A stretch of DNA of 64,000 nt, from assembly GCA_934096705.1 (NCBI GenBank), contig CAKOMR010000004.1:11245-75244 (forward strand), written 5' to 3'. A program made the position numbers and the translations under genes. This document shows, in pieces, positions 1 to 64,000 of the stretch. The notes beneath the pieces are model-generated. The model was not told where the DNA came from, searched no databases, and saw only the letters and a program-made list of their open reading frames with translations. This stretch comes from an uncultured Bacilli bacterium. Lineage in GTDB: Bacteria; Bacillota_I; Bacilli_A; RF39; UBA660. Position 1 is the stretch's first letter. Every line of letters starts with the position of its first letter.

Positions 1-704
1 CTTATTTTTTGATAAAGGCATGATTTATAACCGCCTCTTACTAAAGTGCTTAGTGGTGTACCATCCTTTTTCTCATAAAATAAAGCTACAAGAATATGTG
101 ATGCGTTTGCATCTTCACTATTTAGTGTTTGCATAAATTCATCTAAATTACTATCAGAATATTTTGATGTATATAGTTTATAATTTTTACATTTGTCGGT
201 TAACGTTCCATCTGGATTTGTATCAAGACCGTTTATACAATTTTTAATATTTTTAATATCACTAACATTTAAATACATAAGCATTTTAAAATTATATATA
301 TCATGAAGATTATGTATGTATGAATTATCCATGAATAGTGATTTATATTCACTTGCATCACATTTATTATTAACATTATCATAATTCATACAATATTTGG
401 ATTCAGAGTTAAATAAGAAAACATAATTTTCATTTAAATTATTTGTAAGTTTTGCAGCCCCGCCATTTACCTTAACATTTTTAGCATTTATTACTGCACT
501 ATTAAAAACTTCTTTATCAAGTTGTTTTAGCAATGCTTGCCTAATAAATAAAGTTTTATAAATGTAAGCAACATCATCATAATATAATCTTCTTTTTTCA
601 TCATTAATTGTTTTGCTAAAATTTGAATACAAAAAAATAAGAGTTGTAGTTAAAACAACTGTTACAATAATTGTTTCTAGAAATACAAAACCCTTATTAT
701 TCAT
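1..704 (-). CDS. Prepilin-type N-terminal domain protein (pseudopilin-like), partial; C-terminus lies beyond the window edge
   Basis: Manual translation from ATG at 704: MNNKGFVFLETIIVTVVLTTTLIFLYSNFSK... The frame stays open to position 1. It has the G-F-x-x-x-E prepilin motif followed by a hydrophobic helix. A GGAGA RBS sits 3 nt upstream. Missing from the ORF track because it runs off the window. Confidence 0.6.
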   Translation of the reverse strand, partial: MNNKGFVFLETIIVTVVLTTTLIFLYSNFSKTINDEKRRLYYDDVAYIYKTLFIRQALLKQLDKEVFNSAVINAKNVKVNGGAAKLTNNLNENYVFLFNSESKYCMNYDNVNNKCDASEYKSLFMDNSYIHNLHDIYNFKMLMYLNVSDIKNIKNCINGLDTNPDGTLTDKCKNYKLYTSKYSDSNLDEFMQTLNSEDANASHILVALFYEKKDGTPLSTLVRGGYKSCLYQKI

Positions 705-721
705 AACTCTCCTATAATAAT

Positions 722-750
722 AGTTTAGCAAAGTTATATATAAATGTCAA
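722..750 (-). promoter_or_regulatory. Sigma-A-type promoter for the pseudopilin gene
   Basis: On the minus strand: TTGACA (745-750), a 17-nt spacer, then TAAACT (722-727), about 18 nt upstream of the RBS. Confidence 0.5.
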
Positions 751-778
751 TTTACACTTATTTTGTATATAATAAAGT

Positions 779-955
779 ATGAAAGATTTTTTTGATAATA
801 TTTTTTTGTATATAATATTTTTTCTATTCACCATATTAATTTTATATCAAATCGCTTTAGTAATAGTTCTACCATTTAAAACAAATATTTTTATTTTAGG
901 TTTAACCATTACATTACTATGTGCCATTATTATTTACATAATACGGTTTGATTAA
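779..955 (+). CDS. Possible 58-aa two-helix membrane peptide (unverified small ORF)
   Basis: ATG 779 to TAA 953-955: MKDFFDNIFLYIIFFLFTILILYQIALVIVLPFKTNIFILGLTITLLCAIIIYIIRFD. No clear SD sequence. It overlaps the 3' end of the convergent 917-1810 gene by 39 nt. Confidence 0.2.
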   Translation: MKDFFDNIFLYIIFFLFTILILYQIALVIVLPFKTNIFILGLTITLLCAIIIYIIRFD

Positions 956-1810
956 TTTTTCGGTTTTATATAAATATATTATATTTTCATGCATCTTTTT
1001 CGTATTTTCAAATTCAGTATTCCCTTTGGTAACAAGAAGTGGAATACTTATTAAAATGAATAATAATTTTTTTTCTTCCTCTAAAAGTTCAAAGGTAGAT
1101 AAATACTCAGTTAAAAATGAAGAAAAATCATAGTTTAGATACTCATTATGATATAACGTAACAAAATCTAATACTGGTGTATCAATTTTATAATTATCCC
1201 AACTTATTAAAACTGGACTTTCGTTATTGTCTATGAAATGATCCATAGCAAGATTATTATGTACTACACTTACTCGAACGTTTTCTTTATCTTGAACTAA
1301 ATTATACCAATTTTCTAGTTCATCAGAGCAAAATTTTATTGCCTCTTTTATTTTAAAATAATTTCTAGAAAAAAGATATTTACTAGGACTTTGATATTCA
1401 TCATTTAAAAAAGTCAAAAACATAACATTATAATAATTTGATATATATTTTAAATTACTAGAAATATTTTCATAAATTTCTTTATAATTATCTAAAGACG
1501 TAGATTTAAAATAAACAGTCTTATTATGTAGGCTACTTAAAACGCCAGATAAAGAAGCAAGTTTTTGTTCTTTAAATGTATCATCTTCGGAAACATATTC
1601 AAATAAATTTTCTTCATCTCGAAAATTTTTTACAAGTTTAGGAAAGTTATTAAACCCTCTCTTATTTAAATAATTAAATAGTGTATATAAATCTTTATTT
1701 TCTTTTTTTAAAACAAATCTGCCTTCAGTTGAATCAATTATCATAGCGCTTTTGTTTTTAGTTATCCTAAAAGGTTTATATACACTTTTAATATAAGATA
1801 AATTATTCAT
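917..1810 (-). CDS. CotS/YsxE-like spore-coat protein (aminoglycoside/choline kinase fold)
   Basis: Kinase-fold catalytic region VVHNNLAMDHFIDNNESPVLISWDNYKIDTPVLDFVTLY. Lies directly downstream of a SpoVID-like gene, as in the B. subtilis spoVID-ysxE pair. Confidence 0.5.
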   Translation of the reverse strand: MNNLSYIKSVYKPFRITKNKSAMIIDSTEGRFVLKKENKDLYTLFNYLNKRGFNNFPKLVKNFRDEENLFEYVSEDDTFKEQKLASLSGVLSSLHNKTVYFKSTSLDNYKEIYENISSNLKYISNYYNVMFLTFLNDEYQSPSKYLFSRNYFKIKEAIKFCSDELENWYNLVQDKENVRVSVVHNNLAMDHFIDNNESPVLISWDNYKIDTPVLDFVTLYHNEYLNYDFSSFLTEYLSTFELLEEEKKLLFILISIPLLVTKGNTEFENTKKMHENIIYLYKTEKLIKPYYVNNNGT

Positions 1811-2459
1811 TTTCTAAAGGTATTAATAGTTTATCGTTTTCTTCGGCAGTAGTAATATTATTTATTTTCATAACCTCATCAAGTGATATATGATAATGCT
1901 CACAAATCATTTCTAAAGTTTCATCTTTTTTAACGATATGAATATGGTACGTCATAAAATCATCTTCCGTATCCATCATCGAAGTTACAACGTTTGTGAT
2001 TTTCTCTTTATCAATTCTTTCATTTTCTTCATCTTTAGTTTCTTTTTCTTCCATCGTTTCTTCTTGTGATTCTTTTCTTTCATCAAGTAATGACTCAATG
2101 CTCGGTGATTCTGGTGCTCTTTCAAAAGCTACCTCTTCTTTCATTTCTGTACCTTCTACCACATAATCAATTTTAATATCAAGTTCATCATTATCAAGAT
2201 TATAAGTAAAGTTATCTATAGAAAACTCTATTGAGGATAAATCAATTCTATTTGAAATATCTACAGAAAAAGGTAAAGTAAAATTAAAATCTTGTTTATT
2301 AACACTTAATTCATATTCTTTGTAAGTGCCAGATACTAAAAAGTTTCCTAAAATTTCTCCTTCATTTTTAGTTATTTCATGTTCTAAAGATATACTGCAT
2401 ATTTCTTTTACAGGTCCACTAAATTTAACTTTTTTCTCAAAAGGTATAATTAAATTCAT
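1803..2459 (-). CDS. SpoVID-like spore morphogenetic protein with C-terminal LysM domain
   Basis: N-terminus FEKKVKFSGPVKEICSISLEHEI...ILGNFLVSGTYKEYE resembles the SpoVID/SafA N-domain. It has an acidic middle region and a C-terminal LysM domain (YHIHIVKKDETLEMICEHYHISLDEVMKINNI). Confidence 0.5.
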   Translation of the reverse strand: MNLIIPFEKKVKFSGPVKEICSISLEHEITKNEGEILGNFLVSGTYKEYELSVNKQDFNFTLPFSVDISNRIDLSSIEFSIDNFTYNLDNDELDIKIDYVVEGTEMKEEVAFERAPESPSIESLLDERKESQEETMEEKETKDEENERIDKEKITNVVTSMMDTEDDFMTYHIHIVKKDETLEMICEHYHISLDEVMKINNITTAEENDKLLIPLENE

Positions 2460-2508
2460 AAAAAAATCATCTCCTACAAAAGTATATGAAGATGACTTTT
2501 ATTTATGA

Positions 2509-2952
2509 TTATTTATTTTTACTATCAATTATTATTGTAATAGGTCCATCATTATTAATATTTACAAGCATTTCCGCCCCAAATACTCCAGGTAAAGTTT
2601 GAATATAATTATTAAACTTTGCAAGTAATTTTTCATATATTGGTTTTGCTAAAGAGCCATTTAAAGCATCAATATAACTAGGCCTATTACCTTTCGAAGT
2701 ATTTGCCATTAAGGTAAACTGGCTTATTAAAAGTATCTTTCCATTTACGTCTAAAACGCTTTTATTCATAACGCCATTTTCATCATCGAAAATTCTTAAA
2801 TTAACTACTTTTTTTACTATGTAGTCTAAATCAGTATCAGTATCATCATGAGTTATTCCAACAAAGATAGTAAGACCACTATCAATTTTATTTATAAGTT
2901 TCCCACTCACGCTCACAGAGCTTTCTTTACTACGTTGAATTACTACTTTCAT
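2509..2952 (-). CDS. dtd: D-aminoacyl-tRNA deacylase
   Basis: MKVVIQR start, SQFTLMANTSKGNRPSY and NNDGPITIIIDS motifs, 147 aa. Sits immediately downstream of rel, as in Bacillus. Confidence 0.9.
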   Translation of the reverse strand: MKVVIQRSKESSVSVSGKLINKIDSGLTIFVGITHDDTDTDLDYIVKKVVNLRIFDDENGVMNKSVLDVNGKILLISQFTLMANTSKGNRPSYIDALNGSLAKPIYEKLLAKFNNYIQTLPGVFGAEMLVNINNDGPITIIIDSKNK

Positions 2953-5045
2953 ATTCTTTTTACCTCTTTTACGTATCTTAGTTTGCTAATATTTTTTATA
3001 ACGTTATCTATTTGACTTGTATTTTCAAGTTTTAAACTAACTTTATAAGCATCACTACCTACTAAATCAATAGATAAAACATATACTTTAGGAATATTTA
3101 TTTTGCTAATTATATCAGAAAGTTTATTTTTATCTGTAGAAAGCCTAATAATAATTCTACATACATAATCATTATTTGCATATTCTATCCAGGATGCATT
3201 AACCTTTTTTTCATCATTATTAAACGTATTTGGGCAGTTTACTCTATGAATAGATATCCCATCGCTTTTGGTAATAATTCCAATGATATCGTCTCCTTTT
3301 ACAGGATTACAGCATTTTGCTAAGTGAGTTAATATAGATACTTTTCCATCAATTAAAATATCACTTCCCATTTTAAGGGAAACGTTTTTATGAATGGAGT
3401 TTTCTTTAACTTCATCTTTTGGATTTAATAAATTAAGTAAATGAATAACAGTAACTTTATATGATCCAATGTTAAAGTATAGTTCATCAATATCTTTGAG
3501 TTTAAGCTCATTTAATAAGAAATTTAAATTTTCTTTTGATAGAACTTCGTTAAAAGCAAGTCTTTTTTTGCGTAATTCCTTTTCTAAAATGTCTTTTCCT
3601 CTTTCAATATATTCATTTCTTGATGTTTTAGAAAAGTACGCTTTAATTTTATCTTTTGCTTGTGTAGTTTTAACAATATTTAACCATTCTTTCGAAGGGG
3701 TACTATTTGGATTTGTAAGTATTTTAACTATGTCTCCATCATGAAGTGGACTATTAATTGATACCATAATATCATTTACAATGGCACCAGTCATTGTATC
3801 TCCAACCTTTGAATGAACTTTATAAGCAAAGTCTATTGGTGTTGCATCTATAGGAAGCTCTATTACATCTCCTTTCGGAGTAAATACATACATAAGATCT
3901 CCTAAGATGTCACTTTTAATAACGTTATTAAATGTATCATCATCAGCTTCTTTACTATTTTCAATTATGTTTCTATATACTTCAAGTTTTTGTTCCATAT
4001 AGGTTTGTATTTTTTTAGTACCTTTTTCTTTATAAGACCAATGAGAGGCAATACCTTTTTCCGCAATTTCATCCATTTCATAAGTTCTTATTTGTACCTC
4101 ATAAAGCCTTCCTCCAGGTCCAAAAACTGTTGTATGAAGACTTTGATACATATTTTCTTTAGGAACTGCTATATAGTCCTTAAAACGCGAAGGAATTGGT
4201 CTAAATTTTGAATGGATTAAACCAACTACAGCATAACAATCACTTTCTTTATCAACAAAAATTCTTAATGCTAAAATATCATATATATCTTCCCATTTTT
4301 TACCATTATTAAGTTTATTATAAATGCTATATACGCTTTTTACTCTTCCCTTAATTTCAAATTTAATTTCATTTTCATTAAGTAAATCACAAATATTATT
4401 TTGCATTTCAATTAAATAGTCATTTAATTTATCTACAGTATCATTTAATTTATCTAAAATATCTTGGTAAACGTCAGGTTTTAAGTAGTATAAACATAAG
4501 TTTTCAAGTTCACTTTTAATAGAGTTAATACCAAGCCTATGGGCAATTGGTACAAGTACAGATAAAGTTTCATTTGCAACCTTTTTTTGCCTTTCTTTAC
4601 TAATAGCATCAAATGTTCTCATGTTATGAAGACGATCCGCAAGTTTAATAAATAAAACTCTTACATCTTCACATAAACCAACCATTACTTTTCTTAAATA
4701 TAAAGCAGCACTTTCTGATTCATCAATCATTTCTAAGTGATTGATTTTAGACAAAGATAAAATAATTTTATATGTATCTGCTCCAAATAAAGAAGAAATT
4801 TCGCTTTCAGTTACATCAGTATAATCTAAAATACTATGTAAAAGTGCGCAAACTAAAGTTTTTGTGTCAACATTTAAGTCCATTAAAATATTGGTAACTT
4901 CTAAAACATGAGTCATTTCAGTATCTTTATTTTTACGCATTACACCTTTCAAATGCAAAGAAGCATAGTCATAAGCCCTTTTTATATCTGGAATATCATC
5001 TGCATTTTTTAAGTTGTTTATTATATAATCAATTGTTATCATCAT
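2949..5045 (-). CDS. relA: Long RelA/SpoT-homologue (p)ppGpp synthetase; hydrolase motifs degenerate
   Basis: Synthetase motifs RFKDYIAVPKENMYQSLHTTV and YEVQIRT, a TGS region FTPKGDVIELP, and a C-terminal ACT-like end. In the HD domain, ADRLHNMRT is kept but LLHDVVEDT reads LLHSILDYT. Confidence 0.9.
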   Translation of the reverse strand: MMITIDYIINNLKNADDIPDIKRAYDYASLHLKGVMRKNKDTEMTHVLEVTNILMDLNVDTKTLVCALLHSILDYTDVTESEISSLFGADTYKIILSLSKINHLEMIDESESAALYLRKVMVGLCEDVRVLFIKLADRLHNMRTFDAISKERQKKVANETLSVLVPIAHRLGINSIKSELENLCLYYLKPDVYQDILDKLNDTVDKLNDYLIEMQNNICDLLNENEIKFEIKGRVKSVYSIYNKLNNGKKWEDIYDILALRIFVDKESDCYAVVGLIHSKFRPIPSRFKDYIAVPKENMYQSLHTTVFGPGGRLYEVQIRTYEMDEIAEKGIASHWSYKEKGTKKIQTYMEQKLEVYRNIIENSKEADDDTFNNVIKSDILGDLMYVFTPKGDVIELPIDATPIDFAYKVHSKVGDTMTGAIVNDIMVSINSPLHDGDIVKILTNPNSTPSKEWLNIVKTTQAKDKIKAYFSKTSRNEYIERGKDILEKELRKKRLAFNEVLSKENLNFLLNELKLKDIDELYFNIGSYKVTVIHLLNLLNPKDEVKENSIHKNVSLKMGSDILIDGKVSILTHLAKCCNPVKGDDIIGIITKSDGISIHRVNCPNTFNNDEKKVNASWIEYANNDYVCRIIIRLSTDKNKLSDIISKINIPKVYVLSIDLVGSDAYKVSLKLENTSQIDNVIKNISKLRYVKEVKRI

Positions 5046-5283
5046 TTATCCTTTCTTTATTAATAATTTTTTCTTTAGTTACAGAAAAAATATCACTAAC
5101 CATATCATATAAAGTTAAAGAATTATTATTTTGCCAATTATTATTTTTTAAATAATTCCAAAGTTCAACTTCAGAAATATTTACACCATCACTTTTAAGT
5201 TCTTTAACCTTAGTATTAAAAGCCGGATATAATCTATTAAATAATTCATTTAAAGAATTAAATTTTATTTCTTCCATAACCAT
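5029..5283 (-). CDS. ComN-like post-transcriptional regulator (small acidic protein)
   Basis: ELWNYLKNNNWQNNNSLTLYDMVSDIFSV resembles my recollection of the B. subtilis ComN core (ELW...KKW...L.ELVSDILS). 84 aa. Confidence 0.4.
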   Translation of the reverse strand: MVMEEIKFNSLNELFNRLYPAFNTKVKELKSDGVNISEVELWNYLKNNNWQNNNSLTLYDMVSDIFSVTKEKIINKERINDDNN

Positions 5284-5368
5284 ACTACTTTCTTTTTTCT
5301 ATTAATATTTTACCACGAGTTAAATTATATGTAAAATAATTAGACTTAATTAATAAACTTATAATGTA

Positions 5369-6667
5369 ATGAAAATAAGAAAAAATAAATTTTTAGCGTC
5401 AACTTTTATTTTAATGTTAAGTGGACTCTCTACAAAAGTATTAGGTCTTATTATAAAAGTAATTTTCACTAGAATCGTAGGAAGCACTACAATAAGTCTT
5501 TATACAATTGTAATGCCAACATACTCACTTATTTTAACAATAGGAACGTTTGCTATGCCCACAACAATAGCTAAACTTATTGCCCAAAAAAATAATAAAC
5601 AAGTACTAAATAAAGCTCTAAAAATTATTTTTTTATTAAATATATCATTAATTTTAATAATGTTTTTATCATCAAAGTTTATTGCAAACACTTTATTAAA
5701 GGAGCCTAATGCTTATTACCTTTTAATTGCTATGGCATTAACACTTCCATTTTCCTCAATTGCTTGCATATTTAAAGGATATTTTTACGGAATTCAAAAA
5801 AATTACCCTCACGTTTTATCAAATACTATCGAGCAAATAATAAGACTTATTTTAATTTTAACAGTTGTTCCAAAATTAATTGAATATTCATATGTACATG
5901 CAGCTGTAGGTCTTATTCTTACATTCTTATTTACTGAAGGCGCCTCAATAATAACATTTTCTTTTTGTATGAACAAAAATGATCTTAAAACAATGTTTTC
6001 TTTCAAAGAAAATAATTTTGATTCAAAAGAAATATTATCACTTTCAGTGCCATCTGTTTCAAGTAGAATAATTGGTAATATATGTTATTTTTTTGAACCT
6101 ATAATTCTTACTAACATACTTCTTTTTAAAAGATACTCAAATAGTTTTATATTAAGTGAATATGGAGCATATAATGCATATGCAATATCTACTCTTACGA
6201 TACCATCTTTTTTTATTAACGCAATATCACTTGCTCTAATTCCTGAAATATCAAAGTTTAATGAAGAAGGTAATATTTTATATGTTAAAAAAAGACTTAA
6301 GGAAGGAATATTTTTTTCTTTTCTTATAGGGCTTTTTTCAACATTTATAATTTATATTTTTAGATATAGATTACTTTTATTTTTATATAAAACCACGTTA
6401 GGAGTAGATTATATAAAATATTTAGCACCATTTTTTATCCTATTTTATTTTGAAAATATATTTGCATCATTTATGCAAGCAATTGGTAAAGCTAAGATAA
6501 CCTTAAGAATAACAGTAGTATCATCGATTATAAAACTTCTGTCACTTGCAAGTTTATCATTTTTAAAAATCGGTATATATTCACTACTAATTTCTGAAAT
6601 AATAAATATTTTATTTGTGGTTTCAATAAATTATTTTTACATCCATTCATACTTAAAAAATAGATAA
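5369..6667 (+). CDS. MOP-superfamily flippase (SpoVB/MurJ/polysaccharide-export type)
   Basis: 432 aa and about 12 predicted TM helices. N-terminus KFLASTFILMLSGLSTKVLGLIIKVIFTRIVG is typical of this family. Confidence 0.6.
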   Translation: MKIRKNKFLASTFILMLSGLSTKVLGLIIKVIFTRIVGSTTISLYTIVMPTYSLILTIGTFAMPTTIAKLIAQKNNKQVLNKALKIIFLLNISLILIMFLSSKFIANTLLKEPNAYYLLIAMALTLPFSSIACIFKGYFYGIQKNYPHVLSNTIEQIIRLILILTVVPKLIEYSYVHAAVGLILTFLFTEGASIITFSFCMNKNDLKTMFSFKENNFDSKEILSLSVPSVSSRIIGNICYFFEPIILTNILLFKRYSNSFILSEYGAYNAYAISTLTIPSFFINAISLALIPEISKFNEEGNILYVKKRLKEGIFFSFLIGLFSTFIIYIFRYRLLLFLYKTTLGVDYIKYLAPFFILFYFENIFASFMQAIGKAKITLRITVVSSIIKLLSLASLSFLKIGIYSLLISEIINILFVVSINYFYIHSYLKNR

Positions 6668-6669
6668 AA

Positions 6670-6912
6670 TTAAAACATTTTATCTACATTTTTAGGAACT
6701 TTATCATTAACTATTTTGCTAATAATTTTTTGTTTTTTCTCTTCACTAACACTTTTTCCAGTGATATCAGAAAGAGTATCAATAACCTCTCTTAAAGTAT
6801 TTTCATCTTTCATATTACCATTTGCAAGTTTTTGTGCAAGAGACATAATTGTATCTTTAGAAACTTTTGTTTTATTTTGTACTTTACCCCAAAATTTATT
6901 ATCCATGTTCAT
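6670..6912 (-). CDS. Stage VI sporulation protein F-like
   Basis: 80 aa. The pattern NKFWGKVQNKTKVSKDTIMSLAQKL..GNMKDENTLREVI matches my recollection of B. subtilis SpoVIF. Confidence 0.4.
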   Translation of the reverse strand: MNMDNKFWGKVQNKTKVSKDTIMSLAQKLANGNMKDENTLREVIDTLSDITGKSVSEEKKQKIISKIVNDKVPKNVDKMF

Positions 6913-6981
6913 TTTCTCACCTATAATATATTATGAAGAAAAATAAATATTGAAACAAAAAAAATGAGCATTTTGCCCATT

Positions 6982-8229
6982 TTAATTATTTTCTTTAATT
7001 ATTTCTAAAGCTTTATGCATAGTCATATCATATTTTACAACATCAATAGTTCCATATGCTTTAATAAGTTCATCAACTGAAATACCATAGTTTTCTGCCA
7101 TTTCTTTAGCTTTAGCATCAATTTCTTCTTTAGTAAATTCAATTTTTTCTTTTTCAGCAACAGCTTCGATTAAGAAACGATATTGAACTCTTTTTAAAGC
7201 TTCGCCTTCCATTTTTTTATGAAGACCTTCTTCAGAATCTCCAGTAATTTCAAAATATTTATGTAAGTCTAATCCTTGCATTTTAAGTTGTTGTTCATAT
7301 TGATGGATCATTCTATGAATTTCATCGTCAACAATTTCATCATTAATTGTAACTTTCATGTTTTCACATGCTTTATCTAAACATTTATCTAAATGTTCAT
7401 CTGCAAGTTTAGCTTCTTTTTCTTTTTTGATATTTTCTTTAATAACTTCTTCTAGTTCAGCTTTAGTTTTTACATTTTCATATCCTAGATCTTTGAAGAA
7501 ATCTTCATTTATTTCAGGTAAAACACGTACTTTTACTTCATTAATTTTTACTTCAAAAGTAACTTCTTTACCTTTAAGATTTTCTACATAATCCTCAGGA
7601 AATTTAAGATTTAATGTAACTATTTCACCAGTTTTATGACCAACAAGACCTTCTTCAAAACCAGGAATAAATGAATGAGTACCAATTTCAAGTGAATAAT
7701 TTTCTGCACTTCCGCCTTCTAAAGGAGTACCATCAACTGTACCTTTAAAGTCAATTATAGCAGTATCACCATTTTCTACAGTGCCTTTTTCTTTAACAAC
7801 AAGGTCAGCCATTTGATCTTGCATACGTTTAATTTCTTCTTCAATTTCTTCTTTAGAAACTTTAGCAGTTTCTTTTTTGATTCCTAAATTTTTATATTCA
7901 CCTAAAGTAATTTCAGGTTTCTCAATAATTATAAATTTAAATTCAATTTCAGTAGCAGAAATATTTTTAATATCAACTTTAGGTTCAATAATTGGACTAT
8001 ATTTATTATCATCTAAAGCTTTTTTGTAACCAATTCCTACAGCTTCATCAACTGCATCCATATATAAACTTTCAATACCAAATTTTTTGATATAAATATC
8101 TTTTGGACAACTACCCTTTCTAAAACCATCAACTTTAACTTCTTTACTTTTCTTTTTAAATGCATTATCTAAACATTTTTCCCATTCAGTTGTTAGTTTA
8201 ATTTCAATTTCATGAACATTTTTTTCCAT
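6982..8229 (-). CDS. tig: Trigger factor
   Basis: Ribosome-binding signature VDGFRKGSCP, FKBP region FIPGFEEGLVGHKTGE, 415 aa. Confidence 0.92.
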   Translation of the reverse strand: MEKNVHEIEIKLTTEWEKCLDNAFKKKSKEVKVDGFRKGSCPKDIYIKKFGIESLYMDAVDEAVGIGYKKALDDNKYSPIIEPKVDIKNISATEIEFKFIIIEKPEITLGEYKNLGIKKETAKVSKEEIEEEIKRMQDQMADLVVKEKGTVENGDTAIIDFKGTVDGTPLEGGSAENYSLEIGTHSFIPGFEEGLVGHKTGEIVTLNLKFPEDYVENLKGKEVTFEVKINEVKVRVLPEINEDFFKDLGYENVKTKAELEEVIKENIKKEKEAKLADEHLDKCLDKACENMKVTINDEIVDDEIHRMIHQYEQQLKMQGLDLHKYFEITGDSEEGLHKKMEGEALKRVQYRFLIEAVAEKEKIEFTKEEIDAKAKEMAENYGISVDELIKAYGTIDVVKYDMTMHKALEIIKENN

Positions 8230-8507
8230 ATTTAATTCCTTCCTTTTTTCTACAATATTATATAATATTAAATATCATTTTACAAGAACAAAAATAATAA
8301 ATACTTTACATATATTTTGTAAAGTAACAAACAAATTAAGAATTTAATAAATTTTATTCTTGATTTTTATAAGAAATAAATGTAATATAATAATTGTTAT
8401 AACGAATCAGTTATAACAGTATGCTGTTTTTTGTGTTTTTACTTTTTTGTTTAAACCAAAAAATAATAGGGATGCATTTATGTATCCCCTTTTTTCTGTT
8501 TAAAAAT

Positions 8508-8533
8508 AAGGAACTATTTTTTAATAGTTCCTT
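8508..8533. terminator. Bidirectional intrinsic terminator hairpin in the tig-xerC spacer
   Basis: Perfect 11-bp stem aaggaactatt/aatagttcctt with a tttt loop. T-runs are present on both strands. Confidence 0.6.
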
Positions 8534-8782
8534 TCTTTTTTCGTTGCCATTTTCTACTAGGCTGGCTTCACTCACTTTTTTATTACACTTTTAATATAAC
8601 GTATTTAATGCTTTATGTCTACATTATATTCAATTATTGAAGATGTATTATTTTTTCTATAAAATCAAGCTTTTTTAACACTTTATCACATTTTTCGGAC
8701 GACTTTTATCATAAATTTACACATTTTTCGGGTGATTTTTGAATTTTTAATAAAATTTAAAAAAATAATTTACATAAGTAAA

Positions 8783-9640
8783 CTATTTTCTAGGCATATT
8801 TTTTAAATATTCACTTTTTATATAATCATCTGTAATATGAGTATATATTTCCGTAGAGGATAGTGAAGCATGCCCTAAAAGTTCTTGCACACTTTTTAAT
8901 GGGCAACCATTATTGAGCATATGAGTAGCAAATGTATGTCTAAAAGTATGTGGACTTACTTTAGTTTTAATACATGCTTTATCAATAACATTTTTAATTA
9001 TTAACTCTATTCCTCTGATACTTATTTGCTTTCCTTTATTATTTAAAATTAAATATTCACTTTTAAGTTCTCTATTATCTAAATATAATTTTATAGCCTC
9101 ATAAGCATAATCTCCGAAAAAAACAATCCTTTCTTTACTACCCTTTCCAAATACTTTAATGCTTTTATTATTAAAATCTATATCATTTATTTTAATATTT
9201 CTAAGCTCACTTACTCTTATTCCGGTAGCATATAAAAGTTCTATAATCATTTTATTTCTTATAGATAAAATATTATCAATATCAATACTATCCAAAACAA
9301 TTCTTATTTCCTCATAACTTAAAAATGAAGGTAATTTTTTCTCAAGTTTAGGATTACTAACTAACTTAAATATATTTAAACTAATATATCCATTATCAAG
9401 TAAATAACTATAAAAACATCTTAATGAAGAAAGAATTGTACTAATACTTTTATTAGATAGTTTTTGATCATCTAAAAATTTTAAGTAATTAATAACATCA
9501 TTCTTATTTAAAGATAAATAATTAATACCATTATTATCACAATAAGTAATAAAATTTTTAACATGTAACACATATTCTTTTATTGTATAAAAAGAATAAT
9601 TAAGTTCATATTTTAAATATTCATTATATTTTTCTAACAT
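8783..9640 (-). CDS. Tyrosine recombinase, XerC/XerD family
   Basis: ATGIRVSEL (Arg box), HTFRHTFATHML, and LLGHASLSSTEIYTH carrying the catalytic Tyr. 285 aa. Confidence 0.8.
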   Translation of the reverse strand: MLEKYNEYLKYELNYSFYTIKEYVLHVKNFITYCDNNGINYLSLNKNDVINYLKFLDDQKLSNKSISTILSSLRCFYSYLLDNGYISLNIFKLVSNPKLEKKLPSFLSYEEIRIVLDSIDIDNILSIRNKMIIELLYATGIRVSELRNIKINDIDFNNKSIKVFGKGSKERIVFFGDYAYEAIKLYLDNRELKSEYLILNNKGKQISIRGIELIIKNVIDKACIKTKVSPHTFRHTFATHMLNNGCPLKSVQELLGHASLSSTEIYTHITDDYIKSEYLKNMPRK

Positions 9641-9653
9641 ATTTTTTCCTTTT

Positions 9654-9683
9654 TAAAAAGCCACATTAAGTGGCTATTATTTT
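9654..9683 (-). terminator. Intrinsic terminator after PF-B
   Basis: Stem agccac/gtggct (9659-9675) flanked by A5 and T8 runs, immediately after the stop at 9686. Confidence 0.6.
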
Positions 9684-9685
9684 TT

Positions 9686-11860
9686 TTATTCTACTACAAA
9701 TGGTTTTGTATATGACCCATCTCCTACAGTATAGCCAGTTCCAGGTTTCAAGGAAATGGCCGGAAGCACGCCATATTTACTACCGATGCTGGATCTAGAC
9801 TGGGAACCATAGTTGGCTACGACACTACCATAAGCGAGTGAGGCATCGAAACTGTTAGGAGAAGCAAGCCAGTAATTGTTACCGGTATTCAAATAGAAAG
9901 TACTCGAACTGGCACCTCTATATGCTAGCCCTACCTCAGGAGCAGATAATAACCCAACTGGGTAAGTAAGTTTCGCTTTACTATTACTCATGCTAAATCT
10001 ATCTGTCTCATTTGTACATGCTAAACTATAATTGGTATTAAAATTTTCAAAATTTATATAGGTTTCTGTACTTCCCCCGTTTGGATTCCAGCCATTTACT
10101 GATTGATTGCTTATAGTTCTGTCATTACAAAATACGGTATCTTCGAGTTTATCTGTATAACTTGTCATTTTTTCTTTATACCATGAGTCTATATATGTTT
10201 TTATTGTACTATCAGTTTTATTTACATCATCTGCATATAACATTTCATTTAAGGCATCATCCACTGATTTACCACCTGTAAGTGTTATATAATATGCACT
10301 ACCCGAACTTGTAGAATGTACATAATAAAGTGATGTACATGTTGTTCCTGTCGTAAAACATGTATAATGATTACTATTAATTGTGTTATATCCACTTGAC
10401 CATGTTGCTACTGTTTTTGTATCACTTAATGTATATGTTCCATTTGCATACGTAAATGTATTTCCGAATACTATATTTGATTGTGACGACATACTTTTTC
10501 TAGAAAATGTATAAACGGTATTATACATATATCCTACATATGCTGGTGAGACGGAACTACTATTAAACGCTGATGTATTTGTAAGTTGTGAAGCATCATT
10601 AGTATTATCACAAGTTTTGAATGTATTATTTTCATCAATTTTATTAAGATTAAATGTTATAGTACTACCCATCCTATTATTGTATGTAATTTTTATTGTA
10701 TTAGAAGATGTTATAGTACCCAAATTCAACTTACTATCTGCATTACCACTAAATCTGCCTTTATCCGTTCCATCGATAAAAATATTAAAATACGAAGGTG
10801 CTTGGCCTTTACTAGTAATGGAATAATTTAGAATATAAACACCAGTTTCTGAAACATTGAATGAAATAGTAGCTGTAGCAGTGGCATTACTATTCGACCA
10901 AATATTATTTGTACTATCAAATGTAAATGGATTACTTGTATCATTGTTTATATTTGTATATTCACCACTAACTAATGGCGTGTTTTCTAATTCCGGCACA
11001 CCATTATATATCATTTTAATCCCACCAGTGTCAGTAGTTCTTACTATCTTCCAGCAAAATCCTCCGAAAAGTACATTGTTATTTTTAACTGCTCCATTAA
11101 AGTAATATATATTATTAGGATAAGTATTTGGATCACCCTCAGCAGTTGGATCATATAGTTTTACATATGTATCACTATTTTTATACCTATTTTCAATTGT
11201 TTCATATAAAGTATTTACTTTATCACCAAAATCAGTTGATACTCCAGTTCCAATTATAATTGTACTTAAAAGTTTTTTATCCATTGTTGAACCATTTCCA
11301 AGCCATCCTTCATTTTCATCAATCCACACATATAAATAATAACTTTTTGAAGAACTTGCTGGAACGCTTACTTCTCCAAGAAAGTATCCTGAAGTAACCC
11401 CACTATAACTTGTATTTTTACTACTTAATTCTTTTTGAGTTACAGAAGATAAATTAATTTGACTAGAAATATTGGTGCCAGAACTTGGTACTGCTGCGCT
11501 TTGTTCTATTAAAGCATACTTAAGTGCTCTAACTGGCATTGTTGATGATTTTTGTGGGACTAGTATAATAGATATGCTTTGTGCTTTAGTACAATTGTTT
11601 TTAACTACAAAAGGTGTTCTAAAAGTCGTTGCGCTTAAAGCTTTAGCATCAGATACAGGTACAGAGTTAGGAGGTTGAATAGTTATTGAACTACTACTTG
11701 AAAATGAAATGGCTGCACATGATGGAGCGTTAACCATAACCTGTGAGTTCGCATTATTTTGGCTATTAGAAACTTTAAAATAAGCGTAAGAAATAGATAC
11801 AAATGTACAAAGAATTAAAAGAATAACAATTACACGTAAATATTTATTACTATTTTTCAT
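9686..11860 (-). CDS. PF-B: large secreted protein with a SipW-type signal peptide and the shared C-terminal WRIxR...YWLASP...RPAISL module
   Basis: N-terminus MKNSNKYLRVIVILLILCTFVSISYAYFKVS. Core YYFNGAVKNNNVLFGGFCWKIVRTTDTGGIKMIYNG. C-terminus LTYPVGLLSAPEV...YWLASP...LPAISLKPGT..GDGSYTKPFVVE. It is 14 nt downstream of PF-C, so the two are probably co-transcribed. Confidence 0.75.
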   Translation of the reverse strand: MKNSNKYLRVIVILLILCTFVSISYAYFKVSNSQNNANSQVMVNAPSCAAISFSSSSSITIQPPNSVPVSDAKALSATTFRTPFVVKNNCTKAQSISIILVPQKSSTMPVRALKYALIEQSAAVPSSGTNISSQINLSSVTQKELSSKNTSYSGVTSGYFLGEVSVPASSSKSYYLYVWIDENEGWLGNGSTMDKKLLSTIIIGTGVSTDFGDKVNTLYETIENRYKNSDTYVKLYDPTAEGDPNTYPNNIYYFNGAVKNNNVLFGGFCWKIVRTTDTGGIKMIYNGVPELENTPLVSGEYTNINNDTSNPFTFDSTNNIWSNSNATATATISFNVSETGVYILNYSITSKGQAPSYFNIFIDGTDKGRFSGNADSKLNLGTITSSNTIKITYNNRMGSTITFNLNKIDENNTFKTCDNTNDASQLTNTSAFNSSSVSPAYVGYMYNTVYTFSRKSMSSQSNIVFGNTFTYANGTYTLSDTKTVATWSSGYNTINSNHYTCFTTGTTCTSLYYVHSTSSGSAYYITLTGGKSVDDALNEMLYADDVNKTDSTIKTYIDSWYKEKMTSYTDKLEDTVFCNDRTISNQSVNGWNPNGGSTETYINFENFNTNYSLACTNETDRFSMSNSKAKLTYPVGLLSAPEVGLAYRGASSSTFYLNTGNNYWLASPNSFDASLAYGSVVANYGSQSRSSIGSKYGVLPAISLKPGTGYTVGDGSYTKPFVVE

Positions 11861-11874
11861 AATCTATTCCTTTC

Positions 11875-13494
11875 TTAATTAACTGTATATGGATCATTAT
11901 AGGTACCTGTACCAGACAACGATACATTTTTTGCAAGTGATATAACTGGTCTTACGCCATATGGCATAAAAACTGATTTATAATCAATTCCACCATTAGA
12001 ATTTGTAAAGACGAGCATACTTCCTGAAAGATAATTGCATGGTGACACTGTCCAATATATATCTAAAGAATATAAAAAGTAATTTAAGTTATTACCTGTA
12101 CCTGATCCAGCAAAGGCCATTTCATCAACAGTAATTAATCCTATAGGATAAGTAAGTGCCCCATTTCCAATATCAGTGTTAACAGTAAACCTGTCACTAG
12201 CACTTTCACACATAAATGTCGGATTGAAAATACCATTAAGAACAAACCTATTGTAACCACCATAATTTGCGGCATAGGAACTATATGTACCTGATCTATC
12301 ATTGCACACAATTTGGTCCGCTATTTTGCCATTTTCATATAATGTTTTTAAATTTGTACTTCCAGAAAACCAATTTTCAAGTAAAATTTTCATTTTGCTA
12401 TTATACACCGTTCCATTAGAAGTAGAACAAGTTGTCTGTGAAGGATCACATTTTCCATAACCATGTTGAGAACCGTCAATATACTGATATCCAATATTTT
12501 CAGGTTTTGAATTGTCACTTACATAAGTTGGTGATGATATTATTTGATTCCTATATTTTCCTACATATTCCTCATTCTCTGTAGGCACAGATGTTCCAGC
12601 ATATAACATTCTTATACTACCATCACCATTTATTCTTATAATTCGCCAGTACATGTCATTATTACTACTATTTTTTCCAAACTTTACCCAATTATTATTA
12701 ATAGCACCTCTAAAAAAATATGTTTTACCTAAATCATCGTTAAGACTATACATACCCTCATTATCAGTTGCGGCAGCAGATACATCAAAAAGGCTTTTGG
12801 AAGAAACATAACTTTCTCCACCATTTAAAGCAAGTATGTAGTCTTTTGCACTAAGTGCTGACATATCTCCATAATCGCAATTTATATTTTCAATTTTGAT
12901 ATTTCCTTTATATGTTTTTCCAATAATACTATCTTGTGGTTTTTCAATATTATAATATTTTAAAGTAAAATTCCATGTATCAGAAATTGTTGTTTTAGAT
13001 GAAGTTGTTTTAATAAGTCTTGCTCCACCTATAACAATTTTGCTCGAACCATTTAAACTAGTTTCAGATATTTTTCCACCATTTTTAGAACTACCACTTA
13101 TAGTAAGCTCATTATATGTAGTTTGTGATGCCATATAAGCAGTTGAAGGTACATAAACAATATCATAAGTACAATACACTGGAGTAGTACTTTTAGCATC
13201 AAGCGTAACTGTGATATTTCCACCACTATTTGATACAAAAGATGTATAATTGTTTGTGGCGTTTTCAACATCTAAATCTGTTTCATTGATTGTTAAAGAT
13301 ATGCTATTTGCTCCCGTAGAATTAAATGTATAAAAAGTAGTATTTATCTGTGTTATTGCATTTTCTGTGTTATTTATAACAAGTTTTCCAAAATAGGCAT
13401 AAGCAATTCCAGAAATTATTGATAAAACTAAAAGCGTACCAATAACAGTAAGGATTTTAGCTCTATTATTTATTATCTTCTCTTTTATATCCAT
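11875..13494 (-). CDS. PF-C: secreted protein with a SipW-type signal peptide and the shared C-terminal module
   Basis: N-terminus ...ILTVIGTLLVLSIISGIAYAYFGKL. Core TYFFRGAINNNWVKF...YWRIIRINGDGSIRMLYAGT. C-terminus LTYPIGLITVDEMAFAG...YWTVSP...GVRPVISL..GTGTYNDPYTVN. Confidence 0.75.
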   Translation of the reverse strand: MDIKEKIINNRAKILTVIGTLLVLSIISGIAYAYFGKLVINNTENAITQINTTFYTFNSTGANSISLTINETDLDVENATNNYTSFVSNSGGNITVTLDAKSTTPVYCTYDIVYVPSTAYMASQTTYNELTISGSSKNGGKISETSLNGSSKIVIGGARLIKTTSSKTTISDTWNFTLKYYNIEKPQDSIIGKTYKGNIKIENINCDYGDMSALSAKDYILALNGGESYVSSKSLFDVSAAATDNEGMYSLNDDLGKTYFFRGAINNNWVKFGKNSSNNDMYWRIIRINGDGSIRMLYAGTSVPTENEEYVGKYRNQIISSPTYVSDNSKPENIGYQYIDGSQHGYGKCDPSQTTCSTSNGTVYNSKMKILLENWFSGSTNLKTLYENGKIADQIVCNDRSGTYSSYAANYGGYNRFVLNGIFNPTFMCESASDRFTVNTDIGNGALTYPIGLITVDEMAFAGSGTGNNLNYFLYSLDIYWTVSPCNYLSGSMLVFTNSNGGIDYKSVFMPYGVRPVISLAKNVSLSGTGTYNDPYTVN

Positions 13495-13524
13495 AATAAA
13501 AATACCTTTCTACTATACATTAAA

Positions 13525-13554
13525 ATAATACCACATTTAATATCATAATGTCAA
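13525..13554 (-). promoter_or_regulatory. Sigma-A-type promoter of the PF-C/PF-B operon
   Basis: On the minus strand: TTGACA (13549-13554), an 18-nt spacer ending in TGG, then TATTAT (13525-13530). GAAAGG RBS upstream of the ATG at 13494. Confidence 0.5.
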
Positions 13555-13617
13555 AGTGTTAGACATAAAAAAAGATAAATAATTGCTTATTTACCTTTAA
13601 TGGGTTTTTAGTACATA

Positions 13618-13645
13618 ATATACTTAAAAACATATACTTAAAAAC
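13618..13645. repeat. Perfect 14-bp tandem duplication atatacttaaaaac x2
   Basis: Read directly: 13618-13631 and 13632-13645 are identical. It lies about 65-90 bp upstream of the PF-C -35 box. Confidence 0.9.
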
Positions 13646-13728
13646 CTACATATATTGGCATAGATTTTTTCCATGCAAGATGTAGTATACAATAAATGTT
13701 TAACAAATGCAAGTATTTTTTAATAAAA

Positions 13729-13758
13729 AATAGATAAATTTTTTGGGATTTATCTATT
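13729..13758 (-). terminator. Hairpin after dnaJ, overlapping its stop codon
   Basis: Perfect 10-bp stem aatagataaa/tttatctatt with a 10-nt loop. The T-run on the minus strand is only modest. Confidence 0.5.
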
Positions 13759-14895
13759 ATTCATTTTCTTTTTAAAATCTTTGAAAGCATCTTCATTATC
13801 TAAATTTGAATCAAGTAATTCTTTGAATAATTTTTTTTGTGATAATGTAAGTTTTGTAGGGATAATAATATTTACTACTACATACATATTACCACGAACT
13901 AAAGAGTTTGGACTTTTAATACCTTTACCTTTTAATTTTAATTTTGTATAATTTTGCGTTCCAGGTTTAATATCTAAAATAACATCTCCTGTAAGAGTTG
14001 GAATTTCTACTTCACAGCCTAAAGTTGCCTGTGCAACATTTATAGGAAGTTCTAAATAAATATCATTACCATCTCTTTCAAAAAGTGGTGATGGTTTAAT
14101 ATCAAAATCTACGTATAAATCACCATTTTCTCCGCCTGGAGAAGCATTTCCTTTACCTGCAAGACGAAGTTCATGTCCACTATCAACTCCTTCAGGAACT
14201 TTTACTTTAATTGTTTTTTTATTATTTATAATTCCTGTGCCTTTGCAATCAGGACATACATCTTTATATGTTACACCATTTCCTTTACAATCGGGACATA
14301 CTTTTTGAGTTTGCATAATTCCAAAAAGTGATCTTACTTGTTCAAGAACAATTCCTTTGCCACCACATGTTTGACAAGTTTTTTCATTAAAGCCACCTTT
14401 TCCATTACAATGAGGACAAGAATCTTTTAAATTTACTTCAAAAGATTTTTCACATCCAAAGCAAGCTTCCTCAAAAGATAAATCAACAGTTACTTTTATG
14501 TCAGAGCCCTTACCCCTTCTTTTCGAAGAAGAATGAGAAAATCCTCCAAATGGATTACCTCCAAATGATGAAGAAAAATCAGAATCACCAAAAACACTTC
14601 TTAAAATGTCATCTAAATTAATATCACTTGCATCAAAGCCAAATCCACCATTTCCTTGAAAATTACCAGTACCATCAAAAGCACTAGAACCAAACTGATC
14701 ATATTGTTTTCTTTTTGCTGGATCTGATAGAATTGCATAAGCTTCACCAATTTCTTTAAATTTTTCTTCATTACCAGTTTCTTTATTATCTGGGTGATAC
14801 ATCTTAGCAAGTTTTCTAAATGACCTTTTTATCTCTTCATCTGAAGCATCTTTTGATACTCCTAAAAGTTCATAATAATCTTTTTTACTACTCAT
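13750..14895 (-). CDS. dnaJ: Chaperone DnaJ
   Basis: J-domain DYYELLGV and YHPD, a G/F-rich linker, and four CxxCxG zinc-finger repeats (CPHCNGKG, CQTCGGKG, CPDCKGNG, CPDCKGTG). Confidence 0.95.
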   Translation of the reverse strand: MSSKKDYYELLGVSKDASDEEIKRSFRKLAKMYHPDNKETGNEEKFKEIGEAYAILSDPAKRKQYDQFGSSAFDGTGNFQGNGGFGFDASDINLDDILRSVFGDSDFSSSFGGNPFGGFSHSSSKRRGKGSDIKVTVDLSFEEACFGCEKSFEVNLKDSCPHCNGKGGFNEKTCQTCGGKGIVLEQVRSLFGIMQTQKVCPDCKGNGVTYKDVCPDCKGTGIINNKKTIKVKVPEGVDSGHELRLAGKGNASPGGENGDLYVDFDIKPSPLFERDGNDIYLELPINVAQATLGCEVEIPTLTGDVILDIKPGTQNYTKLKLKGKGIKSPNSLVRGNMYVVVNIIIPTKLTLSQKKLFKELLDSNLDNEDAFKDFKKKMNNR

Positions 14896-16651
14896 ATAAA
14901 TCTTCTAACTCCTTTCTAGTCTTATCACAAAAGGCAAATACTTCGTCATATAATGTTGGACTTTCCATATCAACTCCTGCTACTTTTAAACTTTTAACAG
15001 GGTCAAGTTTAGAGCCAATTTTCAAAAACTTAATGTAACTTTCTAATGCACCATTTTTTTTATTTATAATGTCATTTGCTATTTTAAGTGCTGCAGCATA
15101 ACCTGTTGCATATTGATATACATAGAAATTATAATAAAAATGTGGAATTCTATAGCATTCATATTTAATATAATCATCTACTACTACATTTGGTCCAAAA
15201 TAAAGTTTATTTAAATCTAAATATTCTTTTTGAACAAGTTCTTTAGTTAAAACTTCTCCACTTATTTCTTTATTATGAATATTATCTTCGAAATGAGCAA
15301 ACATAGTTTGTCTTACCATCGTAGCTTTAAATCTTTGTAAAATACTATCTAAAATATATTTTTTCTCATTTATATCATTTGTATGATTAAGCATATAGTT
15401 TGTAAGTATTATTTCATTTACTTGACTTGCTACCTCTGCTACAAAAATTGAATAATTATAATCCTCATAAGTATTATAATTTTGAGCGTAATAATAATGC
15501 ATTGCGTGGCCAAGTTCATGAATCAAAGTTGATACATCATCAAGTTTTCCTTCATAGTTTATAACTACGTAAGGATGAGCTAAATAAGCACACGTACAGT
15601 ATCCACCTTCTCTTTTATTTTCCTTTGGAAGTACATCAATCCAGTGCTCATCGAAAGCTTTTTTTATAACATTTATATAATCCTTACCCATAACTTCTAA
15701 AGATGAAAGGACTAAATTTTTAGCTTCATCATAAGAATATGTTTTATCAAAGTCTTTTGTAATATTTGCATATGTATCATAAATATGAAGCTCTTTAAGT
15801 CCTAAAACTTTTTTCTTTAGATCATAATATTTATAAAATATTGGTAAATTATTTTTTATACCACTAATTAAATTATCATATATATCATTTTTTATATCAT
15901 TACAATATAAACTTAAACTTCTAGCAGTTTTAAAACCTCTTATTTTAGCAATTTTATTATTACTCATAACTTTCGTAGTATAAATTGAATTAAATGTATT
16001 TTCATAATGAGCAATTTCTTTATATAAATTTTCAAAAGCATTTAATCTAACACTTTGACTACTACTTTTAATATATGTACTAAAGTTTGATATTGTAAGT
16101 TTTACTTTTTCACCTTTTTCGTTAGTTATATAACCAAAGTCCATATCAGTAGTTAATAAAAGTTCACTTGAGTCTTCACTTTTTGAATATACTGATGAAA
16201 GAAGTGTAATTAGTTTTTCTTCTTCTTTTGATTTTATATATTTTTTTGCTTTATAAATACTTTTTAATTCATTTTCGTATTCCTTAAGTTTAGGAAATTT
16301 TTTAATAAAATCTTTTATATCACTAAAGTCTTTTTCTAAAAGTTCTGGAACTACAAAACTTTCTTTTTCATTTAAATCATTTATAAAGTTAAGTACATTT
16401 CCAAGCATATTATTATAATTTTCATTAGTTAAATCTAAATCATTATTAATATGAGCATAAAGATATAATCTTTCTAATCTTTTTGATATATTACTATTAT
16501 ACTCTAGATATTCATATAACTTTTCTGGACTGGAAAGTAATTTACCCTCATAAGAAGTAATTTTTTTTGAGTATTTAGTTAATGAATTAAGCTCCTTTTT
16601 AGCTTCCTCATCATTTTTAAATAAAGCACTTAAATCTATTTTTTCGTTCAT
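14888..16651 (-). CDS. pepF: Oligoendopeptidase F (M3B family)
   Basis: HELGHAMH zinc motif, 587 aa. Its stop overlaps the dnaJ start (ATGAGTAG). Confidence 0.85.
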   Translation of the reverse strand: MNEKIDLSALFKNDEEAKKELNSLTKYSKKITSYEGKLLSSPEKLYEYLEYNSNISKRLERLYLYAHINNDLDLTNENYNNMLGNVLNFINDLNEKESFVVPELLEKDFSDIKDFIKKFPKLKEYENELKSIYKAKKYIKSKEEEKLITLLSSVYSKSEDSSELLLTTDMDFGYITNEKGEKVKLTISNFSTYIKSSSQSVRLNAFENLYKEIAHYENTFNSIYTTKVMSNNKIAKIRGFKTARSLSLYCNDIKNDIYDNLISGIKNNLPIFYKYYDLKKKVLGLKELHIYDTYANITKDFDKTYSYDEAKNLVLSSLEVMGKDYINVIKKAFDEHWIDVLPKENKREGGYCTCAYLAHPYVVINYEGKLDDVSTLIHELGHAMHYYYAQNYNTYEDYNYSIFVAEVASQVNEIILTNYMLNHTNDINEKKYILDSILQRFKATMVRQTMFAHFEDNIHNKEISGEVLTKELVQKEYLDLNKLYFGPNVVVDDYIKYECYRIPHFYYNFYVYQYATGYAAALKIANDIINKKNGALESYIKFLKIGSKLDPVKSLKVAGVDMESPTLYDEVFAFCDKTRKELEDLYE

Positions 16652-16664
16652 AATATAACCAAAT

Positions 16665-16690
16665 ATTAGGTCCTAGAAATAGGACCTAAT
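16665..16690 (-). terminator. Strong hairpin between dnaK and pepF (terminator or attenuator)
   Basis: Perfect 10-bp stem attaggtcct/aggacctaat with a 6-nt loop. The trailing T-run on the minus strand is weak (ATTTGG). Confidence 0.45.
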
Positions 16691-16708
16691 ATCATTTACC
16701 TTTCTTAA

Positions 16709-18523
16709 TTATTTTTCTTTGTATTCAGCTTCCTGTGCATCAGAACTATCATCACTTGCATTATTTGAAGCATTTCCGTTTACTTTTGCATTTGCTTCAT
16801 AGACTTTTCCTGCTAGTTCCATAGCCTTTTTATTTAAACTTTCAGTTTTAGCTTTGATATCATCGATATCATTACCTTTTAATGCTTCTTCAAGTTCATT
16901 TCTTAATTTTTCAGCTTCTTCTTTATCTTTAGGATCAACTTTATCACCTAAATCTTCAAGTGCACGATTAGTTGCAAGAATCATTGAATCAGCTTCGTTT
17001 CTAGCTTCACTTTCAGCTTTCTTCTTTTCATCTGCTTCTTTATTAGCTTCAGCTTCTTTCATCATCTTATCAATTTCTTCATCAGAAAGGTTAGTAGATG
17101 ATGTAATTGTAATAGATTGTTCTTTATTAGTTCCAAGATCTTTAGCAGTAACATTTACTATACCATTTGCATCGATATCAAATTTTACTTCGATTTGTGG
17201 TACTCCTCTTCTTGCTGGAGGTATATTTGTAAGTTGGAAGTTACCTAAAGTCTTGTTATCAGATGCCATAGGTCTTTCACCTTGAAGTACATGTATATCT
17301 ACTGCAGGTTGATTATCAGCAGCAGTTGAGAATACTTGGCTCTTACTTGTTGGAATAGTTGTATTTCTTGGAATTAAAACTGTCATAACATTTCCTAAAG
17401 TTTCAATACCTAGTGAAAGTGGTGTAACATCAAGAAGTACTATATCATTTACTTCACCAGTAAGTACTCCACCTTGAATAGCAGCACCCATTGCTACAAC
17501 TTCATCAGGGTTTACACTCTTATTTGGCTCTTGTCCAAGTTCTTTTCTAACAAGTTCTTGAATATAAGGTATTCTTGATGAACCACCTACTAAAATAACT
17601 TTATTAATATCTTTAGCAGTAAGTCCAGCATCTTTTAAAGCTTTTCTTACTGGCTCTAAAGTTGAATCAAATAAATCTTTATTTAAATCTTCAAATTTTG
17701 CTTTTGAAAGCGTAATATCCATATGAAGTGGTTCTTTATTTTCATTTTGAGTTATAAATGGAAGAGAAATTTGTGTAGTACTCATAGAAGATAAGTCTTT
17801 CTTTGCTTTTTCAGCAGCATCTTTAACTCTTTGCATTGCCATAGCATCTTTAGATAAATCAATACCATGTTCTTTCTTAAATTCAGAAACTAAATAATCT
17901 GCTACTCTTTCATCAAAGTCATCTCCACCTAAATGGTTATTTCCAGCAGTTGATTTAACTTCAAATACACCATCACCTAGTTCAAGAATTGAAACATCGA
18001 ATGTTCCTCCACCTAAGTCATAAACTAAAATTGTTTGAAGTACATCTTGTTTATCAAGACCATAAGCAAGTGCAGCAGCTGTTGGTTCATTAATTATTCT
18101 TTCAACATCTAATCCGGCAATTTTACCAGCATTTTTAGTTGCCTGTCTTTGGGCATCGTTAAAGTAAGCTGGAACAGTAATAACTGCTTTAGTTACTTTA
18201 TCTCCTAAATAACTTTCTGCATCTTTTTTTAGTTTACTAAGAATTTTTGCACTGATTTCTTCTGGTGTATATTTTCTTCCATTAGCTTCAACTTTTTCAT
18301 TTGTTCCCATTTTTCTTTTTATTGAAGAAATAGTATTTTTAACATTTGTAACTGCTTGTCTTTTAGCTGTTTCGCCAACTAGTTCATCATCACCTTTAAA
18401 AGCAACTACTGAAGGAGTTGTACGATTTCCTTCGGCATTAGGAATAACCTTAGCCTCTCCACCTTCAAGTACAGCAACACAGCTATTTGTTGTACCTAAA
18501 TCTATACCTATAATTTTACTCAT
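16709..18523 (-). CDS. dnaK: Chaperone DnaK (Hsp70)
   Basis: [31 protein letters not shown]; 604 aa. Confidence 0.97.
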
Positions 18524-18541
18524 ATATAATCATTCCTTTCT

Positions 18542-19078
18542 TTAATCTTGAGTAATTGTATTCACTCTAACCATAGCTACCCTTATAACTTTATCATTAT
18601 AAGTATAACCTTTTTGCATAACATCAATAACTTCATTATTATTTCTTTCAGGTATTGATGTTGTCATAATAGCTTCCATCGTATTTGGATCAAACTCTTT
18701 ACCAATGCATTCTATCTCCTTAACTCCAATGCCATTAAGTGTAGATAAAAATGATGTGTAAATCATTTTAAATCCAGATAGGAATTTTGATAGTTCATCA
18801 GTTAAGTCATCATCATCAAGACTAATAGCTCTTTCAAAGTTATCAATTATTGGTAATAATTCTTTAACTAGTTTTTCACCATCATATTTATAAATATTTG
18901 CTTTTTCTTCATTAAATCTTCGACTCATATTTTGCATTTCTGCATTAAGTCTTAAGATTTTATCTTGCAAATCTTTATTTGTTTCAAGTAGTTTTTCTTT
19001 TTCAGCATCAATATGCTCTACATTTTTCTTTTCAACATTTTCATGTTTCTTATGAGATTTTTTATTTTCTTCTTTCAA
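18542..19078 (-). CDS. grpE: Nucleotide exchange factor GrpE
   Basis: Coiled-coil N-terminus and C-terminus QKGYTYNDKVIRVAMVRV. Positioned between hrcA and dnaK. Confidence 0.85.
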   Translation of the reverse strand: MKEENKKSHKKHENVEKKNVEHIDAEKEKLLETNKDLQDKILRLNAEMQNMSRRFNEEKANIYKYDGEKLVKELLPIIDNFERAISLDDDDLTDELSKFLSGFKMIYTSFLSTLNGIGVKEIECIGKEFDPNTMEAIMTTSIPERNNNEVIDVMQKGYTYNDKVIRVAMVRVNTITQD

Positions 19079-19086
19079 ACTTTCAC

Positions 19087-20085
19087 CTACTTTTTCTCAA
19101 TTTCTTTAAGGACATAGTCTAATAATCCATATACTCTTGCATAGTCCATTCTTTTTGGCCCAATTATAGCAATTGTACCTTTTTCTCCACCTGCTTCATA
19201 AGACCTTTTAATAACTGTGGTATTATCATCAACATTTGAGTCAGTACCAATATATACAGTATACTCGTTTGTACCATCATCGCTAGTAACTTTTTTAATA
19301 AAGTCTTTATCCTCAAGTTTATATGCAAGTTTCTTAATAGAGTTTGGATCATTATACTCAGGTTGTTCTAACACTTTTGCTTTACCATTAACTACAACAT
19401 TTGAACTTTCATCAATAAAATCAGTAAATGCATTATAAAATATATTATATATTTTTTCATAATTGATTATTTTACTTGCAATTATTGGCTTTATTTCAAA
19501 TTCAAGTCTTTCTGATACATCTTTAATAGGAGTACCAATAAGCATTTTATTAATTATTTCACATGTCTTAATTAGTTCCTTTATATCAGTTTTTTCATCT
19601 AAAGCAAATTTTTTATTTTCTACAATACCTTTATTTGTACAAACTAGTGCGACAACTTTAAAATCATCAATTGGAATAATATTTACTTGTTTAAGTAAAT
19701 TATCTTCACTTGATGAACCAAGTACTACAGATGCATAATTAGTTAAATCACTAATAATTTCCATACACTTACTAATTGCATCAGTTAATACTAGATCACT
19801 ATTTCTAAATACTTTCTGAAGCTTTAAAATATCTCTACCATTTAACTTTTCTGGTTCCATTAAGTTTTCAACATAATAACGATATCCTTTTTCTGAAGGT
19901 ATTCTTCCTGAAGATATATGATTTTTTTCAATATATCCAAGATTTTCCAAAACAGCCATCTCATTACGTATCGTAGCAGATGAACAATTAAATTTTTGAC
20001 ATAATGATTTACTTCCTACTGGTTTAACTGTTTTAACATAAGTTTCTACAATAACCTTTAGTAGTTGTTCTTGTCTATTATCCAT
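19087..20085 (-). CDS. hrcA: Heat-inducible transcription repressor HrcA
   Basis: N-terminal winged helix VKPVGSKSL...SATIRNEMAVLENLGYI. First gene of the dnaK operon, with CIRCE operators upstream. Confidence 0.9.
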   Translation of the reverse strand: MDNRQEQLLKVIVETYVKTVKPVGSKSLCQKFNCSSATIRNEMAVLENLGYIEKNHISSGRIPSEKGYRYYVENLMEPEKLNGRDILKLQKVFRNSDLVLTDAISKCMEIISDLTNYASVVLGSSSEDNLLKQVNIIPIDDFKVVALVCTNKGIVENKKFALDEKTDIKELIKTCEIINKMLIGTPIKDVSERLEFEIKPIIASKIINYEKIYNIFYNAFTDFIDESSNVVVNGKAKVLEQPEYNDPNSIKKLAYKLEDKDFIKKVTSDDGTNEYTVYIGTDSNVDDNTTVIKRSYEAGGEKGTIAIIGPKRMDYARVYGLLDYVLKEIEKK

Positions 20086-20095
20086 ATTGTCCTTT

Positions 20096-20122
20096 CTAGC
20101 ACTTATTATCCCTAAATGCTAA
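20096..20122 (-). promoter_or_regulatory. CIRCE-like operator 1 (downstream of the -10 box)
   Basis: Minus strand reads TTAGCATTT-agggataat-AAGTGCTAG, against the consensus TTAGCACTC-N9-GAGTGCTAA. Confidence 0.7.
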
Positions 20123-20126
20123 CAAT

Positions 20127-20155
20127 ATTATAATATGCAAATTAGCACTTGTCAA
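20127..20155 (-). promoter_or_regulatory. Consensus sigma-A promoter of the hrcA operon
   Basis: Minus strand: TTGACA (20150-20155), a 17-nt spacer, TATAAT (20127-20132). Confidence 0.75.
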
Positions 20156-20168
20156 TACATTTTGCTAA
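20142..20168 (-). promoter_or_regulatory. CIRCE-like operator 2 (overlapping the -35 box)
   Basis: Minus strand reads TTAGCAAAA-tgtattgac-AAGTGCTAA. Confidence 0.65.
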
Positions 20169-20283
20169 GATATTTTTAAATAAAAATTATGCAAAATATA
20201 TTGCATAATCACTTTAATTTTGATATCAACAAAAATAGGAAGTATTCATTTGATATTATCACTTTTATATGAAGGCGTTCAAA

Positions 20284-20367
20284 ATGACTAAAAAATTTAA
20301 GGATAATCTTTGCCTAATAATCATTTTAATTTTAAGTATCATTATACTGCACTTTTTGTTCAAATAA
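20284..20367 (+). CDS. Possible 27-aa hydrophobic peptide (unverified)
   Basis: MTKKFKDNLCLIIILILSIIILHFLFK. GAAGG lies 8 nt upstream of the ATG, and an extended -10 (TGaTATTAT) sits at 20251-20259. Confidence 0.2.
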   Translation: MTKKFKDNLCLIIILILSIIILHFLFK

Positions 20368-20505
20368 AAAGTGCCTATATTATAACTTAATATAAGCGCT
20401 ATCCACAACATGGTAGCGCTCGCCAAGCAAAAGCGAATGCTTCCTTTTTTAATTTATGTAAGTTTTCCTTAAATATTCATCATAACATAAAAAATATTAA
20501 TAAAC

Positions 20506-20535
20506 AATAAAAAAACATCTAACATTTGTTAGATG
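20506..20535 (-). terminator. Intrinsic terminator after PF-E
   Basis: Stem catctaaca/tgttagatg (20516-20535), followed on the minus strand by a T-run (A-run at 20505-20515 on plus). Confidence 0.75.
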
Positions 20536-20542
20536 TAATTTA

Positions 20543-21496
20543 TTAAGGTTGTACGTCTAGTACTTGAGTATATTCAATATTAGCAACAAATTTCTTTTGA
20601 CCATTTTGAATTTGGTTGTGCATTAAATTTCTAAGTGTTACTCTAGCCATATAATATTCATTAATTTTGCCAATTGCTTTAGATGTAGTTATAGATGTTT
20701 CATCTAATAAAACTTTTGATGACTCATTCGGTTCAGTAGTAATATCAAATGAATCTTGAAGAACATAACATCTACTTGTACTATCATCATAATAATCAGT
20801 TACCCAACTACTACCATCTAAATCATCACAAGTACTTTTTGTTGTTGCTGAAGAAACAAGTTTTCTACTAGAGTCATAACATTTTCCAGTATTACAATTG
20901 TCTTTTGTAACAGAAGTATCAGCTTTATAAAAATCTAATACAAGTTCAGCAACTTTTTCTGTAGTCCAAATATAAGTATTACTTGCAGTACAAGAGTATA
21001 AATCAGTATTTGAATTTGGTGTTCCTTTTGGATAACATGCGTAATTAATTCCATCAGTTGTTGCCCAAATATTTCCTTCACCACATTCACTTTCACCAAG
21101 TTCATTTGGAGTAGTTTTTGAATAACATACACCAGATGTATATTCCATATTGTTTTCAGAAACATTTAAAGCAATTTTATACTTTCTTGTAACTTCACTT
21201 TCTGATGATGTTTGATATGTAATACTTCCTTTTGTTTCTGATGAAAGATCTTCTTTATTTTGAGCTTGTTCTTGTCCAAAATTTTCTTCAGTAGCTAAAA
21301 TATCAATTTCACTACCAGCGTCAATTAAAAATAAATCACTTGACACATTTGTTGTAACGTTAATATTACTTTGACCCTTTCCATCAATACGGCTTGCTAA
21401 ATATGCAAATGTTGCTCCTACTACGACAACAAGCATAGTAACAATTGCGATTACTGTAAGAAGAACTACATTATTTTTATTTGATTCCTCGTTCAT
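20543..21496 (-). CDS. PF-E: Cys-rich secreted protein with a SipW-type signal peptide (short family member)
   Basis: N-terminus MNEESNKNNVVLLTVIAIVTMLVVVVGATFAYLASR. Ten Cys in the mature part. It lacks the shared C-terminal module. Confidence 0.65.
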   Translation of the reverse strand: MNEESNKNNVVLLTVIAIVTMLVVVVGATFAYLASRIDGKGQSNINVTTNVSSDLFLIDAGSEIDILATEENFGQEQAQNKEDLSSETKGSITYQTSSESEVTRKYKIALNVSENNMEYTSGVCYSKTTPNELGESECGEGNIWATTDGINYACYPKGTPNSNTDLYSCTASNTYIWTTEKVAELVLDFYKADTSVTKDNCNTGKCYDSSRKLVSSATTKSTCDDLDGSSWVTDYYDDSTSRCYVLQDSFDITTEPNESSKVLLDETSITTSKAIGKINEYYMARVTLRNLMHNQIQNGQKKFVANIEYTQVLDVQP

Positions 21497-21627
21497 TTTA
21501 ATCTCCCTTCTATTATCAGATTTATCATATAATATTTTTACATTTTAGTCAATAAATTAAAAAATATTTTTAAAAAATTATACATTTTTTTATAATAATT
21601 TGATATTATTTTATTAGGGTGAAAAGT

Positions 21628-21960
21628 ATGATACTAAAAATTAATAATGATGAATATATAAAAGTTTATGAAGCTAAAACTTTCTTTAAAAAACTAATGG
21701 GCTACATGGGTAAAACAAACATTAAACATGCCCTTTTATTTAAAAGGACAAATAGTATACACACTTTTTTCATGAAAGAAAATATTGATGTTGTAGCAAT
21801 TGATAAACATGATGTTGTTATTTTTAAAGCATTAAATATTCCTAAAAATAAAATAGTTACAGTTAATAATAAAATAAAAAATACAAGCATTATAGAAATG
21901 CCTGCATTTAAAGCTAAAAAACTTGTTATCGGGGAAAAACTAACCTTTATAAGTAAATAA
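21628..21960 (+). CDS. DUF192-family protein
   Basis: The pattern FFKKLMGYMGK....ALLFKRTNSIHTFFMKENIDVVAID is typical of DUF192. I prefer the ATG at 21628 (AGGGTG 7 nt upstream) to the GTG at 21619 used in the ORF track. Confidence 0.5.
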   Translation: MILKINNDEYIKVYEAKTFFKKLMGYMGKTNIKHALLFKRTNSIHTFFMKENIDVVAIDKHDVVIFKALNIPKNKIVTVNNKIKNTSIIEMPAFKAKKLVIGEKLTFISK

Positions 21961-23214
21961 ATAATCATTAATGGCAACATCATCGCCACTTTTTGCGCCT
22001 AGAGATGCAAGTTCATCTTCAACGCCCATTGCTTTTAAAATTCTGGCAAAGCGCATTGCACCTTCGTCTTCTTCAAATTTTGTCATTTTAAATATTCTTT
22101 CGATTTCTTTGCCTCTAATTACCCATATATCATCTTCTTTTGTAATGGTATATGGTTTTTCTTTTTTAAATTTAATATATACTTCTTCTTCAAACTCATT
22201 TTCATCAAAAAGATTTTCTTCTTGAGCTGTTTCTAAAACCTTACCAATATTATTTAAAAGTTCGTTTACCCCACTCATTGTTAGTGAGCAAATTGGATAT
22301 ACTAAAATATTTGGATAAGCCTTTTTAAATTTTTCTAAATTATCTTTAGAATCAGGCATATCCATTTTACTTGCAGCAACAATTTCTATTTTATTTGCAA
22401 GTTTCTTTGAATACTTTTCAATTTCGTTTCTTATAACTTTATAATCATTTATTGGGTCATTTCCCTCTAAAGAAGACATATTTACCATATGAAGTAAAAT
22501 TTTACATCTATCGGCATGTCTTAAAAATTTAATTCCAAGACCCACGCCTTCACTTGCTCCTTCAATTAATCCAGGAAGATCTGCTACTACAAATGATGAA
22601 GATTCATTTAATTTAACAACTCCTAAATTCGGAGATAAAGTAGTAAAGTGATAACTAGCAATTTTAGGCTTTGCACTACTAATAACTGATAAAAATGTAC
22701 TTTTTCCAGCACTTGGTAGTCCTACAATACCAACATCTGCTAAAACTTTAAGTTCACATCTTAAATATCTAATTTCTCCTTCTTCGCCATTTTCGGAAAA
22801 TTTTGGGGCTGGGTTTTCATGAGTAGCAAAAGCTCTGTTTCCTCTTCCACCTCTTCCGCCATGGGCTACTATAACACTTTGACCATCTTTTGTAATATCA
22901 CACACAACTAAAGAAGTATCATCATCATAAATAATTGTTCCTAGTGGCACTTTAATAATAACATCTTCACTATTTTTGCCATAACGATTAGAACCCATAC
23001 CATTTTCGCCTTTAGAGCCTTTAATTATTTTTTTATATTTTAAATCTACTAAAGTTTTAAGTGATTTGTCACCTACAAAAACAATATTACTGCCTCTTCC
23101 ACCATTTCCACCATCAGGGCCACCCATAGGTACAAATTTTTCTCTTCTAAAAGAAGTACAACCACTTCCACCATTACCAGCAATTAATTTAATTTTTACT
23201 TCATCAACAAACAT
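21940..23214 (-). CDS. obg: GTPase Obg/CgtA
   Basis: Obg fold FVDEVKIKLIAGNGGSGCTSFRREKF..GGPDGGNGGRG, G1 motif GLPSAGKST, and a C-terminal OCT-type domain. Confidence 0.95.
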   Translation of the reverse strand: MFVDEVKIKLIAGNGGSGCTSFRREKFVPMGGPDGGNGGRGSNIVFVGDKSLKTLVDLKYKKIIKGSKGENGMGSNRYGKNSEDVIIKVPLGTIIYDDDTSLVVCDITKDGQSVIVAHGGRGGRGNRAFATHENPAPKFSENGEEGEIRYLRCELKVLADVGIVGLPSAGKSTFLSVISSAKPKIASYHFTTLSPNLGVVKLNESSSFVVADLPGLIEGASEGVGLGIKFLRHADRCKILLHMVNMSSLEGNDPINDYKVIRNEIEKYSKKLANKIEIVAASKMDMPDSKDNLEKFKKAYPNILVYPICSLTMSGVNELLNNIGKVLETAQEENLFDENEFEEEVYIKFKKEKPYTITKEDDIWVIRGKEIERIFKMTKFEEDEGAMRFARILKAMGVEDELASLGAKSGDDVAINDYLFTYKG

Positions 23215-23237
23215 AAATATTTCCCTTTCTCTTGATT

Positions 23238-23260
23238 TAAAAAAAATGCCCTAAGGCATT
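23238..23260 (-). terminator. Intrinsic terminator after rpmA
   Basis: Stem aatgcc/ggcatt (23245-23260) followed on the minus strand by T7. Confidence 0.8.
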
Positions 23261-23549
23261 ATTTTTCATAAACAGATACTTTTTTCTTATCTTTACCCAT
23301 TCTTTCATACTTAACAACGCCACTAATTTTAGCAAATAAAGTATGATCTTTACCCATTCCAACATTATTTCCTGGATAAATTTTAGTTCCTCTTTGACGG
23401 TAAATGATACTTCCTGCATTACAAGTTTGTCCATCAGAAAGTTTAGCACCTAATCTACGACCTGCAGAATCACGATTGTTCTTAGTAGAACCTTGAGCCT
23501 TAACGTGAGCAAATCTTTGAATGTTTAAACTTATTATTAACATAATCAA
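23259..23549 (-). CDS. rpmA: 50S ribosomal protein L27 with an N-terminal propeptide
   Basis: [17 protein letters not shown] core. The Firmicute-type N-terminal extension ...[12 protein letters not shown] is the type cleaved by Prp. Confidence 0.9.
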
Positions 23550-23562
23550 TTCTCCTTTACTA

Positions 23563-23859
23563 TTATTTTTTATTAATTACCTCAATATTTTTTGGATAAT
23601 CTTTTGCTAAAGATTTTAAAAGTTCTAACATATTAGTAATTAATTTTGTTGTAATATCATCAGATGAAAGAATTAATATTTCCATATATTCATCATTATC
23701 TGAAAACTTAATGCTTTTATCGTTGATACTATAAAGACCATTAACAGTCGTATATATTATGCTAGATACGCTAGCACAAACTATATCTTTTCCAAAAGTA
23801 TCAAACCCAGCATGACCATAAATTTTTATACAGTTGCCATTTTTAATAACTTTTATCAT
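23563..23859 (-). CDS. prp: Ribosomal-processing cysteine protease Prp (YsxB)
   Basis: [18 protein letters not shown] motif. Located between rplU and rpmA. Confidence 0.8.
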
Positions 23860-23861
23860 AA

Positions 23862-24161
23862 TTAACCATTAATTTTTTTGATTTCAACTAAAGTATAAGC
23901 TTGTCTATGGCCTTGAGTCTTTCTGAATTTCTTTTTAGGGCGATAATGGAATACTTTTATTTTCTTTCCGCGACCATTTTTAATAACTTCAGCCTCTACA
24001 GTAGCTCCTTTAACAAATGGACTTCCTACTTTACCATCTACGAATAGTACTTCATCGAAAACAACTTTTTGACCAGCTTCAGCATCTAATTTTTCAATAT
24101 AAATGCGACTTCCTGATTCTACATAATATTGTTTTCCACCAGTTTTAATTATAGCTTTCAT
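23862..24161 (-). CDS. rplU: 50S ribosomal protein L21
   Basis: [14 protein letters not shown] start, [17 protein letters not shown], 99 aa. Confidence 0.92.
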
Positions 24162-24272
24162 TTCTTTTCCTCCTTTTAATAAGTCACACCTTTAAGGTAA
24201 GTAAATACTTTTTTAAAACCTTTTTAGAGTGGATGAAATGACTTAAAACAATAAGATTTTACCAAAATATAC
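24162..24272 (-). ncRNA. Possible L21 ribosomal-protein leader
   Basis: A 110-nt untranslated spacer before rplU with nested pairings AAGUCA/UGACUU and AAGGU/ACCUU. Firmicute rplU operons are known to carry such a leader. I cannot confirm the consensus by eye. Confidence 0.25.
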
Positions 24273-25001
24273 TTACTTTGTCAACAATTGCTTCCTTAAA
24301 TATTCTCTATCAGAAATAATTTTATCATGCATAAAATAATAGTATTTTACGTTTTTATAAAACTTATTACTAAACCCATTAATTTGTTTAACTCTTTTAT
24401 ATTTTATATTATAAAAAATCTTTTCTAAAATAAACTTTTCATAAAATATATTTTTATTTTTAACTACTTCAATAGTTTTATAAATAAGCAAAATTATAAT
24501 CATATAATTATTTAAACTATATTTAAAATTTAATATAAAATATAAAACAATAAATATAAATGACGTAAGATAATATAGTTTAATGGACTTTTTATAGTTA
24601 AAAAAATAAGCATATATTTCAAATACTATTTTTGATCCATCAAGGGGTATTATAGGAAGTAAATTAAATAATATTAAATAAAGATTAATTTTAATAAATT
24701 CAGGGTTTTTAAATATTAAGAATAAAATGCTTTGAAAAACCACTCCCATAATAGCAATTAAAAAGTCAACTAAAAATCTCTCATTTAAAAGTTTATCTAT
24801 TTTGCTAACTCCTCCGAAAGGAAAAATTTCAATAGAAATAATTTTACATTTAAAAAGTGTTGCAATAAATATATGGCCTAGTTCATGAAATAAAATAATT
24901 AAAAAAATAATTATTCCCTTTTTTATATAACCACATAAAAAAAGAATAAATAAAAAATACCATGTTAAATAATTAATTTTTATCTTGAATATATTCTTCA
25001 T
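24273..25001 (-). CDS. spoIVFB: Site-2 (M50) metalloprotease, SpoIVFB-like
   Basis: Polytopic membrane protein with HELGH in a TM helix and LLPIIPLDGSK. Sits upstream of rplU, as in B. subtilis. Confidence 0.6.
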   Translation of the reverse strand: MKNIFKIKINYLTWYFLFILFLCGYIKKGIIIFLIILFHELGHIFIATLFKCKIISIEIFPFGGVSKIDKLLNERFLVDFLIAIMGVVFQSILFLIFKNPEFIKINLYLILFNLLPIIPLDGSKIVFEIYAYFFNYKKSIKLYYLTSFIFIVLYFILNFKYSLNNYMIIILLIYKTIEVVKNKNIFYEKFILEKIFYNIKYKRVKQINGFSNKFYKNVKYYYFMHDKIISDREYLRKQLLTK

Positions 25002-25557
25002 AAGTATAATATTTATTATCTTTAGTAATTACTAAATAAAGATTTTCTAAAGATGATCCAATTAGACTATTTTCACTTACATAATCATATATTTTAACAT
25101 TTACGTTTTCTAAATTACCATACCAAATATCAAAGCCATCACTGCCTTGTATAATAACCGTATTTCCATATCCTTCTTTAGCACCAGAAAATATTACTAC
25201 ACCACCAGTTAAAGCTGGAACACTTTGATTTGCATTTTTTATTTTAATACCATTTAAATAAGGCGCGCTTTCACTATAGTTAATTTCATTAAACATAGTT
25301 TGCGTTTTATTTTCACCTAAAACGGAACCAAAATATTTTTCATAAAATTTATTAAAAGAAGAAAACTTAAACGTCTCACCAAAAACATATTTTTTATATA
25401 ACTCTTTATTTTTATCACTAATTTTTACAAAAATTAAACTAATAATTAAAATTACTAAAGATATCAAAATTCGGTTTATAAAATTTTTAAAATATTTTTT
25501 AGATTTATTATCCTCGTTTAAATAATCATTTAAAATTTCATAATCATTATTTTCCAT
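24973..25557 (-). CDS. SpoIVFA-like membrane protein with a degenerate M23/LytM domain
   Basis: Single TM helix, then GGVVIFSGAKEGYGNTVIIQGSDGFDIWYGNL (LytM-like). Its position matches B. subtilis spoIVFA. Confidence 0.45.
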   Translation of the reverse strand: MENNDYEILNDYLNEDNKSKKYFKNFINRILISLVILIISLIFVKISDKNKELYKKYVFGETFKFSSFNKFYEKYFGSVLGENKTQTMFNEINYSESAPYLNGIKIKNANQSVPALTGGVVIFSGAKEGYGNTVIIQGSDGFDIWYGNLENVNVKIYDYVSENSLIGSSLENLYLVITKDNKYYTYEEYIQDKN

Positions 25558-25559
25558 AC

Positions 25560-25895
25560 TTAATTATATGAATTTTTATAAAGCATAATACTTGTTAATT
25601 GTAAAATTATGCTATTTTTAAGTAAATGAAAAAAACTTACATTAAATATGAGGCTAAGTAAAAACAAAAAAACTATATAATTAATCACATTTTTTAAATA
25701 ATAGGGTTTTATAAATTTATCTAAAAAATATAAAATAAGTAAAATTAGAGTAATTATAAAGTAGGTATTTAAAAATAGATTATCAATTAATAAGCCTATA
25801 AAAATAATAAAATAAATATTTTTTTTATTTAAATAATTTAAAAAGAAAAAGCTATAATAGCTTGTATAATTATAAGTAATAATATCAAGTATCAT
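25560..25895 (-). CDS. mreD: Rod-shape protein MreD-like small polytopic membrane protein
   Basis: 111 aa, all hydrophobic helices, directly after the mreC-like gene. Confidence 0.4.
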   Translation of the reverse strand: MILDIITYNYTSYYSFFFLNYLNKKNIYFIIFIGLLIDNLFLNTYFIITLILLILYFLDKFIKPYYLKNVINYIVFLFLLSLIFNVSFFHLLKNSIILQLTSIMLYKNSYN

Positions 25896-26518
25896 AAATT
25901 ATCCTTTGATAAAATAACTACATAATTATTATCCATATTTTTAGTTTTTATAATATAATTATTTTCTAAAGTACTTGGGTTAATTTCATTTTTAATAATT
26001 TTTCCAATAATAATATTTTCGTTATAACCCATAAGGTTAGATACATATATGGTGCTTCCTATTTCATATTTATTATAAGTTTTAAATGATAAAATATTTT
26101 TATTATTTTCTAAAATAACATATTCATCATTTATTTTCCCCTGAATTATAAAATCACTATTATTAATATTTTCGATAATAGCAAATCCCTTAAATACTTT
26201 TTTAACTTTACCAATAAGATAGTTTCCATTTAAGACTAGATCCCCTACTTTTACTAAAGATGTATCACAGATTACTTTCGTTTCATTTTTTACATAATAA
26301 ATGTTTCTATTAAAAATTTTTCCATAGGTAAAAGCATCTTTATATTCAAAATTTTTTACTAAAGAAATATTTTCAATTTCTTTTTCTAAAGATAAAGAGT
26401 ACATTGATTCATAATTTATTTTCTCATTATTTTTAAATAAACTAAAAATAAAATTCTTTGATAAAAGAAGTGCAAATAAAAGAAAAAAAAGATAACTATT
26501 TTTAATAAAACTTTTCAC
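25892..26518 (-). CDS. mreC: Rod-shape protein MreC-like
   Basis: N-terminal anchor, then beta-rich repeats VKVGDLVLNGNYLIGKVKKV and STIYVSNLMGYNENIIIGKI, as in the MreC pattern GLVG.V / TSG..g.fP.Gi.iG. Confidence 0.5.
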   Translation of the reverse strand: MKSFIKNSYLFFLLFALLLSKNFIFSLFKNNEKINYESMYSLSLEKEIENISLVKNFEYKDAFTYGKIFNRNIYYVKNETKVICDTSLVKVGDLVLNGNYLIGKVKKVFKGFAIIENINNSDFIIQGKINDEYVILENNKNILSFKTYNKYEIGSTIYVSNLMGYNENIIIGKIIKNEINPSTLENNYIIKTKNMDNNYVVILSKDNL

Positions 26519-26547
26519 ATTTTTATTATTTACTAGTTACCTTTTTA

Positions 26548-27573
26548 TTATTCACAAATATTATCATTTATTTTATAGTTTTTATTTACAAAAATAGTTT
26601 TTTCATTTGCACATCTTACGATATTAAAAGAATCAAAATTATAAATTCTATCCATAGATTCATTTTGTTTATATTCTTTTCCACTTACCATATTATCAAT
26701 GCTTTCTCTTTTATCAGATAAAATATAGTTTAAATCGTAAATATTATTGCTATCATATTTATAATAAATATTTTCTATTCCTAAATAATATATATTATTT
26801 TGCATATTACTAAGCTCTTTAGAATTATTATTATTTACCATTATTTCATATTCATCATATAGATGGTTATCAATAATTTTTACATTTGTTAAATAAATGA
26901 TTTCTGTATTTTCTTCGGTAGTAAAAGAACTTACTAAACCAATTACTTCGATTTCATCAAAAATATAGTATTTCGAAGGGTCTACCTTAATATCCTTTAT
27001 AACAACTTTTTTATTATCGATAAAACTTACATAACCATTTATACCAATATTTCCTTCATAAGGACTAATTTCAATAGAATTATCACCAATAATTTTACTT
27101 ATTTTTCCTTTTAAATGAACAAACTTATTTTTTTCTTTACTATATACTAATGAAGCATTGCTTTCTAAAAAATCATTTATGTTTGTAAGAGGAACATCAT
27201 TATTATCACAAGCATAATTTTTTTTATATTTTTTATCTAAAACTAAAGATTTATCGCACTTATAAACTCTATATAAAAGGCTATTATAAGTACTTACTTT
27301 ATCAGAGGATTTATATTCAATTGCCATAACAGGAACCTTTTTAATCGTTATAAAAGAATAATAATCAATCAAGTAAGTAAAAGCAAAAATCATAATTGGG
27401 AAAAGCATAACTTTATATATTTTATTATCCGTATTAGCAATTAAACCTATAGAGGTTAAAATAATTCCAATAAGAACCGCAATAAGTTTAAAGACGGAAT
27501 AGATTTTTATAAAAAATGGTACAAAGATAAAAAGTACTCCCAAAACAATAAAATAAATATTTTCTTTCTTCAT
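26548..27573 (-). CDS. Hypothetical membrane protein (3 N-terminal TM helices plus a Cys-containing extracytoplasmic domain)
   Basis: Long ORF of 341 aa. I recognise no motif. It occupies the slot where mreB usually precedes mreC. Confidence 0.5.
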   Translation of the reverse strand: MKKENIYFIVLGVLFIFVPFFIKIYSVFKLIAVLIGIILTSIGLIANTDNKIYKVMLFPIMIFAFTYLIDYYSFITIKKVPVMAIEYKSSDKVSTYNSLLYRVYKCDKSLVLDKKYKKNYACDNNDVPLTNINDFLESNASLVYSKEKNKFVHLKGKISKIIGDNSIEISPYEGNIGINGYVSFIDNKKVVIKDIKVDPSKYYIFDEIEVIGLVSSFTTEENTEIIYLTNVKIIDNHLYDEYEIMVNNNNSKELSNMQNNIYYLGIENIYYKYDSNNIYDLNYILSDKRESIDNMVSGKEYKQNESMDRIYNFDSFNIVRCANEKTIFVNKNYKINDNICE

Positions 27574-27720
27574 TTTTACATCAACCTACTTCCATTATTA
27601 GTATACAATATTTTGTTATTATTAGCCATAATTTTTTTGTGAAAATTTATTTTTTTAAGTTGTTTATTAAATAAAAATATTATATAATTATTTATAGTAA
27701 AGGGCTAGTGTGATAAGACT

Positions 27721-29016
27721 ATGTTTAGAGAATTTGATTATGATAATAAACCAGTTGTAGAAATAGTTAATGAAATAATCGAAGATGCTATTAAAAAAGG
27801 TGTTTCCGATATTCATTTCGACCCTGCAGAAAAAGGAATAAATGTAAGAATCAGAATAGATGGTGAACTACATGATTATTGTAAAATACCAGATTCTGTA
27901 AAAAAGAATTTAACAACAAGAGTAAAAATTATCAGTGGTATGAATATTACTGAATCAAGACTTCCCCAAGACGGAGCTATTAAAAGACTTGATGATGGTA
28001 AACAATTAGACCTTCGTGTATCTTCCCTACCTACCATTCATGGTGAAAAAATAGTTATAAGAATACTAGATTATTCAATGAGTTTAGCGGGTCTTGAAAC
28101 TTTAGGCTTCTCTGATGCTAACTATGAAAAAGTTAAAACTGCGCTTACTGCTCCAAACGGTATTATCTTAGTTACTGGTGCTACAGGTTCAGGAAAAAGT
28201 ACAACAGTTTACTCAATGTTGCAACTTCTAAACACTCCCGAAACAAATATTATTACAGTTGAAGACCCCGTAGAAATGAAAATGAAAGGTTTGAACCAAG
28301 TACAAGTTATGAGTGAAATTGGTTTAGACTTTAATACAACACTTCGTAGTATTCTTCGTCAAGACCCAGATACAATAATGATTGGAGAAATTCGTGATGA
28401 TGAAACTGCAAGAATAGCGGTACGTGCCTCTATAACAGGCCACTTAGTACTTTCAACAATCCATACAAATAACTCACTTAATACTATTGAAAGATTACTT
28501 GATATGGATGTAGAAAGATATTTATTAGGTTCTGCTCTTACTGCTATAATTTCTCAAAGACTTGTAAAAAAGTTATGTCCTAAATGTCGTAAATCAAGAC
28601 CTACAACAGCATATGAAAAAAACTTATTTAAAAAGGTTTTAGATATAGATGTTCCTGCAATATATGAAGCTGTCGGCTGTGATGAATGTTTTAATGGATA
28701 TAGAGGAAGAGCCGCTCTTCATGAAGTATTACTTCTTAATCAAGATATAAGAGATGCAATTATTAATAATGTTCGTAAAGATGAACTTAGAAATTTAGTT
28801 TATAATAAAGATAGTACTCGTACCCTTTTAGAAGATGGTCTTATGAAAGTTATTAATGGTACATCCACAATCGAAGAAATAGTTAAAGTTATAGATCTTG
28901 ATACTGACTTTGGTAGTGATGATGTTGAAATAAGAAATGCCTTTTTAGGTAAAGAAATAGAAAAAGATGAAGAAAATCTAAAAAAGGAACAAAGTCAAAT
29001 TATTGACTCACTATAA
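27721..29016 (+). CDS. Type II/IV secretion-family ATPase (PilB/GspE/ComGA-like)
   Basis: Walker A TGATGSGKSTT, Walker B/Asp box DPDTIMIGEIRD, His box GHLVLSTIHTN, and tetra-Cys CPKC...CDEC. 431 aa with no N-terminal GSPII_E_N extension. Confidence 0.85.
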   Translation: MFREFDYDNKPVVEIVNEIIEDAIKKGVSDIHFDPAEKGINVRIRIDGELHDYCKIPDSVKKNLTTRVKIISGMNITESRLPQDGAIKRLDDGKQLDLRVSSLPTIHGEKIVIRILDYSMSLAGLETLGFSDANYEKVKTALTAPNGIILVTGATGSGKSTTVYSMLQLLNTPETNIITVEDPVEMKMKGLNQVQVMSEIGLDFNTTLRSILRQDPDTIMIGEIRDDETARIAVRASITGHLVLSTIHTNNSLNTIERLLDMDVERYLLGSALTAIISQRLVKKLCPKCRKSRPTTAYEKNLFKKVLDIDVPAIYEAVGCDECFNGYRGRAALHEVLLLNQDIRDAIINNVRKDELRNLVYNKDSTRTLLEDGLMKVINGTSTIEEIVKVIDLDTDFGSDDVEIRNAFLGKEIEKDEENLKKEQSQIIDSL

Positions 29017-29040
29017 AACGCCACAATTTGTGACGTTTTT
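29015..29040. terminator. Bidirectional terminator shared by the ATPase gene and PF-A
   Basis: Stem aaaacgccaca/tgtgacgtttt (one mismatch) between the two convergent stops. T-runs on both strands. Confidence 0.7.
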
Positions 29041-29049
29041 ATTTGATTT

Positions 29050-31161
29050 TTATTCTACTACGAATGGATTTGTATATGAACCATCTCCTGAGGCATACAC
29101 AGTGCCAGGTTTCAAGGAAACAGCCGGACGCACGCCCCCCGCATTGTTGACGTCGCCGCTGTACATGCTACCCGCGGTGCTCACGCGCCTGCCGTTGACG
29201 TTGTAGGCGGAGAATCTGTCAGGGGAAGCAAGCCAGTACCAACTGCCGGTATTTAAATAGTATGTCCTCGAACTGGCATTTCTATACGCTAGCCATACCT
29301 CCGGTGCGGATAATAACCCGACTGGGTATGTAAGTTTGGCTTTACTATTACTCACACTAAATTTATCTGTTTCATTTGTACACGCTAAGCTATAATTGGT
29401 ATTATAATTTTTAAAATATAAATAGTTCGACACACTTACTCCATTTGGATTCCAGCCATTTGCTAATTGGTTGATTATAGTTCTATCATTACAAAATACT
29501 GTATCTTCAAGTTTATCTGTATAACTTGTCATTTTGTCTTTATACCATGAATCTATATATGTTTTCATTGTACTATCAGTTTTATTTACATCATCTGCGT
29601 ATAGCATTTCATTTAATGCATCATCTACTGATTTTCCATTTGTTATGGTTATATAATACGGTGTGATACCATCTATATAATATATATAATAAATTGATGT
29701 GCATGTCGTTCCATCGGTAAAACATGTATAATGATGTGTATTTATACTAGTCTTGTTTGAACTAATGTTACCTGCCCATGTATCTGAACTAATTGTTACT
29801 GTATCACTTAATGTATATGTTCCATTTGCATATGTAAATGAATTACCAAATACATAATCTTTGCTAAAACTCGTTCCATCGGTATTTCCACCCGATAATC
29901 TATAATAATAAATTTTTGTCCCACTGTAACCTACTATATAATATGGGCTTGAACATGACGTAGCTGAACTACTATTACATGTATATTTGCCTACCACGTC
30001 ACTTATATTCGAACTTGATACGCTTACTGTCGATTTATTATTAAGTGTATATGTTGAGCCACTATATGTTACTGAATCTCCTACTATCTTTGAGCCACTA
30101 AAACTTATCGAACTTATTAATGATTTTGATGAGTATGTATAAACTGTATTATACATATAGCCTACATATGCTGGTGAATTATATGTGCTATTAAATGCTT
30201 TTGTACTTGCCAGTTGTGAAGCTGTACCACTATTATTACATGAACCATCAGTCTGTACTCCATTATACACCATTTTAACTCCACCAGTGTCTGTTGTTCT
30301 TACTATCTTCCAGCAGAATCCTCCGAAAAGGACATTGTTATTTTCTACCGCTCCATTAAAATAATATACTGGATGTGAATATGAACTTGCATCAGACTCA
30401 CTATATAGTTTTACATATGTATCATTATTTTTATATCTTTGTTCTATTTTACTATAAAGACTTTCTTTTGAATAACTTTCATTATTACATTTAACACTAC
30501 TTTCATCCACATAAAATGTTCCAGAAAATGTTTTACCTGCTAAAGCTGATTGATTTACATCTAAATTATAAAACTTTGTACTTATTCCATATGTTTGTGT
30601 TGTTCCTCTTGTTGAAGCATCAGATATTGTAGCTCCACTTATAATAACTCTTTTAGGTTTTGAGGAATTACTCCATTTTCCTGAAGTAGTTTCATAATTA
30701 AAGTTTTTTTCTTCGACAAAATCACCTTTTGCATCAATACCAAGTACTTGTAAAGTAAGCTCTTTATCGGCTCCTGTAGTTACCGGTGTTGGGCTTATTC
30801 CATAAAAACTTGAGGATGAATCATATTCAAATACGATATCATAAGTACATGTAGTACGAATTTTATCTGAACCTGACGTAAGAGTTACATTTAAATAACT
30901 TCCCTCTCTTGCGGCCACTCCACTTTCTACATACTGAGTCATATTTTTACTTGGAACTGTTAAATTAAAATCTGCTCCATCAGAAACAAATGTGCCTTCA
31001 GCTCCTACATCAATTGTTACATTTACTTTTACCTTACTAGTTACATTTTGATTAAATGAACCAAAATATGCGAATGATGCCCCTATAAATAAAGATAAAA
31101 GAAGTACACTTGCAACTAGGGAAAAAATCTTTGTATTTCTACTTATATTCTTACTATCCAT
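29050..31161 (-). CDS. PF-A: large secreted protein with a SipW-type signal peptide, the shared C-terminal module and a GC-rich hypervariable cassette
   Basis: N-terminus ...IFSLVASVLLLSLFIGASFAYFGSF. Core YYFNGAVENNNVLFGGFCWKIVRTTDTGGVKMVYNG. C-terminus LTYPVGLLSAPEV..YWLASP-[34 aa]-SLKPGT..GDGSYTNPFVVE. Confidence 0.75.
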   Translation of the reverse strand: MDSKNISRNTKIFSLVASVLLLSLFIGASFAYFGSFNQNVTSKVKVNVTIDVGAEGTFVSDGADFNLTVPSKNMTQYVESGVAAREGSYLNVTLTSGSDKIRTTCTYDIVFEYDSSSSFYGISPTPVTTGADKELTLQVLGIDAKGDFVEEKNFNYETTSGKWSNSSKPKRVIISGATISDASTRGTTQTYGISTKFYNLDVNQSALAGKTFSGTFYVDESSVKCNNESYSKESLYSKIEQRYKNNDTYVKLYSESDASSYSHPVYYFNGAVENNNVLFGGFCWKIVRTTDTGGVKMVYNGVQTDGSCNNSGTASQLASTKAFNSTYNSPAYVGYMYNTVYTYSSKSLISSISFSGSKIVGDSVTYSGSTYTLNNKSTVSVSSSNISDVVGKYTCNSSSATSCSSPYYIVGYSGTKIYYYRLSGGNTDGTSFSKDYVFGNSFTYANGTYTLSDTVTISSDTWAGNISSNKTSINTHHYTCFTDGTTCTSIYYIYYIDGITPYYITITNGKSVDDALNEMLYADDVNKTDSTMKTYIDSWYKDKMTSYTDKLEDTVFCNDRTIINQLANGWNPNGVSVSNYLYFKNYNTNYSLACTNETDKFSVSNSKAKLTYPVGLLSAPEVWLAYRNASSRTYYLNTGSWYWLASPDRFSAYNVNGRRVSTAGSMYSGDVNNAGGVRPAVSLKPGTVYASGDGSYTNPFVVE

Positions 31162-31213
31162 TTATATCTTCCTTACTCTAAAATAAGTATATCATAAAAA
31201 TATATTTTAGTTA

Positions 31214-31240
31214 ACAAAAAAAGCAAGTTTTCACTTACTT
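31214..31240 (-). terminator. Intrinsic terminator after ddl
   Basis: On the minus strand the stem is aagtaagt/acttgctt (one G-U pair) with a GAAA loop, followed by T7. It overlaps the ddl stop codon. Confidence 0.65.
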
Positions 31241-32392
31241 TTTAACACCTTTTGTTCCATTAAATCCTTCAAGGACATTTGTTTCAAAACTTGTTTGCTT
31301 TTTTGACTTATTTTGATACTTTTTAATTCCTAAATCAATTACTTGACTAAGCATATCTTTATAAGTTACTCCCATTGGAGTCCATAAGTAAAATGCCAGT
31401 GATCCAGGTATAATATTAAGCTCATTTAAATATACTTCATTAGTTTTTTGATCAAGTAAATAATCAATTCTAACAACACCTGTAGTATTTAATGCTTTAC
31501 AAGCTTTTTTACTCATTTCTTTTATTTCTTCAGTAAGTTTTTTAGAAATATCTGCAGGAACTTTTCTTCCTGTGCTTGCCATTCCTTTACTTTTACCACC
31601 TGATAAATATTTATCATTATATGAAAGTATCTCATCTGATGAAAATACTTCTTCGATCATACTTGCTTCATAATTACTATTATCTCCAAGGACTGAACAA
31701 TTAAGTTCTTTTAAATTTTCAATAACTTTTTCTACTAAAATCTTTTCATCATAAGAAAGAGCATCTTCAATAGATTCGATAAGTTCTTCTTTATTATTTG
31801 CAACGCTTATTCCTACACTACTTCCTTGTCTTGCGGGTTTAATTATTACAGGATAGCTTAATTTACTAATATTTTTAATAACGCTATCAACGTCCTTTAA
31901 ATAATCACTTTCGTAAAAATAATAGTAAGGAGCTACATTTATACCATTTTCCTTTAATATGGCTTTTTGATAAACTTTATCTTGGCCAATACAGCTTGCA
32001 TATAAATCACTTTCACAGTATGGTGCACCTAAAGTTTCTAAGAATCCTGCAACAGAACCATCTTCAGTATTATATCCATGAAGTACTGGGAAAAAGATAT
32101 CAATTTTAGTAACAACATTAAATGGTATATGATTTTTAACAAGAACGAAATTATTATCTTTTTTAGTTATTAATACTTCACTTGCCTTTTTACTTACTTG
32201 TTTTAAATCTTTATAGGTTTCTATATTTCTTAGTGCACTACCTGTATAAAATACAGATGATTTAGAAATATAAATTGGAACTATTTCGTACTTTTCTTCA
32301 TCAATATTATTCATTGCTTGAATAGCACTAATAATACTTATTTCATGTTCAGTACTCATACCTCCGAAAATAAAACCAACTTTAATTTTCAT
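31235..32392 (-). CDS. ddl: D-alanine--D-alanine ligase
   Basis: MKIKVGFIFGGMSTEHEIS, FPVLHGYNTEDGSVAGFLE, ATP-grasp fold. I prefer the start at 32392 (GGAGG 9 nt upstream) to the track start at 32428. Confidence 0.9.
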   Translation of the reverse strand: MKIKVGFIFGGMSTEHEISIISAIQAMNNIDEEKYEIVPIYISKSSVFYTGSALRNIETYKDLKQVSKKASEVLITKKDNNFVLVKNHIPFNVVTKIDIFFPVLHGYNTEDGSVAGFLETLGAPYCESDLYASCIGQDKVYQKAILKENGINVAPYYYFYESDYLKDVDSVIKNISKLSYPVIIKPARQGSSVGISVANNKEELIESIEDALSYDEKILVEKVIENLKELNCSVLGDNSNYEASMIEEVFSSDEILSYNDKYLSGGKSKGMASTGRKVPADISKKLTEEIKEMSKKACKALNTTGVVRIDYLLDQKTNEVYLNELNIIPGSLAFYLWTPMGVTYKDMLSQVIDLGIKKYQNKSKKQTSFETNVLEGFNGTKGVKK

Positions 32393-32396
32393 TTTT

Positions 32397-33965
32397 TTAT
32401 TCCTCCGTATATAAATCTGGTAAATCATTTTCTATTAATACTACTGTTTTCTTATTACCAGACTTTTTCATTATATCATTATATGCATCTAAAAATCTAT
32501 TATATACATTAATTTTCATTTTAGGGTTTACTTCCAAAATGCCTTTTTGAATTGCTTTACTACGTTTTTTGCCAATTAAGTAAGCAGTATCTACGTTTTT
32601 ACCAATCTTTTTACCAAACTCATAATTAAGTTTTTCTTCTTCTTTACCCATTTCTACCATACCTGGAGTAATAATTACTTTATTTCCTTCCATCAAAGAT
32701 AATACATCAACTGCATTACTTGCTCCTACAGGATTTGAATTATAACTATCATCAATTATGGTAATATTTTTTACTGTTTTAATTTCTAAACGATGTTTTA
32801 TAGGTTTAATATTTTTAATGCCAATTTTTATTTCATTTAAAGAAAGTCCCATATGTTTAGCAAGAGCAGCAGCACTTAAAATATTATAAATATTTTTTTC
32901 CCCGAGTAAAATTGTTTGAACATTTACTTTTTCATTTTTAAAGCATAAATCAAAACTTGTTCCTTTACTACTTATATTAATGTTTTCAGCTGTTACATCA
33001 GCTTTATTTTTTATACCGATCCAAATAACTTTAACTTTATTATTTAATTTATATTTTTTTTCATATTCATCATCTTTATTAAGAACTAGGGCTCCATCAC
33101 TTGGAAGACTTTCTCCGAGTTCAAATTTAGTTTTACATATATTATCAATTGTTTTAAATGTTTCAAGATGTGCAGGTCCAATACTTGTAATAATGCCATA
33201 TTTAGGTTTTACTAAAGAACATAACTCTTTTATTTCTCCTTTGGCACGCGCTCCCATTTCACAAATAAAATAATCATTAAAAATAGTTTTTTCATTATTT
33301 ATTGTAAGTATTACTCCGTTTGGAGTATTAAAACTTCCTGGGGTATAAAACCCTTTATATTTTACACTTAATAAACTTTCTAAAATCATTTTTGTACTTG
33401 TTTTGCCAAATGATCCCGTTATACCTATAATATTTATATTTTTCATACTGCCAAGTTTAGTTAAAGCTTTTGATTTATAATGATTAAATATAATTTTTTC
33501 CACGGGCATTAAAATACATATAATGCCCATTAAAATAAATGGATTTAAACTAACAAATAAAACTATTAGTCCAAGAGTAAATGTTATACTTAAATTTTTT
33601 GCATATATCATAAATATTAAATAAAAAATTATATCTAATAAATATATTCTTATAAGTCTTTTGGTAAATTTCAAAGGTAACTTTTCACTATGTTTTATAT
33701 ATGAAGTCACGCTTGTGAAAATAAGTATAAACATTATTGTAAAAAAGTAAATTGTAAGTAAATTATTAAATTCTTCGAAAAATAAAAGTGATAAACCAAA
33801 CAAATATTTTAATAAATATAGGTTATAATTCGATTTAATATCTTTAAGTAAAAATTTAAAATACTTAGATTTATTATTATAAGAGTTTTGTTGTAACATC
33901 TGAAGGTCAAATAATGATGAAAAAATAAATAAAACTGTAAGTAATATAATTCCAATAATTTTCAT
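32397..33965 (-). CDS. murF: Mur ligase, MurF-like, with an N-terminal polytopic membrane extension
   Basis: GITGSFGKTSTK P-loop and Mur ligase central and C-terminal regions. Adjacent to ddl. The first ~165 aa are about 5 hydrophobic helices. Confidence 0.7.
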   Translation of the reverse strand: MKIIGIILLTVLFIFSSLFDLQMLQQNSYNNKSKYFKFLLKDIKSNYNLYLLKYLFGLSLLFFEEFNNLLTIYFFTIMFILIFTSVTSYIKHSEKLPLKFTKRLIRIYLLDIIFYLIFMIYAKNLSITFTLGLIVLFVSLNPFILMGIICILMPVEKIIFNHYKSKALTKLGSMKNINIIGITGSFGKTSTKMILESLLSVKYKGFYTPGSFNTPNGVILTINNEKTIFNDYFICEMGARAKGEIKELCSLVKPKYGIITSIGPAHLETFKTIDNICKTKFELGESLPSDGALVLNKDDEYEKKYKLNNKVKVIWIGIKNKADVTAENINISSKGTSFDLCFKNEKVNVQTILLGEKNIYNILSAAALAKHMGLSLNEIKIGIKNIKPIKHRLEIKTVKNITIIDDSYNSNPVGASNAVDVLSLMEGNKVIITPGMVEMGKEEEKLNYEFGKKIGKNVDTAYLIGKKRSKAIQKGILEVNPKMKINVYNRFLDAYNDIMKKSGNKKTVVLIENDLPDLYTEE

Positions 33966-33978
33966 TTTAATCCCCTTT

Positions 33979-34716
33979 CTAGTCTAAGAAATTATGAAGT
34001 ATGGCAATTGTTTGATTTAGATTTTCTAAATAAGCATAATGATGCGCGCCTTCATATTTAACAAGTCCAGCATCACTAATTAGTTTTTCAAGATCCTCAG
34101 CCTCTTTTATAGGTACATCAGTATCAAGTGCTCCATATATTAAAAGTGTTGGGCATGTAATATTTTTGGCATTTTCAGTTAAATCTTCATTAACTATCTT
34201 AACAAGCGAACCTCTTAAAATATCACTTGCGTTTTTATAGTCTGCAGATCCCCATTTATTTCTTAGGTAGTCCGCTAAAGGTTTAAATAATCTAACTTTT
34301 TTAACCACTTTATATATTTTTACTTTCATATTTGATTTTTTCTTTTTGCTCGGTCTAAATGGAGCAGAAAGTAAAACCACTTTTTCTGTTTTATATTTTG
34401 AGGCATAACAAATTGCTACCCTTCCCCCAAAAGAGTGACCAATTAAAATTGGATTTTTAACATTTAAACTAGTCAAAAATTCATGTAAAAAATTTGCATA
34501 ATCTGTTACAGACCAAAAAGAATCTGGTTCAGGAGTAGCTCCAAAACCAGGAAAATCTAAAATAATAATTCGATGAGTTTTTTCAAAAGGATGGCCTAGC
34601 ATATCCATCATTTCAATATTTTGTCCCCATCCATGAAGCAAAACAATAACTCCTTTTTTATTTGTACCATAATCAACATAATTTACATCATTAATATTCA
34701 TAATACCCACTTCCAA
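33979..34716 (-). CDS. Alpha/beta-fold hydrolase
   Basis: LLHGWG oxyanion region, nucleophile elbow GHSFGG, and a C-terminal His (GAHHY). Confidence 0.7.
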   Translation of the reverse strand: MEVGIMNINDVNYVDYGTNKKGVIVLLHGWGQNIEMMDMLGHPFEKTHRIIILDFPGFGATPEPDSFWSVTDYANFLHEFLTSLNVKNPILIGHSFGGRVAICYASKYKTEKVVLLSAPFRPSKKKKSNMKVKIYKVVKKVRLFKPLADYLRNKWGSADYKNASDILRGSLVKIVNEDLTENAKNITCPTLLIYGALDTDVPIKEAEDLEKLISDAGLVKYEGAHHYAYLENLNQTIAILHNFLD

Positions 34717-34745
34717 TACTAATTCTAGAAAAATTATATCATAGT

Positions 34746-37001
34746 TTACTTAAAAAGCCCATCATATATTTGTGAAAAATTATTTACCATAATAATTTCT
34801 ACATTCGTAATAATTTCTTTTTCTAATTGACTTAAATCATCAGCATTTGCACTAGGCACATATATTTTATTTACTCCTTCATTTACCGCAGTAGATATTT
34901 TTTCTTTGAGTCCTCCGATAGGAAGAATATCACCTTTTAATGAAAGTTCTCCCGTAAAAGCCACTGATGAAGGTATTTTCTTTTTATTAATCAATGATAA
35001 AAGTGCCACAGCGCAGGCAACTCCTGCCGAAGGTCCATCTTTTTTCACTGATGTTTCCATAAAATGAAAATGTACATCAAAACCTTTTAAATCAATATTA
35101 TATGTACTTACTAAATAGCTTATTACCACCATTATGCTATCTTTTAAAACATCACCGGCTCCACCAGTAATTAAAAGTTTACCAGTGCCTTTATATTTAG
35201 TAACCTCTACATGAGATAATTTTCCTCCTAAAATAGTATATGCCATAATATTAGCTATGCCACATGTACTAATTTCTGGTAAATATTCAATATTTTTATC
35301 TTCCAAATATTTATTAACATGCAAAATAGTTATGCTTTTAGCATTAGGTTCATTTACATATACTTTTCTAATAAGTCTTTCTAAAATTCTTTTAAGTTCC
35401 CTTACTCCAGGTTCTTTAGTATAACCTAATATAATATACTCTAAAACTTCTTTATTTATTTTTAATTCGATTTGATAATTACTTAAAATATTTTTTACTA
35501 AATAATTTTTAGCAATATCAATTTTTTGACTTAATAAATAGCCATCCATTCTAATTATTTCTAACCTATCAAGTAATGTTGCAGGTATTTTATCAATTTC
35601 ATTAGCCGTTAAAATAAACATTACTTTTGATAAATCAAATGGTTCTTCAATATAGTTATCTACGAAAAATTTATTTTGTGTTTCATCTAAAATTTCAAGT
35701 AAAGTAGATGCTGGATCACCTTTATAATCTTTAACCATTTTATCTACTTCATCAATTAAGATAACTGGATTATTAACTTTACACTTAATAATTGCTTGCA
35801 TTATTTTCCCAGGAGCAGAGCCTAAATATGTTTTACGAGAACCAATAAGTTCTGTAGAATCATTAAGTCCTCCAACGCTTATTTTATAAAACTTTCTATT
35901 TAAAGCTTTGGCTATAGAAAAAGCAATTGATGTTTTACCTGTACCAGGAAACCCTAAAAGGCATATTACTGGTGAAGATAAATTAGGATTCTTCTTTTTT
36001 AAAACCGCATACTCGCAAATTCTATCCTTAACTTCCTTAAGACCAAAATGACTTTCATTTAAAGATGATGATATTTTATTAACATTTAAATTTTCTTCCG
36101 AAGAAGTATGCCATGGCAAATTTAAAAGTGTATCAAGGTAGTTTTTAATAACAGAACTTTCTGGACTAAATTCCGAAGAAAAATTATATTTATTTATTTC
36201 ACTTAAAAGTTTATTATAAGTTTTTTCCTCTAAATTAAGGGAATTTAATTTTTCTAATAAATCTGTAATTTCATTTTCTTTATTATTGCCAAGTTCTTTA
36301 TTAATTTCTTTTAATTTTTCTTTTAAAATATACTCTCTTTGACCATTTTCAATACTTTCTTGTAAATGCTCATTAAGTTCTTTATCAATATGGCAAACAG
36401 ATATTTCTTCATTTAGATCATTAATTAGATCTTGCGCTCTATTAATAGGATTAATTGATTCCATATAATAAAGTTTTTTATTAAAGGGAAATGGCAAAAA
36501 AGATGTAATTATATCCGTAAGAGAGTCAATACTTTCTGTATCATTTACGCTTTTTAAAATGGAATTTGATACATTTTTATTAAGGGAAATATATTCTTTT
36601 AAAAGTTCAATAAGTTTTCTTCGAACTGCAGTTTCTTTAGTTTTTGAAAAAACGGGTAATTCAATTATATCTGGTAAACATTTTAATATATTAGTATTCT
36701 TATTTTGAAAATATTTTAAAATGCTTACTCTAGTTTCTCCTTTTAATATTACTCTTAAATTACCATTTGGAAGCTCTACTTTACTTTTAATATTTGCTAT
36801 AACGCCAACTTTAGGAAGGTCCTCTAAAGAAGGTTCTGTTTCAAGACTATTTTTGGGAGCAATAACTAAAACTTTATTATTATTTTTAGAGGCAACTTTA
36901 ATAATTTTTTTACTAAATTCATTGCTTAAGTCAATTTTAATTTCTTGATTAGGTAAAATTATAAGTTCATTGAGGATAAATACAGGTAATAAGTTATTCA
37001 T
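34746..37001 (-). CDS. lon: ATP-dependent Lon protease
   Basis: LON N-domain, Walker A GFPGTGKTS, catalytic KKDGPSAGVA; 751 aa. Confidence 0.9.
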   Translation of the reverse strand: MNNLLPVFILNELIILPNQEIKIDLSNEFSKKIIKVASKNNNKVLVIAPKNSLETEPSLEDLPKVGVIANIKSKVELPNGNLRVILKGETRVSILKYFQNKNTNILKCLPDIIELPVFSKTKETAVRRKLIELLKEYISLNKNVSNSILKSVNDTESIDSLTDIITSFLPFPFNKKLYYMESINPINRAQDLINDLNEEISVCHIDKELNEHLQESIENGQREYILKEKLKEINKELGNNKENEITDLLEKLNSLNLEEKTYNKLLSEINKYNFSSEFSPESSVIKNYLDTLLNLPWHTSSEENLNVNKISSSLNESHFGLKEVKDRICEYAVLKKKNPNLSSPVICLLGFPGTGKTSIAFSIAKALNRKFYKISVGGLNDSTELIGSRKTYLGSAPGKIMQAIIKCKVNNPVILIDEVDKMVKDYKGDPASTLLEILDETQNKFFVDNYIEEPFDLSKVMFILTANEIDKIPATLLDRLEIIRMDGYLLSQKIDIAKNYLVKNILSNYQIELKINKEVLEYIILGYTKEPGVRELKRILERLIRKVYVNEPNAKSITILHVNKYLEDKNIEYLPEISTCGIANIMAYTILGGKLSHVEVTKYKGTGKLLITGGAGDVLKDSIMVVISYLVSTYNIDLKGFDVHFHFMETSVKKDGPSAGVACAVALLSLINKKKIPSSVAFTGELSLKGDILPIGGLKEKISTAVNEGVNKIYVPSANADDLSQLEKEIITNVEIIMVNNFSQIYDGLFK

Positions 37002-37083
37002 ACTATCCTCCCTTCGAAATTAAGATTTATTATAATGACAAAAAAAAAGAATGTAAATATTAAAGACACTTTATTGACACTTT

Positions 37084-37953
37084 TTATGAATTAAATTTAT
37101 TTTCATTCTCTTTGAAAAAATTATAGTAAGTTTTAACAGATGAAAGTTTTTCCCAAGGCACTGGAGTAAAGTCTTTAGTATCTAAATCATAAATAACTGC
37201 ATCGGTTAAACTAAGTAAAAACGGACTATGCGTAGATATTATAAACTGGCAATTATAAAACCTCACAGACTCTTCGATAAACTTTTTTAGTTTTAAAATA
37301 TTTTCTGCAGATAAACTATTTTCTGGTTCATCCAAAATATATATACCATCTTCTTTAATTTTGCTTTCCCAAAACATAAGTGAAGATTGACCATTAGATT
37401 GCATAGTAATATTATTGTTCATTAAATTATCTCGAACAAATCTAGACATACTTTTGTTTTTTGTTTCATAATGCTTTTTAAGTTCTTCATACTCAAAAAT
37501 AGATATATCTTTTGTATTATATTTATTATCTAAATAATATTTTGCAAGTCCTTCTTTTTCACGATTAACATGCATATTAATGCTTCTTAAATCAAGCAAA
37601 TAGTCAAATATATCATCGCTTGTTATAGTAACAATTTCAAAAGGCTCATTTGGCATTTCATATTTAATTCCTTTTACATAGCAGTCGAAAAGCGCATCTT
37701 TATTACTTAAACTACTTCTTTGAGAATTCAATTTTTTTGAAATCATATTTAACAAAGTCGATTTCCCACAACCGTTATTTCCACAGAAAATAGTTATATC
37801 TCCAAATTTAATATTAAGATTTTTCATATAAGTAAATAATTTAAAGGGATAATAACTATTATATATTCTTCTTTCATCAACATAGCCAAACTCTTCATCT
37901 TCATTTAATAATTTAAAACTTTCTAAATATTTCATATAAAAAATATATACCAC
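37084..37953 (-). CDS. Stand-alone ABC/AAA_21-like ATPase of unknown role
   Basis: Walker A GNNGCGKST, signature-like SNGQSS, Walker B IYILDEPENSLS, H-loop STHSP. No transmembrane or partner gene adjacent. The start is uncertain (37953 or 37935). Confidence 0.6.
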   Translation of the reverse strand: MVYIFYMKYLESFKLLNEDEEFGYVDERRIYNSYYPFKLFTYMKNLNIKFGDITIFCGNNGCGKSTLLNMISKKLNSQRSSLSNKDALFDCYVKGIKYEMPNEPFEIVTITSDDIFDYLLDLRSINMHVNREKEGLAKYYLDNKYNTKDISIFEYEELKKHYETKNKSMSRFVRDNLMNNNITMQSNGQSSLMFWESKIKEDGIYILDEPENSLSAENILKLKKFIEESVRFYNCQFIISTHSPFLLSLTDAVIYDLDTKDFTPVPWEKLSSVKTYYNFFKENENKFNS

Positions 37954-38033
37954 ATAAATATCTTTGTCAATATATTTTTCATACGTTTGTTTGTAAATAT
38001 AAAAATTTAAAAAATGTGACTTTAAATCACATT

Positions 38034-39335
38034 TTAATCGTTCTTATTTTTAAATTCTAATATGATTGGTGTCCCATCAAGCTCAAAAGTTTTACGAATT
38101 TGATTTTCTAAATATCTTGAATAAGAAAAATGTACTAGTTTTTTATTGTTTACTTCGAAAGTAAATCTTGGTGGCTTAACTGATGTTTGACTTGTAAAAT
38201 ATATTTTAAGCCTTTTTCCTTTATAAGAAGGTGGATTATGCATTTGCACACTTTCCATAATACAATCATTGAGTAAACTTGTAGCAATAAGTCTTCCGTG
38301 ATTTTCATTTGCTTTTATAATCTCGGGCATTAAAGTAGAAAGTCTTTTTGAAGTCTTCGCAGATACAAATACTACCTTTGCATAAGATAAAAATTTAAAT
38401 TCATTTTCCATTAAAAGGTGCCATTTTTTAAGTTCTTCCTCAGGATTTTCTACTGTATCCCATTTATTGACACATATTACAATAGCTTTACCAGCATCAG
38501 TTATATATGAAGCAATGTGCTTATCATGTTCAATAATACCTTCTTTTGCATCAATAACAAGAACACATACATCACTTCTGTCAATTGCCTTTAAAGATCT
38601 AATATAAGAATATTTTTCTACTTGTTCATAAATTCTGCCTTTTTTTCTCATACCTGCAGTATCAATAACCACATACTCTTCACCATTATATTTAAATGTA
38701 CTATCAACTGCATCACGAGTAGTTCCTGCTACATCAGAAACAATTAATCTTTCCTCTTTTAAAAGGGCATTAACAAGGCTACTTTTTCCAACATTAGGTC
38801 TTCCTACAAAACAAAATTTTACTCTTTCATCAGTTTTTTCTTTTCCCATAGATATATTTTTTTCGAAATATTCATTAAGCTTATCAAAACCAATGTTATG
38901 TTCCGCAGAAACCGCAATAATATCCTCAAAACCTAATTCATAAAAATTATATAAATTATTTTGTCTTTCTTTATTATCAGTTTTATTTACTAAAACTAAA
39001 ACTTTTTTATTCGCTTTATGAAGCATGCTTGCAATCATTCTATCTTCTTTAGAAATTTCCATCGTAGCATCCACTACAAATAAAACAATATCTGCTTCAT
39101 CAATAGCAAGTGTGCCTTGCATTAAAATTTCTTTATTAAAGTCTCCATTTTCTAAAGTAAGACCACCAGTATCAATTAAATGAAATGATTTTTCCTTTAA
39201 ATTAACAATTCCATAAATGCGATCTCTTGTTACTCCAGGAGTATCCATAATAATTGCTTTTTTTTCTTTAATTAAACGATTAAAAATCGTACTTTTTCCA
39301 ACATTTGGTTTTCCTATCAAACATACAGTTTGCAT
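38034..39335 (-). CDS. der: Ribosome-assembly GTPase Der (EngA)
   Basis: Two G domains (GKPNVGKST, GRPNVGKSS) plus a KH-like C-terminus. Start at the ATG at 39335, preceded by AAGGAAGGGGGA. Confidence 0.95.
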   Translation of the reverse strand: MQTVCLIGKPNVGKSTIFNRLIKEKKAIIMDTPGVTRDRIYGIVNLKEKSFHLIDTGGLTLENGDFNKEILMQGTLAIDEADIVLFVVDATMEISKEDRMIASMLHKANKKVLVLVNKTDNKERQNNLYNFYELGFEDIIAVSAEHNIGFDKLNEYFEKNISMGKEKTDERVKFCFVGRPNVGKSSLVNALLKEERLIVSDVAGTTRDAVDSTFKYNGEEYVVIDTAGMRKKGRIYEQVEKYSYIRSLKAIDRSDVCVLVIDAKEGIIEHDKHIASYITDAGKAIVICVNKWDTVENPEEELKKWHLLMENEFKFLSYAKVVFVSAKTSKRLSTLMPEIIKANENHGRLIATSLLNDCIMESVQMHNPPSYKGKRLKIYFTSQTSVKPPRFTFEVNNKKLVHFSYSRYLENQIRKTFELDGTPIILEFKNKND

Positions 39336-39351
39336 GAAAAATCCCCCTTCC

Positions 39352-39879
39352 TTAATCACAATAGTAATTTAAATCACTATACACAGAATATGAATTATCC
39401 TCTGCAAGTAGATTTTTAGTATTATCTTCTTTAACAATACATGTGTATACACGATTATTTTCTCTATAAATTTTTAATTTTAAACTATTTATAATTTTGT
39501 AATCAACATTATTAGTAATAACCATAGTACATAGTCCAGATTCCATAGTACCACCCTCACCACTACATGCAACAGTAGTATAGTCATATTTAGTAGGTTC
39601 AACTTTTTCATCTGAATTTAAATAATTATTTTTTATTAAAAATCCTACAGTTTTTTGAGTATATTGATGCCCGTTTGCGTCAGTAAGAGTAAGCATTTCT
39701 TTATTATCTTCTCCCCACTTAGAACCCGCAGAAATAACTTCAGCAAGTTTATTTTTAAACATATTTTCGTTCATTTTTCTTTTTACTCCAGTTATACTTA
39801 CTGTACCAATCAAGCTTACTACCGCTAAAATAACAATTACTGCTAGTAATTCAGTTAAAGTAAATCCTTTTTTATTCAT
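39352..39879 (-). CDS. Type IV pilin / pseudopilin with a canonical prepilin leader
   Basis: MNKKGFTLTELLAVIVILAVVSLIG is a class III signal (G|FTLxE). AAGGAG RBS before the ATG at 39879. Four Cys in the globular part. Confidence 0.8.
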   Translation of the reverse strand: MNKKGFTLTELLAVIVILAVVSLIGTVSITGVKRKMNENMFKNKLAEVISAGSKWGEDNKEMLTLTDANGHQYTQKTVGFLIKNNYLNSDEKVEPTKYDYTTVACSGEGGTMESGLCTMVITNNVDYKIINSLKLKIYRENNRVYTCIVKEDNTKNLLAEDNSYSVYSDLNYYCD

Positions 39880-39889
39880 GTTTTTCTCC

Positions 39890-40471
39890 TTATAAATAAC
39901 TTTCAATAATTTTTAAAACGTCTTCTCTACCCTTTTTAGTAACTGTAGAAAACGGAATAAATATTTCTTCATCAGAAAGTTTTAATGCATCTTTTATTAA
40001 TTTATCTTGTTTAATTCGATTGTTTTTAGTAATTTTATCGTATTTTGTAGCTACAATAGAAATATTTAAATTATAGTACTTCAAATAATTATACATTAAA
40101 ATATCATCTTCCGTAGGTTTATGGCGATAATCTACGAGTAAAAAAACTCTTTGCAAATTAGTCCTATTTTTAATATAGTCTTCAATCATTAAACCAAATT
40201 TTTTTTGTTTATCTTTAGAAACATTTGCAAATCCATAACCAGGTACATCCACAAGATAAAATTTATCATTTATTAAATAAAAATTTAATGTTTGCGTTTT
40301 GCCAGGTTTCGAAGATGTATGAGCAAAGTTTTTTCTTTCAATTAAAGAATTAATAAAACTACTCTTACCTACATTACTACGACCTACAAGTAAAAACTCT
40401 TTTTTATTATCATCTGGGTACTGAGAAACCCTTACAGCAATCTGTGGCTCTTTAACCGACAAAATATCCAT
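39890..40471 (-). CDS. engB: Ribosome-biogenesis GTPase EngB (YsxC/YihA)
   Basis: GRSNVGKSSFINSL G1 motif, DVPGYGF, 193 aa. Confidence 0.9.
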   Translation of the reverse strand: MDILSVKEPQIAVRVSQYPDDNKKEFLLVGRSNVGKSSFINSLIERKNFAHTSSKPGKTQTLNFYLINDKFYLVDVPGYGFANVSKDKQKKFGLMIEDYIKNRTNLQRVFLLVDYRHKPTEDDILMYNYLKYYNLNISIVATKYDKITKNNRIKQDKLIKDALKLSDEEIFIPFSTVTKKGREDVLKIIESYL

Positions 40472-40559
40472 AAAAAATCACCTAAATAAATTATAACAAA
40501 AAAACAAAGTAAATTGCAATAAAATAGAAAAAAATATGAAATCAATCATATTTTTAAGT

Positions 40560-41867
40560 TTAAAATGGCATTTTCATATTTCCATTTTGCATCATTTTCA
40601 TCATTTTTTTCATTTGTTCAAATTGATTAATTAATCTATTTACATCCTCAACTTTCATACCACATCCTTTTGCTATTCTTACCTTTCTTGAGGCTTTTAA
40701 AACTTCAGGATGACGTCTTTCATATGGAGTCATAGATAAAATAATTGCTTCAACATGAGCCATATCCTTTGGGTTAATATTTACATCATTTAAACCCATC
40801 TTTCTTGCACCAGGAATAAGTTTTAACAAGTTTTCAAGAGGTCCAAGTTTTTTGATTTGATTCATAGTTTTTAAAAAGTCATCAAAGTCGTATTTACCAC
40901 GCATCATTTTCTTTGCTTGGTTTTTAGCTTCATCTTCATCCATTAAACCTTCAACTTTTTCCGCAATAGATAAAATATCTCCCATATCAAGAATTCTATT
41001 TGCCATTCTTTCCGGATCAAATGATGAAAGGCCATCCATTTTTTCGGAGTCACCAATAAATTTAATTGGTACATTTGTTAAATGTTTTACGCATAATGCC
41101 ACTCCACCTTTTGATGTACTATCCATTTTAGTTAAAATGCATCCAGTTAAATGAAGGCTATCATTAAAACCATTTATCACGTTTATTGCATCTTGTCCCA
41201 TCATAGAATCAATTACTAAAATCTTTTCATCAATAGGAAAAGTATCTTCAGCCTCTTTTAACTCATTCATTAATTTTTCATCAACTTGAAGTCTTCCTGC
41301 TGTATCAATAATTATATAATCATTTTTATTTTCTTTAGCATAGTTAAGTGCATCAGTAATAATTTCAATAACTGAAGCGTTTTCCTTTTTAAATACTGGA
41401 ATATTTATTTCTTTTCCAATTTGTTCAAGCTGAGTAATTGCAGCAGGTCTATAAATATCACAAGCTACAAGTAGAGGCTTTTTATTAAATTTTTTACGTA
41501 AAAAATTCGCAAGTTTTCCAGAAGTTGTCGTTTTACCACTACCTTGAAGTCCTACTAGCATTAAAATCGTAGGATTTTTAGAAGTTTCTAAAGGTGTTGA
41601 ATTATCTCCTAAAAGACTTACTAATTCATCTTTAATAAGTTTTATAAAAACTTCTTCAGGCTTTAAACTTTTGCTTACCTGCATACCTAAAGCTTTTTCT
41701 TTAACATTATTGGTAAACTCTTTAACTATTTGATAATTTACATCAGCCTCTAAAAGAGCCATTCTTATCTCTCTTATAGCGCCCTCAATATTATCTTCAG
41801 TAATTTTACCCATGCCTTTAATATTTTTTATAGCACTAGATAATCTATCTCCTAAGTATTCAAACAT
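40560..41867 (-). CDS. ffh: Signal recognition particle protein Ffh
   Basis: GLQGSGKTTT, DTAGRL, and a Met-rich M domain (QFEQMKKMMKMMQNGNMKMPF). Confidence 0.95.
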   Translation of the reverse strand: MFEYLGDRLSSAIKNIKGMGKITEDNIEGAIREIRMALLEADVNYQIVKEFTNNVKEKALGMQVSKSLKPEEVFIKLIKDELVSLLGDNSTPLETSKNPTILMLVGLQGSGKTTTSGKLANFLRKKFNKKPLLVACDIYRPAAITQLEQIGKEINIPVFKKENASVIEIITDALNYAKENKNDYIIIDTAGRLQVDEKLMNELKEAEDTFPIDEKILVIDSMMGQDAINVINGFNDSLHLTGCILTKMDSTSKGGVALCVKHLTNVPIKFIGDSEKMDGLSSFDPERMANRILDMGDILSIAEKVEGLMDEDEAKNQAKKMMRGKYDFDDFLKTMNQIKKLGPLENLLKLIPGARKMGLNDVNINPKDMAHVEAIILSMTPYERRHPEVLKASRKVRIAKGCGMKVEDVNRLINQFEQMKKMMKMMQNGNMKMPF

Positions 41868-41902
41868 TTTCTATCACTCATTTCTATGAATTATTCTATC
41901 AT

Positions 41903-41930
41903 AAAAAAAGATGCAATGCATCATTTTTTT
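41903..41930. terminator. Small bidirectional hairpin after the interrupted surface-protein gene
   Basis: gatgca-a-tgcatc flanked by A7 and T7. Confidence 0.5.
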
Positions 41931-42924
41931 AATTTTCTTTCTTTTTAAGTAAGGTACTTGCTCCTAAAATATTTACAAGTAGTAATAGACCATAAACGCT
42001 ACCATTTGAAGAAGTATGTGGTGGAGTTATAATAGGCTCTTCAGTAGTACCTTGCCCTTTAGTGTATTGATAAATGTAAGTTACCTCAATAATTTCATTT
42101 GCTTTGAATGTACCATTTTCGTCGCCAATAACTTTAACTAATGTATAGCCATCAATTTCTTCAGCATTTGTTATGTAAGAAGTATTTGCATAACCACTTA
42201 ATGTTTTATCACTAAGTAAAGTGTTTCCTTCTTCATCAACAAAATGAATGATAACGTTTCCTTTTAGGTTATGAGCAGCTTTTATAGCTAAAGAGGTTTC
42301 ATAACTACCACTTTCAACTTCTTCGATAAATAATAAGTCATTATCATGGGCATTCCAACGTTCATTTTCGCTGTCTACATACCAACCATTAATTAAATCT
42401 TCACAATCATTTAATTCTTGAGTATTTTTTCTAATAGTAGTAGATAATTTTAGATATTTATTATTAACTACATTTGCTAAATCAATTATACCAATGCTAT
42501 AAATATCATCTCCAGCAATTTCTACATTATTATTGTAAATTTGCGCATTTGGAGAAATAGTTATTTTACCATTATTATTAATACCACCGTCAACTTTTAA
42601 TTTATTAGCGTTATTTTCAGTGATTATTCCAGTGTTTAAAGTTAAATCACCAGTACTTTTTACATATATTCCTGAACCATTATTATTTGAAATTACTAAA
42701 TCAGTGTCTTCTTCAACTAGAGCTTTGCCACCAATAAATAATGCTCTAGGGTTTGTCCATTAACTTGAAATAGAACAATCATTATCTTTAGCACTTTTTA
42801 CAGCTTCATCTAAAGACGTAAAAAGAGTATCATTTATTTTTGCCACATAATTTTCTGCATTAACACTGGAAATCATGCAAAATGAAAAAATGCAAGCAAA
42901 AATAAAACTAATTATTTTCTTCAT
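41929..42924 (-). pseudogene. Cell-surface protein gene (Sec signal, MucBP-like repeat, C-terminal hydrophobic anchor) interrupted by one in-frame TAA
   Basis: Manual translation: MKKIISFIFACIFSFCMISSVNAENYVAKINDTLFTSLDEAVKSAKDNDCSISS*WTNPRALFIGG... The same frame continues for 276 more codons to ...NVIIHFVDEEGNTLL..GYTLVKV...PPHTSSNGSVYGLLLLVNILGASTLLKKKEN. The stop is at 42760-42762. Absent from the ORF track because there is no Met after the stop. Confidence 0.7.
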
Positions 42925-42984
42925 ACCAAAACCATCCTAAAAATAATTAGTTTCTATGTTACCATAATTTACCAAAAAGTTAAT

Positions 42985-43007
42985 ATAAAAAGAGCCTATA
43001 AAGGCTC
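42985..43007 (-). terminator. Intrinsic terminator after spoIVB
   Basis: Stem gagcct/aggctc with an ataa loop, then T5 on the minus strand. It is preceded by a second, longer hairpin at 43019-43050. Confidence 0.65.
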
Positions 43008-43085
43008 ATCTATCTTAAGAAAACACGTAAAACTTCCCTACGGTGTTTTCTAATAATTATATATGTAAAATTTTAAAGATTATAC

Positions 43086-44057
43086 CTACTTTTCTCCTTC
43101 TTCAAGCATTTTTCTAATATATAGTCCATAACCTGTGTAAGGATTATCCACAATAACATGGGTTAAAACTCCTACAATATTACCATTTTGCAATATTGGA
43201 GACCCACTCATTCCTTGAACTACTCCACCAGTAAGTTCTAAAAGTCTATCATCATTTATTTTAAAAGAAATGTTTTTTACTTCACTATTATCGTTTACTG
43301 ATGTTATTTCAATATTAAATGTTTCAATATTTTCATCACTTAAAACAGTTTTAATTTCTGCACTACCAACTTTAGCTTCACCTATATTTGCTAAAGAAAA
43401 ATTTTCCAAAGTATCATTATAATAACCGAATATTCCATATTTAGTATTTTTAAAAATGCTTCCATAGTTTTGATTATAATCAAATTTTGCCATTTTACTT
43501 CCTGGAACTCCTATTTTACTTTTTTCTATTCCAGTGATTTTATTATTAAAAATTTGACCACTTTTAATTTCAACAATTGAGTTTGAAGTACTTTCAATAA
43601 TTTCATGACCTAAAGCACCAAAAATTTTAGTTTCTGGATCGATATAAGAAAGAGTTCCAATACCCATAATTGAACTTTTTACAAAAAGACCAGTTTTAAT
43701 AACACCATCAATATTAATAAGTTTTAATGATGTATTTTTTTCTATTCCATTCCTTATATATGTGATATTTACGCTATCATTTTTAGAATTTTTTTCAATT
43801 GCTTTGGTAAGTTCATCAACACTATTTACCATAGTATCCTCAACTTTAACTATATAATCACCATTTTGCATATTTGGACTTCCTTTATTAAATTTACCAT
43901 TTACTTTATAAAAACCAATTACCATAACTCCTTTAGAATCCACTTTTATCCCTAACGTTTTGCCTCCTATAATAATTTTCTCAGAATAAGCAAATACGCA
44001 TGAAGGAATAATTAGTAAAGAAATTATTAAAAAAATTATTTTTTTCATATTTACCAC
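43086..44057 (-). CDS. spoIVB: SpoIVB signalling serine peptidase (S55) with a PDZ domain
   Basis: Signal anchor, PDZ region (GDYIVKVEDTMVNSVDEL), and catalytic GMSGSPI. Confidence 0.8.
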   Translation of the reverse strand: MVNMKKIIFLIISLLIIPSCVFAYSEKIIIGGKTLGIKVDSKGVMVIGFYKVNGKFNKGSPNMQNGDYIVKVEDTMVNSVDELTKAIEKNSKNDSVNITYIRNGIEKNTSLKLINIDGVIKTGLFVKSSIMGIGTLSYIDPETKIFGALGHEIIESTSNSIVEIKSGQIFNNKITGIEKSKIGVPGSKMAKFDYNQNYGSIFKNTKYGIFGYYNDTLENFSLANIGEAKVGSAEIKTVLSDENIETFNIEITSVNDNSEVKNISFKINDDRLLELTGGVVQGMSGSPILQNGNIVGVLTHVIVDNPYTGYGLYIRKMLEEGEK

Positions 44058-44183
44058 ATTAATATTATGGATTATATTTACTTTTTTATTTTGACACTTT
44101 CTTCCATATTATAATTAATTAGCATTTCATCAAGATAAACTGAATTTGTTCCCTAAGATATGCCTAATTTTAACAATTTCAAA

Positions 44184-44215
44184 CATAAAAAAAGTTCAAT
44201 AATTTTTGAACTTTT
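44184..44215 (-). terminator. Intrinsic terminator after xseB
   Basis: Perfect 10-bp stem aaaagttcaa/ttgaactttt, then T7 on the minus strand. Confidence 0.75.
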
Positions 44216-44435
44216 AATTTGATGCTATATTTAAGTCTTTTAATTCACCACTTTCAGTCAAAACTTTATTAACTGCTTCTGTGGCATTTTTTATTTTATC
44301 AGAGCAAAATTTTGCTAATGACATTGCTTCACTATATTTTTTAATTGCACTATCTAAATCTACGTTACCACTCTCTAATTCTTTAACAATTTTTTCAAGT
44401 TCATTTAATGCTTCTTCAAAAGTCTTATTTTCCAT
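44214..44435 (-). CDS. xseB: Exodeoxyribonuclease VII small subunit
   Basis: FEEALNELEKIVKELESGNVDLDSAIKKYSEA; 73 aa; overlaps the end of xseA. Confidence 0.85.
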   Translation of the reverse strand: MENKTFEEALNELEKIVKELESGNVDLDSAIKKYSEAMSLAKFCSDKIKNATEAVNKVLTESGELKDLNIASN

Positions 44436-45696
44436 TTTTTACCTCCATTACATTTGCTTTAACTTCACCTTTTGCAAAAGTTATATCTATAATGCTTCCT
44501 TTTTTAATCTTTTTACTTGAATTTATTACGTTACCATCAAGTTTTACAATGCTATAGCCCTTATCTAATATTTCCATTGGATTTAAGTGTGATAAGCTAT
44601 TTATTAATAAGCCCAGTGTTTTATCCTTACTTTCAAGTAATAATTTGGGATTTTTTAAAATATAACTTGCCATGGCATTTTCAAAATCATGAGTTTTTTT
44701 ATTAACAATATTTTGCATATTATTTTTTAGTAAATCAATTAAATTATCAAGTTTTTGTTCTTTTATTTCATACATGCTATAAGGATTTTTTAAAATATAA
44801 CTTCTTTTAAATCTTTCCAGCATAATAAATTTTTGATTTACCATATTTTTTATATTTTTATTTAATCTTATTACATAATTATTAATAAGTACTTGTGTAT
44901 CTAGTACAGTGGGTACTGCCATTTCTGCAGCTCCCGTTGGAGTTGGAGCTCTAAGATCTGATACAAAATCCGCTATTGTAAAATCAATTTCATGACCTAC
45001 AGCACTTATTATTGGTGTGTTACATTCATATATAGCTCTTGCAACAATTTCTTCATTAAATGCCCAAAGGTCCTCTATAGATCCACCACCACGGCCCACA
45101 ATTAATGTATCTAGATTAAATGTATCCGCAATTTTAATTTGTTTTACAATATTATCTTTGGCATCAGCACCCTGAACTAAAGTTGGAAAAAGTATTACTT
45201 CACAAATTGGAAACCTTCTTTTAATGGTTGAAATAATATCTTTAACCGCTGCGCCAGTATCTGCTGTAATAACGCCTATTTTCCTAGGATATTTAGGAAT
45301 TGTTTTTTTATGTTCTTTATTAAATAACCCTTCTGCAGCAAGTTTCTTTTTAAGTTTTTCATATTCTACAAAAAGTCTTCCTATACCGTCAAGTTCCATT
45401 TTGTCAACGTATATTTGGTAACTACCTGAAGCTGGGTAAGCAGAAACTCTACCTTCAATTAAAACGGAATCTCCATCTTTTGGAACAAATGTAAGGCTCA
45501 TTGCATTACCAGCAAACATTACAGCATTAATACGTGAATTGTCATCTTTTAAAGTAAAGTATAAATGTCCTCTTGAATGATTTTTAAAATTTGATACTTC
45601 ACCTTTTATATAAACTTTACTTAAGAAAAAGTCTTTATCAAGTAAATTTTTTATATAGTTATTTACTTGACTTATGTCTAAATATTCGTGATTCAT
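44425..45696 (-). CDS. xseA: Exodeoxyribonuclease VII large subunit
   Basis: OB-fold GEVSNFKNHSRGHLYFTLKD and catalytic region GRGGGSIEDLWAFN. Confidence 0.9.
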   Translation of the reverse strand: MNHEYLDISQVNNYIKNLLDKDFFLSKVYIKGEVSNFKNHSRGHLYFTLKDDNSRINAVMFAGNAMSLTFVPKDGDSVLIEGRVSAYPASGSYQIYVDKMELDGIGRLFVEYEKLKKKLAAEGLFNKEHKKTIPKYPRKIGVITADTGAAVKDIISTIKRRFPICEVILFPTLVQGADAKDNIVKQIKIADTFNLDTLIVGRGGGSIEDLWAFNEEIVARAIYECNTPIISAVGHEIDFTIADFVSDLRAPTPTGAAEMAVPTVLDTQVLINNYVIRLNKNIKNMVNQKFIMLERFKRSYILKNPYSMYEIKEQKLDNLIDLLKNNMQNIVNKKTHDFENAMASYILKNPKLLLESKDKTLGLLINSLSHLNPMEILDKGYSIVKLDGNVINSSKKIKKGSIIDITFAKGEVKANVMEVKNGK

Positions 45697-46094
45697 TATT
45701 TTTCCTTAGCTATTTTATCTAAAACAGCATTAATAATTTTTCTTACAGCATCATCACTATATTTTTTAGAAAGTTCAATGGCTTCATTTATAACAACAAC
45801 ATCTGGAGTTTCAGTATATAAAAGTTCATAAATTGCCATACGTAATATTGCACATCCAGTTTTATCAAGTCTATCTATAGTCCAGTTAACCATATATTTA
45901 TTAGCAAGTTTATCTATTTCATCTTTATAAGTTATTACTCCATAAACAACTTGTTTAACAAATTCATTATCACATTCTAAATTAGAGCTTATCACTTTAT
46001 CAATATCTACTTCCATTTTTTGACTCTTTGCAATATCAAGTTGATATAATATAACCATTATCTTTTCCCTAAGTACACTTCTTTTTAATTCCAT
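45696..46094 (-). CDS. nusB: Transcription antitermination factor NusB
   Basis: RLDKTGCAILRMAIYELLY..P..VVINEAIELSKKY; 132 aa. Confidence 0.85.
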   Translation of the reverse strand: MELKRSVLREKIMVILYQLDIAKSQKMEVDIDKVISSNLECDNEFVKQVVYGVITYKDEIDKLANKYMVNWTIDRLDKTGCAILRMAIYELLYTETPDVVVINEAIELSKKYSDDAVRKIINAVLDKIAKEK

Positions 46095-46153
46095 AATAAA
46101 CTCCTTTTTTGATTTCTAAATAATAATACCACAAGTTAAAAAAAAAACAAATA

Positions 46154-46534
46154 CTATAAATCGTACTTGGCATTTTTTTTACTTTCCAAACCAATATAAT
46201 TTTTTTTAAGCATATCAAGTTTTTGTCTTAACTCAGATATTTTTATATTATTATATGTTCTTTCTTCAGTAAGTTCAGCAGTTCTAAAATAGTCTAAGAC
46301 TTCATTATTAAGTATAAAATCTATTCCATCATTTTCATTTTCAAGTTCGTCAATATGAAAAAGTAAATCATTAATTTCTGCTTCTAAAGAAAGCATTTGT
46401 CCTTCAAGTTCATCAATATCAGTTTCTTTTTCATAATCTTTATCATATGCAATAGCATACTCTTTATCATCTAATATCATAATATTATCTGGTTCACTAA
46501 ATTCATTTGCTTTTTGTAATTTACTATCTTTCAT
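46154..46534 (-). CDS. Hypothetical acidic coiled-coil protein
   Basis: ORF only; Glu/Asp-rich heptad-like sequence. I recognise no motif. Confidence 0.4.
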   Translation of the reverse strand: MKDSKLQKANEFSEPDNIMILDDKEYAIAYDKDYEKETDIDELEGQMLSLEAEINDLLFHIDELENENDGIDFILNNEVLDYFRTAELTEERTYNNIKISELRQKLDMLKKNYIGLESKKNAKYDL

Positions 46535-46935
46535 TATCTTCCCTTTGCCTTTTCTTTATTTACTTCTAATTGAGCAATTTTTTCTTGTAAAATTTTATCA
46601 TACATCAATAAATCATCAATAAATTTTTCATAAAAGACTTTTTTTAAATATTTTTTGTATTTGTATTCTAAAGTGCTACGTAATTTAGTTAATTCATCTA
46701 AACAAAGCATATAGCCTTCTTGTTCATCATCATCATTTATGGAAACAAGCATTTTCATAAAATTTTTATATTCTTTTAAATACAGTTTTACCAAAATATC
46801 ATTTAATTTATTTTTATCATAAATTATAAAAGATTTAACTTTAGAATTTCTCGGACTAAAAAGGTAATAATCATTATTACTAAAACCCATTATCTTTTTA
46901 TCTTTATTGCATAACTTTAAAATATAACTACTCAT
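46534..46935 (-). CDS. Hypothetical protein
   Basis: ORF tightly coupled to trmD upstream and the 46154 ORF downstream. I recognise no motif. Confidence 0.4.
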   Translation of the reverse strand: MSSYILKLCNKDKKIMGFSNNDYYLFSPRNSKVKSFIIYDKNKLNDILVKLYLKEYKNFMKMLVSINDDDEQEGYMLCLDELTKLRSTLEYKYKKYLKKVFYEKFIDDLLMYDKILQEKIAQLEVNKEKAKGR

Positions 46936-47611
46936 CTTTTTGCTCCATTATATCAGGTCTTTTGCTCTGCGTTTTTTGAATTTTTTGAGCAAGTCTCCAT
47001 TCATCAATTTTTTTATGATCTCCACTAAGTAAAACATCTGGAACTTTAAGTCCTCGATATTCACTTGGTTTAGTATACATTGGATAATCTAACAAATTAT
47101 TTGTAAAAGACTCACTTTCAAGGCTTTCTTTATTTATAACTCCCGGAATAAGTCTTGTTATTGCATCAATCATACATATACTTGCAAACTCGCCACCCGT
47201 TAAAACAAAATCACCAATTGAAAGTTCCAAATCCACAAGCGTGCGAATTCTTTCATCAAATCCTTCATAATGTCCACAAATAAAAATTAAATGTTTCTTT
47301 TTAGATAAATCATATGCAACGCTTTGCTTAAATGCAGTGCCATCCGGAGTAAGTAAAATAACATAGCTATCATCAGTTTTAATTTTATCAAGGCATTCAA
47401 ATATTGGTTCACAACGTATAAGCATTCCAGCCCCACCACCATAAATAGTATCATCAACTTGATTATTTTTAAGTGGAGTATAATCTCTAAAATTAATTAT
47501 ATTAATTTCTACTAAATTATTTTGAATAGCTCTTTTAATAATAGATTCTGTTAAAAAACCATCAAACATATTTGGAAACAAAGTTAAAATATCAATTTTC
47601 ATTAAGCTCAC
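46928..47611 (-). CDS. trmD: tRNA (guanine37-N1)-methyltransferase
   Basis: DDTIYGGGAGMLI and ICGHYEGFDERI motifs. Confidence 0.92.
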   Translation of the reverse strand: MSLMKIDILTLFPNMFDGFLTESIIKRAIQNNLVEINIINFRDYTPLKNNQVDDTIYGGGAGMLIRCEPIFECLDKIKTDDSYVILLTPDGTAFKQSVAYDLSKKKHLIFICGHYEGFDERIRTLVDLELSIGDFVLTGGEFASICMIDAITRLIPGVINKESLESESFTNNLLDYPMYTKPSEYRGLKVPDVLLSGDHKKIDEWRLAQKIQKTQSKRPDIMEQKDE

Positions 47612-48065
47612 CTATATTTTTAACATGTATAACATTATTATCAGTATCTACCTTTTCTACAAAGTTATCTATTAAAGGAATAATATATTTAGACACTTTT
47701 ACGTAAGTACAATTTTTATTATATAATACTTCGCTTACTTTTCCTAGAAAAACTTTTTTTTCATAAACATCCATATTTGGAAGTTGGCCAATAAGATATG
47801 AATTTATATTAATATCATTTAAATTTACATAAACCGGCTTTTTTAAAATTAAATTAGTTTTTTCTATACAGTCAATATTTTCAAAACCAATAATTTCATA
47901 TTTATTATTTTTTTTAGTACTAATAATTTTATAAGGGATTTCTTCGATATAAAGAGTATTACCAACCTGAAAAATTTCATTTTTATGATTTGTTTCACTA
48001 ACTATTTTTATTTCACCTTTAATACCAAAAGGACCAGTTATATAACCAATAAATACTAACTTCAT
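47592..48065 (-). CDS. rimM: 16S rRNA processing protein RimM
   Basis: IGYITGPFGIKGEIKI N-terminal barrel. Directly upstream of trmD. Confidence 0.75.
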   Translation of the reverse strand: MKLVFIGYITGPFGIKGEIKIVSETNHKNEIFQVGNTLYIEEIPYKIISTKKNNKYEIIGFENIDCIEKTNLILKKPVYVNLNDININSYLIGQLPNMDVYEKKVFLGKVSEVLYNKNCTYVKVSKYIIPLIDNFVEKVDTDNNVIHVKNIGELNEN

Positions 48066-48068
48066 TTT

Positions 48069-48551
48069 TTACCTCCTGAAAAAATCTTTGGGATCTTTAA
48101 AAGTAATAAGTTCAATGGTACCATTATTTGTAATAATACTTAATTCATAAGACTTTAAAACCGTTATTCTATTTTTCTTTGTAAAATCTCCAGTCATTCT
48201 GCCACTACCAGAACTTTTAACATAATCAGTTTCATAGCCATCAACTGACTCTCTTACATAATTATAAGGTTTAACTTCTATTTTAACTTTCTTAATACCT
48301 TTAATTGTTTCATTAAATATGCCATCACTATTTTCAATACTAATTTTTATATCATCATCACCACAAGTAATAAACATATTACCACTTTTATATTTTAAGC
48401 CTCTAACATATTTTCCTTTTAAATAAGGAGTTTTAGGAAGCTTTAAATTTTTAAATTTAATAATATCTTTTTCTTTATATAATATATATATCATAAATAT
48501 TCCTAAAAATAAAGGAATGGTAATATTTAAAAACATTACTAAAAATTCCAT
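48069..48551 (-). CDS. Hypothetical membrane-anchored protein
   Basis: N-terminal TM helix, then a basic beta-rich domain. No motif recognised. Confidence 0.4.
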   Translation of the reverse strand: MEFLVMFLNITIPLFLGIFMIYILYKEKDIIKFKNLKLPKTPYLKGKYVRGLKYKSGNMFITCGDDDIKISIENSDGIFNETIKGIKKVKIEVKPYNYVRESVDGYETDYVKSSGSGRMTGDFTKKNRITVLKSYELSIITNNGTIELITFKDPKDFFRR

Positions 48552-48554
48552 AAA

Positions 48555-49277
48555 CTACCTTCCAAACATATCATACATAATAATACTTCCAGCAACCGCT
48601 GCATTTAAACTTTCACATTTATCACTTATATTAATATAAATAAATCCATCACACAAATTTTTAACTTCTTCACTCATTCCTTGACCCTCATTACCAATTA
48701 TAAAAGCACATTTTTCTTCGTTTACATCCTTTATGTTTTTACCACTGACAACATCCGTGCCATAAATCTTATAACTTAATTCTTTTAGCTTTGGTAATAT
48801 TTCTAAAAGATTACTTCGTATAATATTAATATTAAAAATCATACCTTCACTACTACGGATAACTTTATCATTATAAATATCTACAGTATCATCACTAATT
48901 ATTAAAGTTTGTACATTAAATGCAACGCAGCTTCTTATAATAGTGCCAAGATTACCAGGATCTTGAATTTTGTCTAACACAAGTATTTTATTTCCAACAA
49001 TCTCACTTGGAGGAAAAAAACTGCACACAGCCATTACACTATTAGGACTTGATAGATTACTAATTTTTTTCATAACATCATAAGTAACTTTATATGTTGG
49101 AACACTATATTTTTCATCATCTAAAGTGATTATTTCGTTAACTATCCCTTTTTTTAAGGCTTCTTCTACTAAATGAGCACTTTCAACAATAAAAAGATTA
49201 TTTTCATCTCGATATTTTTTTTGTTTAAGCTTAGACCAAAATACCACTTTAGGATTTTTTAAACTTGTTATTTCCAT
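48555..49277 (-). CDS. TrmH/SpoU-family RNA 2'-O-methyltransferase
   Basis: SPOUT motifs LDKIQDPGNLGTIIRS, FIIGNEGQGMS and ESLNAAVAGSI. Confidence 0.8.
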   Translation of the reverse strand: MEITSLKNPKVVFWSKLKQKKYRDENNLFIVESAHLVEEALKKGIVNEIITLDDEKYSVPTYKVTYDVMKKISNLSSPNSVMAVCSFFPPSEIVGNKILVLDKIQDPGNLGTIIRSCVAFNVQTLIISDDTVDIYNDKVIRSSEGMIFNINIIRSNLLEILPKLKELSYKIYGTDVVSGKNIKDVNEEKCAFIIGNEGQGMSEEVKNLCDGFIYINISDKCESLNAAVAGSIIMYDMFGR

Positions 49278-49906
49278 GATCTTAATTCCTTTCTATATTC
49301 TTTATATTTAGGACATGCTTTACTAACTATATCCCAAAATTTTTTTGAATGATTTCCTTCATAAAAATGTGCCATTTCATGAATTATAACATAGTCTAGT
49401 AAATTTACATCTCTTTTTATCAGTTCCTTATTTAAAGTAATTTCTTTTTTATATCGATTACAAACGCCCCATCTAGTTTTCATTTGTCTAGTTTTTAGTT
49501 TAAATTCAGGTAAATTATTAAAACAGTTTTTACATATTTCCACTTCTTCATTAAAAACTCTATTAATTTCTTCCTCAACAAAAAAGTTTAATTCTTTTTC
49601 ATTTTTAGCATATACATATTCGCCATTTATATATGTTTTATCGATGCTTTCATTTAACTCAACATTATAGGTTTTACCAAGTAAATGAAACTTTTCATTA
49701 TAGGATTTTTTCTCTAAAGAATTTTGATACATTTTAATTAAGGCATCTTCATTCGCAAAAATTAATTTTTTTATCTCCTCAAGGGAAGTTTTTTTAGGAC
49801 ATGTCACAACTAAAACATTTCGATCATTAAATCGAAAATATATATTTTTATTGTTTTTATAAATAATTTCCACATAAAAATTATAATCTTTTAAATTTAT
49901 ATCCAT
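49268..49906 (-). CDS. YgjP/DUF45-family zinc metallopeptidase-like protein
   Basis: HEMAHFYEGNHSKKFW motif near the C-terminus. Confidence 0.65.
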   Translation of the reverse strand: MDINLKDYNFYVEIIYKNNKNIYFRFNDRNVLVVTCPKKTSLEEIKKLIFANEDALIKMYQNSLEKKSYNEKFHLLGKTYNVELNESIDKTYINGEYVYAKNEKELNFFVEEEINRVFNEEVEICKNCFNNLPEFKLKTRQMKTRWGVCNRYKKEITLNKELIKRDVNLLDYVIIHEMAHFYEGNHSKKFWDIVSKACPKYKEYRKELRSWK

Positions 49907-49962
49907 ACATACATTTTATCAAAATGAATTAGTAAATACAAGAATAGCAAAAATTTATTACA

Positions 49963-49996
49963 CCAAAAAAATATTCAAAAATTATATTTTGAATAT
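49963..49996 (-). terminator. Intrinsic terminator after PF-D
   Basis: Perfect 10-bp stem atattcaaaa/ttttgaatat with a 6-nt loop, then T6 or longer on the minus strand. Confidence 0.8.
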
Positions 49997-50002
49997 CATT
50001 TT

Positions 50003-51340
50003 TTAATTAGTTACATAATTAGTTACAACGTATGGATCATTCCAAGTACCAGAACCACTAAACATAACATCGCTATTTAAACTTATTACAGGCCTTACAG
50101 ATAATTCTTGTAACATACTTACACTTGCTATAGCACCTTGCTCATCAATAGTATATACTGAAGCAGAACCATCCATAACACTATACAACATTCCCGTTCC
50201 TAAATAAGTTGCTGTTCCCGTATATAAATAGTAGTCTAAATTGTCTACTCCATAAACACCGCCAGCCATCATTACTTCGTCTAAAGTTAATAATCCAACA
50301 GAATATGTCAAAGCTTGATTACAATCACCTACAACATCAGAAACGCTACAAAACTTATAAGTGTAATTACCATCATCAGAGCATTTATTTATAGGTGAAA
50401 AATTTTCTGCTCTTTTATAACCTGATAAGTATGGATCAGATCTTAAATTAGTGCCTTCATAATAAAAATCAGCACAAAAAATTTGAGGATAAATAACACC
50501 ATCGTTTTCATAGTCTACAAGGTTATCTTCAAACCACTCTTCTAATGCTATTTTCATTTGACTATTAGTTACGTCACAATTAATTTCACTTGGCGGACAA
50601 TAGCCAAATGCAGGTGATCCATTATCAGTCTGATATCCATACTGGTTAGAAGTATGCATAAATAATGAAGCAATAGCAAAAGCATCACCTGAATTCATAT
50701 AAACTCTTTCATTTTCCTCGGGTGCTCTTGTTCCACTATAAAGAAGCCTAATAGTATCATCACCATTTATTCTTACTATTCGCCAGTAAAAGTTTGCAAA
50801 TTTTACCCAATTGTTATCGACTGCTCCTCTAAAATAATATGATGTACCCCTATCGTCATCCGTGATGTATAAGCCTTCATTATCAGAGGCTGTTTCTGAA
50901 AAATTCGGTTCTCCTTTAGCAATGATATTTGCTTTTGCTAAATCAACAGTAGTAGCTCCCTCACCATTTGCAAGAAGAATTCTTTCATATGCTAAAGATG
51001 GTGCTGCAACAGCGATATAATCAAAATATAAAAAGCACTTATCAGTACCTATAAAATTAAAACTAATTGTTCCTGTGGAACTATTATAATCCGTAACTGT
51101 TCCATTATTTTTACAATACGTTTTTTCAGTATTTAAAGAATAACTACCTTTAGGTATATCTTTAGAACTATATTTAGTATAGTCAGTAGCGCCTTCTTCT
51201 TTTACCATAATTGCTATAGAGTCTTCCTTATTTTGCAATGTTTTTTCTTGAAGTTTACTTTCCTTTGGTGTTTTAAGACTAAATAAAACTATCAAGCAAA
51301 ATACTATTCCACTTATTAATAAAAGTAATCTTTTCTTCAT
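50003..51340 (-). CDS. PF-D: family member with a plain signal anchor and the shared C-terminal module
   Basis: SYYFRGAVDNNWVKFANFYWRIVRINGDDTIRLLYSGT; LTYSVGLLTLDEVMMAG; SVRPVISL; GSGTWNDPYVV. I prefer the start at 51340 (GGAGA 8 nt upstream). Confidence 0.75.
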   Translation of the reverse strand: MKKRLLLLISGIVFCLIVLFSLKTPKESKLQEKTLQNKEDSIAIMVKEEGATDYTKYSSKDIPKGSYSLNTEKTYCKNNGTVTDYNSSTGTISFNFIGTDKCFLYFDYIAVAAPSLAYERILLANGEGATTVDLAKANIIAKGEPNFSETASDNEGLYITDDDRGTSYYFRGAVDNNWVKFANFYWRIVRINGDDTIRLLYSGTRAPEENERVYMNSGDAFAIASLFMHTSNQYGYQTDNGSPAFGYCPPSEINCDVTNSQMKIALEEWFEDNLVDYENDGVIYPQIFCADFYYEGTNLRSDPYLSGYKRAENFSPINKCSDDGNYTYKFCSVSDVVGDCNQALTYSVGLLTLDEVMMAGGVYGVDNLDYYLYTGTATYLGTGMLYSVMDGSASVYTIDEQGAIASVSMLQELSVRPVISLNSDVMFSGSGTWNDPYVVTNYVTN

Positions 51341-51450
51341 AATCATTATCTCCTATAAAGGTAAGTTTTATAACCTCTTATTATTACATAACAATTTTAG
51401 CATATTTTATTTAAAATTTATATAATATTTTTTGAAAAAATAAAAAAACG

Positions 51451-51876
51451 TTAAGAGTTTACTTTTTTCTTAACATTTTTTGTACTTTTATTTGACTTTT
51501 TTAAATTTTCATTTATTTCTCTTAAAAGGAGAATTTCTTCACTAACTTTAGGTTCTTCTTTCTTCTCCTCTTCTTTTTTCTTTTTAGTTAAATCAGATAA
51601 TTTATTTAATCCTTTTATTACTAAAAAGATGCAAAAAGAAATTATTAAAAAATCTATAACATTTTGAATAAACATGCCAATGTTTATTGTAGCGTCTTTA
51701 AATTTAATGGAAATACTAGAAAAATCAATACCTCCAATAATAACTCCAATAATGGGCATTATAATATCATTTACAAGTGATGAAACTATTTTGGAAAATG
51801 CTCCACCTACTACAACACCAACTGCAAGATCTACAACATTGCCTTTAGAAATAAATTTTTTAAATTCTTTTAGCAT
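51451..51876 (-). CDS. mscL: Large-conductance mechanosensitive channel
   Basis: [41 protein letters not shown]. Confidence 0.88.
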
Positions 51877-52658
51877 GAAATATCCTCTTTTATTCTTTTT
51901 GCTTCTTTTAAAATATCTTTTTTAAAAGTTAGATAAGCACATACTACGTAGCCAATAAGTGTTAAAGCATAGCCAATTGTTAAATAAGAATATTTTGTAA
52001 ATAATACACCTATTAAAGCAAGAATTAAACTTACTGCATAACTACCATAATAAAATATAATTAAGTTTTTATCTAGATTTAATGATTTTAATGATGGTAT
52101 ATGTTCATCTAATTTAATAAATGAATTAATTATTGTAGCAAAGAATAATAGTATTGAAATTATTGCAAATATCTTTGACATACCAAGTAAGAATGAAAAA
52201 TCGAACATATCAGAATGAAGTATTGTTATTGATGCAGAACTTACATAACCGAAAAATTCAAACTTATATTTAATCCATTTAATATTAAATAGAATAAATG
52301 ATATGAAAAGTGTAATTAAATTATTGATTAACGTTTTATCTTTTGGAACTGTTACATTAATAGTTACCTTTTCTTGGCCAATTTCGTTATCCATTTTTGA
52401 TTTATTATCATTTTCATTTACTTGTACTGTTTTATTTTCAGTAGCCTCAGGTTGAATATTTTTTTCTTGTTCAATATTTGTTTTTTCTACTTTTTCTTCA
52501 TTAGATTTTACATTTTTAATTTCACTATTAACCTTTTTATTAACGCTTTTTGTGCTATCTTTTTTTGATTTATTGACTGTTTTAGCATTTGTACTTTTAG
52601 CGTTACTTGCCTTCACATTATTTTTCTTTTCAACTTTATTTTGTTTTTTTTCTTCCAT
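51870..52658 (-). CDS. Hypothetical membrane protein with a Lys/Asn-rich disordered N-terminus
   Basis: About 100 aa of low-complexity basic sequence, then 4-5 TM helices. Confidence 0.45.
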
Positions 52659-52781
52659 AATAAAACTCCTTTAAACAATACTTATTATACATCATAATCC
52701 GTTTTCTTAAAAGTTAAATATATTAACTTTACTTAAAATTATAGTATATTTGTCAAAAATATGTTATTATATATTTGTTAT

Positions 52782-52857
52782 TACCCAGTAGCCAAGCGGT
52801 AAGGCATCAGGTTCTGGTCCTGACATTCCATGGGTTCGAATCCTATCTGGGTAACCA
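52782..52857 (+). tRNA. tRNA-Gln (anticodon CUG), CCA encoded
   Basis: Folded by hand. The 7-bp acceptor stem is tacccag/ctgggta. The D-arm gccaagcggtaaggca is nearly identical to my recollection of E. coli tRNA-Gln. The anticodon stem is tcagg/cctga with loop ttCTGgt. The T-arm is atggg-ttcgaat-cctat. Confidence 0.9.
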
Positions 52858-52864
52858 AAAAAAT

Positions 52865-52890
52865 AAAAGTCCATAATTTATGGACTTTTT
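52865..52890. terminator. Bidirectional terminator between tRNA-Gln and priA
   Basis: Perfect 11-bp stem aaaagtccata/tatggactttt with an attt loop. Confidence 0.85.
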
Positions 52891-52891
52891 T

Positions 52892-55060
52892 TCATAGTCT
52901 AATTGGATTAAATGTTATTTCAATATTTACCCTATTATTTAAAATATAACTATTATCAATATCCCCTAGTACTTCATATAAATTATTTTCTTTTGTATAT
53001 TTAATTATAATTTGAAAATGATATACATTGTTTATTTTAAATACTGCTGCAGGTGTTGGACCATATATAATCGTATCAACAAGCTTATCTTTTAAAGTCT
53101 TTTTTATTTTATTTGCATTATCGCTTGTTTCTTTATAATCTTTACCTATGACTTTTATTAAAGCTATATACGAATAAGGTGGATAAAATAAAACTTTACG
53201 GATACCTAGTTCATATTTAAAAAATCCTTCATAATCATTATTTTTGACAAAATTCAGTACTTTGTTATCTGGATTATAAGTCTGAAGAATTACTTCACCT
53301 TTTAAATTTTTTCTGCCAGCCCTACCAGATGTTTGATATAAAAGTGAAAACGTTTTCTCATTAGCCCTAAAGTCTGGCATATTTAATGATGTATCAGCAT
53401 TTATTACTCCTACCAAAGATACTAAAGGAAAATCAAGACCTTTACTAATCATTTGAGTACCAAGTAAAATATCATATTTATGAAGAGCAAAATCATCAAT
53501 AATTTTTTGATAACTGCCTTTTTTAGATGTTGTATCTTGATCCATTCTTATTACTTTGGCATCTGGAAATAATTTATTTAATTCTTCTTCAACTTTTTGA
53601 GTACCAAGCCCTAAAAAATTCAAAGAATTTTCATGACATTCTGAGCACTCTAAAGGTTTTTTTATAACATACGAACAATAGTGACATCTTAAACTATCAC
53701 TTGTTTTATGATATGTCAAAGTAATATCACAGTTCGGACATTTATATGTATAGCCACAGTTAGAACAAGTAATAAATGTTGAAAATCCCCTTCGATTTAA
53801 AAGTAAAATAATTTGCTCTTTTTTATTTAATCTTTCGATAATTTTCTCTTTTAGTATGTTTGAAATTATTCCATTATGATTGTTTTTCATATCTACCAAA
53901 ATAGTTTCAGGAAGATTTGCTCCACTAGCTCTTTTCTTTAATGGTACTAAAGTATACACATTTTTCAATGTTCTTGCTTTTGACTCAAGGGATGGAGTCG
54001 CACTTGCAAGTACTAAAGGAATATTATTAAGTTTAGCTCGATATTTAGCGATTTCAATTGCATCATATCTTGGAGTAGTATCTTGTTTATAACTTTCAGA
54101 GTGTTCTTCATCAATTATTATTAAACCCAAATTTTTAAATGGAACAAAAATGCTTGATCTAGTTCCCACTACTATTGATACCTTTCCTTCATATATTTTC
54201 ATATACTCATCATATTTTTCACCCGTAGAAAGACCTGAATGAAAAATTGCTACTTTACTACCAAATCTTTTATAAAATCTTTGTACAGTTTGTGTAGTTA
54301 AACAAATTTCCGGAACTAACACAATAACTGTCTTGTTCATAAGTAAAACTTTATCGATTAATGACATATAAACTTCTGTTTTGCCAGATCCAGTTACACC
54401 TTCAAGTAAAAAAACTTTATATTTATCTAAATCTTTTGCTATTACTTCATAAGCATTTGTTTGTTCTTCATTTAAAACTATTTTATTTTCTACATTATCA
54501 CTTACATTTATTCGATTTTTTATTTCTTTAGTTTCTTTTACTATACCTTTTTGTAATAAAACTTTTAATGAAGATGCTGAAAGTTCACTTTTTTTTATTT
54601 TTCCTTTAGCAATAAGACTATCTATAATACGAATTTGAGCATGGGCTTTACTATTGTTAATTATATATTTACCAGCATCATTTATATTTACATTCAACCA
54701 AATATAGGTTTCATATTTATGAAAGTCTTTCATTTCATTTTTAATTTTAAGTGCTGGAGGAAGGCATACCTCAAAAGCACTTATTAATGGACATAAAGTA
54801 GTTTTTTTTAGATAATATGCAAGATGCATTTGTTCACTATTAATGATAAATGATTCATCAATATTATATATTTCCTTCATTTCAAAATCTTTTTTTTCAT
54901 TATCTAATTTAATTATTATTCCCGTGATTACATCATTATTAAAAGGAACAACTACTTTCATACCAACACTAACTTTTTCCTCAAAATTTTTAGGAACTTT
55001 ATAAGTAAACACTTTATCTAATGATTTAACAGGATATTTGACTATAACTTGTGCATTCAT
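52892..55060 (-). CDS. priA: Primosomal replication-restart helicase PriA
   Basis: GVTGSGKTEVY, IIDEEH, and a Cys-rich zinc-binding insert CSNCGYTYKCPNCDITLTYH...CHYC. Confidence 0.9.
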   Translation of the reverse strand: MNAQVIVKYPVKSLDKVFTYKVPKNFEEKVSVGMKVVVPFNNDVITGIIIKLDNEKKDFEMKEIYNIDESFIINSEQMHLAYYLKKTTLCPLISAFEVCLPPALKIKNEMKDFHKYETYIWLNVNINDAGKYIINNSKAHAQIRIIDSLIAKGKIKKSELSASSLKVLLQKGIVKETKEIKNRINVSDNVENKIVLNEEQTNAYEVIAKDLDKYKVFLLEGVTGSGKTEVYMSLIDKVLLMNKTVIVLVPEICLTTQTVQRFYKRFGSKVAIFHSGLSTGEKYDEYMKIYEGKVSIVVGTRSSIFVPFKNLGLIIIDEEHSESYKQDTTPRYDAIEIAKYRAKLNNIPLVLASATPSLESKARTLKNVYTLVPLKKRASGANLPETILVDMKNNHNGIISNILKEKIIERLNKKEQIILLLNRRGFSTFITCSNCGYTYKCPNCDITLTYHKTSDSLRCHYCSYVIKKPLECSECHENSLNFLGLGTQKVEEELNKLFPDAKVIRMDQDTTSKKGSYQKIIDDFALHKYDILLGTQMISKGLDFPLVSLVGVINADTSLNMPDFRANEKTFSLLYQTSGRAGRKNLKGEVILQTYNPDNKVLNFVKNNDYEGFFKYELGIRKVLFYPPYSYIALIKVIGKDYKETSDNANKIKKTLKDKLVDTIIYGPTPAAVFKINNVYHFQIIIKYTKENNLYEVLGDIDNSYILNNRVNIEITFNPIRL

Positions 55061-55551
55061 TTTCTTTTTAACCTTTCATGAATTAGAAATATAAGTATGG
55101 ATAAAATGGCAAGCAAAGCAAAGATGTAAATATAATTTTTATATAAAAATGAATAAAATGTTCCAAAGCCATTTATAACAAGTATTACTTTTCCATAAAT
55201 ATTACTTATGTGTATTTGTTCCCCGTCATTAAATCTATTACTATCACCCTTAGTCTTATAAAAATCATCATATGAATCAATAACTCTATGAGTATTTACA
55301 TAATTTTCATTAGTTTTAAAACTAATTACATCGTTAGGAACATAATTATCCTTTTTCTTTACAATTACTAAATCGCCAACATTAATATAGGGCATCATAC
55401 TACTCCCTGTATTAATAAAACTTGTATAACCAAATATACAAGGAACTTTCTTTAGTATAATTTTTTGATAACAATAAGAAAAAGTTATATACATAATAAA
55501 TATTATAAAAATAGATAATAAACCTAAAATTATTTTTCTTAAAATCTTCAT
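55057..55551 (-). CDS. sipW: Signal peptidase I, archaeal/ER type (S26B, SipW-like)
   Basis: N-terminal TM helix, catalytic TGSSMMP, GDLVIVKK, VNTHRVI (Ser-His type), KGDSNRFND, and a second C-terminal TM helix. The stop overlaps the priA start (ATGA). Confidence 0.75.
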   Translation of the reverse strand: MKILRKIILGLLSIFIIFIMYITFSYCYQKIILKKVPCIFGYTSFINTGSSMMPYINVGDLVIVKKKDNYVPNDVISFKTNENYVNTHRVIDSYDDFYKTKGDSNRFNDGEQIHISNIYGKVILVINGFGTFYSFLYKNYIYIFALLAILSILIFLIHERLKRK

Positions 55552-55588
55552 ACAATTATTATTACATTTATGTAAAAAAAAATCTAGA

Positions 55589-56533
55589 TTAAATTTTTCT
55601 AAATTTTTCGTTTTCTAGTGTAGCTAGTCTGCACATAGTAATTATATCTTCAAAATCATCTGCTCTTGCAAAAAATCTTGCTTGATGACAAAATGTAGCA
55701 CTTTTTACATTTGTTATTTCAGGCAAATTTTTTGTTTCTCCAGCCCAAGATGATGGAAGAATAATTCTTTGAGAAAATTTTTCAGCAAGTGATCTTGGAA
55801 CGCACTGCAAAGCGTATCCACCATTTGGATAAGGAAATACTACAAAATCTACTGCCTCGCTAGGATTTTCTTCATTAAAAGTAATAGTAGGCTCTAACCA
55901 ATCAATAGTTTGGCATGGTAAAAACAAAATATTATCCATTCTATTAACTGTGCTGTGTAAACGATTATTTATTTCAGTTTTGCCTTGAACCACACTTATA
56001 CTTTTACTAATTACTGAAGAAAGTACAGTTGATGTTACTTTCAAAGCTTCATTAAAAGCATTATCATAATCTGGATTTTCTTCATCCCAATTTGGTAAAA
56101 AATTTTTTATATAAGAAAAAATATGTTCATTTGTATATACTCCATTATCTTCCATGTCAACTTTCTTAATAACATTTTCATCTATCAAATTAAAAATTTC
56201 ATTTATCTGCTCGATTGAAAGAGTTTTCATAAAATACAAAATAACATAGCCAAATTCTTTCCATACCAAACCAGCACTTGCATATTTCGTACCATCTATT
56301 CTTTGACCGTTTCCACCTTTTTGATGGTGATCAAATTTTCCCCCACCTACATCAACTACATAATCACATTCAGAATTTAAAATATTTAAATCTCTTGTCC
56401 TTATAATTTTAACTTTATCTTGTGAAGAATAAAGTTTTTCTACCATAAGTTTTATAATAGCACAAGCAACTACTTCATCGCTATGAAATATTCCATTGTG
56501 AGTACCTATTACCACATTTTCTTTTAACTGCAT
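55589..56533 (-). CDS. MYG1/UPF0160-family metal-dependent hydrolase
   Basis: GTHNGIFHSDEVVA and DVGGGKFDHHQ motifs. Confidence 0.8.
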   Translation of the reverse strand: MQLKENVVIGTHNGIFHSDEVVACAIIKLMVEKLYSSQDKVKIIRTRDLNILNSECDYVVDVGGGKFDHHQKGGNGQRIDGTKYASAGLVWKEFGYVILYFMKTLSIEQINEIFNLIDENVIKKVDMEDNGVYTNEHIFSYIKNFLPNWDEENPDYDNAFNEALKVTSTVLSSVISKSISVVQGKTEINNRLHSTVNRMDNILFLPCQTIDWLEPTITFNEENPSEAVDFVVFPYPNGGYALQCVPRSLAEKFSQRIILPSSWAGETKNLPEITNVKSATFCHQARFFARADDFEDIITMCRLATLENEKFRKI

Positions 56534-56589
56534 TATTTCCTCCTATGGAAAGTTATTCTAACATATAAATAATGTTCTATTCAAGCAAC

Positions 56590-56618
56590 TTGATATTATT
56601 TTTTTATTATTATATAAT
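56590..56618 (+). promoter_or_regulatory. Sigma-A promoter of tsaC
   Basis: TTGATA (56590-56595), 17-nt spacer, TATAAT (56613-56618). GGTGA RBS before the ATG at 56637. Confidence 0.6.
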
Positions 56619-56636
56619 ATGCCAAGGTGAAGAAAA

Positions 56637-57659
56637 ATGAGCAAAATTTTAGATATGAAAGAAAACATAGATTCTAAAGAAATGATGGAAGCGGCTAACT
56701 ATATAAAAGAAGGAAAATTAGTAATTTTTCCTACAGAAACTGTTTATGGTATTGGTGCTAACGGTCTTGACGAAGAAGCTGTTAAAAGTATTTTTATAGC
56801 TAAAGGTCGTGCTCAAGATAATCCTTTGATTTTACATATTTCAGATATAGAAATGATTGACGATATAGCATGCGATTTAACTGGCACACAAAAAAAGCTT
56901 ATTGATATATTTTTCCCCGGTCCATTAACAATTATTTTAAAAAGAAAACCATGCGTACCTGATGCAGTTACAGGTGGTCTTGATACCGTTGGAGTTAGGA
57001 TGCCTAGCAATAAAATTGCTAATACATTAATCAAATATGCTGGTGTTCCAATTGCGGCACCTTCAGCAAATATATCTGGTAAACCAAGTGGTACAAACAT
57101 TGAAGATATAAAAAAAGAACTTGGTGATAAAGTATCATGCATTATAGATGGTGGAAATACTGATATTGGACTTGAATCAACTGTTATAACAGTTATCAAT
57201 AACAAAGTAAAAATTTTAAGGCCAGGTAAAATAACAATTGAAAACTTTAAAGAATATGGTTTTGAAGTTGAACTTGATAAAAATATTTTTTCTAGCATAA
57301 AGCCTGGAGAAAAAGTTTTATCTCCTGGGATGAAATATAAACACTATGCTCCATCAAAAGAATGTATTTTAATATATAGTGATGACAATGAAAAATTTAT
57401 AAAAAAAGCTCAAGAACTTGAAAAAGAAAAAAATATTTTAGTTGTTTGTAAATATGAAAACTTAAAAAACTTCAAACACTCTATGGATATGGGTTCGTCT
57501 CTTGAAGATATTTCACATAATATATTTCATATTCTAAGACAAGTTGATAAGACAAACTATGATTTAATTGTTATTGAGGGAGTTAAAAAAGAGGGCCTTG
57601 GCATTGCAATAATGAATAGATTAATTAGGGCATGCTCACATAATTATATTGAATTATAA
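56637..57659 (+). CDS. tsaC: L-threonylcarbamoyladenylate synthase (Sua5/YwlC type)
   Basis: FPTETVYGIGAN, APSANISGKPS, plus the C-terminal Sua5 domain; 340 aa. Confidence 0.9.
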   Translation: MSKILDMKENIDSKEMMEAANYIKEGKLVIFPTETVYGIGANGLDEEAVKSIFIAKGRAQDNPLILHISDIEMIDDIACDLTGTQKKLIDIFFPGPLTIILKRKPCVPDAVTGGLDTVGVRMPSNKIANTLIKYAGVPIAAPSANISGKPSGTNIEDIKKELGDKVSCIIDGGNTDIGLESTVITVINNKVKILRPGKITIENFKEYGFEVELDKNIFSSIKPGEKVLSPGMKYKHYAPSKECILIYSDDNEKFIKKAQELEKEKNILVVCKYENLKNFKHSMDMGSSLEDISHNIFHILRQVDKTNYDLIVIEGVKKEGLGIAIMNRLIRACSHNYIEL

Positions 57660-57660
57660 A

Positions 57661-57691
57661 AAAATTTCAGTTTAAACTACTGAAATTTTTT
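57661..57691. terminator. Bidirectional terminator after tsaC
   Basis: Perfect 10-bp stem aaaatttcag/ctgaaatttt, then a T-run. It overlaps the 3' end of the convergent gene. Confidence 0.8.
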
Positions 57692-59146
57692 ATTATCTAA
57701 AATTTTTCTTAATGTTCTAGTTAATCTTATTTGTTCTATATTTTTTTCAAGATCTGTTTCATTAGAAAACTTTTGTAATTTTTTGGCATTGACCATTGCT
57801 TGTTCTTGCTTTGTTAAAAGTTCCATAAGCATTTTATCAAAATCATTGTTTGAAAAATCCCATTTAGATATTTGAATAATTTTAAATATTTCATTTATAT
57901 TTAAAGGATAATCTTCGGGTGCAATGTAATATTCATTTTTACGAACGTTATAAAGCGCCTCTAAAAAAGTTGGAGCTTTTATTGGAGTATTAAACTTTTT
58001 CATTAATGAAGAAAGTTTTCTTTGAACAGTTTCTGGACTTGGAATCATAGATTTTGGTAGTATTTCTAAAAGCATAGGATTATATAAAAGCTGTTTATCA
58101 TAAATAGTATAAGACATATAGTTTATCACTCTAGATAATTTTTTAGAAATTCCTGCAAGGCCACGTTCTTTAACTTCTTCTTCAAATTTTTGGGCTATAT
58201 CGCTAGAAAAATATGGGCAGTTTTGAACTAAATATTTTTCTTCATCTAATGCATCCATTTGTAGTCTAGTCATTGCAAAAAATCTATATGATGATAAATA
58301 CGATTTATCTTTACAGCTTTTCTTGCTATCCCAAGTTGGATCAAAATAATATACTCCATCAATACCATATTTTTCATCTTTTATATATATTTCGTTTCTT
58401 GCATGCCCTGTGGCTTCATCTTTATTTAATAAAATAATCTCTTTACTATTAATACCTAATTTTTCTAATAAAGTTCTAAATAACCTAGCATATCCTAAAC
58501 AAACGATTTTATCTCCGAGTAACACTGCTGAAAGATCTCTTGATGTGCTAAGTGATTCATTACTTTCTTCACGCGTATAAACCTTTTTTCTAACTAAATC
58601 ATAAACATACATAATTTTTTCTAATGGTGAATAATTAAATTTTTCTACATCAGAAACCATTAAGTTAATAGCCTCTACTGTCCTTTTATACTCTTCAAAA
58701 GTAATTAGTTGTGTATTACCTTGAACATCAAAGAAAATATTATTAGTATTATCAGAAAATAATATTTCTATTTTTTTAACCGTTTCAACACTTAAATCAA
58801 ATGTATCTTTAAATAAAATTTTCTTTCCCTTTAAAATTGGATTTGCTTTATATAAAGTTGCAGATGTTTCAATATCAAAGTCAAAAGAGACATAAGAGGC
58901 ATTTTTTAATAAAGCTTCTTCTTGGCCTAAACAGCTTTCATAAAACAAAATAATATCTTCATCGTCGCAAGTTTCAATCAGATCTTTAATACTACCATTT
59001 AAATCAGTATTGGCAAAATCCAAATTCATAGTTGGTTTATCAGTAGAAATTGAAATTTCATAATCAAAATAATGTATACCAATTTCAAAATTATAAGTAT
59101 TAAAAGTAAATTCATCTTTCGGTACAAACCTAATTAATCCAGTCAT
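57677..59146 (-). CDS. Transglutaminase-like (papain-fold) domain protein
   Basis: Cys-His-Asp triad context: IVCLGYARLF, TGHARNEIY, YYFDPTWD. I prefer the start at 59146 (AAGGGGGA RBS). Confidence 0.55.
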   Translation of the reverse strand: MTGLIRFVPKDEFTFNTYNFEIGIHYFDYEISISTDKPTMNLDFANTDLNGSIKDLIETCDDEDIILFYESCLGQEEALLKNASYVSFDFDIETSATLYKANPILKGKKILFKDTFDLSVETVKKIEILFSDNTNNIFFDVQGNTQLITFEEYKRTVEAINLMVSDVEKFNYSPLEKIMYVYDLVRKKVYTREESNESLSTSRDLSAVLLGDKIVCLGYARLFRTLLEKLGINSKEIILLNKDEATGHARNEIYIKDEKYGIDGVYYFDPTWDSKKSCKDKSYLSSYRFFAMTRLQMDALDEEKYLVQNCPYFSSDIAQKFEEEVKERGLAGISKKLSRVINYMSYTIYDKQLLYNPMLLEILPKSMIPSPETVQRKLSSLMKKFNTPIKAPTFLEALYNVRKNEYYIAPEDYPLNINEIFKIIQISKWDFSNNDFDKMLMELLTKQEQAMVNAKKLQKFSNETDLEKNIEQIRLTRTLRKILDNKKFQ

Positions 59147-59248
59147 AGTTTCCCCCTTAAAACATATAACAAATTTAATTAAGTGATAGTCTAGCATATT
59201 TACTAGTTTTTGTCAAAAAATGAAAAAATTGTCAATATATATTTCACA

Positions 59249-60361
59249 TTATAATTTATTGTTATTACTAATACTTAGAATAATTCCTATGGAAATCATG
59301 CTAACAAGAAGTGATGAACCACCATAAGAAAAAAATGGAAGTGTTACACCTGTTACAGGAATTAAACCCACAACAACACATAAATTTAATAGTGCCTGAA
59401 GCATTATTTGCATTCCCAGCCCAAATGATAAGTATTTACCAAATAAATTATTGCATTTTATAGATATTTTCATAATTAAATAAAACATTATAGCAAATAA
59501 AAATGTGACTGATATAACTCCGAATATACCGAATTCTTCGGAAATAATCGCAAAAATAAAATCTGTTTGAGGTTCAGGTAAGTAAAACTGTTTTTGAACT
59601 GAGTTGCCAAATCCAAGACCTAATAAACCTCCGGGGCCAATTGCATATAATGATTGAATTATTTGATATCCACTGCCTAAAGGATCACTCCATGGATTTA
59701 AAAATGATATTATCCTTTTGAGTCTATAAGGAGCAATTATTATAAGGCCAGTTATTCCAATTAATCCTAACATAAATAAAATACCAAAAAAGGAAAGTTT
59801 AACTCCCGAAACAAATAAAATAATCATAAGGGACATAACAATTACCATACCTGAACCAAAATCTGGTTCAAGCATAATAAGTCCAAAAAACATAAATATA
59901 ACTGAAAGAAGTGGCAAAACGCCTTTATAAACGCTATTAATTTCACTATTATTTTTTTCTAAATATTTTGAGGTAAAAATAATTAAACCTATTTTTGCCA
60001 GTTCACTTGGTTGAAGTCCGAAAGGTCCTATTTTAAACCAACTTCTTGAACCGTTTCTAAGTGTTCCCACTCCAGGTATTAAAACAAGTAAAAGTAAAAT
60101 AGCACACATAAATAAAATCTTATTGGCATGTTTTTTATAAGCTCTATAATCTATTTTTGATACTATATTCATACAAATAATACTTACTAAAAAAAATATA
60201 AGCTGATATTTTGCAAAATGAAAAGCATCATTAAATTTGTATTCAGCCCATATACTACTCGCAGAATATATCATAATTATTCCATAAATAGCCATTACTG
60301 AAACTACTAAAAATAATATTTTACTTTCCTTTTTCATTAATATAATTCTATTATATTTCAA
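59249..60361 (-). CDS. SEDS-family peptidoglycan polymerase (FtsW/RodA/SpoVE)
   Basis: 10 TM helices, GSRSWFKIGPFGLQPSELAKI, and TGVTLPFFSYGGSSLL. Confidence 0.85.
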   Translation of the reverse strand: MKYNRIILMKKESKILFLVVSVMAIYGIIMIYSASSIWAEYKFNDAFHFAKYQLIFFLVSIICMNIVSKIDYRAYKKHANKILFMCAILLLLVLIPGVGTLRNGSRSWFKIGPFGLQPSELAKIGLIIFTSKYLEKNNSEINSVYKGVLPLLSVIFMFFGLIMLEPDFGSGMVIVMSLMIILFVSGVKLSFFGILFMLGLIGITGLIIIAPYRLKRIISFLNPWSDPLGSGYQIIQSLYAIGPGGLLGLGFGNSVQKQFYLPEPQTDFIFAIISEEFGIFGVISVTFLFAIMFYLIMKISIKCNNLFGKYLSFGLGMQIMLQALLNLCVVVGLIPVTGVTLPFFSYGGSSLLVSMISIGIILSISNNNKL

Positions 60362-60366
60362 AATTT

Positions 60367-62787
60367 TTATTCACTACGTAGTGATACAACAGGATCTTTT
60401 TTACTAGCAATCTTCGAAGGTATTAAACCTGCTATAAACGTTAAAATAACACTTATGGCTATTAATATTAAAGCATTTTGTACTGTTAAATGAGTTATAT
60501 TTTTTACATTTGCCAAAGAATAAACAATTTTATCTACTACTTTATTTAACAAAAGAGTCACAAGTATGCCAAATGTTCCCGACATAAATCCTTCGATAAT
60601 AGTTTCTGCATTAAATACTCTAGAAATATCTTTTTTACTTGCACCTATTGCTCTTAAAATACCTATTTCTTTTGTTCTTTCCAATACACTTATATAAGTA
60701 ATTATTGCAATCATAATGCTTGAAACCACTAAACTTATAGCAACAAAAGCAATCAAAATATATGTTATAACATCAATAATCGTAGTTATACCACTCATAA
60801 GTATTTTTACATAATCAGTGTAATTAATTTGATTTTCTTTTTCTACACTATCATTATATTTTTTTATTATTTCAGTAATTTTTTCTTTATCATCAAAATT
60901 TTTAGGATATATACTTATTGAGCTCGGAGAAGTCAAATCGCTGGCGCCAATAATTTTTAAAGTATCTTCATAAGTATTTTTATCATCAAAAATTTGACCA
61001 GATAATATGCTTTTATTCTTACTTTCTTTTTGTTCTTTAGCAATTTTAGAATTATTATTTTCTTTAATTAAATAATTGCTAAGATCCTTTGTATATCCAA
61101 TAAAACCACTTTGAGCATTTATAGCATCTGATTTAACTTTTAAAATACCTACAATTTTAATATTTTCTGAAGAAGATACAACCTTATCTAAATATTTTGC
61201 ATCATAAGACTTATTAATCCATAAGCTTCCTTCTTTTTGATAAAGATCATAGTTTTTAACAAGTTTTAAATCAAGTGATAAAAAACTATCATAAGTATAA
61301 TTTTCAGATACTATATTTTTATTTTCTTTTAAAAGTTCATTTAACTCTTTTTTATCTTTAATACCAAGAGTATATATCAAAGAAAGTGGTATTTTGCCAT
61401 CTTTATCAGTTACTAAAACAAGCTCATTATATTGCTCTGGATATTTTCCATAAACTAAATCATATTGACTTTTCAAAAGATCTGAATCACTTAAAAGTTC
61501 TTTAAAAGTGGTATCAAAATTGCTCATACTGCTACTAGAGCTCGCATTATACATGTTTTGCATTGATTCTACAAAAAGTCCATAATTACTAATCTTTTCG
61601 TTATTTTTGGCATTATAAATTTGTAAATCTAAATCATAATTATATTTTATATCCATGACATAATCATTAATATTTTCATAATTTTCTTCTAAAGCATTTT
61701 TAAATACTTTTAAATTATTTGTTACTTCTAAATTTGAAAGTTGTAAATAAGGATTAATGCTCACGTCATCCAAAGTACATACACTATTATTTGTGCATTT
61801 AACTTTTTCATCATCACGTTTCTTACTATTATTAAGCATTTGTGAATAATTAATGGAGTTTGCCTCAATCATAATTGGATAAGAAGACAAAGTTTCTTTT
61901 TCTGTTCTATTAATATAGTTTGTGGCACCCGCAGATAAAGATAATATTAAAGCTATTCCAATTATACCTATAGAACCTGCAAAAGAAGTTAAAAATGTTC
62001 TTGCCTTTTTAGTCATTAAATTATTAAGTGATAAAGATAGAGCTGTAAAAAACGTCATTGACTTATTATTTTTAGGTTTTTTTAAAAGTTTTTCATCATT
62101 AGTTTTTAAATCGTATGGATTTGTATCATTTTCGATATTTCCATCTTTTATGCTAATTATTCTACTACTATACTTTTCTGCAAGTTCTTTATTGTGAGTA
62201 ACCATTATAACTAGTCGATCTTTAGCAACACTTTTTAAAATATCCATAATCTGAGTGGATGTTTTTGAATCAAGTGCACCCGTAGGTTCATCTGCTAAAA
62301 CGATGTCAGGATTATTTACAAGAGCCCTCGCTATAGCAACTCTTTGCATTTGTCCGCCAGAAAGCATATTTGGCTTTTTTTTCATATGCTTTTCAAGGCC
62401 AACCTCAGTAAGTGCTTTAATACTTCTTTTTCTTCTTTCTTTTTTACTTATACCACTCAAAGTCAAAGCAAGTTCTACATTTGCAAGTATAGTTTGATGA
62501 GATATCAAATTGTAACTTTGAAATATGAAACCAATTTTATGATTTCTATAAGTATCCCAATCTTTATCTTTATATTTTTTAGTACTGATATTATTTATTA
62601 ATAAATCACCTGATGTATACTTATCAAGACCACCAATAATATTTAAAAGAGTTGTCTTACCACTACCTGATGGACCTAAAATTGACACAAACTCACTTTT
62701 TCTAAATGAAATATTAACATTTTTTAAAGCAACTTGAGTTAAATCTTTAGATTCATAAGTTTTTGAAATATTTTTTAATTCTAACAT
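60367..62787 (-). CDS. Fused ABC transporter ATPase/FtsX-type permease (MacB-like)
   Basis: GPSGSGKTT, LSGGQMQRVAIARAL, ADEPTGALD, then a large extracytoplasmic domain and a C-terminal FtsX 4-TM bundle. Confidence 0.85.
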   Translation of the reverse strand: MLELKNISKTYESKDLTQVALKNVNISFRKSEFVSILGPSGSGKTTLLNIIGGLDKYTSGDLLINNISTKKYKDKDWDTYRNHKIGFIFQSYNLISHQTILANVELALTLSGISKKERRKRSIKALTEVGLEKHMKKKPNMLSGGQMQRVAIARALVNNPDIVLADEPTGALDSKTSTQIMDILKSVAKDRLVIMVTHNKELAEKYSSRIISIKDGNIENDTNPYDLKTNDEKLLKKPKNNKSMTFFTALSLSLNNLMTKKARTFLTSFAGSIGIIGIALILSLSAGATNYINRTEKETLSSYPIMIEANSINYSQMLNNSKKRDDEKVKCTNNSVCTLDDVSINPYLQLSNLEVTNNLKVFKNALEENYENINDYVMDIKYNYDLDLQIYNAKNNEKISNYGLFVESMQNMYNASSSSSMSNFDTTFKELLSDSDLLKSQYDLVYGKYPEQYNELVLVTDKDGKIPLSLIYTLGIKDKKELNELLKENKNIVSENYTYDSFLSLDLKLVKNYDLYQKEGSLWINKSYDAKYLDKVVSSSENIKIVGILKVKSDAINAQSGFIGYTKDLSNYLIKENNNSKIAKEQKESKNKSILSGQIFDDKNTYEDTLKIIGASDLTSPSSISIYPKNFDDKEKITEIIKKYNDSVEKENQINYTDYVKILMSGITTIIDVITYILIAFVAISLVVSSIMIAIITYISVLERTKEIGILRAIGASKKDISRVFNAETIIEGFMSGTFGILVTLLLNKVVDKIVYSLANVKNITHLTVQNALILIAISVILTFIAGLIPSKIASKKDPVVSLRSE

Positions 62788-62893
62788 TTATTCTCCTCCA
62801 CAAAAAATAGAAGCTATCCCTATAACTTCCATCCTTAGTAATTCATCTTCTAAATACATATTAACAAAAATAAATTTAAAAGTAAATACTTTT

Positions 62894-63880
62894 TTATCTT
62901 AATACTAAATAAACAAGTGCTATCATTGATATAAATAAACCAACGCAATAAAATATTTTAATTATATCAGTTTCTTTATAAGAGAGCATTTCAAAATGAT
63001 GATGAAGAGGACTTTTTAAAAATATTTTTTTATGAAAATATCTAATTGAAATAATTTGTAAAAAACTTGATATAGTTTCAATTATAAATACAAAACCAAT
63101 TATAACTAAAGACATTTCACTTTTTAAAATAATTGCTATTGCTGCTAAAGTTGCGCCAAGTGACAAGGAACCTAAATCACCCATAAATATTTTGGCTGGA
63201 TAAAAATTAAATGTTAAAAAACCTAAAAGCGCGCCTACTAAAACAAATGAAAAAATAGCAATTTCTTCGTAACCAATAATATACGGACTATTCCAAGCAA
63301 TAATCCCATAAGATAAAAAGGCAATTGCAGAAAGCCCAGCAGCAAGACCATCAAGACCATCAGTAATATTTACTGCATTTGATGACCCCACAAGCATAAA
63401 TAATATTAAAAAACCATATAAGGATTTTAAGTCTAACGAAAATAAGTAAAAATCTACTACTGTATTATTGCCACTTATTAAAAATAAAGAAAAAAAAACT
63501 AAAGCAATAATTATTTGTAGAAAAAATTTAATTAATATAGAAAGTCCACCATTATTCTTTTTTTTAATTTTTAAATAATCATCAATAAATCCTAAAAATG
63601 CATAAGATAAAAATACTAATATTATTATTAAAAAGTTATAGGAAAAATATATGTTTTTATTTAAAAATAAGCAAAGCAAAATAAAAAGTGTGCTACAAAT
63701 AAATATTACTCCACCCATTGTCGGAGTGCCCTCTTTTTTTAGGTGTCTTTCATTTAATAACCTGGATACTTTTTGACCAAAATGCATTTTTTTAAAAAAT
63801 GGTACAATTAAAATTCCCAGTATTATTGAAACTATAAATCCTAACATTATACATAAAATCGATTTAGTAAGCGTTAACAT
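62894..63880 (-). CDS. mraY: Phospho-N-acetylmuramoyl-pentapeptide transferase
   Basis: FIDDYLKIKKK, NAVNITDGLDGLA, HHHFE. Confidence 0.95.
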   Translation of the reverse strand: MLTLTKSILCIMLGFIVSIILGILIVPFFKKMHFGQKVSRLLNERHLKKEGTPTMGGVIFICSTLFILLCLFLNKNIYFSYNFLIIILVFLSYAFLGFIDDYLKIKKKNNGGLSILIKFFLQIIIALVFFSLFLISGNNTVVDFYLFSLDLKSLYGFLILFMLVGSSNAVNITDGLDGLAAGLSAIAFLSYGIIAWNSPYIIGYEEIAIFSFVLVGALLGFLTFNFYPAKIFMGDLGSLSLGATLAAIAIILKSEMSLVIIGFVFIIETISSFLQIISIRYFHKKIFLKSPLHHHFEMLSYKETDIIKIFYCVGLFISMIALVYLVLR

Positions 63881-63890
63881 TTAAGCCTCC

Positions 63891-64000
63891 TTATTTTAAT
63901 AAAAGTACTACAGAATTACCTTCTTTTACATAAGTCCCACCCGAAGGAGTTTGATAGGACACGTTTGTGCCTGATCCAGAAAATTCAAGTTTAAATCCCT
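63891..64000 (-). CDS. C-terminal fragment of a penicillin-binding protein (PASTA-like end; SpoVD/PBP2B position)
   Basis: Manual translation ...GFKLEFSGSGTNVSYQTPSGGTYVKEGNSVVLLLK*. Lies upstream of mraY, as in the dcw cluster. The N-terminus is outside the window. Confidence 0.4.
   Translation of the reverse strand, partial: GFKLEFSGSGTNVSYQTPSGGTYVKEGNSVVLLLK

Follow-up and report, generated by a model that had tools for sequence, protein, structure and literature searches.

The described systems closest to the proteins considered here are TasA, CalY (camelysin) and BsaA, fibre proteins of the biofilm matrix that depend on SipW and for which NCBIfam TIGR04088, TIGR04090 and NF046066 and Pfam Peptidase_M73 serve as reference models, and the DUF6273 (PF19789) proteins, which include phage 'tentaclin' and Mtd-like DGR targets as well as the IgA protease of Thomasclavelia ramosa with its N-terminal domain. 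DUF6273 is reported to have a C-type-lectin-like fold and to be used as a diversified receptor-binding domain (PMC10743442), and the aromatic P2 and P2' residues of TasA are reported to make it refractory to LepB (PMC10269814). BsaC (CPE0517) of Clostridium perfringens, a 70-kDa vWA-domain protein encoded in the sipW-bsaA-bsaB-bsaC operon, carries a predicted signal sequence for which processing by SipW has been proposed, and the organism has type IV pilus genes (bioRxiv 10.1101/2024.11.04.621531).

The window, by which we mean the whole 64,000-nucleotide stretch of DNA that was analysed, comes from an uncultured gut Bacilli lineage of ~26% GC (MAG labels 'uncultured Bacilli/Tenericutes/Mycoplasma sp. 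CAG:776') and carries five open reading frames, PF-A to PF-E, all on the minus strand. All five were found where an earlier note on this DNA had placed them, except that the first ATG of PF-D lies 6 nt further upstream (51346 instead of 51340). They belong to a multi-copy family of 10,055 clusters at 50% identity, which occurs in gut "Bacilli/Tenericutes" MAGs. The explanation that we favor, with a probability of roughly 0.55 for the whole of it, is that the PF genes are paralogues within an uncharacterised and very large family of proteins exported by Sec, with a predicted binding function, which would be processed by a SipW-type peptidase and carry a ligand-binding head at the C terminus.

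The PF family shares with TasA, CalY and BsaA the layout and length of the signal, a near-identical c-region (G-x-[S/T]-[F/Y/W]-A-[Y/A]-F, in which P2 and P2' are aromatic), an S26B peptidase in the genome and a beta-sandwich after the signal. In contrast to those proteins, the PF proteins are not recognized by TIGR04088 or Peptidase_M73, lack the S/N-D...AGTLDL segment in the region after the motif, are encoded by dispersed genes outside any sipW operon, and are 2-3 times larger, with a C-terminal DUF6273-like head. BsaC, like the PF proteins, is large, secreted and equipped with an interaction domain, but its head is a vWA domain, not a DUF6273-like one, and bsaC lies in an operon with sipW. 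Secretion of BsaC depends on the pilin PilA3, whereas the adjacency of PF-A to a PilB-type ATPase gene is not conserved at other family loci. With BsaC as a published analogue (bioRxiv 10.1101/2024.11.04.621531), the earlier suggestion that such a system had not been described was too strong.

Organization of the PF genes

The coordinates of the genes and their features are collected in Table 1. The open reading frames, their alignment and AF2 models of PF-C (pLDDT 85.4, pTM 0.80) and of its C-terminal module alone (pLDDT 92.1, pTM 0.92) show a predicted architecture consisting of a signal of ~28 residues, a fast-evolving beta-sandwich N-domain, and a C-module of ~300 aa that is distantly related to DUF6273. 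The C-module carries an insert in both PF-A and PF-B, spanning about aa 231-703 and 216-724, respectively, and is absent from PF-E in the alignment. In PF-D the N terminus is a plain TM segment that lacks the AYF motif; it is followed by a short 'AIMVKEEGATDY' N-domain and then by the C-module at about aa 116-447.

Table 1. Features of the PF loci and the SipW-type peptidase gene (arrow, predicted cleavage site)
Feature	Position	Strand	Basis
PF-C gene, 539 aa	11875..13494	-	ORF; encodes signal peptide, N-domain (beta-sandwich) and DUF6273-like C-module
PF-C predicted signal peptide, aa 1-33, ...SGIAYA↓YF	13396..13494	-	Sequence and motif logo; cleavage site inferred
PF-C variable beta-sandwich N-domain, aa 39-208	12871..13380	-	AF2
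PF-C C-terminal module, aa 245-539, DUF6273-related	11878..12762	-	Module-only AF2, BFVD matches
Promoter-like site upstream of PF-C: TTGACA, 18-nt spacer, TATTAT, TG before; 11/12	13525..13554	-	Consensus match only
PF-B gene, 724 aa	9686..11860	-	ORF, alignment
PF-B predicted signal, aa 1-26, ...SISYA↓YF	11783-11860	-	Sequence
PF-E gene, 317 aa	20543..21496	-	ORF, alignment
PF-E predicted signal, aa 1-31, ...GATFA↓YL	21404-21496	-	Sequence
PF-E promoter-like site	21552-21524	-	Sequence
Terminator-like hairpin and T-run directly after PF-E stop	20515..20536	-	Sequence
PF-A gene, 703 aa	29050..31161	-	ORF, alignment, HMM searches
PF-A predicted signal, aa 1-31, ...GASFA↓YF	31069-31161	-	Sequence
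PF-A hypervariable 29-aa patch of C-module, aa 648-676	29134..29220	-	Pairwise alignment with PF-B
PF-D gene, 447 aa	50003..51346	-	ORF, alignment
SipW/archaeal-type (S26B) signal peptidase I, 164 aa	55057..55551	-	Motif scan, then TIGR02228

PF-C is the first gene of a pair, followed after a gap of 14 nt by PF-B, and judged by this arrangement the two look like an operon. All four loci lie between housekeeping genes, as had been claimed, with dnaJ, a XerC/D-like recombinase gene, hrcA, ddl and mscL among the neighbours, and their composition is host-like; the further claim that each locus has a promoter and terminator of its own held only in part. Both elements accompany PF-E, and a strong promoter-like site precedes the PF-C/PF-B pair, but the promoter-like site of PF-A is weak and a terminator was not detected at its locus, while neither element was detected at the PF-D locus.

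The C-terminal module

The C-module is common to PF-A to PF-D, in all of which the order YYF.GAV.NN.V.F / W[RK]I[VI]R / C.DR / LTYP[VI]GL described in the earlier note was seen, and the alignment shows that the four also share its end, YW..SP / VRP.[IV]SL / G.G[ST][YW]..P[FY].V. The proposed resemblance to DUF6273 proved real by both HMM and Foldseek, but it is distant and, by HMM, borderline. PF-A matched the DUF6273 HMM at 23.1 bits (E 7.7e-5), against a gathering threshold of 23.5 bits, over model positions 118-171 of 172, and no match to this HMM was obtained for PF-B, PF-C or PF-D. Precomputed annotation tables assign PF19789 to PF-A, and 4 of 64 family members matched DUF6273 at E <= 0.01 (best E 1.3e-7). 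When the C-module was compared by Foldseek with the viral models of BFVD, a DUF6273 protein ranked first (E 5.6e-5), and another DUF6273 protein was matched with a probability of 1.00 and a TMt of 0.62 over 303 columns. It is the C-terminal third of the module that matches the Pfam model in sequence; the whole module superposes on phage DUF6273 models, and its ~300 aa exceed the 172 positions of the Pfam model. We conclude that the C-module is a distant DUF6273 relative, whose modelled fold is shared with the DUF6273 proteins.

The module-only model had no significant match in the PDB (best E 0.57). In particular, no solved C-type lectin-like fold was matched significantly; LOX-1, LLT1 and the C-terminal domain of Lcl appeared at non-significant E-values of 1.8-3.7, with TMt values of 0.30 for 8q4e and 0.27-0.34 for 1yxj. 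This faint similarity to the DUF1566/Lcl C-terminal domain, LOX-1 and LLT1 is in line with the C-lectin fold that has been published for DUF6273, and no sequence-level match between the PF module and DUF1566/Lcl or C-type lectin-like domains was found. Because the C-module is without a significant PDB neighbour, the term 'lectin-like' can be applied to it only indirectly.

The PF module resembles DUF6273 proteins also in having a variable surface patch. In PF-A, 29 residues between YWLASP and VRP differ nearly all from those of PF-B, although over the surrounding ~250 aa the two proteins share roughly 85% identity (an estimate by eye on the alignment), and DNA repeats of 76-90% identity flank the patch on both sides. 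In other lineages the C-module is fused to type IV pilin N-termini or lies within giant proteins with up to 21 matched stretches; both arrangements fit a binding head that is independent of the mode of display.

The signal motif and a SipW-type peptidase

The N termini of PF-A, PF-B, PF-C and PF-E have in common the motif [G/S]-x-[S/T/A]-[F/Y]-A-[Y/F]-[F/L], and the previously described SISYAYF, GIAYAYF, GASFAYF and GATFAYL were all present, each after a charged n-region and 17-22 hydrophobic residues. The motif was kept in 166 of 240 database homologues. Within 882 kb of related MAG loci it occurred in 39 of 168 signal-like ORFs, 34 of them encoding family proteins (32 with the C-module), and was nearly absent from the other secreted proteins of the same MAGs (5/91). 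Ordinary AXA and lipoprotein signals do occur in these MAGs, and other secreted proteins of the lineage have plain AXA sites without aromatic residues at P2, P1' and P2'. A logo of the motif-bearing signals (median length 28) showed 92% Ala at P1, 94% S/T/A at P3, and 44% G plus 19% S at P5; P3 and P5 were outside the search pattern. We take the motif to be kept more often than by chance. In 18 C-module proteins the motif precedes unrelated N-domains, with no detectable sequence similarity. Given that it persists while the downstream domains diverge beyond recognition, we infer that the motif is not part of a conserved fold.

The earlier note had assigned these N termini to the SipW signal class, for which TIGR04088 is a curated 34-position model with a cutoff of 19 bits. 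TasA and CalY, as positive controls, scored 40.1 and 52.0 bits, but PF-A reached only 11.1 bits (E 0.35, confined to profile positions 2-19), there was no match for PF-B, PF-C or PF-E, and ten divergent relatives from other MAGs stayed below the cutoff (best 15.5 bits). One family relative, P0291, passed at 23.0 bits; it also matched TasA (E 2.3e-5, 24 bits versus a cutoff of 450) and BsaA (E 9e-4, 19 bits versus a cutoff of 60), in both cases weakly and below threshold. The N-region of PF-E is related to the class of P0291 (hhalign probability 72%, E 3.4e-5). Searches with Peptidase_M73/TasA and the other Pfam and NCBIfam TasA/camelysin models matched none of the five PF proteins. The aromatic residues at P2 and P2' of the PF motif nevertheless form the same pattern as TasA T-W-A↓A-F and CalY T-F-A↓Y-F.

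A SipW-type peptidase gene, which was not in the list of the earlier note, is also present in the window. Its product scored 66.6 bits with TIGR02228 (cutoff 51.85) and 22.1 bits with the bacterial-type TIGR02227 (cutoff 47), and has a TM segment at its C terminus as well as the Ser (GSSMMP), His (THRV) and Asp (KGDSN) motifs. The gene overlaps the priA start by 4 nt, a pairing that relatives also show, at 67% identity. Among the PF genes with the motif PF-A is the nearest, at about 24 kb, while PF-D, which is without the motif, lies at 3.7 kb, and no S26/SipW peptidase gene was found within about 6 kb of any of the 79 other family loci. Since the gene is paired with priA and not with any of the PF genes, a linkage at the level of the operon, as in tapA-sipW-tasA, is absent. 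In sister MAGs, SipW-like genes stand first in operons that encode small secreted proteins, the N-termini of which are of a related type, [ST]Y[AS]KY, and a 353-aa protein near such an operon (...GTSTYAWFTA) passes TIGR04088; the PF N-domain HMM does not reach the sipW-operon proteins. From its sequence, the peptidase is a candidate processing enzyme for PF-A, PF-B, PF-C and PF-E. Hence, although the window proteins lie outside TIGR04088, the functional reading of the class assignment, SipW-type processing of the predicted PF signals, is strengthened by the peptidase in the window, the passing of P0291, and the aromatic P2 and P2' residues.

Processing and display of the PF proteins

In the mechanism that we propose, a PF protein would be inserted by Sec and its signal cut after the conserved Ala (S-F-A↓Y-F). 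Given that aromatic P2 and P2' residues would make this a poor site for a bacterial-type signal peptidase, processing would fall to the SipW/archaeal-type enzyme, as for TasA, CalY and BsaA. The protein would then be released or surface-associated, with the C-module serving, by analogy with DUF6273, as a head that binds ligands in the manner of an adhesin or lectin; its specificity may be diversified by the expansion of paralogues and by the variable patch, and PF-D-type paralogues would present the same head on an uncleaved TM anchor.

One could also envisage that the hydrophobic segment stays uncleaved in the motif-bearing proteins as a type II anchor tethering a stalk and a lectin-like head, the F/Y-A-Y/F-F residues forming an aromatic belt at the membrane-water interface. 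The plain TM anchor of PF-D-type paralogues is in keeping with this possibility, as are the TIGR04088 results for the window proteins and the PF protein sequences, which contain no LPXTG, cell-wall-binding or C-terminal TM anchor, so that cleavage would leave the proteins unattached; residues 3-35 of the PF-C model, motif included, form one continuous helix that is equally compatible with an uncleaved anchor. However, an interfacial belt would not need S/T/A at P3, Ala at P1 and G/S at P5, which are the signature of a peptidase c-region, and the hydrophobic stretch and median signal length match those of TasA and CalY signals. With P0291 within TIGR04088 and a SipW-type peptidase in the window, we consider anchoring possible though unlikely. 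Secretion by a general type I signal peptidase, perhaps with the SipW-type enzyme as the housekeeping peptidase of a reduced genome, would require no dedicated signal class, and the aromatics would be part of the strand with which the mature N-domain starts. The -3/-1 rule allows S/T/A-x-A, so that S-x-A↓Y is acceptable as an ordinary SPase I site, the peptidase gene lies in a conserved housekeeping context, with its translation coupled to that of priA, and the signal of a SpoIVB homologue also ends ...VFA↓YSE. In ~0.9 Mb of related DNA we saw no SPase I of the bacterial type, but this amount, spread across many genomes, is too little to infer the absence of a LepB-type enzyme. The persistence of the motif before unrelated N-domains and the plain AXA sites of other secreted proteins make this account very unlikely.

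A phage or DGR origin of the heads, as DGR targets or remnants of prophage tail fibres, is scarcely credible. DGRs are known to target DUF6273 in the receptor-binding proteins of phages (PMC10743442), phage DUF6273 proteins are the best Foldseek matches, and the hypervariable patch sits where variable regions lie in C-lectin-fold targets. Unlike the phage proteins, however, the PF genes are chromosomal, lie in every case between housekeeping genes with host-like composition, and encode signal peptides and TM anchors, not tail-fibre N-termini; no DGR is present in the window, where a non-coding copy resembling a template repeat is absent, and among the window ORFs examined we noticed neither a reverse transcriptase nor phage genes.

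The idea that the PF proteins form fibres, put forward in the earlier note, was not supported. The N-domain is a generic beta-sandwich whose first ~15 residues after the motif are of low confidence (pLDDT 51-61), and Foldseek gave only weak matches, to IBDV VP2, FimG (E ~1e-3), Bd1399 and the archaeal bundling pilus 7ueg (E 0.015), with no TasA in the top 50. That the AYF-class N-module acts like a pilin, exchanging donor strands within a SipW-dependent fibre of the TasA/BsaA type, with small paralogues as the shaft and large ones as heads, seems quite unlikely. If it were so, N-domain-only paralogues (PF-E, and the 170-230-aa proteins adjoining family genes in other MAGs) would build a shaft that large paralogues decorate or tip with interchangeable lectin-like heads. 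Such a modular adhesive pilus of uncultured gut Bacilli would have its parallel in those family members that join the head to a type IV pilin, and would be the first fibre of the TasA type to have variable receptor-binding domains built in. A class III type IV prepilin signal (short leader, G↓F-T-L-x-E, hydrophobic helix) is absent from all five PF proteins. A genuine prepilin gene is found elsewhere in the window, at 39352-39879, and some distant family members carry the class III signal.

Organisation of the family genes

All five genes that the earlier note had proposed as a family (PF-A to PF-E) were found as open reading frames on the minus strand. A five-way alignment of the proteins (A1) bore out the likeness described there: four N-termini consist of a charged segment and 17-22 hydrophobic residues followed by SISYAYF, GIAYAYF, GASFAYF or GATFAYL, and PF-A to PF-D have a C-terminal module in common (the C-module). 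PF-E is without the C-module and PF-D is without the N-terminal motif. The GC content is about 26% across the whole window, and the genes are embedded among housekeeping genes as claimed, with named neighbours at all four loci: dnaJ and a XerC/D-like recombinase gene for PF-C/PF-B, a DUF192-family gene (obg beyond) and hrcA for PF-E, ddl and a PilB-type ATPase gene for PF-A, and mscL and a YgjP-like gene for PF-D. The assertion that each locus has its own promoter and terminator is only partly true; PF-E has both a promoter-like site and a terminator hairpin, and a strong promoter-like site lies ahead of the PF-C/PF-B pair (gap of 14 nt), but PF-A has a weak promoter-like site only and none was detected for PF-D.

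The recombinase encoded directly downstream of PF-B, which carries Phage_integrase and SAM-like domains, probably serves as the housekeeping Xer enzyme of the cell and not as the integrase of a mobile element. The placement of the PilB/GspE-type ATPase and prepilin genes indicates that genes for type IV pili or a competence pseudopilus are dispersed one by one between housekeeping genes. We rejected them as a part of the family's system, the ATPase being absent near 79 other family loci, and likewise rejected a type IV pilin identity for the window N-termini, which have no G|FTLxE. Divergent from the ATPase gene lies that of a 341-aa protein with an N-terminal multi-transmembrane region and a large Asn/Lys-rich domain, which had no Pfam or NCBIfam match.

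Table. Coordinates of the family genes and other features in the window and in sister MAGs
Feature	Position	Strand	Basis or remark
PF-B	9686-11860	-	ORF, 724 aa
PF-C	11875-13494	-	ORF, 539 aa
PF-E	20543-21496	-	ORF, 317 aa
PF-A	29050-31161	-	ORF, 703 aa
PF-D	50003-51346	-	ORF, 447 aa
Hypervariable patch, 29 residues	PF-A 29134-29220 (aa 648-676); PF-B 9770-9856		Between YWLASP and VRP; nearly wholly different in PF-A and PF-B
XerC/D-like tyrosine recombinase	8783-9640	-	
341-aa protein	26548-27573	-	
Orphan PilB/GspE-type ATPase	27721-29016	+	PF00437, E 1.8e-124; convergent with PF-A
Canonical type IV prepilin (MNKKGFTLTELL...)	39352-39879	-	TIGR02532, 31.4 bits; alone between engB and der
SpoIVB-type S55 peptidase	43086-44057	-	PF05580, E 2e-63; PDZ domain
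SipW/archaeal-type signal peptidase I	55057-55551	-	164 aa; motif scan; TIGR02228
sipW loci, sister MAGs	L083 8001-12831; L085 6887-9063 and 15055-16116; L087 2240-7786		

The N-terminal signal and its putative processing

The N-termini had been assigned to the SipW-cognate signal class. By the curated test the window proteins are not members of this class, since on TIGR04088, the curated SipW-signal model (cutoff 19 bits; controls TasA 40.1 and CalY 52.0), PF-A reached 11.1 bits and PF-B, PF-C and PF-E gave no score, and the Peptidase_M73/TasA models gave no match. Ten divergent family N-termini from other MAGs scored at best 15.5 bits. The 900-aa family representative P0291 (...IGGTYAWFSSRIEGNG...) passed at 23.0 bits, and its residues 1-85 weakly matched TasA (E 2.3e-5) and BsaA (E 9e-4); PF-E aligns to the P0291 class (hhalign probability 72%, E 3.4e-5). 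Run as a profile against PDB sequences, the alignment of this TasA-like N-terminal class (A4) returned chance matches only.

The motif that ends the signal, [G/S]-x-[S/T/A]-[F/Y]-A-[Y/F]-[F/L] with a proposed cleavage at A|Y, is retained in 166 of 240 homologues. Within 882 kb of related loci, family proteins account for 34 of the 39 signal-like ORFs that bear it, and 18 of these 34 have N-domains without BLAST similarity to those of the window. Outside the family the motif occurs in only 5 of 91 signal-like ORFs, and most of these five are small paralogues that consist of the N-domain only; the same MAGs also have signals of the ordinary AXA and lipoprotein types. Given that the motif is retained with unrelated N-domains and is rare outside the family, it is, on sequence comparison, a feature of the signal and not of the domain. 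The positions around it look like a cleavage region: at 118 unique sites P3 is S/T/A in 94% and P1 is Ala in 92%, P5 is rich in G/S, and the median signal length is 28. The order of a small P3, an aromatic P2, Ala, and aromatic P1' and P2' residues matches TasA (T-W-A|A-F) and CalY (T-F-A|Y-F). In TasA, which SipW cleaves, the aromatic P2' together with the P2 Trp makes the protein refractory to E. coli LepB (PMC10269814).

We looked for a peptidase in the window and in flanks of up to 10 kb around the matches in other MAGs. The SipW/archaeal-type enzyme of the window scored 66.6 bits on TIGR02228 (cutoff 51.85) versus 22.1 on the bacterial-type model (cutoff 47), and it has GSSMMP, THRV and KGDSN motifs and a C-terminal transmembrane segment. 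Its gene overlaps the start of priA by 4 nt, a pairing that is conserved in relatives (67% identity). Public calls of this gene differ in their start (112, 145 or 164 aa), and the shorter ones would drop the N-terminal transmembrane segment; many MAG annotations therefore probably place the start of the gene wrongly. No operon linkage of sipW with the family was seen in the window or near 79 other loci, beside which a regex search found no S26 peptidase.

Sister MAGs that share the GC content of the window (26-27%) contain more distant SipW-like genes (34-41% identity), frequently in pairs at one locus, as the first genes of operons that encode four to six small secreted proteins (150-230 aa) with no Pfam domain and with N-termini ending in [ST]Y[AS]KY. 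These loci also encode larger Flg_new/DUF285 or PKD-like proteins, a 353-aa protein near one operon (...GTSTYAWFTA...) passed TIGR04088, and one small operon protein weakly matched the pilin model of the CPR 'Pam pilus' (E 0.016). They have the appearance of a matrix or pilus locus of TasA/BsaA type that is as yet undescribed. The HMM built on the window-type N-domain recognised neither the small proteins of these operons nor PF-E nor the divergent N-domains, so that it yields no homology link between the family and the sipW operons.

Several results point towards SipW-type processing of the family signals, namely the enzyme in the window, the behaviour of the motif, the cleavage-like positions, the TasA-like aromatics, P0291 and the sister sipW operons. 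Two other explanations have to be set against them. The N-terminal segment might stay uncleaved as a membrane anchor, which we regard as rather unlikely given the cleavage-like positions around the motif; it remains a serious rival because AlphaFold2 models residues 3-35 of PF-C as a single helix and the family proteins have no other anchor. Secretion could also be of the ordinary kind, with the SipW-type enzyme serving as the general signal peptidase of the genome; S-x-A|Y is a legal ordinary cleavage site as well, and the aromatic residues that the family sites share with TasA speak for the SipW-type route.

The C-terminal module and its display

The likeness of the C-module to DUF6273 proved correct but distant, as Pfam DUF6273 scored 23.1 bits with PF-A, just below its cutoff of 23.5 (E 7.7e-5, model positions 118-171 of 172), and structural matching led to DUF6273 proteins. 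The model matched 4 of 64 family members (best E 1.3e-7). AlphaFold2 gave a pLDDT of 85.4 and a pTM of 0.80 for PF-C (64-sequence alignment), and 92.1 and 0.92 for the C-module only. When predicted viral structures were searched with Foldseek, a DUF6273 protein ranked first (E 5.6e-5) and another matched with probability 1.00 and TMt 0.62. Against the PDB, the C-module-only model had no significant match (best E 0.57); faint matches at E 1.8-3.7 were the C-type-lectin-like LOX-1 and LLT1 and the C-terminal domain of Legionella Lcl.

Outside the hypervariable patch, the final ~250 residues of PF-A and PF-B show about 85% identity. The patch sits where the variable regions of diversity-generating retroelements (DGRs) lie in C-lectin-fold targets. 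A DGR signature or template/variable repeat was rejected, the repeats found being paralogous coding repeats of PF-A and PF-B only, and neither a DGR template nor a reverse transcriptase was found within the window.

In other representatives the C-module is fused to type IV pilin N-termini, to a 'GYAxLxxxLxIxG' class, or to a plain transmembrane anchor as in PF-D. Pilin-like N-termini (KGFTLVEIL..., KGMTIVELI..., KGFISTAALY...) occur in P0395 (...KGFTLVEIL...), P0376, P0386, P0339 and P0374, indicating that the lectin-like head is fused to (pseudo)pilins in other lineages, as in tip adhesins. The recurrent class whose transmembrane segment ends in 'GYAxLxxxLxIxG' (e.g. P0281, P0282, P0300, P0307, P0318, P0327, P0329 and P0347) matched no named signal type. 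Taken together, the DUF6273 HMM, the models, the viral matches, the variable patch and the varied N-terminal fusions predict that the C-module is a display-independent binding head.

The N-domain of PF-C (aa 39-208) is modelled as a beta-sandwich preceded by about 15 low-confidence residues (pLDDT 51-61). With the full-length model, Foldseek weakly matched the IBDV VP2 jelly roll (E 6e-4), FimG pilins (E ~1e-3), Bd1399 and the TasA-like archaeal bundling pilus 7ueg (E 0.015); TasA was absent from the top 50 PDB matches. Small N-domain-only paralogues adjoin large ones in other MAGs and are thus compatible with a shaft-plus-adhesin arrangement, although we consider such a fibre improbable.

Distribution and comparison with known systems

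An exhaustive profile search returned 10,055 clusters at 50% identity (4,295 with E <= 1e-30), with giant members of up to 4,905 aa and up to 21 matched stretches. Homologue searches gave 1,973 matches for PF-A and 2,780 for PF-C, nearly all from metagenome assemblies and none, among the matches listed, with an informative name. When the five full-length proteins were scanned against Pfam and NCBIfam, almost nothing matched, and the family alignment, used as a profile against PDB sequences, had 0 hits.

In function, the family probably comes closest to the SipW-dependent proteins TasA, CalY and BsaA, and above all to BsaC of C. perfringens, whose gene lies in the sipW operon and whose 70-kDa product has a vWA domain (bioRxiv 10.1101/2024.11.04.621531). 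BsaC thus gives a precedent for the idea of a SipW-processed protein that has an adhesive domain, and the suggestion of an undescribed system falls to that extent; overall, the earlier observation is confirmed and its interpretation supported in part. New features are the divergent signal variant missed by the curated model, the pairing of this variant with a DUF6273-like head, the dispersal of multiple gene copies among housekeeping genes, and how very large the family is in uncultured gut Bacilli. If Sec export, SipW-type cleavage and a binding head are the correct model, SipW-type processing would no longer be confined to a few proteins of the biofilm matrix but would include a large class of modular adhesins, which neither TIGR04088 nor the -3/-1 rule would describe completely, and the DUF6273-like module, for which no structure has been solved, would be a candidate host- or glycan-binding head. 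Were the segment an uncleaved anchor, the family would still be the main candidate adhesin repertoire of these low-GC gut Bacilli, about whose surface biology almost nothing is known.

GTDB species representatives with the family are gut MAGs with several copies per genome, as with the five in this 64-kb window. Their titles include 'uncultured Bacilli', 'uncultured Tenericutes', 'Mycoplasma sp. CAG:776', 'Mollicutes bacterium' and 'Candidatus Caccenecus', and their hosts are human, rabbit, goat, mouse and chicken, with rodents also given collectively; the contigs of the window itself were assembled from human gut samples, including Hadza stool. In this organism, 'Tenericutes-like' and with a small genome of very low GC content, the S55 peptidase has a signal of its own ending ...SCVFA|YSE, and MreC, Ddl, a Mur ligase and a 111-aa ORF at the mreD position (without a family match) are encoded too. 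Judged by these genes, the organism has a cell wall and may be a spore former.

Follow-up and report, generated by a model that had tools for sequence, protein, structure and literature searches.

Results

Genes and features at the locus

The DNA analysed here (64 kb, hereafter the window) carries on its minus strand a chromosomal gene that lies between ddl/murF and a T2SSE ATPase gene, and near the 3' end of this gene stands a short G+C-rich cassette that is most probably the variable region (VR) of a target of a diversity-generating retroelement (DGR). The relevant features are:

29050..31161, minus strand: target gene for a secreted or surface protein of 703 aa, from a family with several paralogs in AT-rich gut Bacilli
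31054..31161, minus strand: N-terminal hydrophobic signal/anchor helix, ending ...GASFAYFGSF (helix 8-32 in the AF2 model)
29110..29277, minus strand: part of the C-terminal domain that matches DUF6273 (profile positions 117-171 of 172), overlapping the VR
29116..29235, minus strand: full VR, homologous to a template repeat (TR) and delimited by a gap-free 120-nt alignment with the TR of locus L047
29119..29220, minus strand: flagged cassette, 34 codons, 64.7% G+C, used for the allele comparison with locus L005
29123..29136, minus strand: 14-mer GGCGTGCGTCCGGC, G/C-rich and devoid of adenine, 3' end of the VR, candidate homing (IMH-like) core
9747..9871, minus strand: equivalent cassette of the paralog at 9686..11860, approximately 48-51% G+C, with VLP in place of VRP, not TR-like

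Approximately 2000 homologs of the protein were found; the NCBI labels on its relatives are Bacilli, Mycoplasma sp. CAG:472 or Tenericutes MAGs. An AYF-type motif at the N-terminus is common to the paralogous ORFs 9686-11860, 11875-13494 and 20543-21496 of the window. We take this N-terminus to be a putative signal peptide of the SipW/TasA type; an NCBIfam search for its signal class returned no match.

At the other end of the protein, Pfam DUF6273 is matched over the C-terminal third of the profile, at the position of the VR, with 23.1 bits for the whole protein and 23.7 bits for the domain alone (cutoff 23.5); of 23 family members, 15 match the profile. DUF6273 has been described as C-type-lectin-like, with DGR VRs at the C-terminus (PMC10743442, PMC11792537), and the match is in keeping with the original prediction that the VR sits at the C-terminal end of a lectin-like module. 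The full-length AF2 model has a mean pLDDT of 75, and Foldseek searches of it against the PDB and BFVD gave marginal matches only, among them 9qa6 (prob 0.99, E=3e-3), a protein with a DUF6273 N-terminal domain (PMC12402451). AF2 applied to the C-terminal domain alone (23 sequences) gave a pLDDT of 35 and no usable fold, and a PDB sequence profile search with this domain found no match. As such, the structure check weakly supports a predicted C-type-lectin fold for the VR-bearing domain.

Composition and limits of the variable region

The cassette at 29119-29220 begins, on the minus strand, with GAC AGA TTC and ends with GCT GTT; in the frame of ORF 29050..31161 it translates to DRFSAYNVNGRRVSTAGSMYSGDVNNAGGVRPAV, flanked by YWLASP and SLKPGT. 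A direct recount gave 66 G+C in 102 nt, 28 of 34 codons ending in G or C and 20 ending in C, exactly the figures on which the original prediction was built, and the G/C-rich stretch said to close the cassette, gcggggggcgtgcgtccggc, is indeed present. Among all 102-nt windows of the 64 kb (mean G+C 26.6%, sd 6.3%) the cassette is the maximum, approximately 6 sd over the mean, and a content of at least 50% is reached elsewhere only at 9716-9861, the equivalent position in a paralog. Because 32-37% G+C suffices for the same fold in paralogous domains of the window, amino-acid content cannot force the richness of the cassette.

The VR itself extends somewhat beyond the cassette, from TGG CTT GCT TCC CCT (WLASP, in adenine-free codons) to GTT TCC. 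Over these 120 nt it aligns without gaps with the L047 TR, with 22 mismatches where the TR has adenine and 13 where it has another base, and GGCGTGCGTCCGGC is identical in the window VR, the L047 TR and the L047 VR, which suggests it, by analogy with the IMH of Bordetella phage BPP-1, as the candidate core of a homing (IMH-like) site. The VR is undecayed, its third-position Cs being all intact. In targets of the BPP-1 type a hairpin or cruciform follows the VR directly, a feature that is not universal. No prominent hairpin was found 3' of the VR here, the DNA fold of 29060-29150 having an energy of -8.5 kcal/mol (z=0.75 against shuffles).

Differences between alleles

Locus L005 holds a syntenic ortholog of the target gene, with flanks that are 96% identical. 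Of the 25 differences between the two alleles within the cassette, 23 affect the first or second base of a codon, whereas outside the cassette 75 of 207 do so (Fisher P=6e-8); of the 16 codons that changed, 15 encode a different amino acid. Third positions differ at a rate of 5.9% in the cassette and 19.7% elsewhere in the gene, and this lower divergence suggests that, once the lineages had separated, a common template served to rewrite the VR. A third VR of the same DNA template was found in paralog P0023 (L037, 11561-11686), and the sites that vary among these three VRs coincide with the adenines of the L047 TR (counts 29/10/9/72, Fisher P=6e-12). Adenine occupies only 4 of 57 invariant columns in an alignment of 9 family VRs. 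The NNC pattern of the cassette had been read as the trace of adenine-specific mutagenesis, a reading that the position of the changes within codons, and of the variable sites on TR adenines, now bears out.

Template repeats and a complete DGR in the family

A TR was predicted from two alleles, and the peptide translated from it was used as a query against a collection of 5.8 billion proteins. It retrieved short Asn-rich ORFs (e.g. RWLASPNYFNNNNANGRNVNTNDNMNNNNVNNANGVRPAVSLKPG), and a profile made from these found 301 such ORFs. In loci L044, L045 and L047, from other metagenomes, Asn/AAC-rich TR ORFs lie 100-220 nt downstream of family targets, the TR sitting within a small ORF that duplicates the C-terminal tail of the target. 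Residues 81-703 of the window protein are homologous to such TR-adjacent targets (31% identity, E=1e-85 for L045; E=1e-51 for L046). Locus L046, from a Bacilli MAG of 26% G+C (GCA_051872415.1), carries a full target-TR-Avd-RT cassette, where an Avd-like ORF (NF033474, E=3.6e-4) and a reverse transcriptase (RT; RVT_1, E=8.6e-18) with the motifs SIGAMTSQ and YMDD come after the TR. Mismatches between TR and VR in these systems are almost confined to adenines, the counts at adenines and other bases being 19/0 in L047, 17/1 in L046 and 28/2 in L045. The template logic that had been proposed, that of an AAC-rich repeat, is therefore realized within the family, and the window VR stands in exact register with a TR of this kind. 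The L047 TR is a homolog of the template of the window VR rather than that template, given the 13 non-adenine mismatches, and the L046 TR is likewise not the template, as 34 non-adenine mismatches separate it from the window VR. Most TR-bearing contigs are shorter than 2.5 kb; evidently short-read assemblies break at TR/VR repeats, and DGRs in such MAGs are thus probably under-counted.

Searches for the cognate reverse transcriptase and template

Neither a six-frame scan of the window for RT motifs (YxDD/SQ) nor relaxed blastn with the VR and the predicted TR returned an RT or a TR-like repeat, in agreement with the statement that none was visible in these 64 kb, and each of the scanned ORFs of the window is a housekeeping gene or a target paralog. 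The 10 kb past each window end hold housekeeping genes only, with no RT and no TR, such that approximately 84 kb around the target gene (approximately 40 kb per side) are devoid of both; the P0023 paralog locus likewise holds housekeeping genes without RT or TR. When relaxed blastn was run with the VR and the predicted TR as queries on the window and on every locus retrieved (760 kb), paralog VRs alone were found. No RT (six-frame motif scan) and no TR was found in 28 family loci from 12 GTDB species representatives, a set which leaves out the species of the window and in which the best match has 76% identity. Degenerate "X-or-A" TR patterns and boundary patterns found no TR in viral, genome and metagenome contig collections, scans which are uninformative for the genome of the window because these collections returned no copy of its own VR; the two metagenome matches (L035 and L036) are additional VR-bearing genes.

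Several candidates for a TR were rejected. GC-rich islands across all loci proved to be tRNA genes, Pro/Ala-rich coding stretches, VR-like cassettes or terminators, and P0160, considered as a TR ORF, is unrelated in sequence. Phage relatives of the target were found neither by DNA search, nor by protein search, nor by a protein scan of viral contigs. A literature search for DGRs in RF39 found nothing; DGRs are listed for rumen "Tenericutes" MAGs (Roux et al. 2021, supplement).

Stasis of the variable region and composition of related cassettes

The 703-aa protein has the same sequence on 11 contigs, drawn from several samples, and these include strains of 99.8% identity in which the flanking 16-22 kb have accumulated 35-38 SNPs with the gene unchanged. 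Across ten family clusters formed at 90% identity the VR shows 0-3 changes, all single substitutions, compared with up to 20 in the rest of the protein, and it is thus no more variable than the remainder. The VR is fixed in the sampled population and shows no sign of diversifying at present. The suggestion of ongoing diversification is accordingly not supported, as close strains carry the cassette unchanged.

The paralog at 9686..11860 has flanks of 85% DNA identity to those of the flagged gene; the cassettes themselves are dissimilar. Its cassette at 9747-9871 has 58% identity to the predicted TR, and it was rejected as a TR since its differences from the VR show no specificity for adenine. 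We take it for a former VR that has probably decayed, and for a matter of context rather than part of an active element. Across the family, cassette G+C runs from 65% in the flagged gene through approximately 50% at 9747-9871 to 31-41% in L011, L021 and L034.

Discussion

Origin of the cassette

We conclude, with a probability of roughly 85%, that the cassette is the VR of a DGR target that was rewritten in the past and is now frozen, its RT and TR being remote or lost. The original prediction, a DGR variable region served by a DGR acting from elsewhere, is thereby upheld by the allele pattern, the TRs of the family, the L046 cassette and the register with the L047 TR. In the sequence of events that we envisage, a DGR would have rewritten the VR some time after the split from the sister lineage of 96% identity. 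Its template would have been a TR RNA of approximately 120 nt, rich in AAC and otherwise free of adenine, hence G+C-rich, which the DGR reverse transcriptase and its Avd partner would copy with misincorporation opposite template adenines. The resulting cDNA would replace the region as far as the conserved GGCGTGCGTCCGGC end, and the expected outcome would be NNC codons varying at positions 1-2, with scaffold residues held in adenine-free codons. The C-terminal DUF6273 (C-type-lectin-like) domain may then present the VR loop as a ligand-binding surface. The lack of a nearby RT or TR, taken together with the stasis, points to a remote or orphaned VR that was rewritten episodically and is now frozen. 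Whether the template and RT reside in another part of the genome, making this a remote target, or have been lost or reside on a mobile element, making it an orphan VR, we judge to be about evenly balanced; cellular DGRs are known to have remote targets at distances of over 100 kb from the RT (PMC5758913).

A different history is conceivable in which an ancestral DGR wrote the cassettes and has since disappeared, the present differences having arisen by gene conversion among paralogous cassettes. The family is certainly mosaic: P0010 and P0129 are near-identical to the target over the N-terminal approximately 230 aa and differ in the middle and at the C-terminus, and P0129 departs from its cluster mates over the VR plus the downstream tail. 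The graded series of cassette G+C described above may be read as a decay series, and approximately 30 family loci are without a nearby RT. We nonetheless hold this account to be unlikely, as none of the approximately 175 proteins and 30 VR DNAs of the family that were examined offers a donor for the VR of the window or of L005, the differences affect individual codons scattered over an otherwise identical scaffold, as mutagenesis would leave them, rather than blocks, and intact DGRs with the same target family occur in related AT-rich Bacilli.

It is more improbable still that the gene is an actively diversifying remote target, with RT and TR elsewhere in the genome and a VR that is rewritten appreciably now. 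The undecayed VR with its intact third-position Cs, the 14-mer core that it has in common with working TR/VR pairs, its low third-position divergence and the documented existence of remote targets (PMC5758913) would all fit such an element; the identity of the protein on 11 contigs, 99.8%-identity strains included, the 0-3 VR changes against up to 20 elsewhere in the protein in the ten family clusters and the approximately 84 kb around the gene without RT or TR do not. Last, import from a GC-richer homolog, or selection on amino acids or codons without any retroelement, is scarcely credible: the patch is compositionally foreign and, unlike its flanks, does not resemble the paralog, but dozens of family members in many AT-rich genomes have a patch with boundaries at the very same codons, its variable sites coincide with adenines in TRs that were found independently, invariant VR columns contain almost no adenine, and neighbouring paralogs need only 32-37% G+C for the same fold.

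Implications

Returning to the frozen VR that we favour, a tentative extension, which we would regard as speculative, is that DGR use in these reduced, AT-rich gut Bacilli is punctuated and supplied in trans instead of amounting to continuous hypermutation, with rare bursts rewriting the binding loops of at least 5 dispersed lectin-domain surface genes, and with the DGR absent from most genomes as a transient mobile element or through repeated loss. Were this so, most natural VRs would be frozen "orphans" decaying slowly toward genomic A+T content, and three stages of this decay (65%, approximately 50% and 32-37% G+C) would be seen side by side in the window. In any case, stasis within lineages as against rewriting between lineages bears on the rate at which cellular DGRs fire in the gut, and it serves as a caution that a VR-like cassette need not mean ongoing hypermutation. 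The analysis also demonstrates that a DGR footprint is recognisable and verifiable from the VR alone, as a template peptide derived from two alleles retrieved real TRs.

Comparison with known systems

The prototype DGR is that of Bordetella phage BPP-1 (Mtd/Brt/Avd). The window target resembles it in its adenine-specific mutagenesis and in a VR at the 3' end of the ORF that closes in a G/C-rich element, and the related L046 has the Avd and RT module; it differs in that its VR is without a detectable downstream hairpin, its fold family is another, the gene is cellular rather than phage-borne, and the family's TR lies within a small ORF duplicating the C-terminal tail of the target. L046 is akin to the window target in protein family (E=1e-51), in its background of 26% G+C and in the WLASP...GVRP frame of its VR, although it belongs to another organism, its target is only approximately 31% identical and its TR did not serve as template for the window VR. 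The targets of Faecalibacterium prophages and the "tentaclin" phage receptor-binding proteins (PMC11792537, PMC10743442) likewise combine DUF6273, a C-terminal VR and AAC-rich TR logic in gut Firmicutes; these are phage proteins that adjoin their RT and TR, whereas the window target is a chromosomal cellular gene with no phage relatives found. Treponema denticola TvpA and other remote-target cellular DGRs (PMC4891356, PMC5758913) are like the window family in using one template for several dispersed targets and in diversifying secreted lectin-fold proteins. The Treponema RT and TR have been identified, together with an adjacent target, within one genome, whereas the approximately 84 kb around the window target yielded neither RT nor TR, and in this lineage the VR shows no population-level variation. 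To the known systems the window adds a family of chromosomal, paralogous surface proteins with DGR-written lectin domains, from an uncultured, small-genome lineage of gut Bacilli.

Composition, fold and family of the cassette

The features of the target gene are as follows.

29050..31161, minus strand: target gene, an ORF for a 703-aa protein
29119-29220, minus strand: flagged cassette, 34 codons, 64.7% G+C
29116-29235, minus strand: full variable region (VR), in gapless 120-nt alignment with the template repeat (TR) of the compared locus L047
29123-29136, minus strand: 14-mer GGCGTGCGTCCGGC, identical in the window VR and the L047 TR

The GC-richness of the cassette is real and lies far past chance expectation. 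A direct recount gives 66 G+C in 102 nt, with 28 of the 34 codons ending in G or C and 20 in C, exactly the counts on which the original prediction of a diversity-generating retroelement (DGR) had drawn. The cassette is the G+C peak of the entire 64 kb, approximately 6 sd over the mean (26.6%, sd 6.3%, 102-nt windows), and the sole other spot at 50% G+C, 9716-9861, occupies the equivalent position in the paralog at 9686..11860.

Residues 629-684 of the protein match the last third of Pfam DUF6273 at threshold (cutoff 23.5 bits; whole protein 23.1, isolated domain 23.7), as do 15 of 23 family members. DUF6273 is a C-type-lectin-like domain and DGR target with its VR at the C-terminus (PMC10743442, PMC11792537). 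An AF2 model had a pLDDT of 35 for the domain only and 75 at full length (~70-75 in the VR region). A Foldseek search of the PDB with the full-length model gave no match at E <0.001; ranked second was 9qa6 (prob 0.99, E=3e-3), an IgA peptidase of Thomasclavelia ramosa with a DUF6273 annotation on its N-terminal domain (PMC12402451), and against BFVD a phage 'DUF6273 domain-containing protein' appeared at rank 7. These structural matches lend weak support to a DUF6273-type fold, and the assignment rests chiefly on Pfam and the literature.

Homologs number ~2000 in gut metagenomes, all keeping the flanks ...YWLASP and GVRPxVSLKPG...GDGSYTNPFVVE around ~30 hypervariable residues rich in N, Y, S, D and G. 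In GTDB, the family occurs in representative genomes that are AT-rich MAGs under the names Bacilli, Anaeroplasmataceae, Tenericutes or Mycoplasma sp. CAG:472; a single genome has up to six paralogs. Cassette G+C is 53-68% in most paralogs and 31-41% in a few, over a background of 23-28%; tRNA genes, a few Pro/Ala-rich coding stretches and terminators aside, the cassettes are the main GC-rich islands of the loci checked. Three members (P0010, P0129, P0131) are near-identical to the window protein over the N-terminal ~230 aa and differ in their middle and C-terminal parts, which indicates mosaic recombination among paralogs. In P0129 the VR contains an NNNN run that looks unmutated and is three codons shorter, by a deletion, than in its cluster mates. 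Two proteins with 99% identity to that of the window (P0002 and P0003; 627 aa, 3.1-kb contigs) end in ...SAPEVLACFP, as if a ~75-nt piece flanked by two GGTA repeats, shortly upstream of the VR, had dropped out and put the WLASP codons out of frame; either an assembly artefact or a genuine deletion allele could explain them. Immediately past the stop of '...DNAYRVG' subfamily targets in two different MAGs (L007 1255-1325, L031 9400-9467) lies an identical G+C-rich inverted-repeat sequence, GTGCGTGGCGGCAGTATCCGCCCCGCACTGCCG, possibly a terminator or an element related to DGRs.

Neighbourhood of the target gene

The target gene sits in a housekeeping region (mreC, lon, obg, ribosomal proteins, dnaK/dnaJ, ffh, priA), with ddl/murF on one side and, on the other, a T2SSE-type ATPase gene in convergent orientation. 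Four further ORFs of the window are related to it.

9686-11860: paralog with the same C-terminal domain
11875-13494: paralog with the same C-terminal domain
50003-51346: paralog with the same C-terminal domain
20543-21496: fifth ORF, sharing an N-terminal signal-like segment with AYF motif

The cassette of the first paralog (9747-9871) has ~48-51% G+C, VLP replacing VRP and no TR-like sequence, and those of the other two are at the background of 32-37%; together with the 65% VR, the three resemble successive stages in the decay of former DGR targets. A hydrophobic N-terminal helix with an (A/S)(Y/F)AYF-type motif at its end is present in the target (31054-31161) and in ORFs 9686-11860, 11875-13494 and 20543-21496 (variants GASFAYFGSF, ISYAYFKV, GIAYAYFGK, GATFAYLAS). 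These helices resemble SipW/TasA-type signal peptides and may belong to that class, for which NCBIfam gave no hit. At one locus (L006) a weak Peptidase_S26 gene lies upstream of a family member, ~9 kb off.

Since sporulation genes (SpoIVB peptidase, YunB, YutH, SpoVIF) are present at window 43086-44057, L037 16246-19760 and L040 4899-5141, the organism, of a 26% G+C lineage whose relatives carry Mycoplasma or Tenericutes labels in NCBI, is probably a spore-former. Just past window position 64000 (L042 5140-9990, L043 1074-7359), a penicillin-binding-protein gene is apparently split into a PBP_dimer+Transpeptidase ORF and a Transpeptidase+PASTA ORF. The insert between them carries a Fic-domain gene and a large serine recombinase, to which L043 adds a sigma-70-like gene, and is reminiscent of sporulation-excised intervening elements.

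Allele pattern and template repeats

At the syntenic ortholog L005 (flanks 96%, protein 87% identical), 23 of the 25 nucleotide differences within the cassette fall at codon positions 1-2, versus 75 of 207 in the rest of the gene (Fisher P=6e-8). Third positions differ at a rate of 5.9% in the cassette and 19.7% elsewhere, changed codons are nonsynonymous in 15 of 16 and 73 of 177 cases, respectively, and there is no difference in the 40 nt upstream, which cover WYWLASP. The paralog P0023 contains a third VR with this DNA scaffold (L037 11561-11686). Among nine equal-length family VRs, adenine occupies 4 of 57 invariant columns. Such a pattern is the product that would be expected of adenine-directed mutagenesis from an AAC-rich, otherwise A-free template.

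P0023 itself (882 aa, L037 10001-12649) has two tandem lectin-type domains, each with its own GC-rich VR-like cassette (11561-11686, 53%; 12455-12583, 49%) from separate sequence subfamilies (WLASP...ARPAVSLK versus WLLSP...VRPAFYLD). It is identical across 10 contigs, whose source appears to be the window organism or a close relative.

A TR was predicted by placing A at each site variable among alleles. Degenerate scans of viral, genome and metagenome DNA collections gave no match to it, nor was the window's own VR returned; the organism is therefore not in those collections. Translated and compared with a protein collection, the predicted TR found six short ORFs (62-82 aa, e.g. MLAARWLASPNYFNNNNANGRNVNTNDNMNNNNVNNANGVRPAVSLKPG...), and a profile built from these found 301 such Asn-rich ORFs. 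The TR of this DUF6273-like target family lies within a small ORF duplicating the target's C-terminal tail. At L044, L045 and L047 an AAC-rich repeat lies 100-220 nt past the end of a family target gene. At L046 (NCBI MAG GCA_051872415.1, 'Bacilli bacterium', 26.1% G+C) a 705-aa target is followed, in this order, by the TR, an Avd-like ORF (116 aa; NF033474 E=3.6e-4, below the model's cutoff), a reverse transcriptase (RT; 493 aa, RVT_1 E=8.6e-18, with SIGAMTSQ and YMDD), dnaG and rpoD, which places this cassette on a chromosome. TR/VR mismatches at adenines and non-adenines numbered 19/0 (L047), 17/1 (L046), 28/2 (L045) and 22/7 (L044). Between target stop codon and TR, two independent DGR loci (L044 370-400, L045 2040-2070) share a conserved hairpin, GTCTCACGAAAACCCTTTCGTGAGAC, perhaps a terminator, perhaps a segment of the DGR RNA; no hairpin follows the window VR.

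Most contigs with TR-like ORFs are <2.5 kb, and one protein, P0195, resembles the 5' half of a TR fused to the 3' half of a VR. Short-read assemblies seem to fragment at TR/VR repeats or to form chimeras there, so that DGRs in MAGs would stay hidden.

The window protein is homologous to the TR-adjacent targets over almost its full length (L045, 31% identity over 680 aa, E=1e-85; L046, E=1e-51), and over its C-terminal 100 aa it shares 53% identity with the L047 target. Its VR differs from the L047 TR at 22 TR adenines and 13 other bases, mostly synonymous third positions; because of those 13, the L047 TR is a homolog of the lineage's template and not the template itself. The sites varying among the three lineage VRs (window, L005, L037) coincide with the adenines of this independently found TR (odds ratio 23, P=6e-12; variable-A 29, invariant-A 10, variable-non-A 9, invariant-non-A 72).

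Origin and present state of the variable region

The allele pattern, the family TRs and the adenine-site coincidence bear out the DGR interpretation as to origin and kind. Motif, domain and repeat searches of the 64 kb for an RT or TR were empty, as first read from the sequence. Neither was found within 10 kb past either window end, at the P0023 locus, or at 28 family loci of 12 representative genomes. The DGR might still reside far off in the genome, as is possible because remote targets lying >100 kb away from their RT have been described (PMC5758913), or it might have been lost or be mobile; we give these similar weight.

Paralog cassettes of this mosaic family certainly recombine, and such exchange could lie behind some allele differences, but it leaves scattered single-codon changes on an identical scaffold unexplained, and no donor cassette was seen among the roughly 175 family proteins and 30 VR DNAs compared.

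Ongoing hypermutation, which the prediction of a DGR had allowed for, is disfavoured by population data, and the window VR is not diversifying at present. The exact 703-aa protein occurs on 11 contigs (four among the matches listed come from four different ENA assemblies), the loci L002 (38 substitutions relative to the window over 22 kb) and L003 (35 over 16 kb) have none inside the target gene, and ten 90%-identity family clusters with up to 20 residue differences overall show 0-3 in the VR, all single substitutions.

The adenine-site statistics (4/57; P=6e-12) all but exclude a GC-rich import or compositional selection without a DGR, and AT-rich versions of the same domain in neighbouring paralogs speak against them too.

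The simplest reading is that the VR would have been rewritten episodically from a shared template after the window and L005 lineages split, followed by long stasis. The window VR is free of decay, and at non-adenine sites it has diverged less from L005 than has the remainder of the gene, which argues for such rewriting. As judged from sequence, a DUF6273 surface protein of this uncultured, AT-rich lineage of gut Bacilli carries a DGR VR that is either remote from its DGR or orphaned, and is frozen at present. This VR belongs to an already known class, the DGR variable regions, of which this instance is new.
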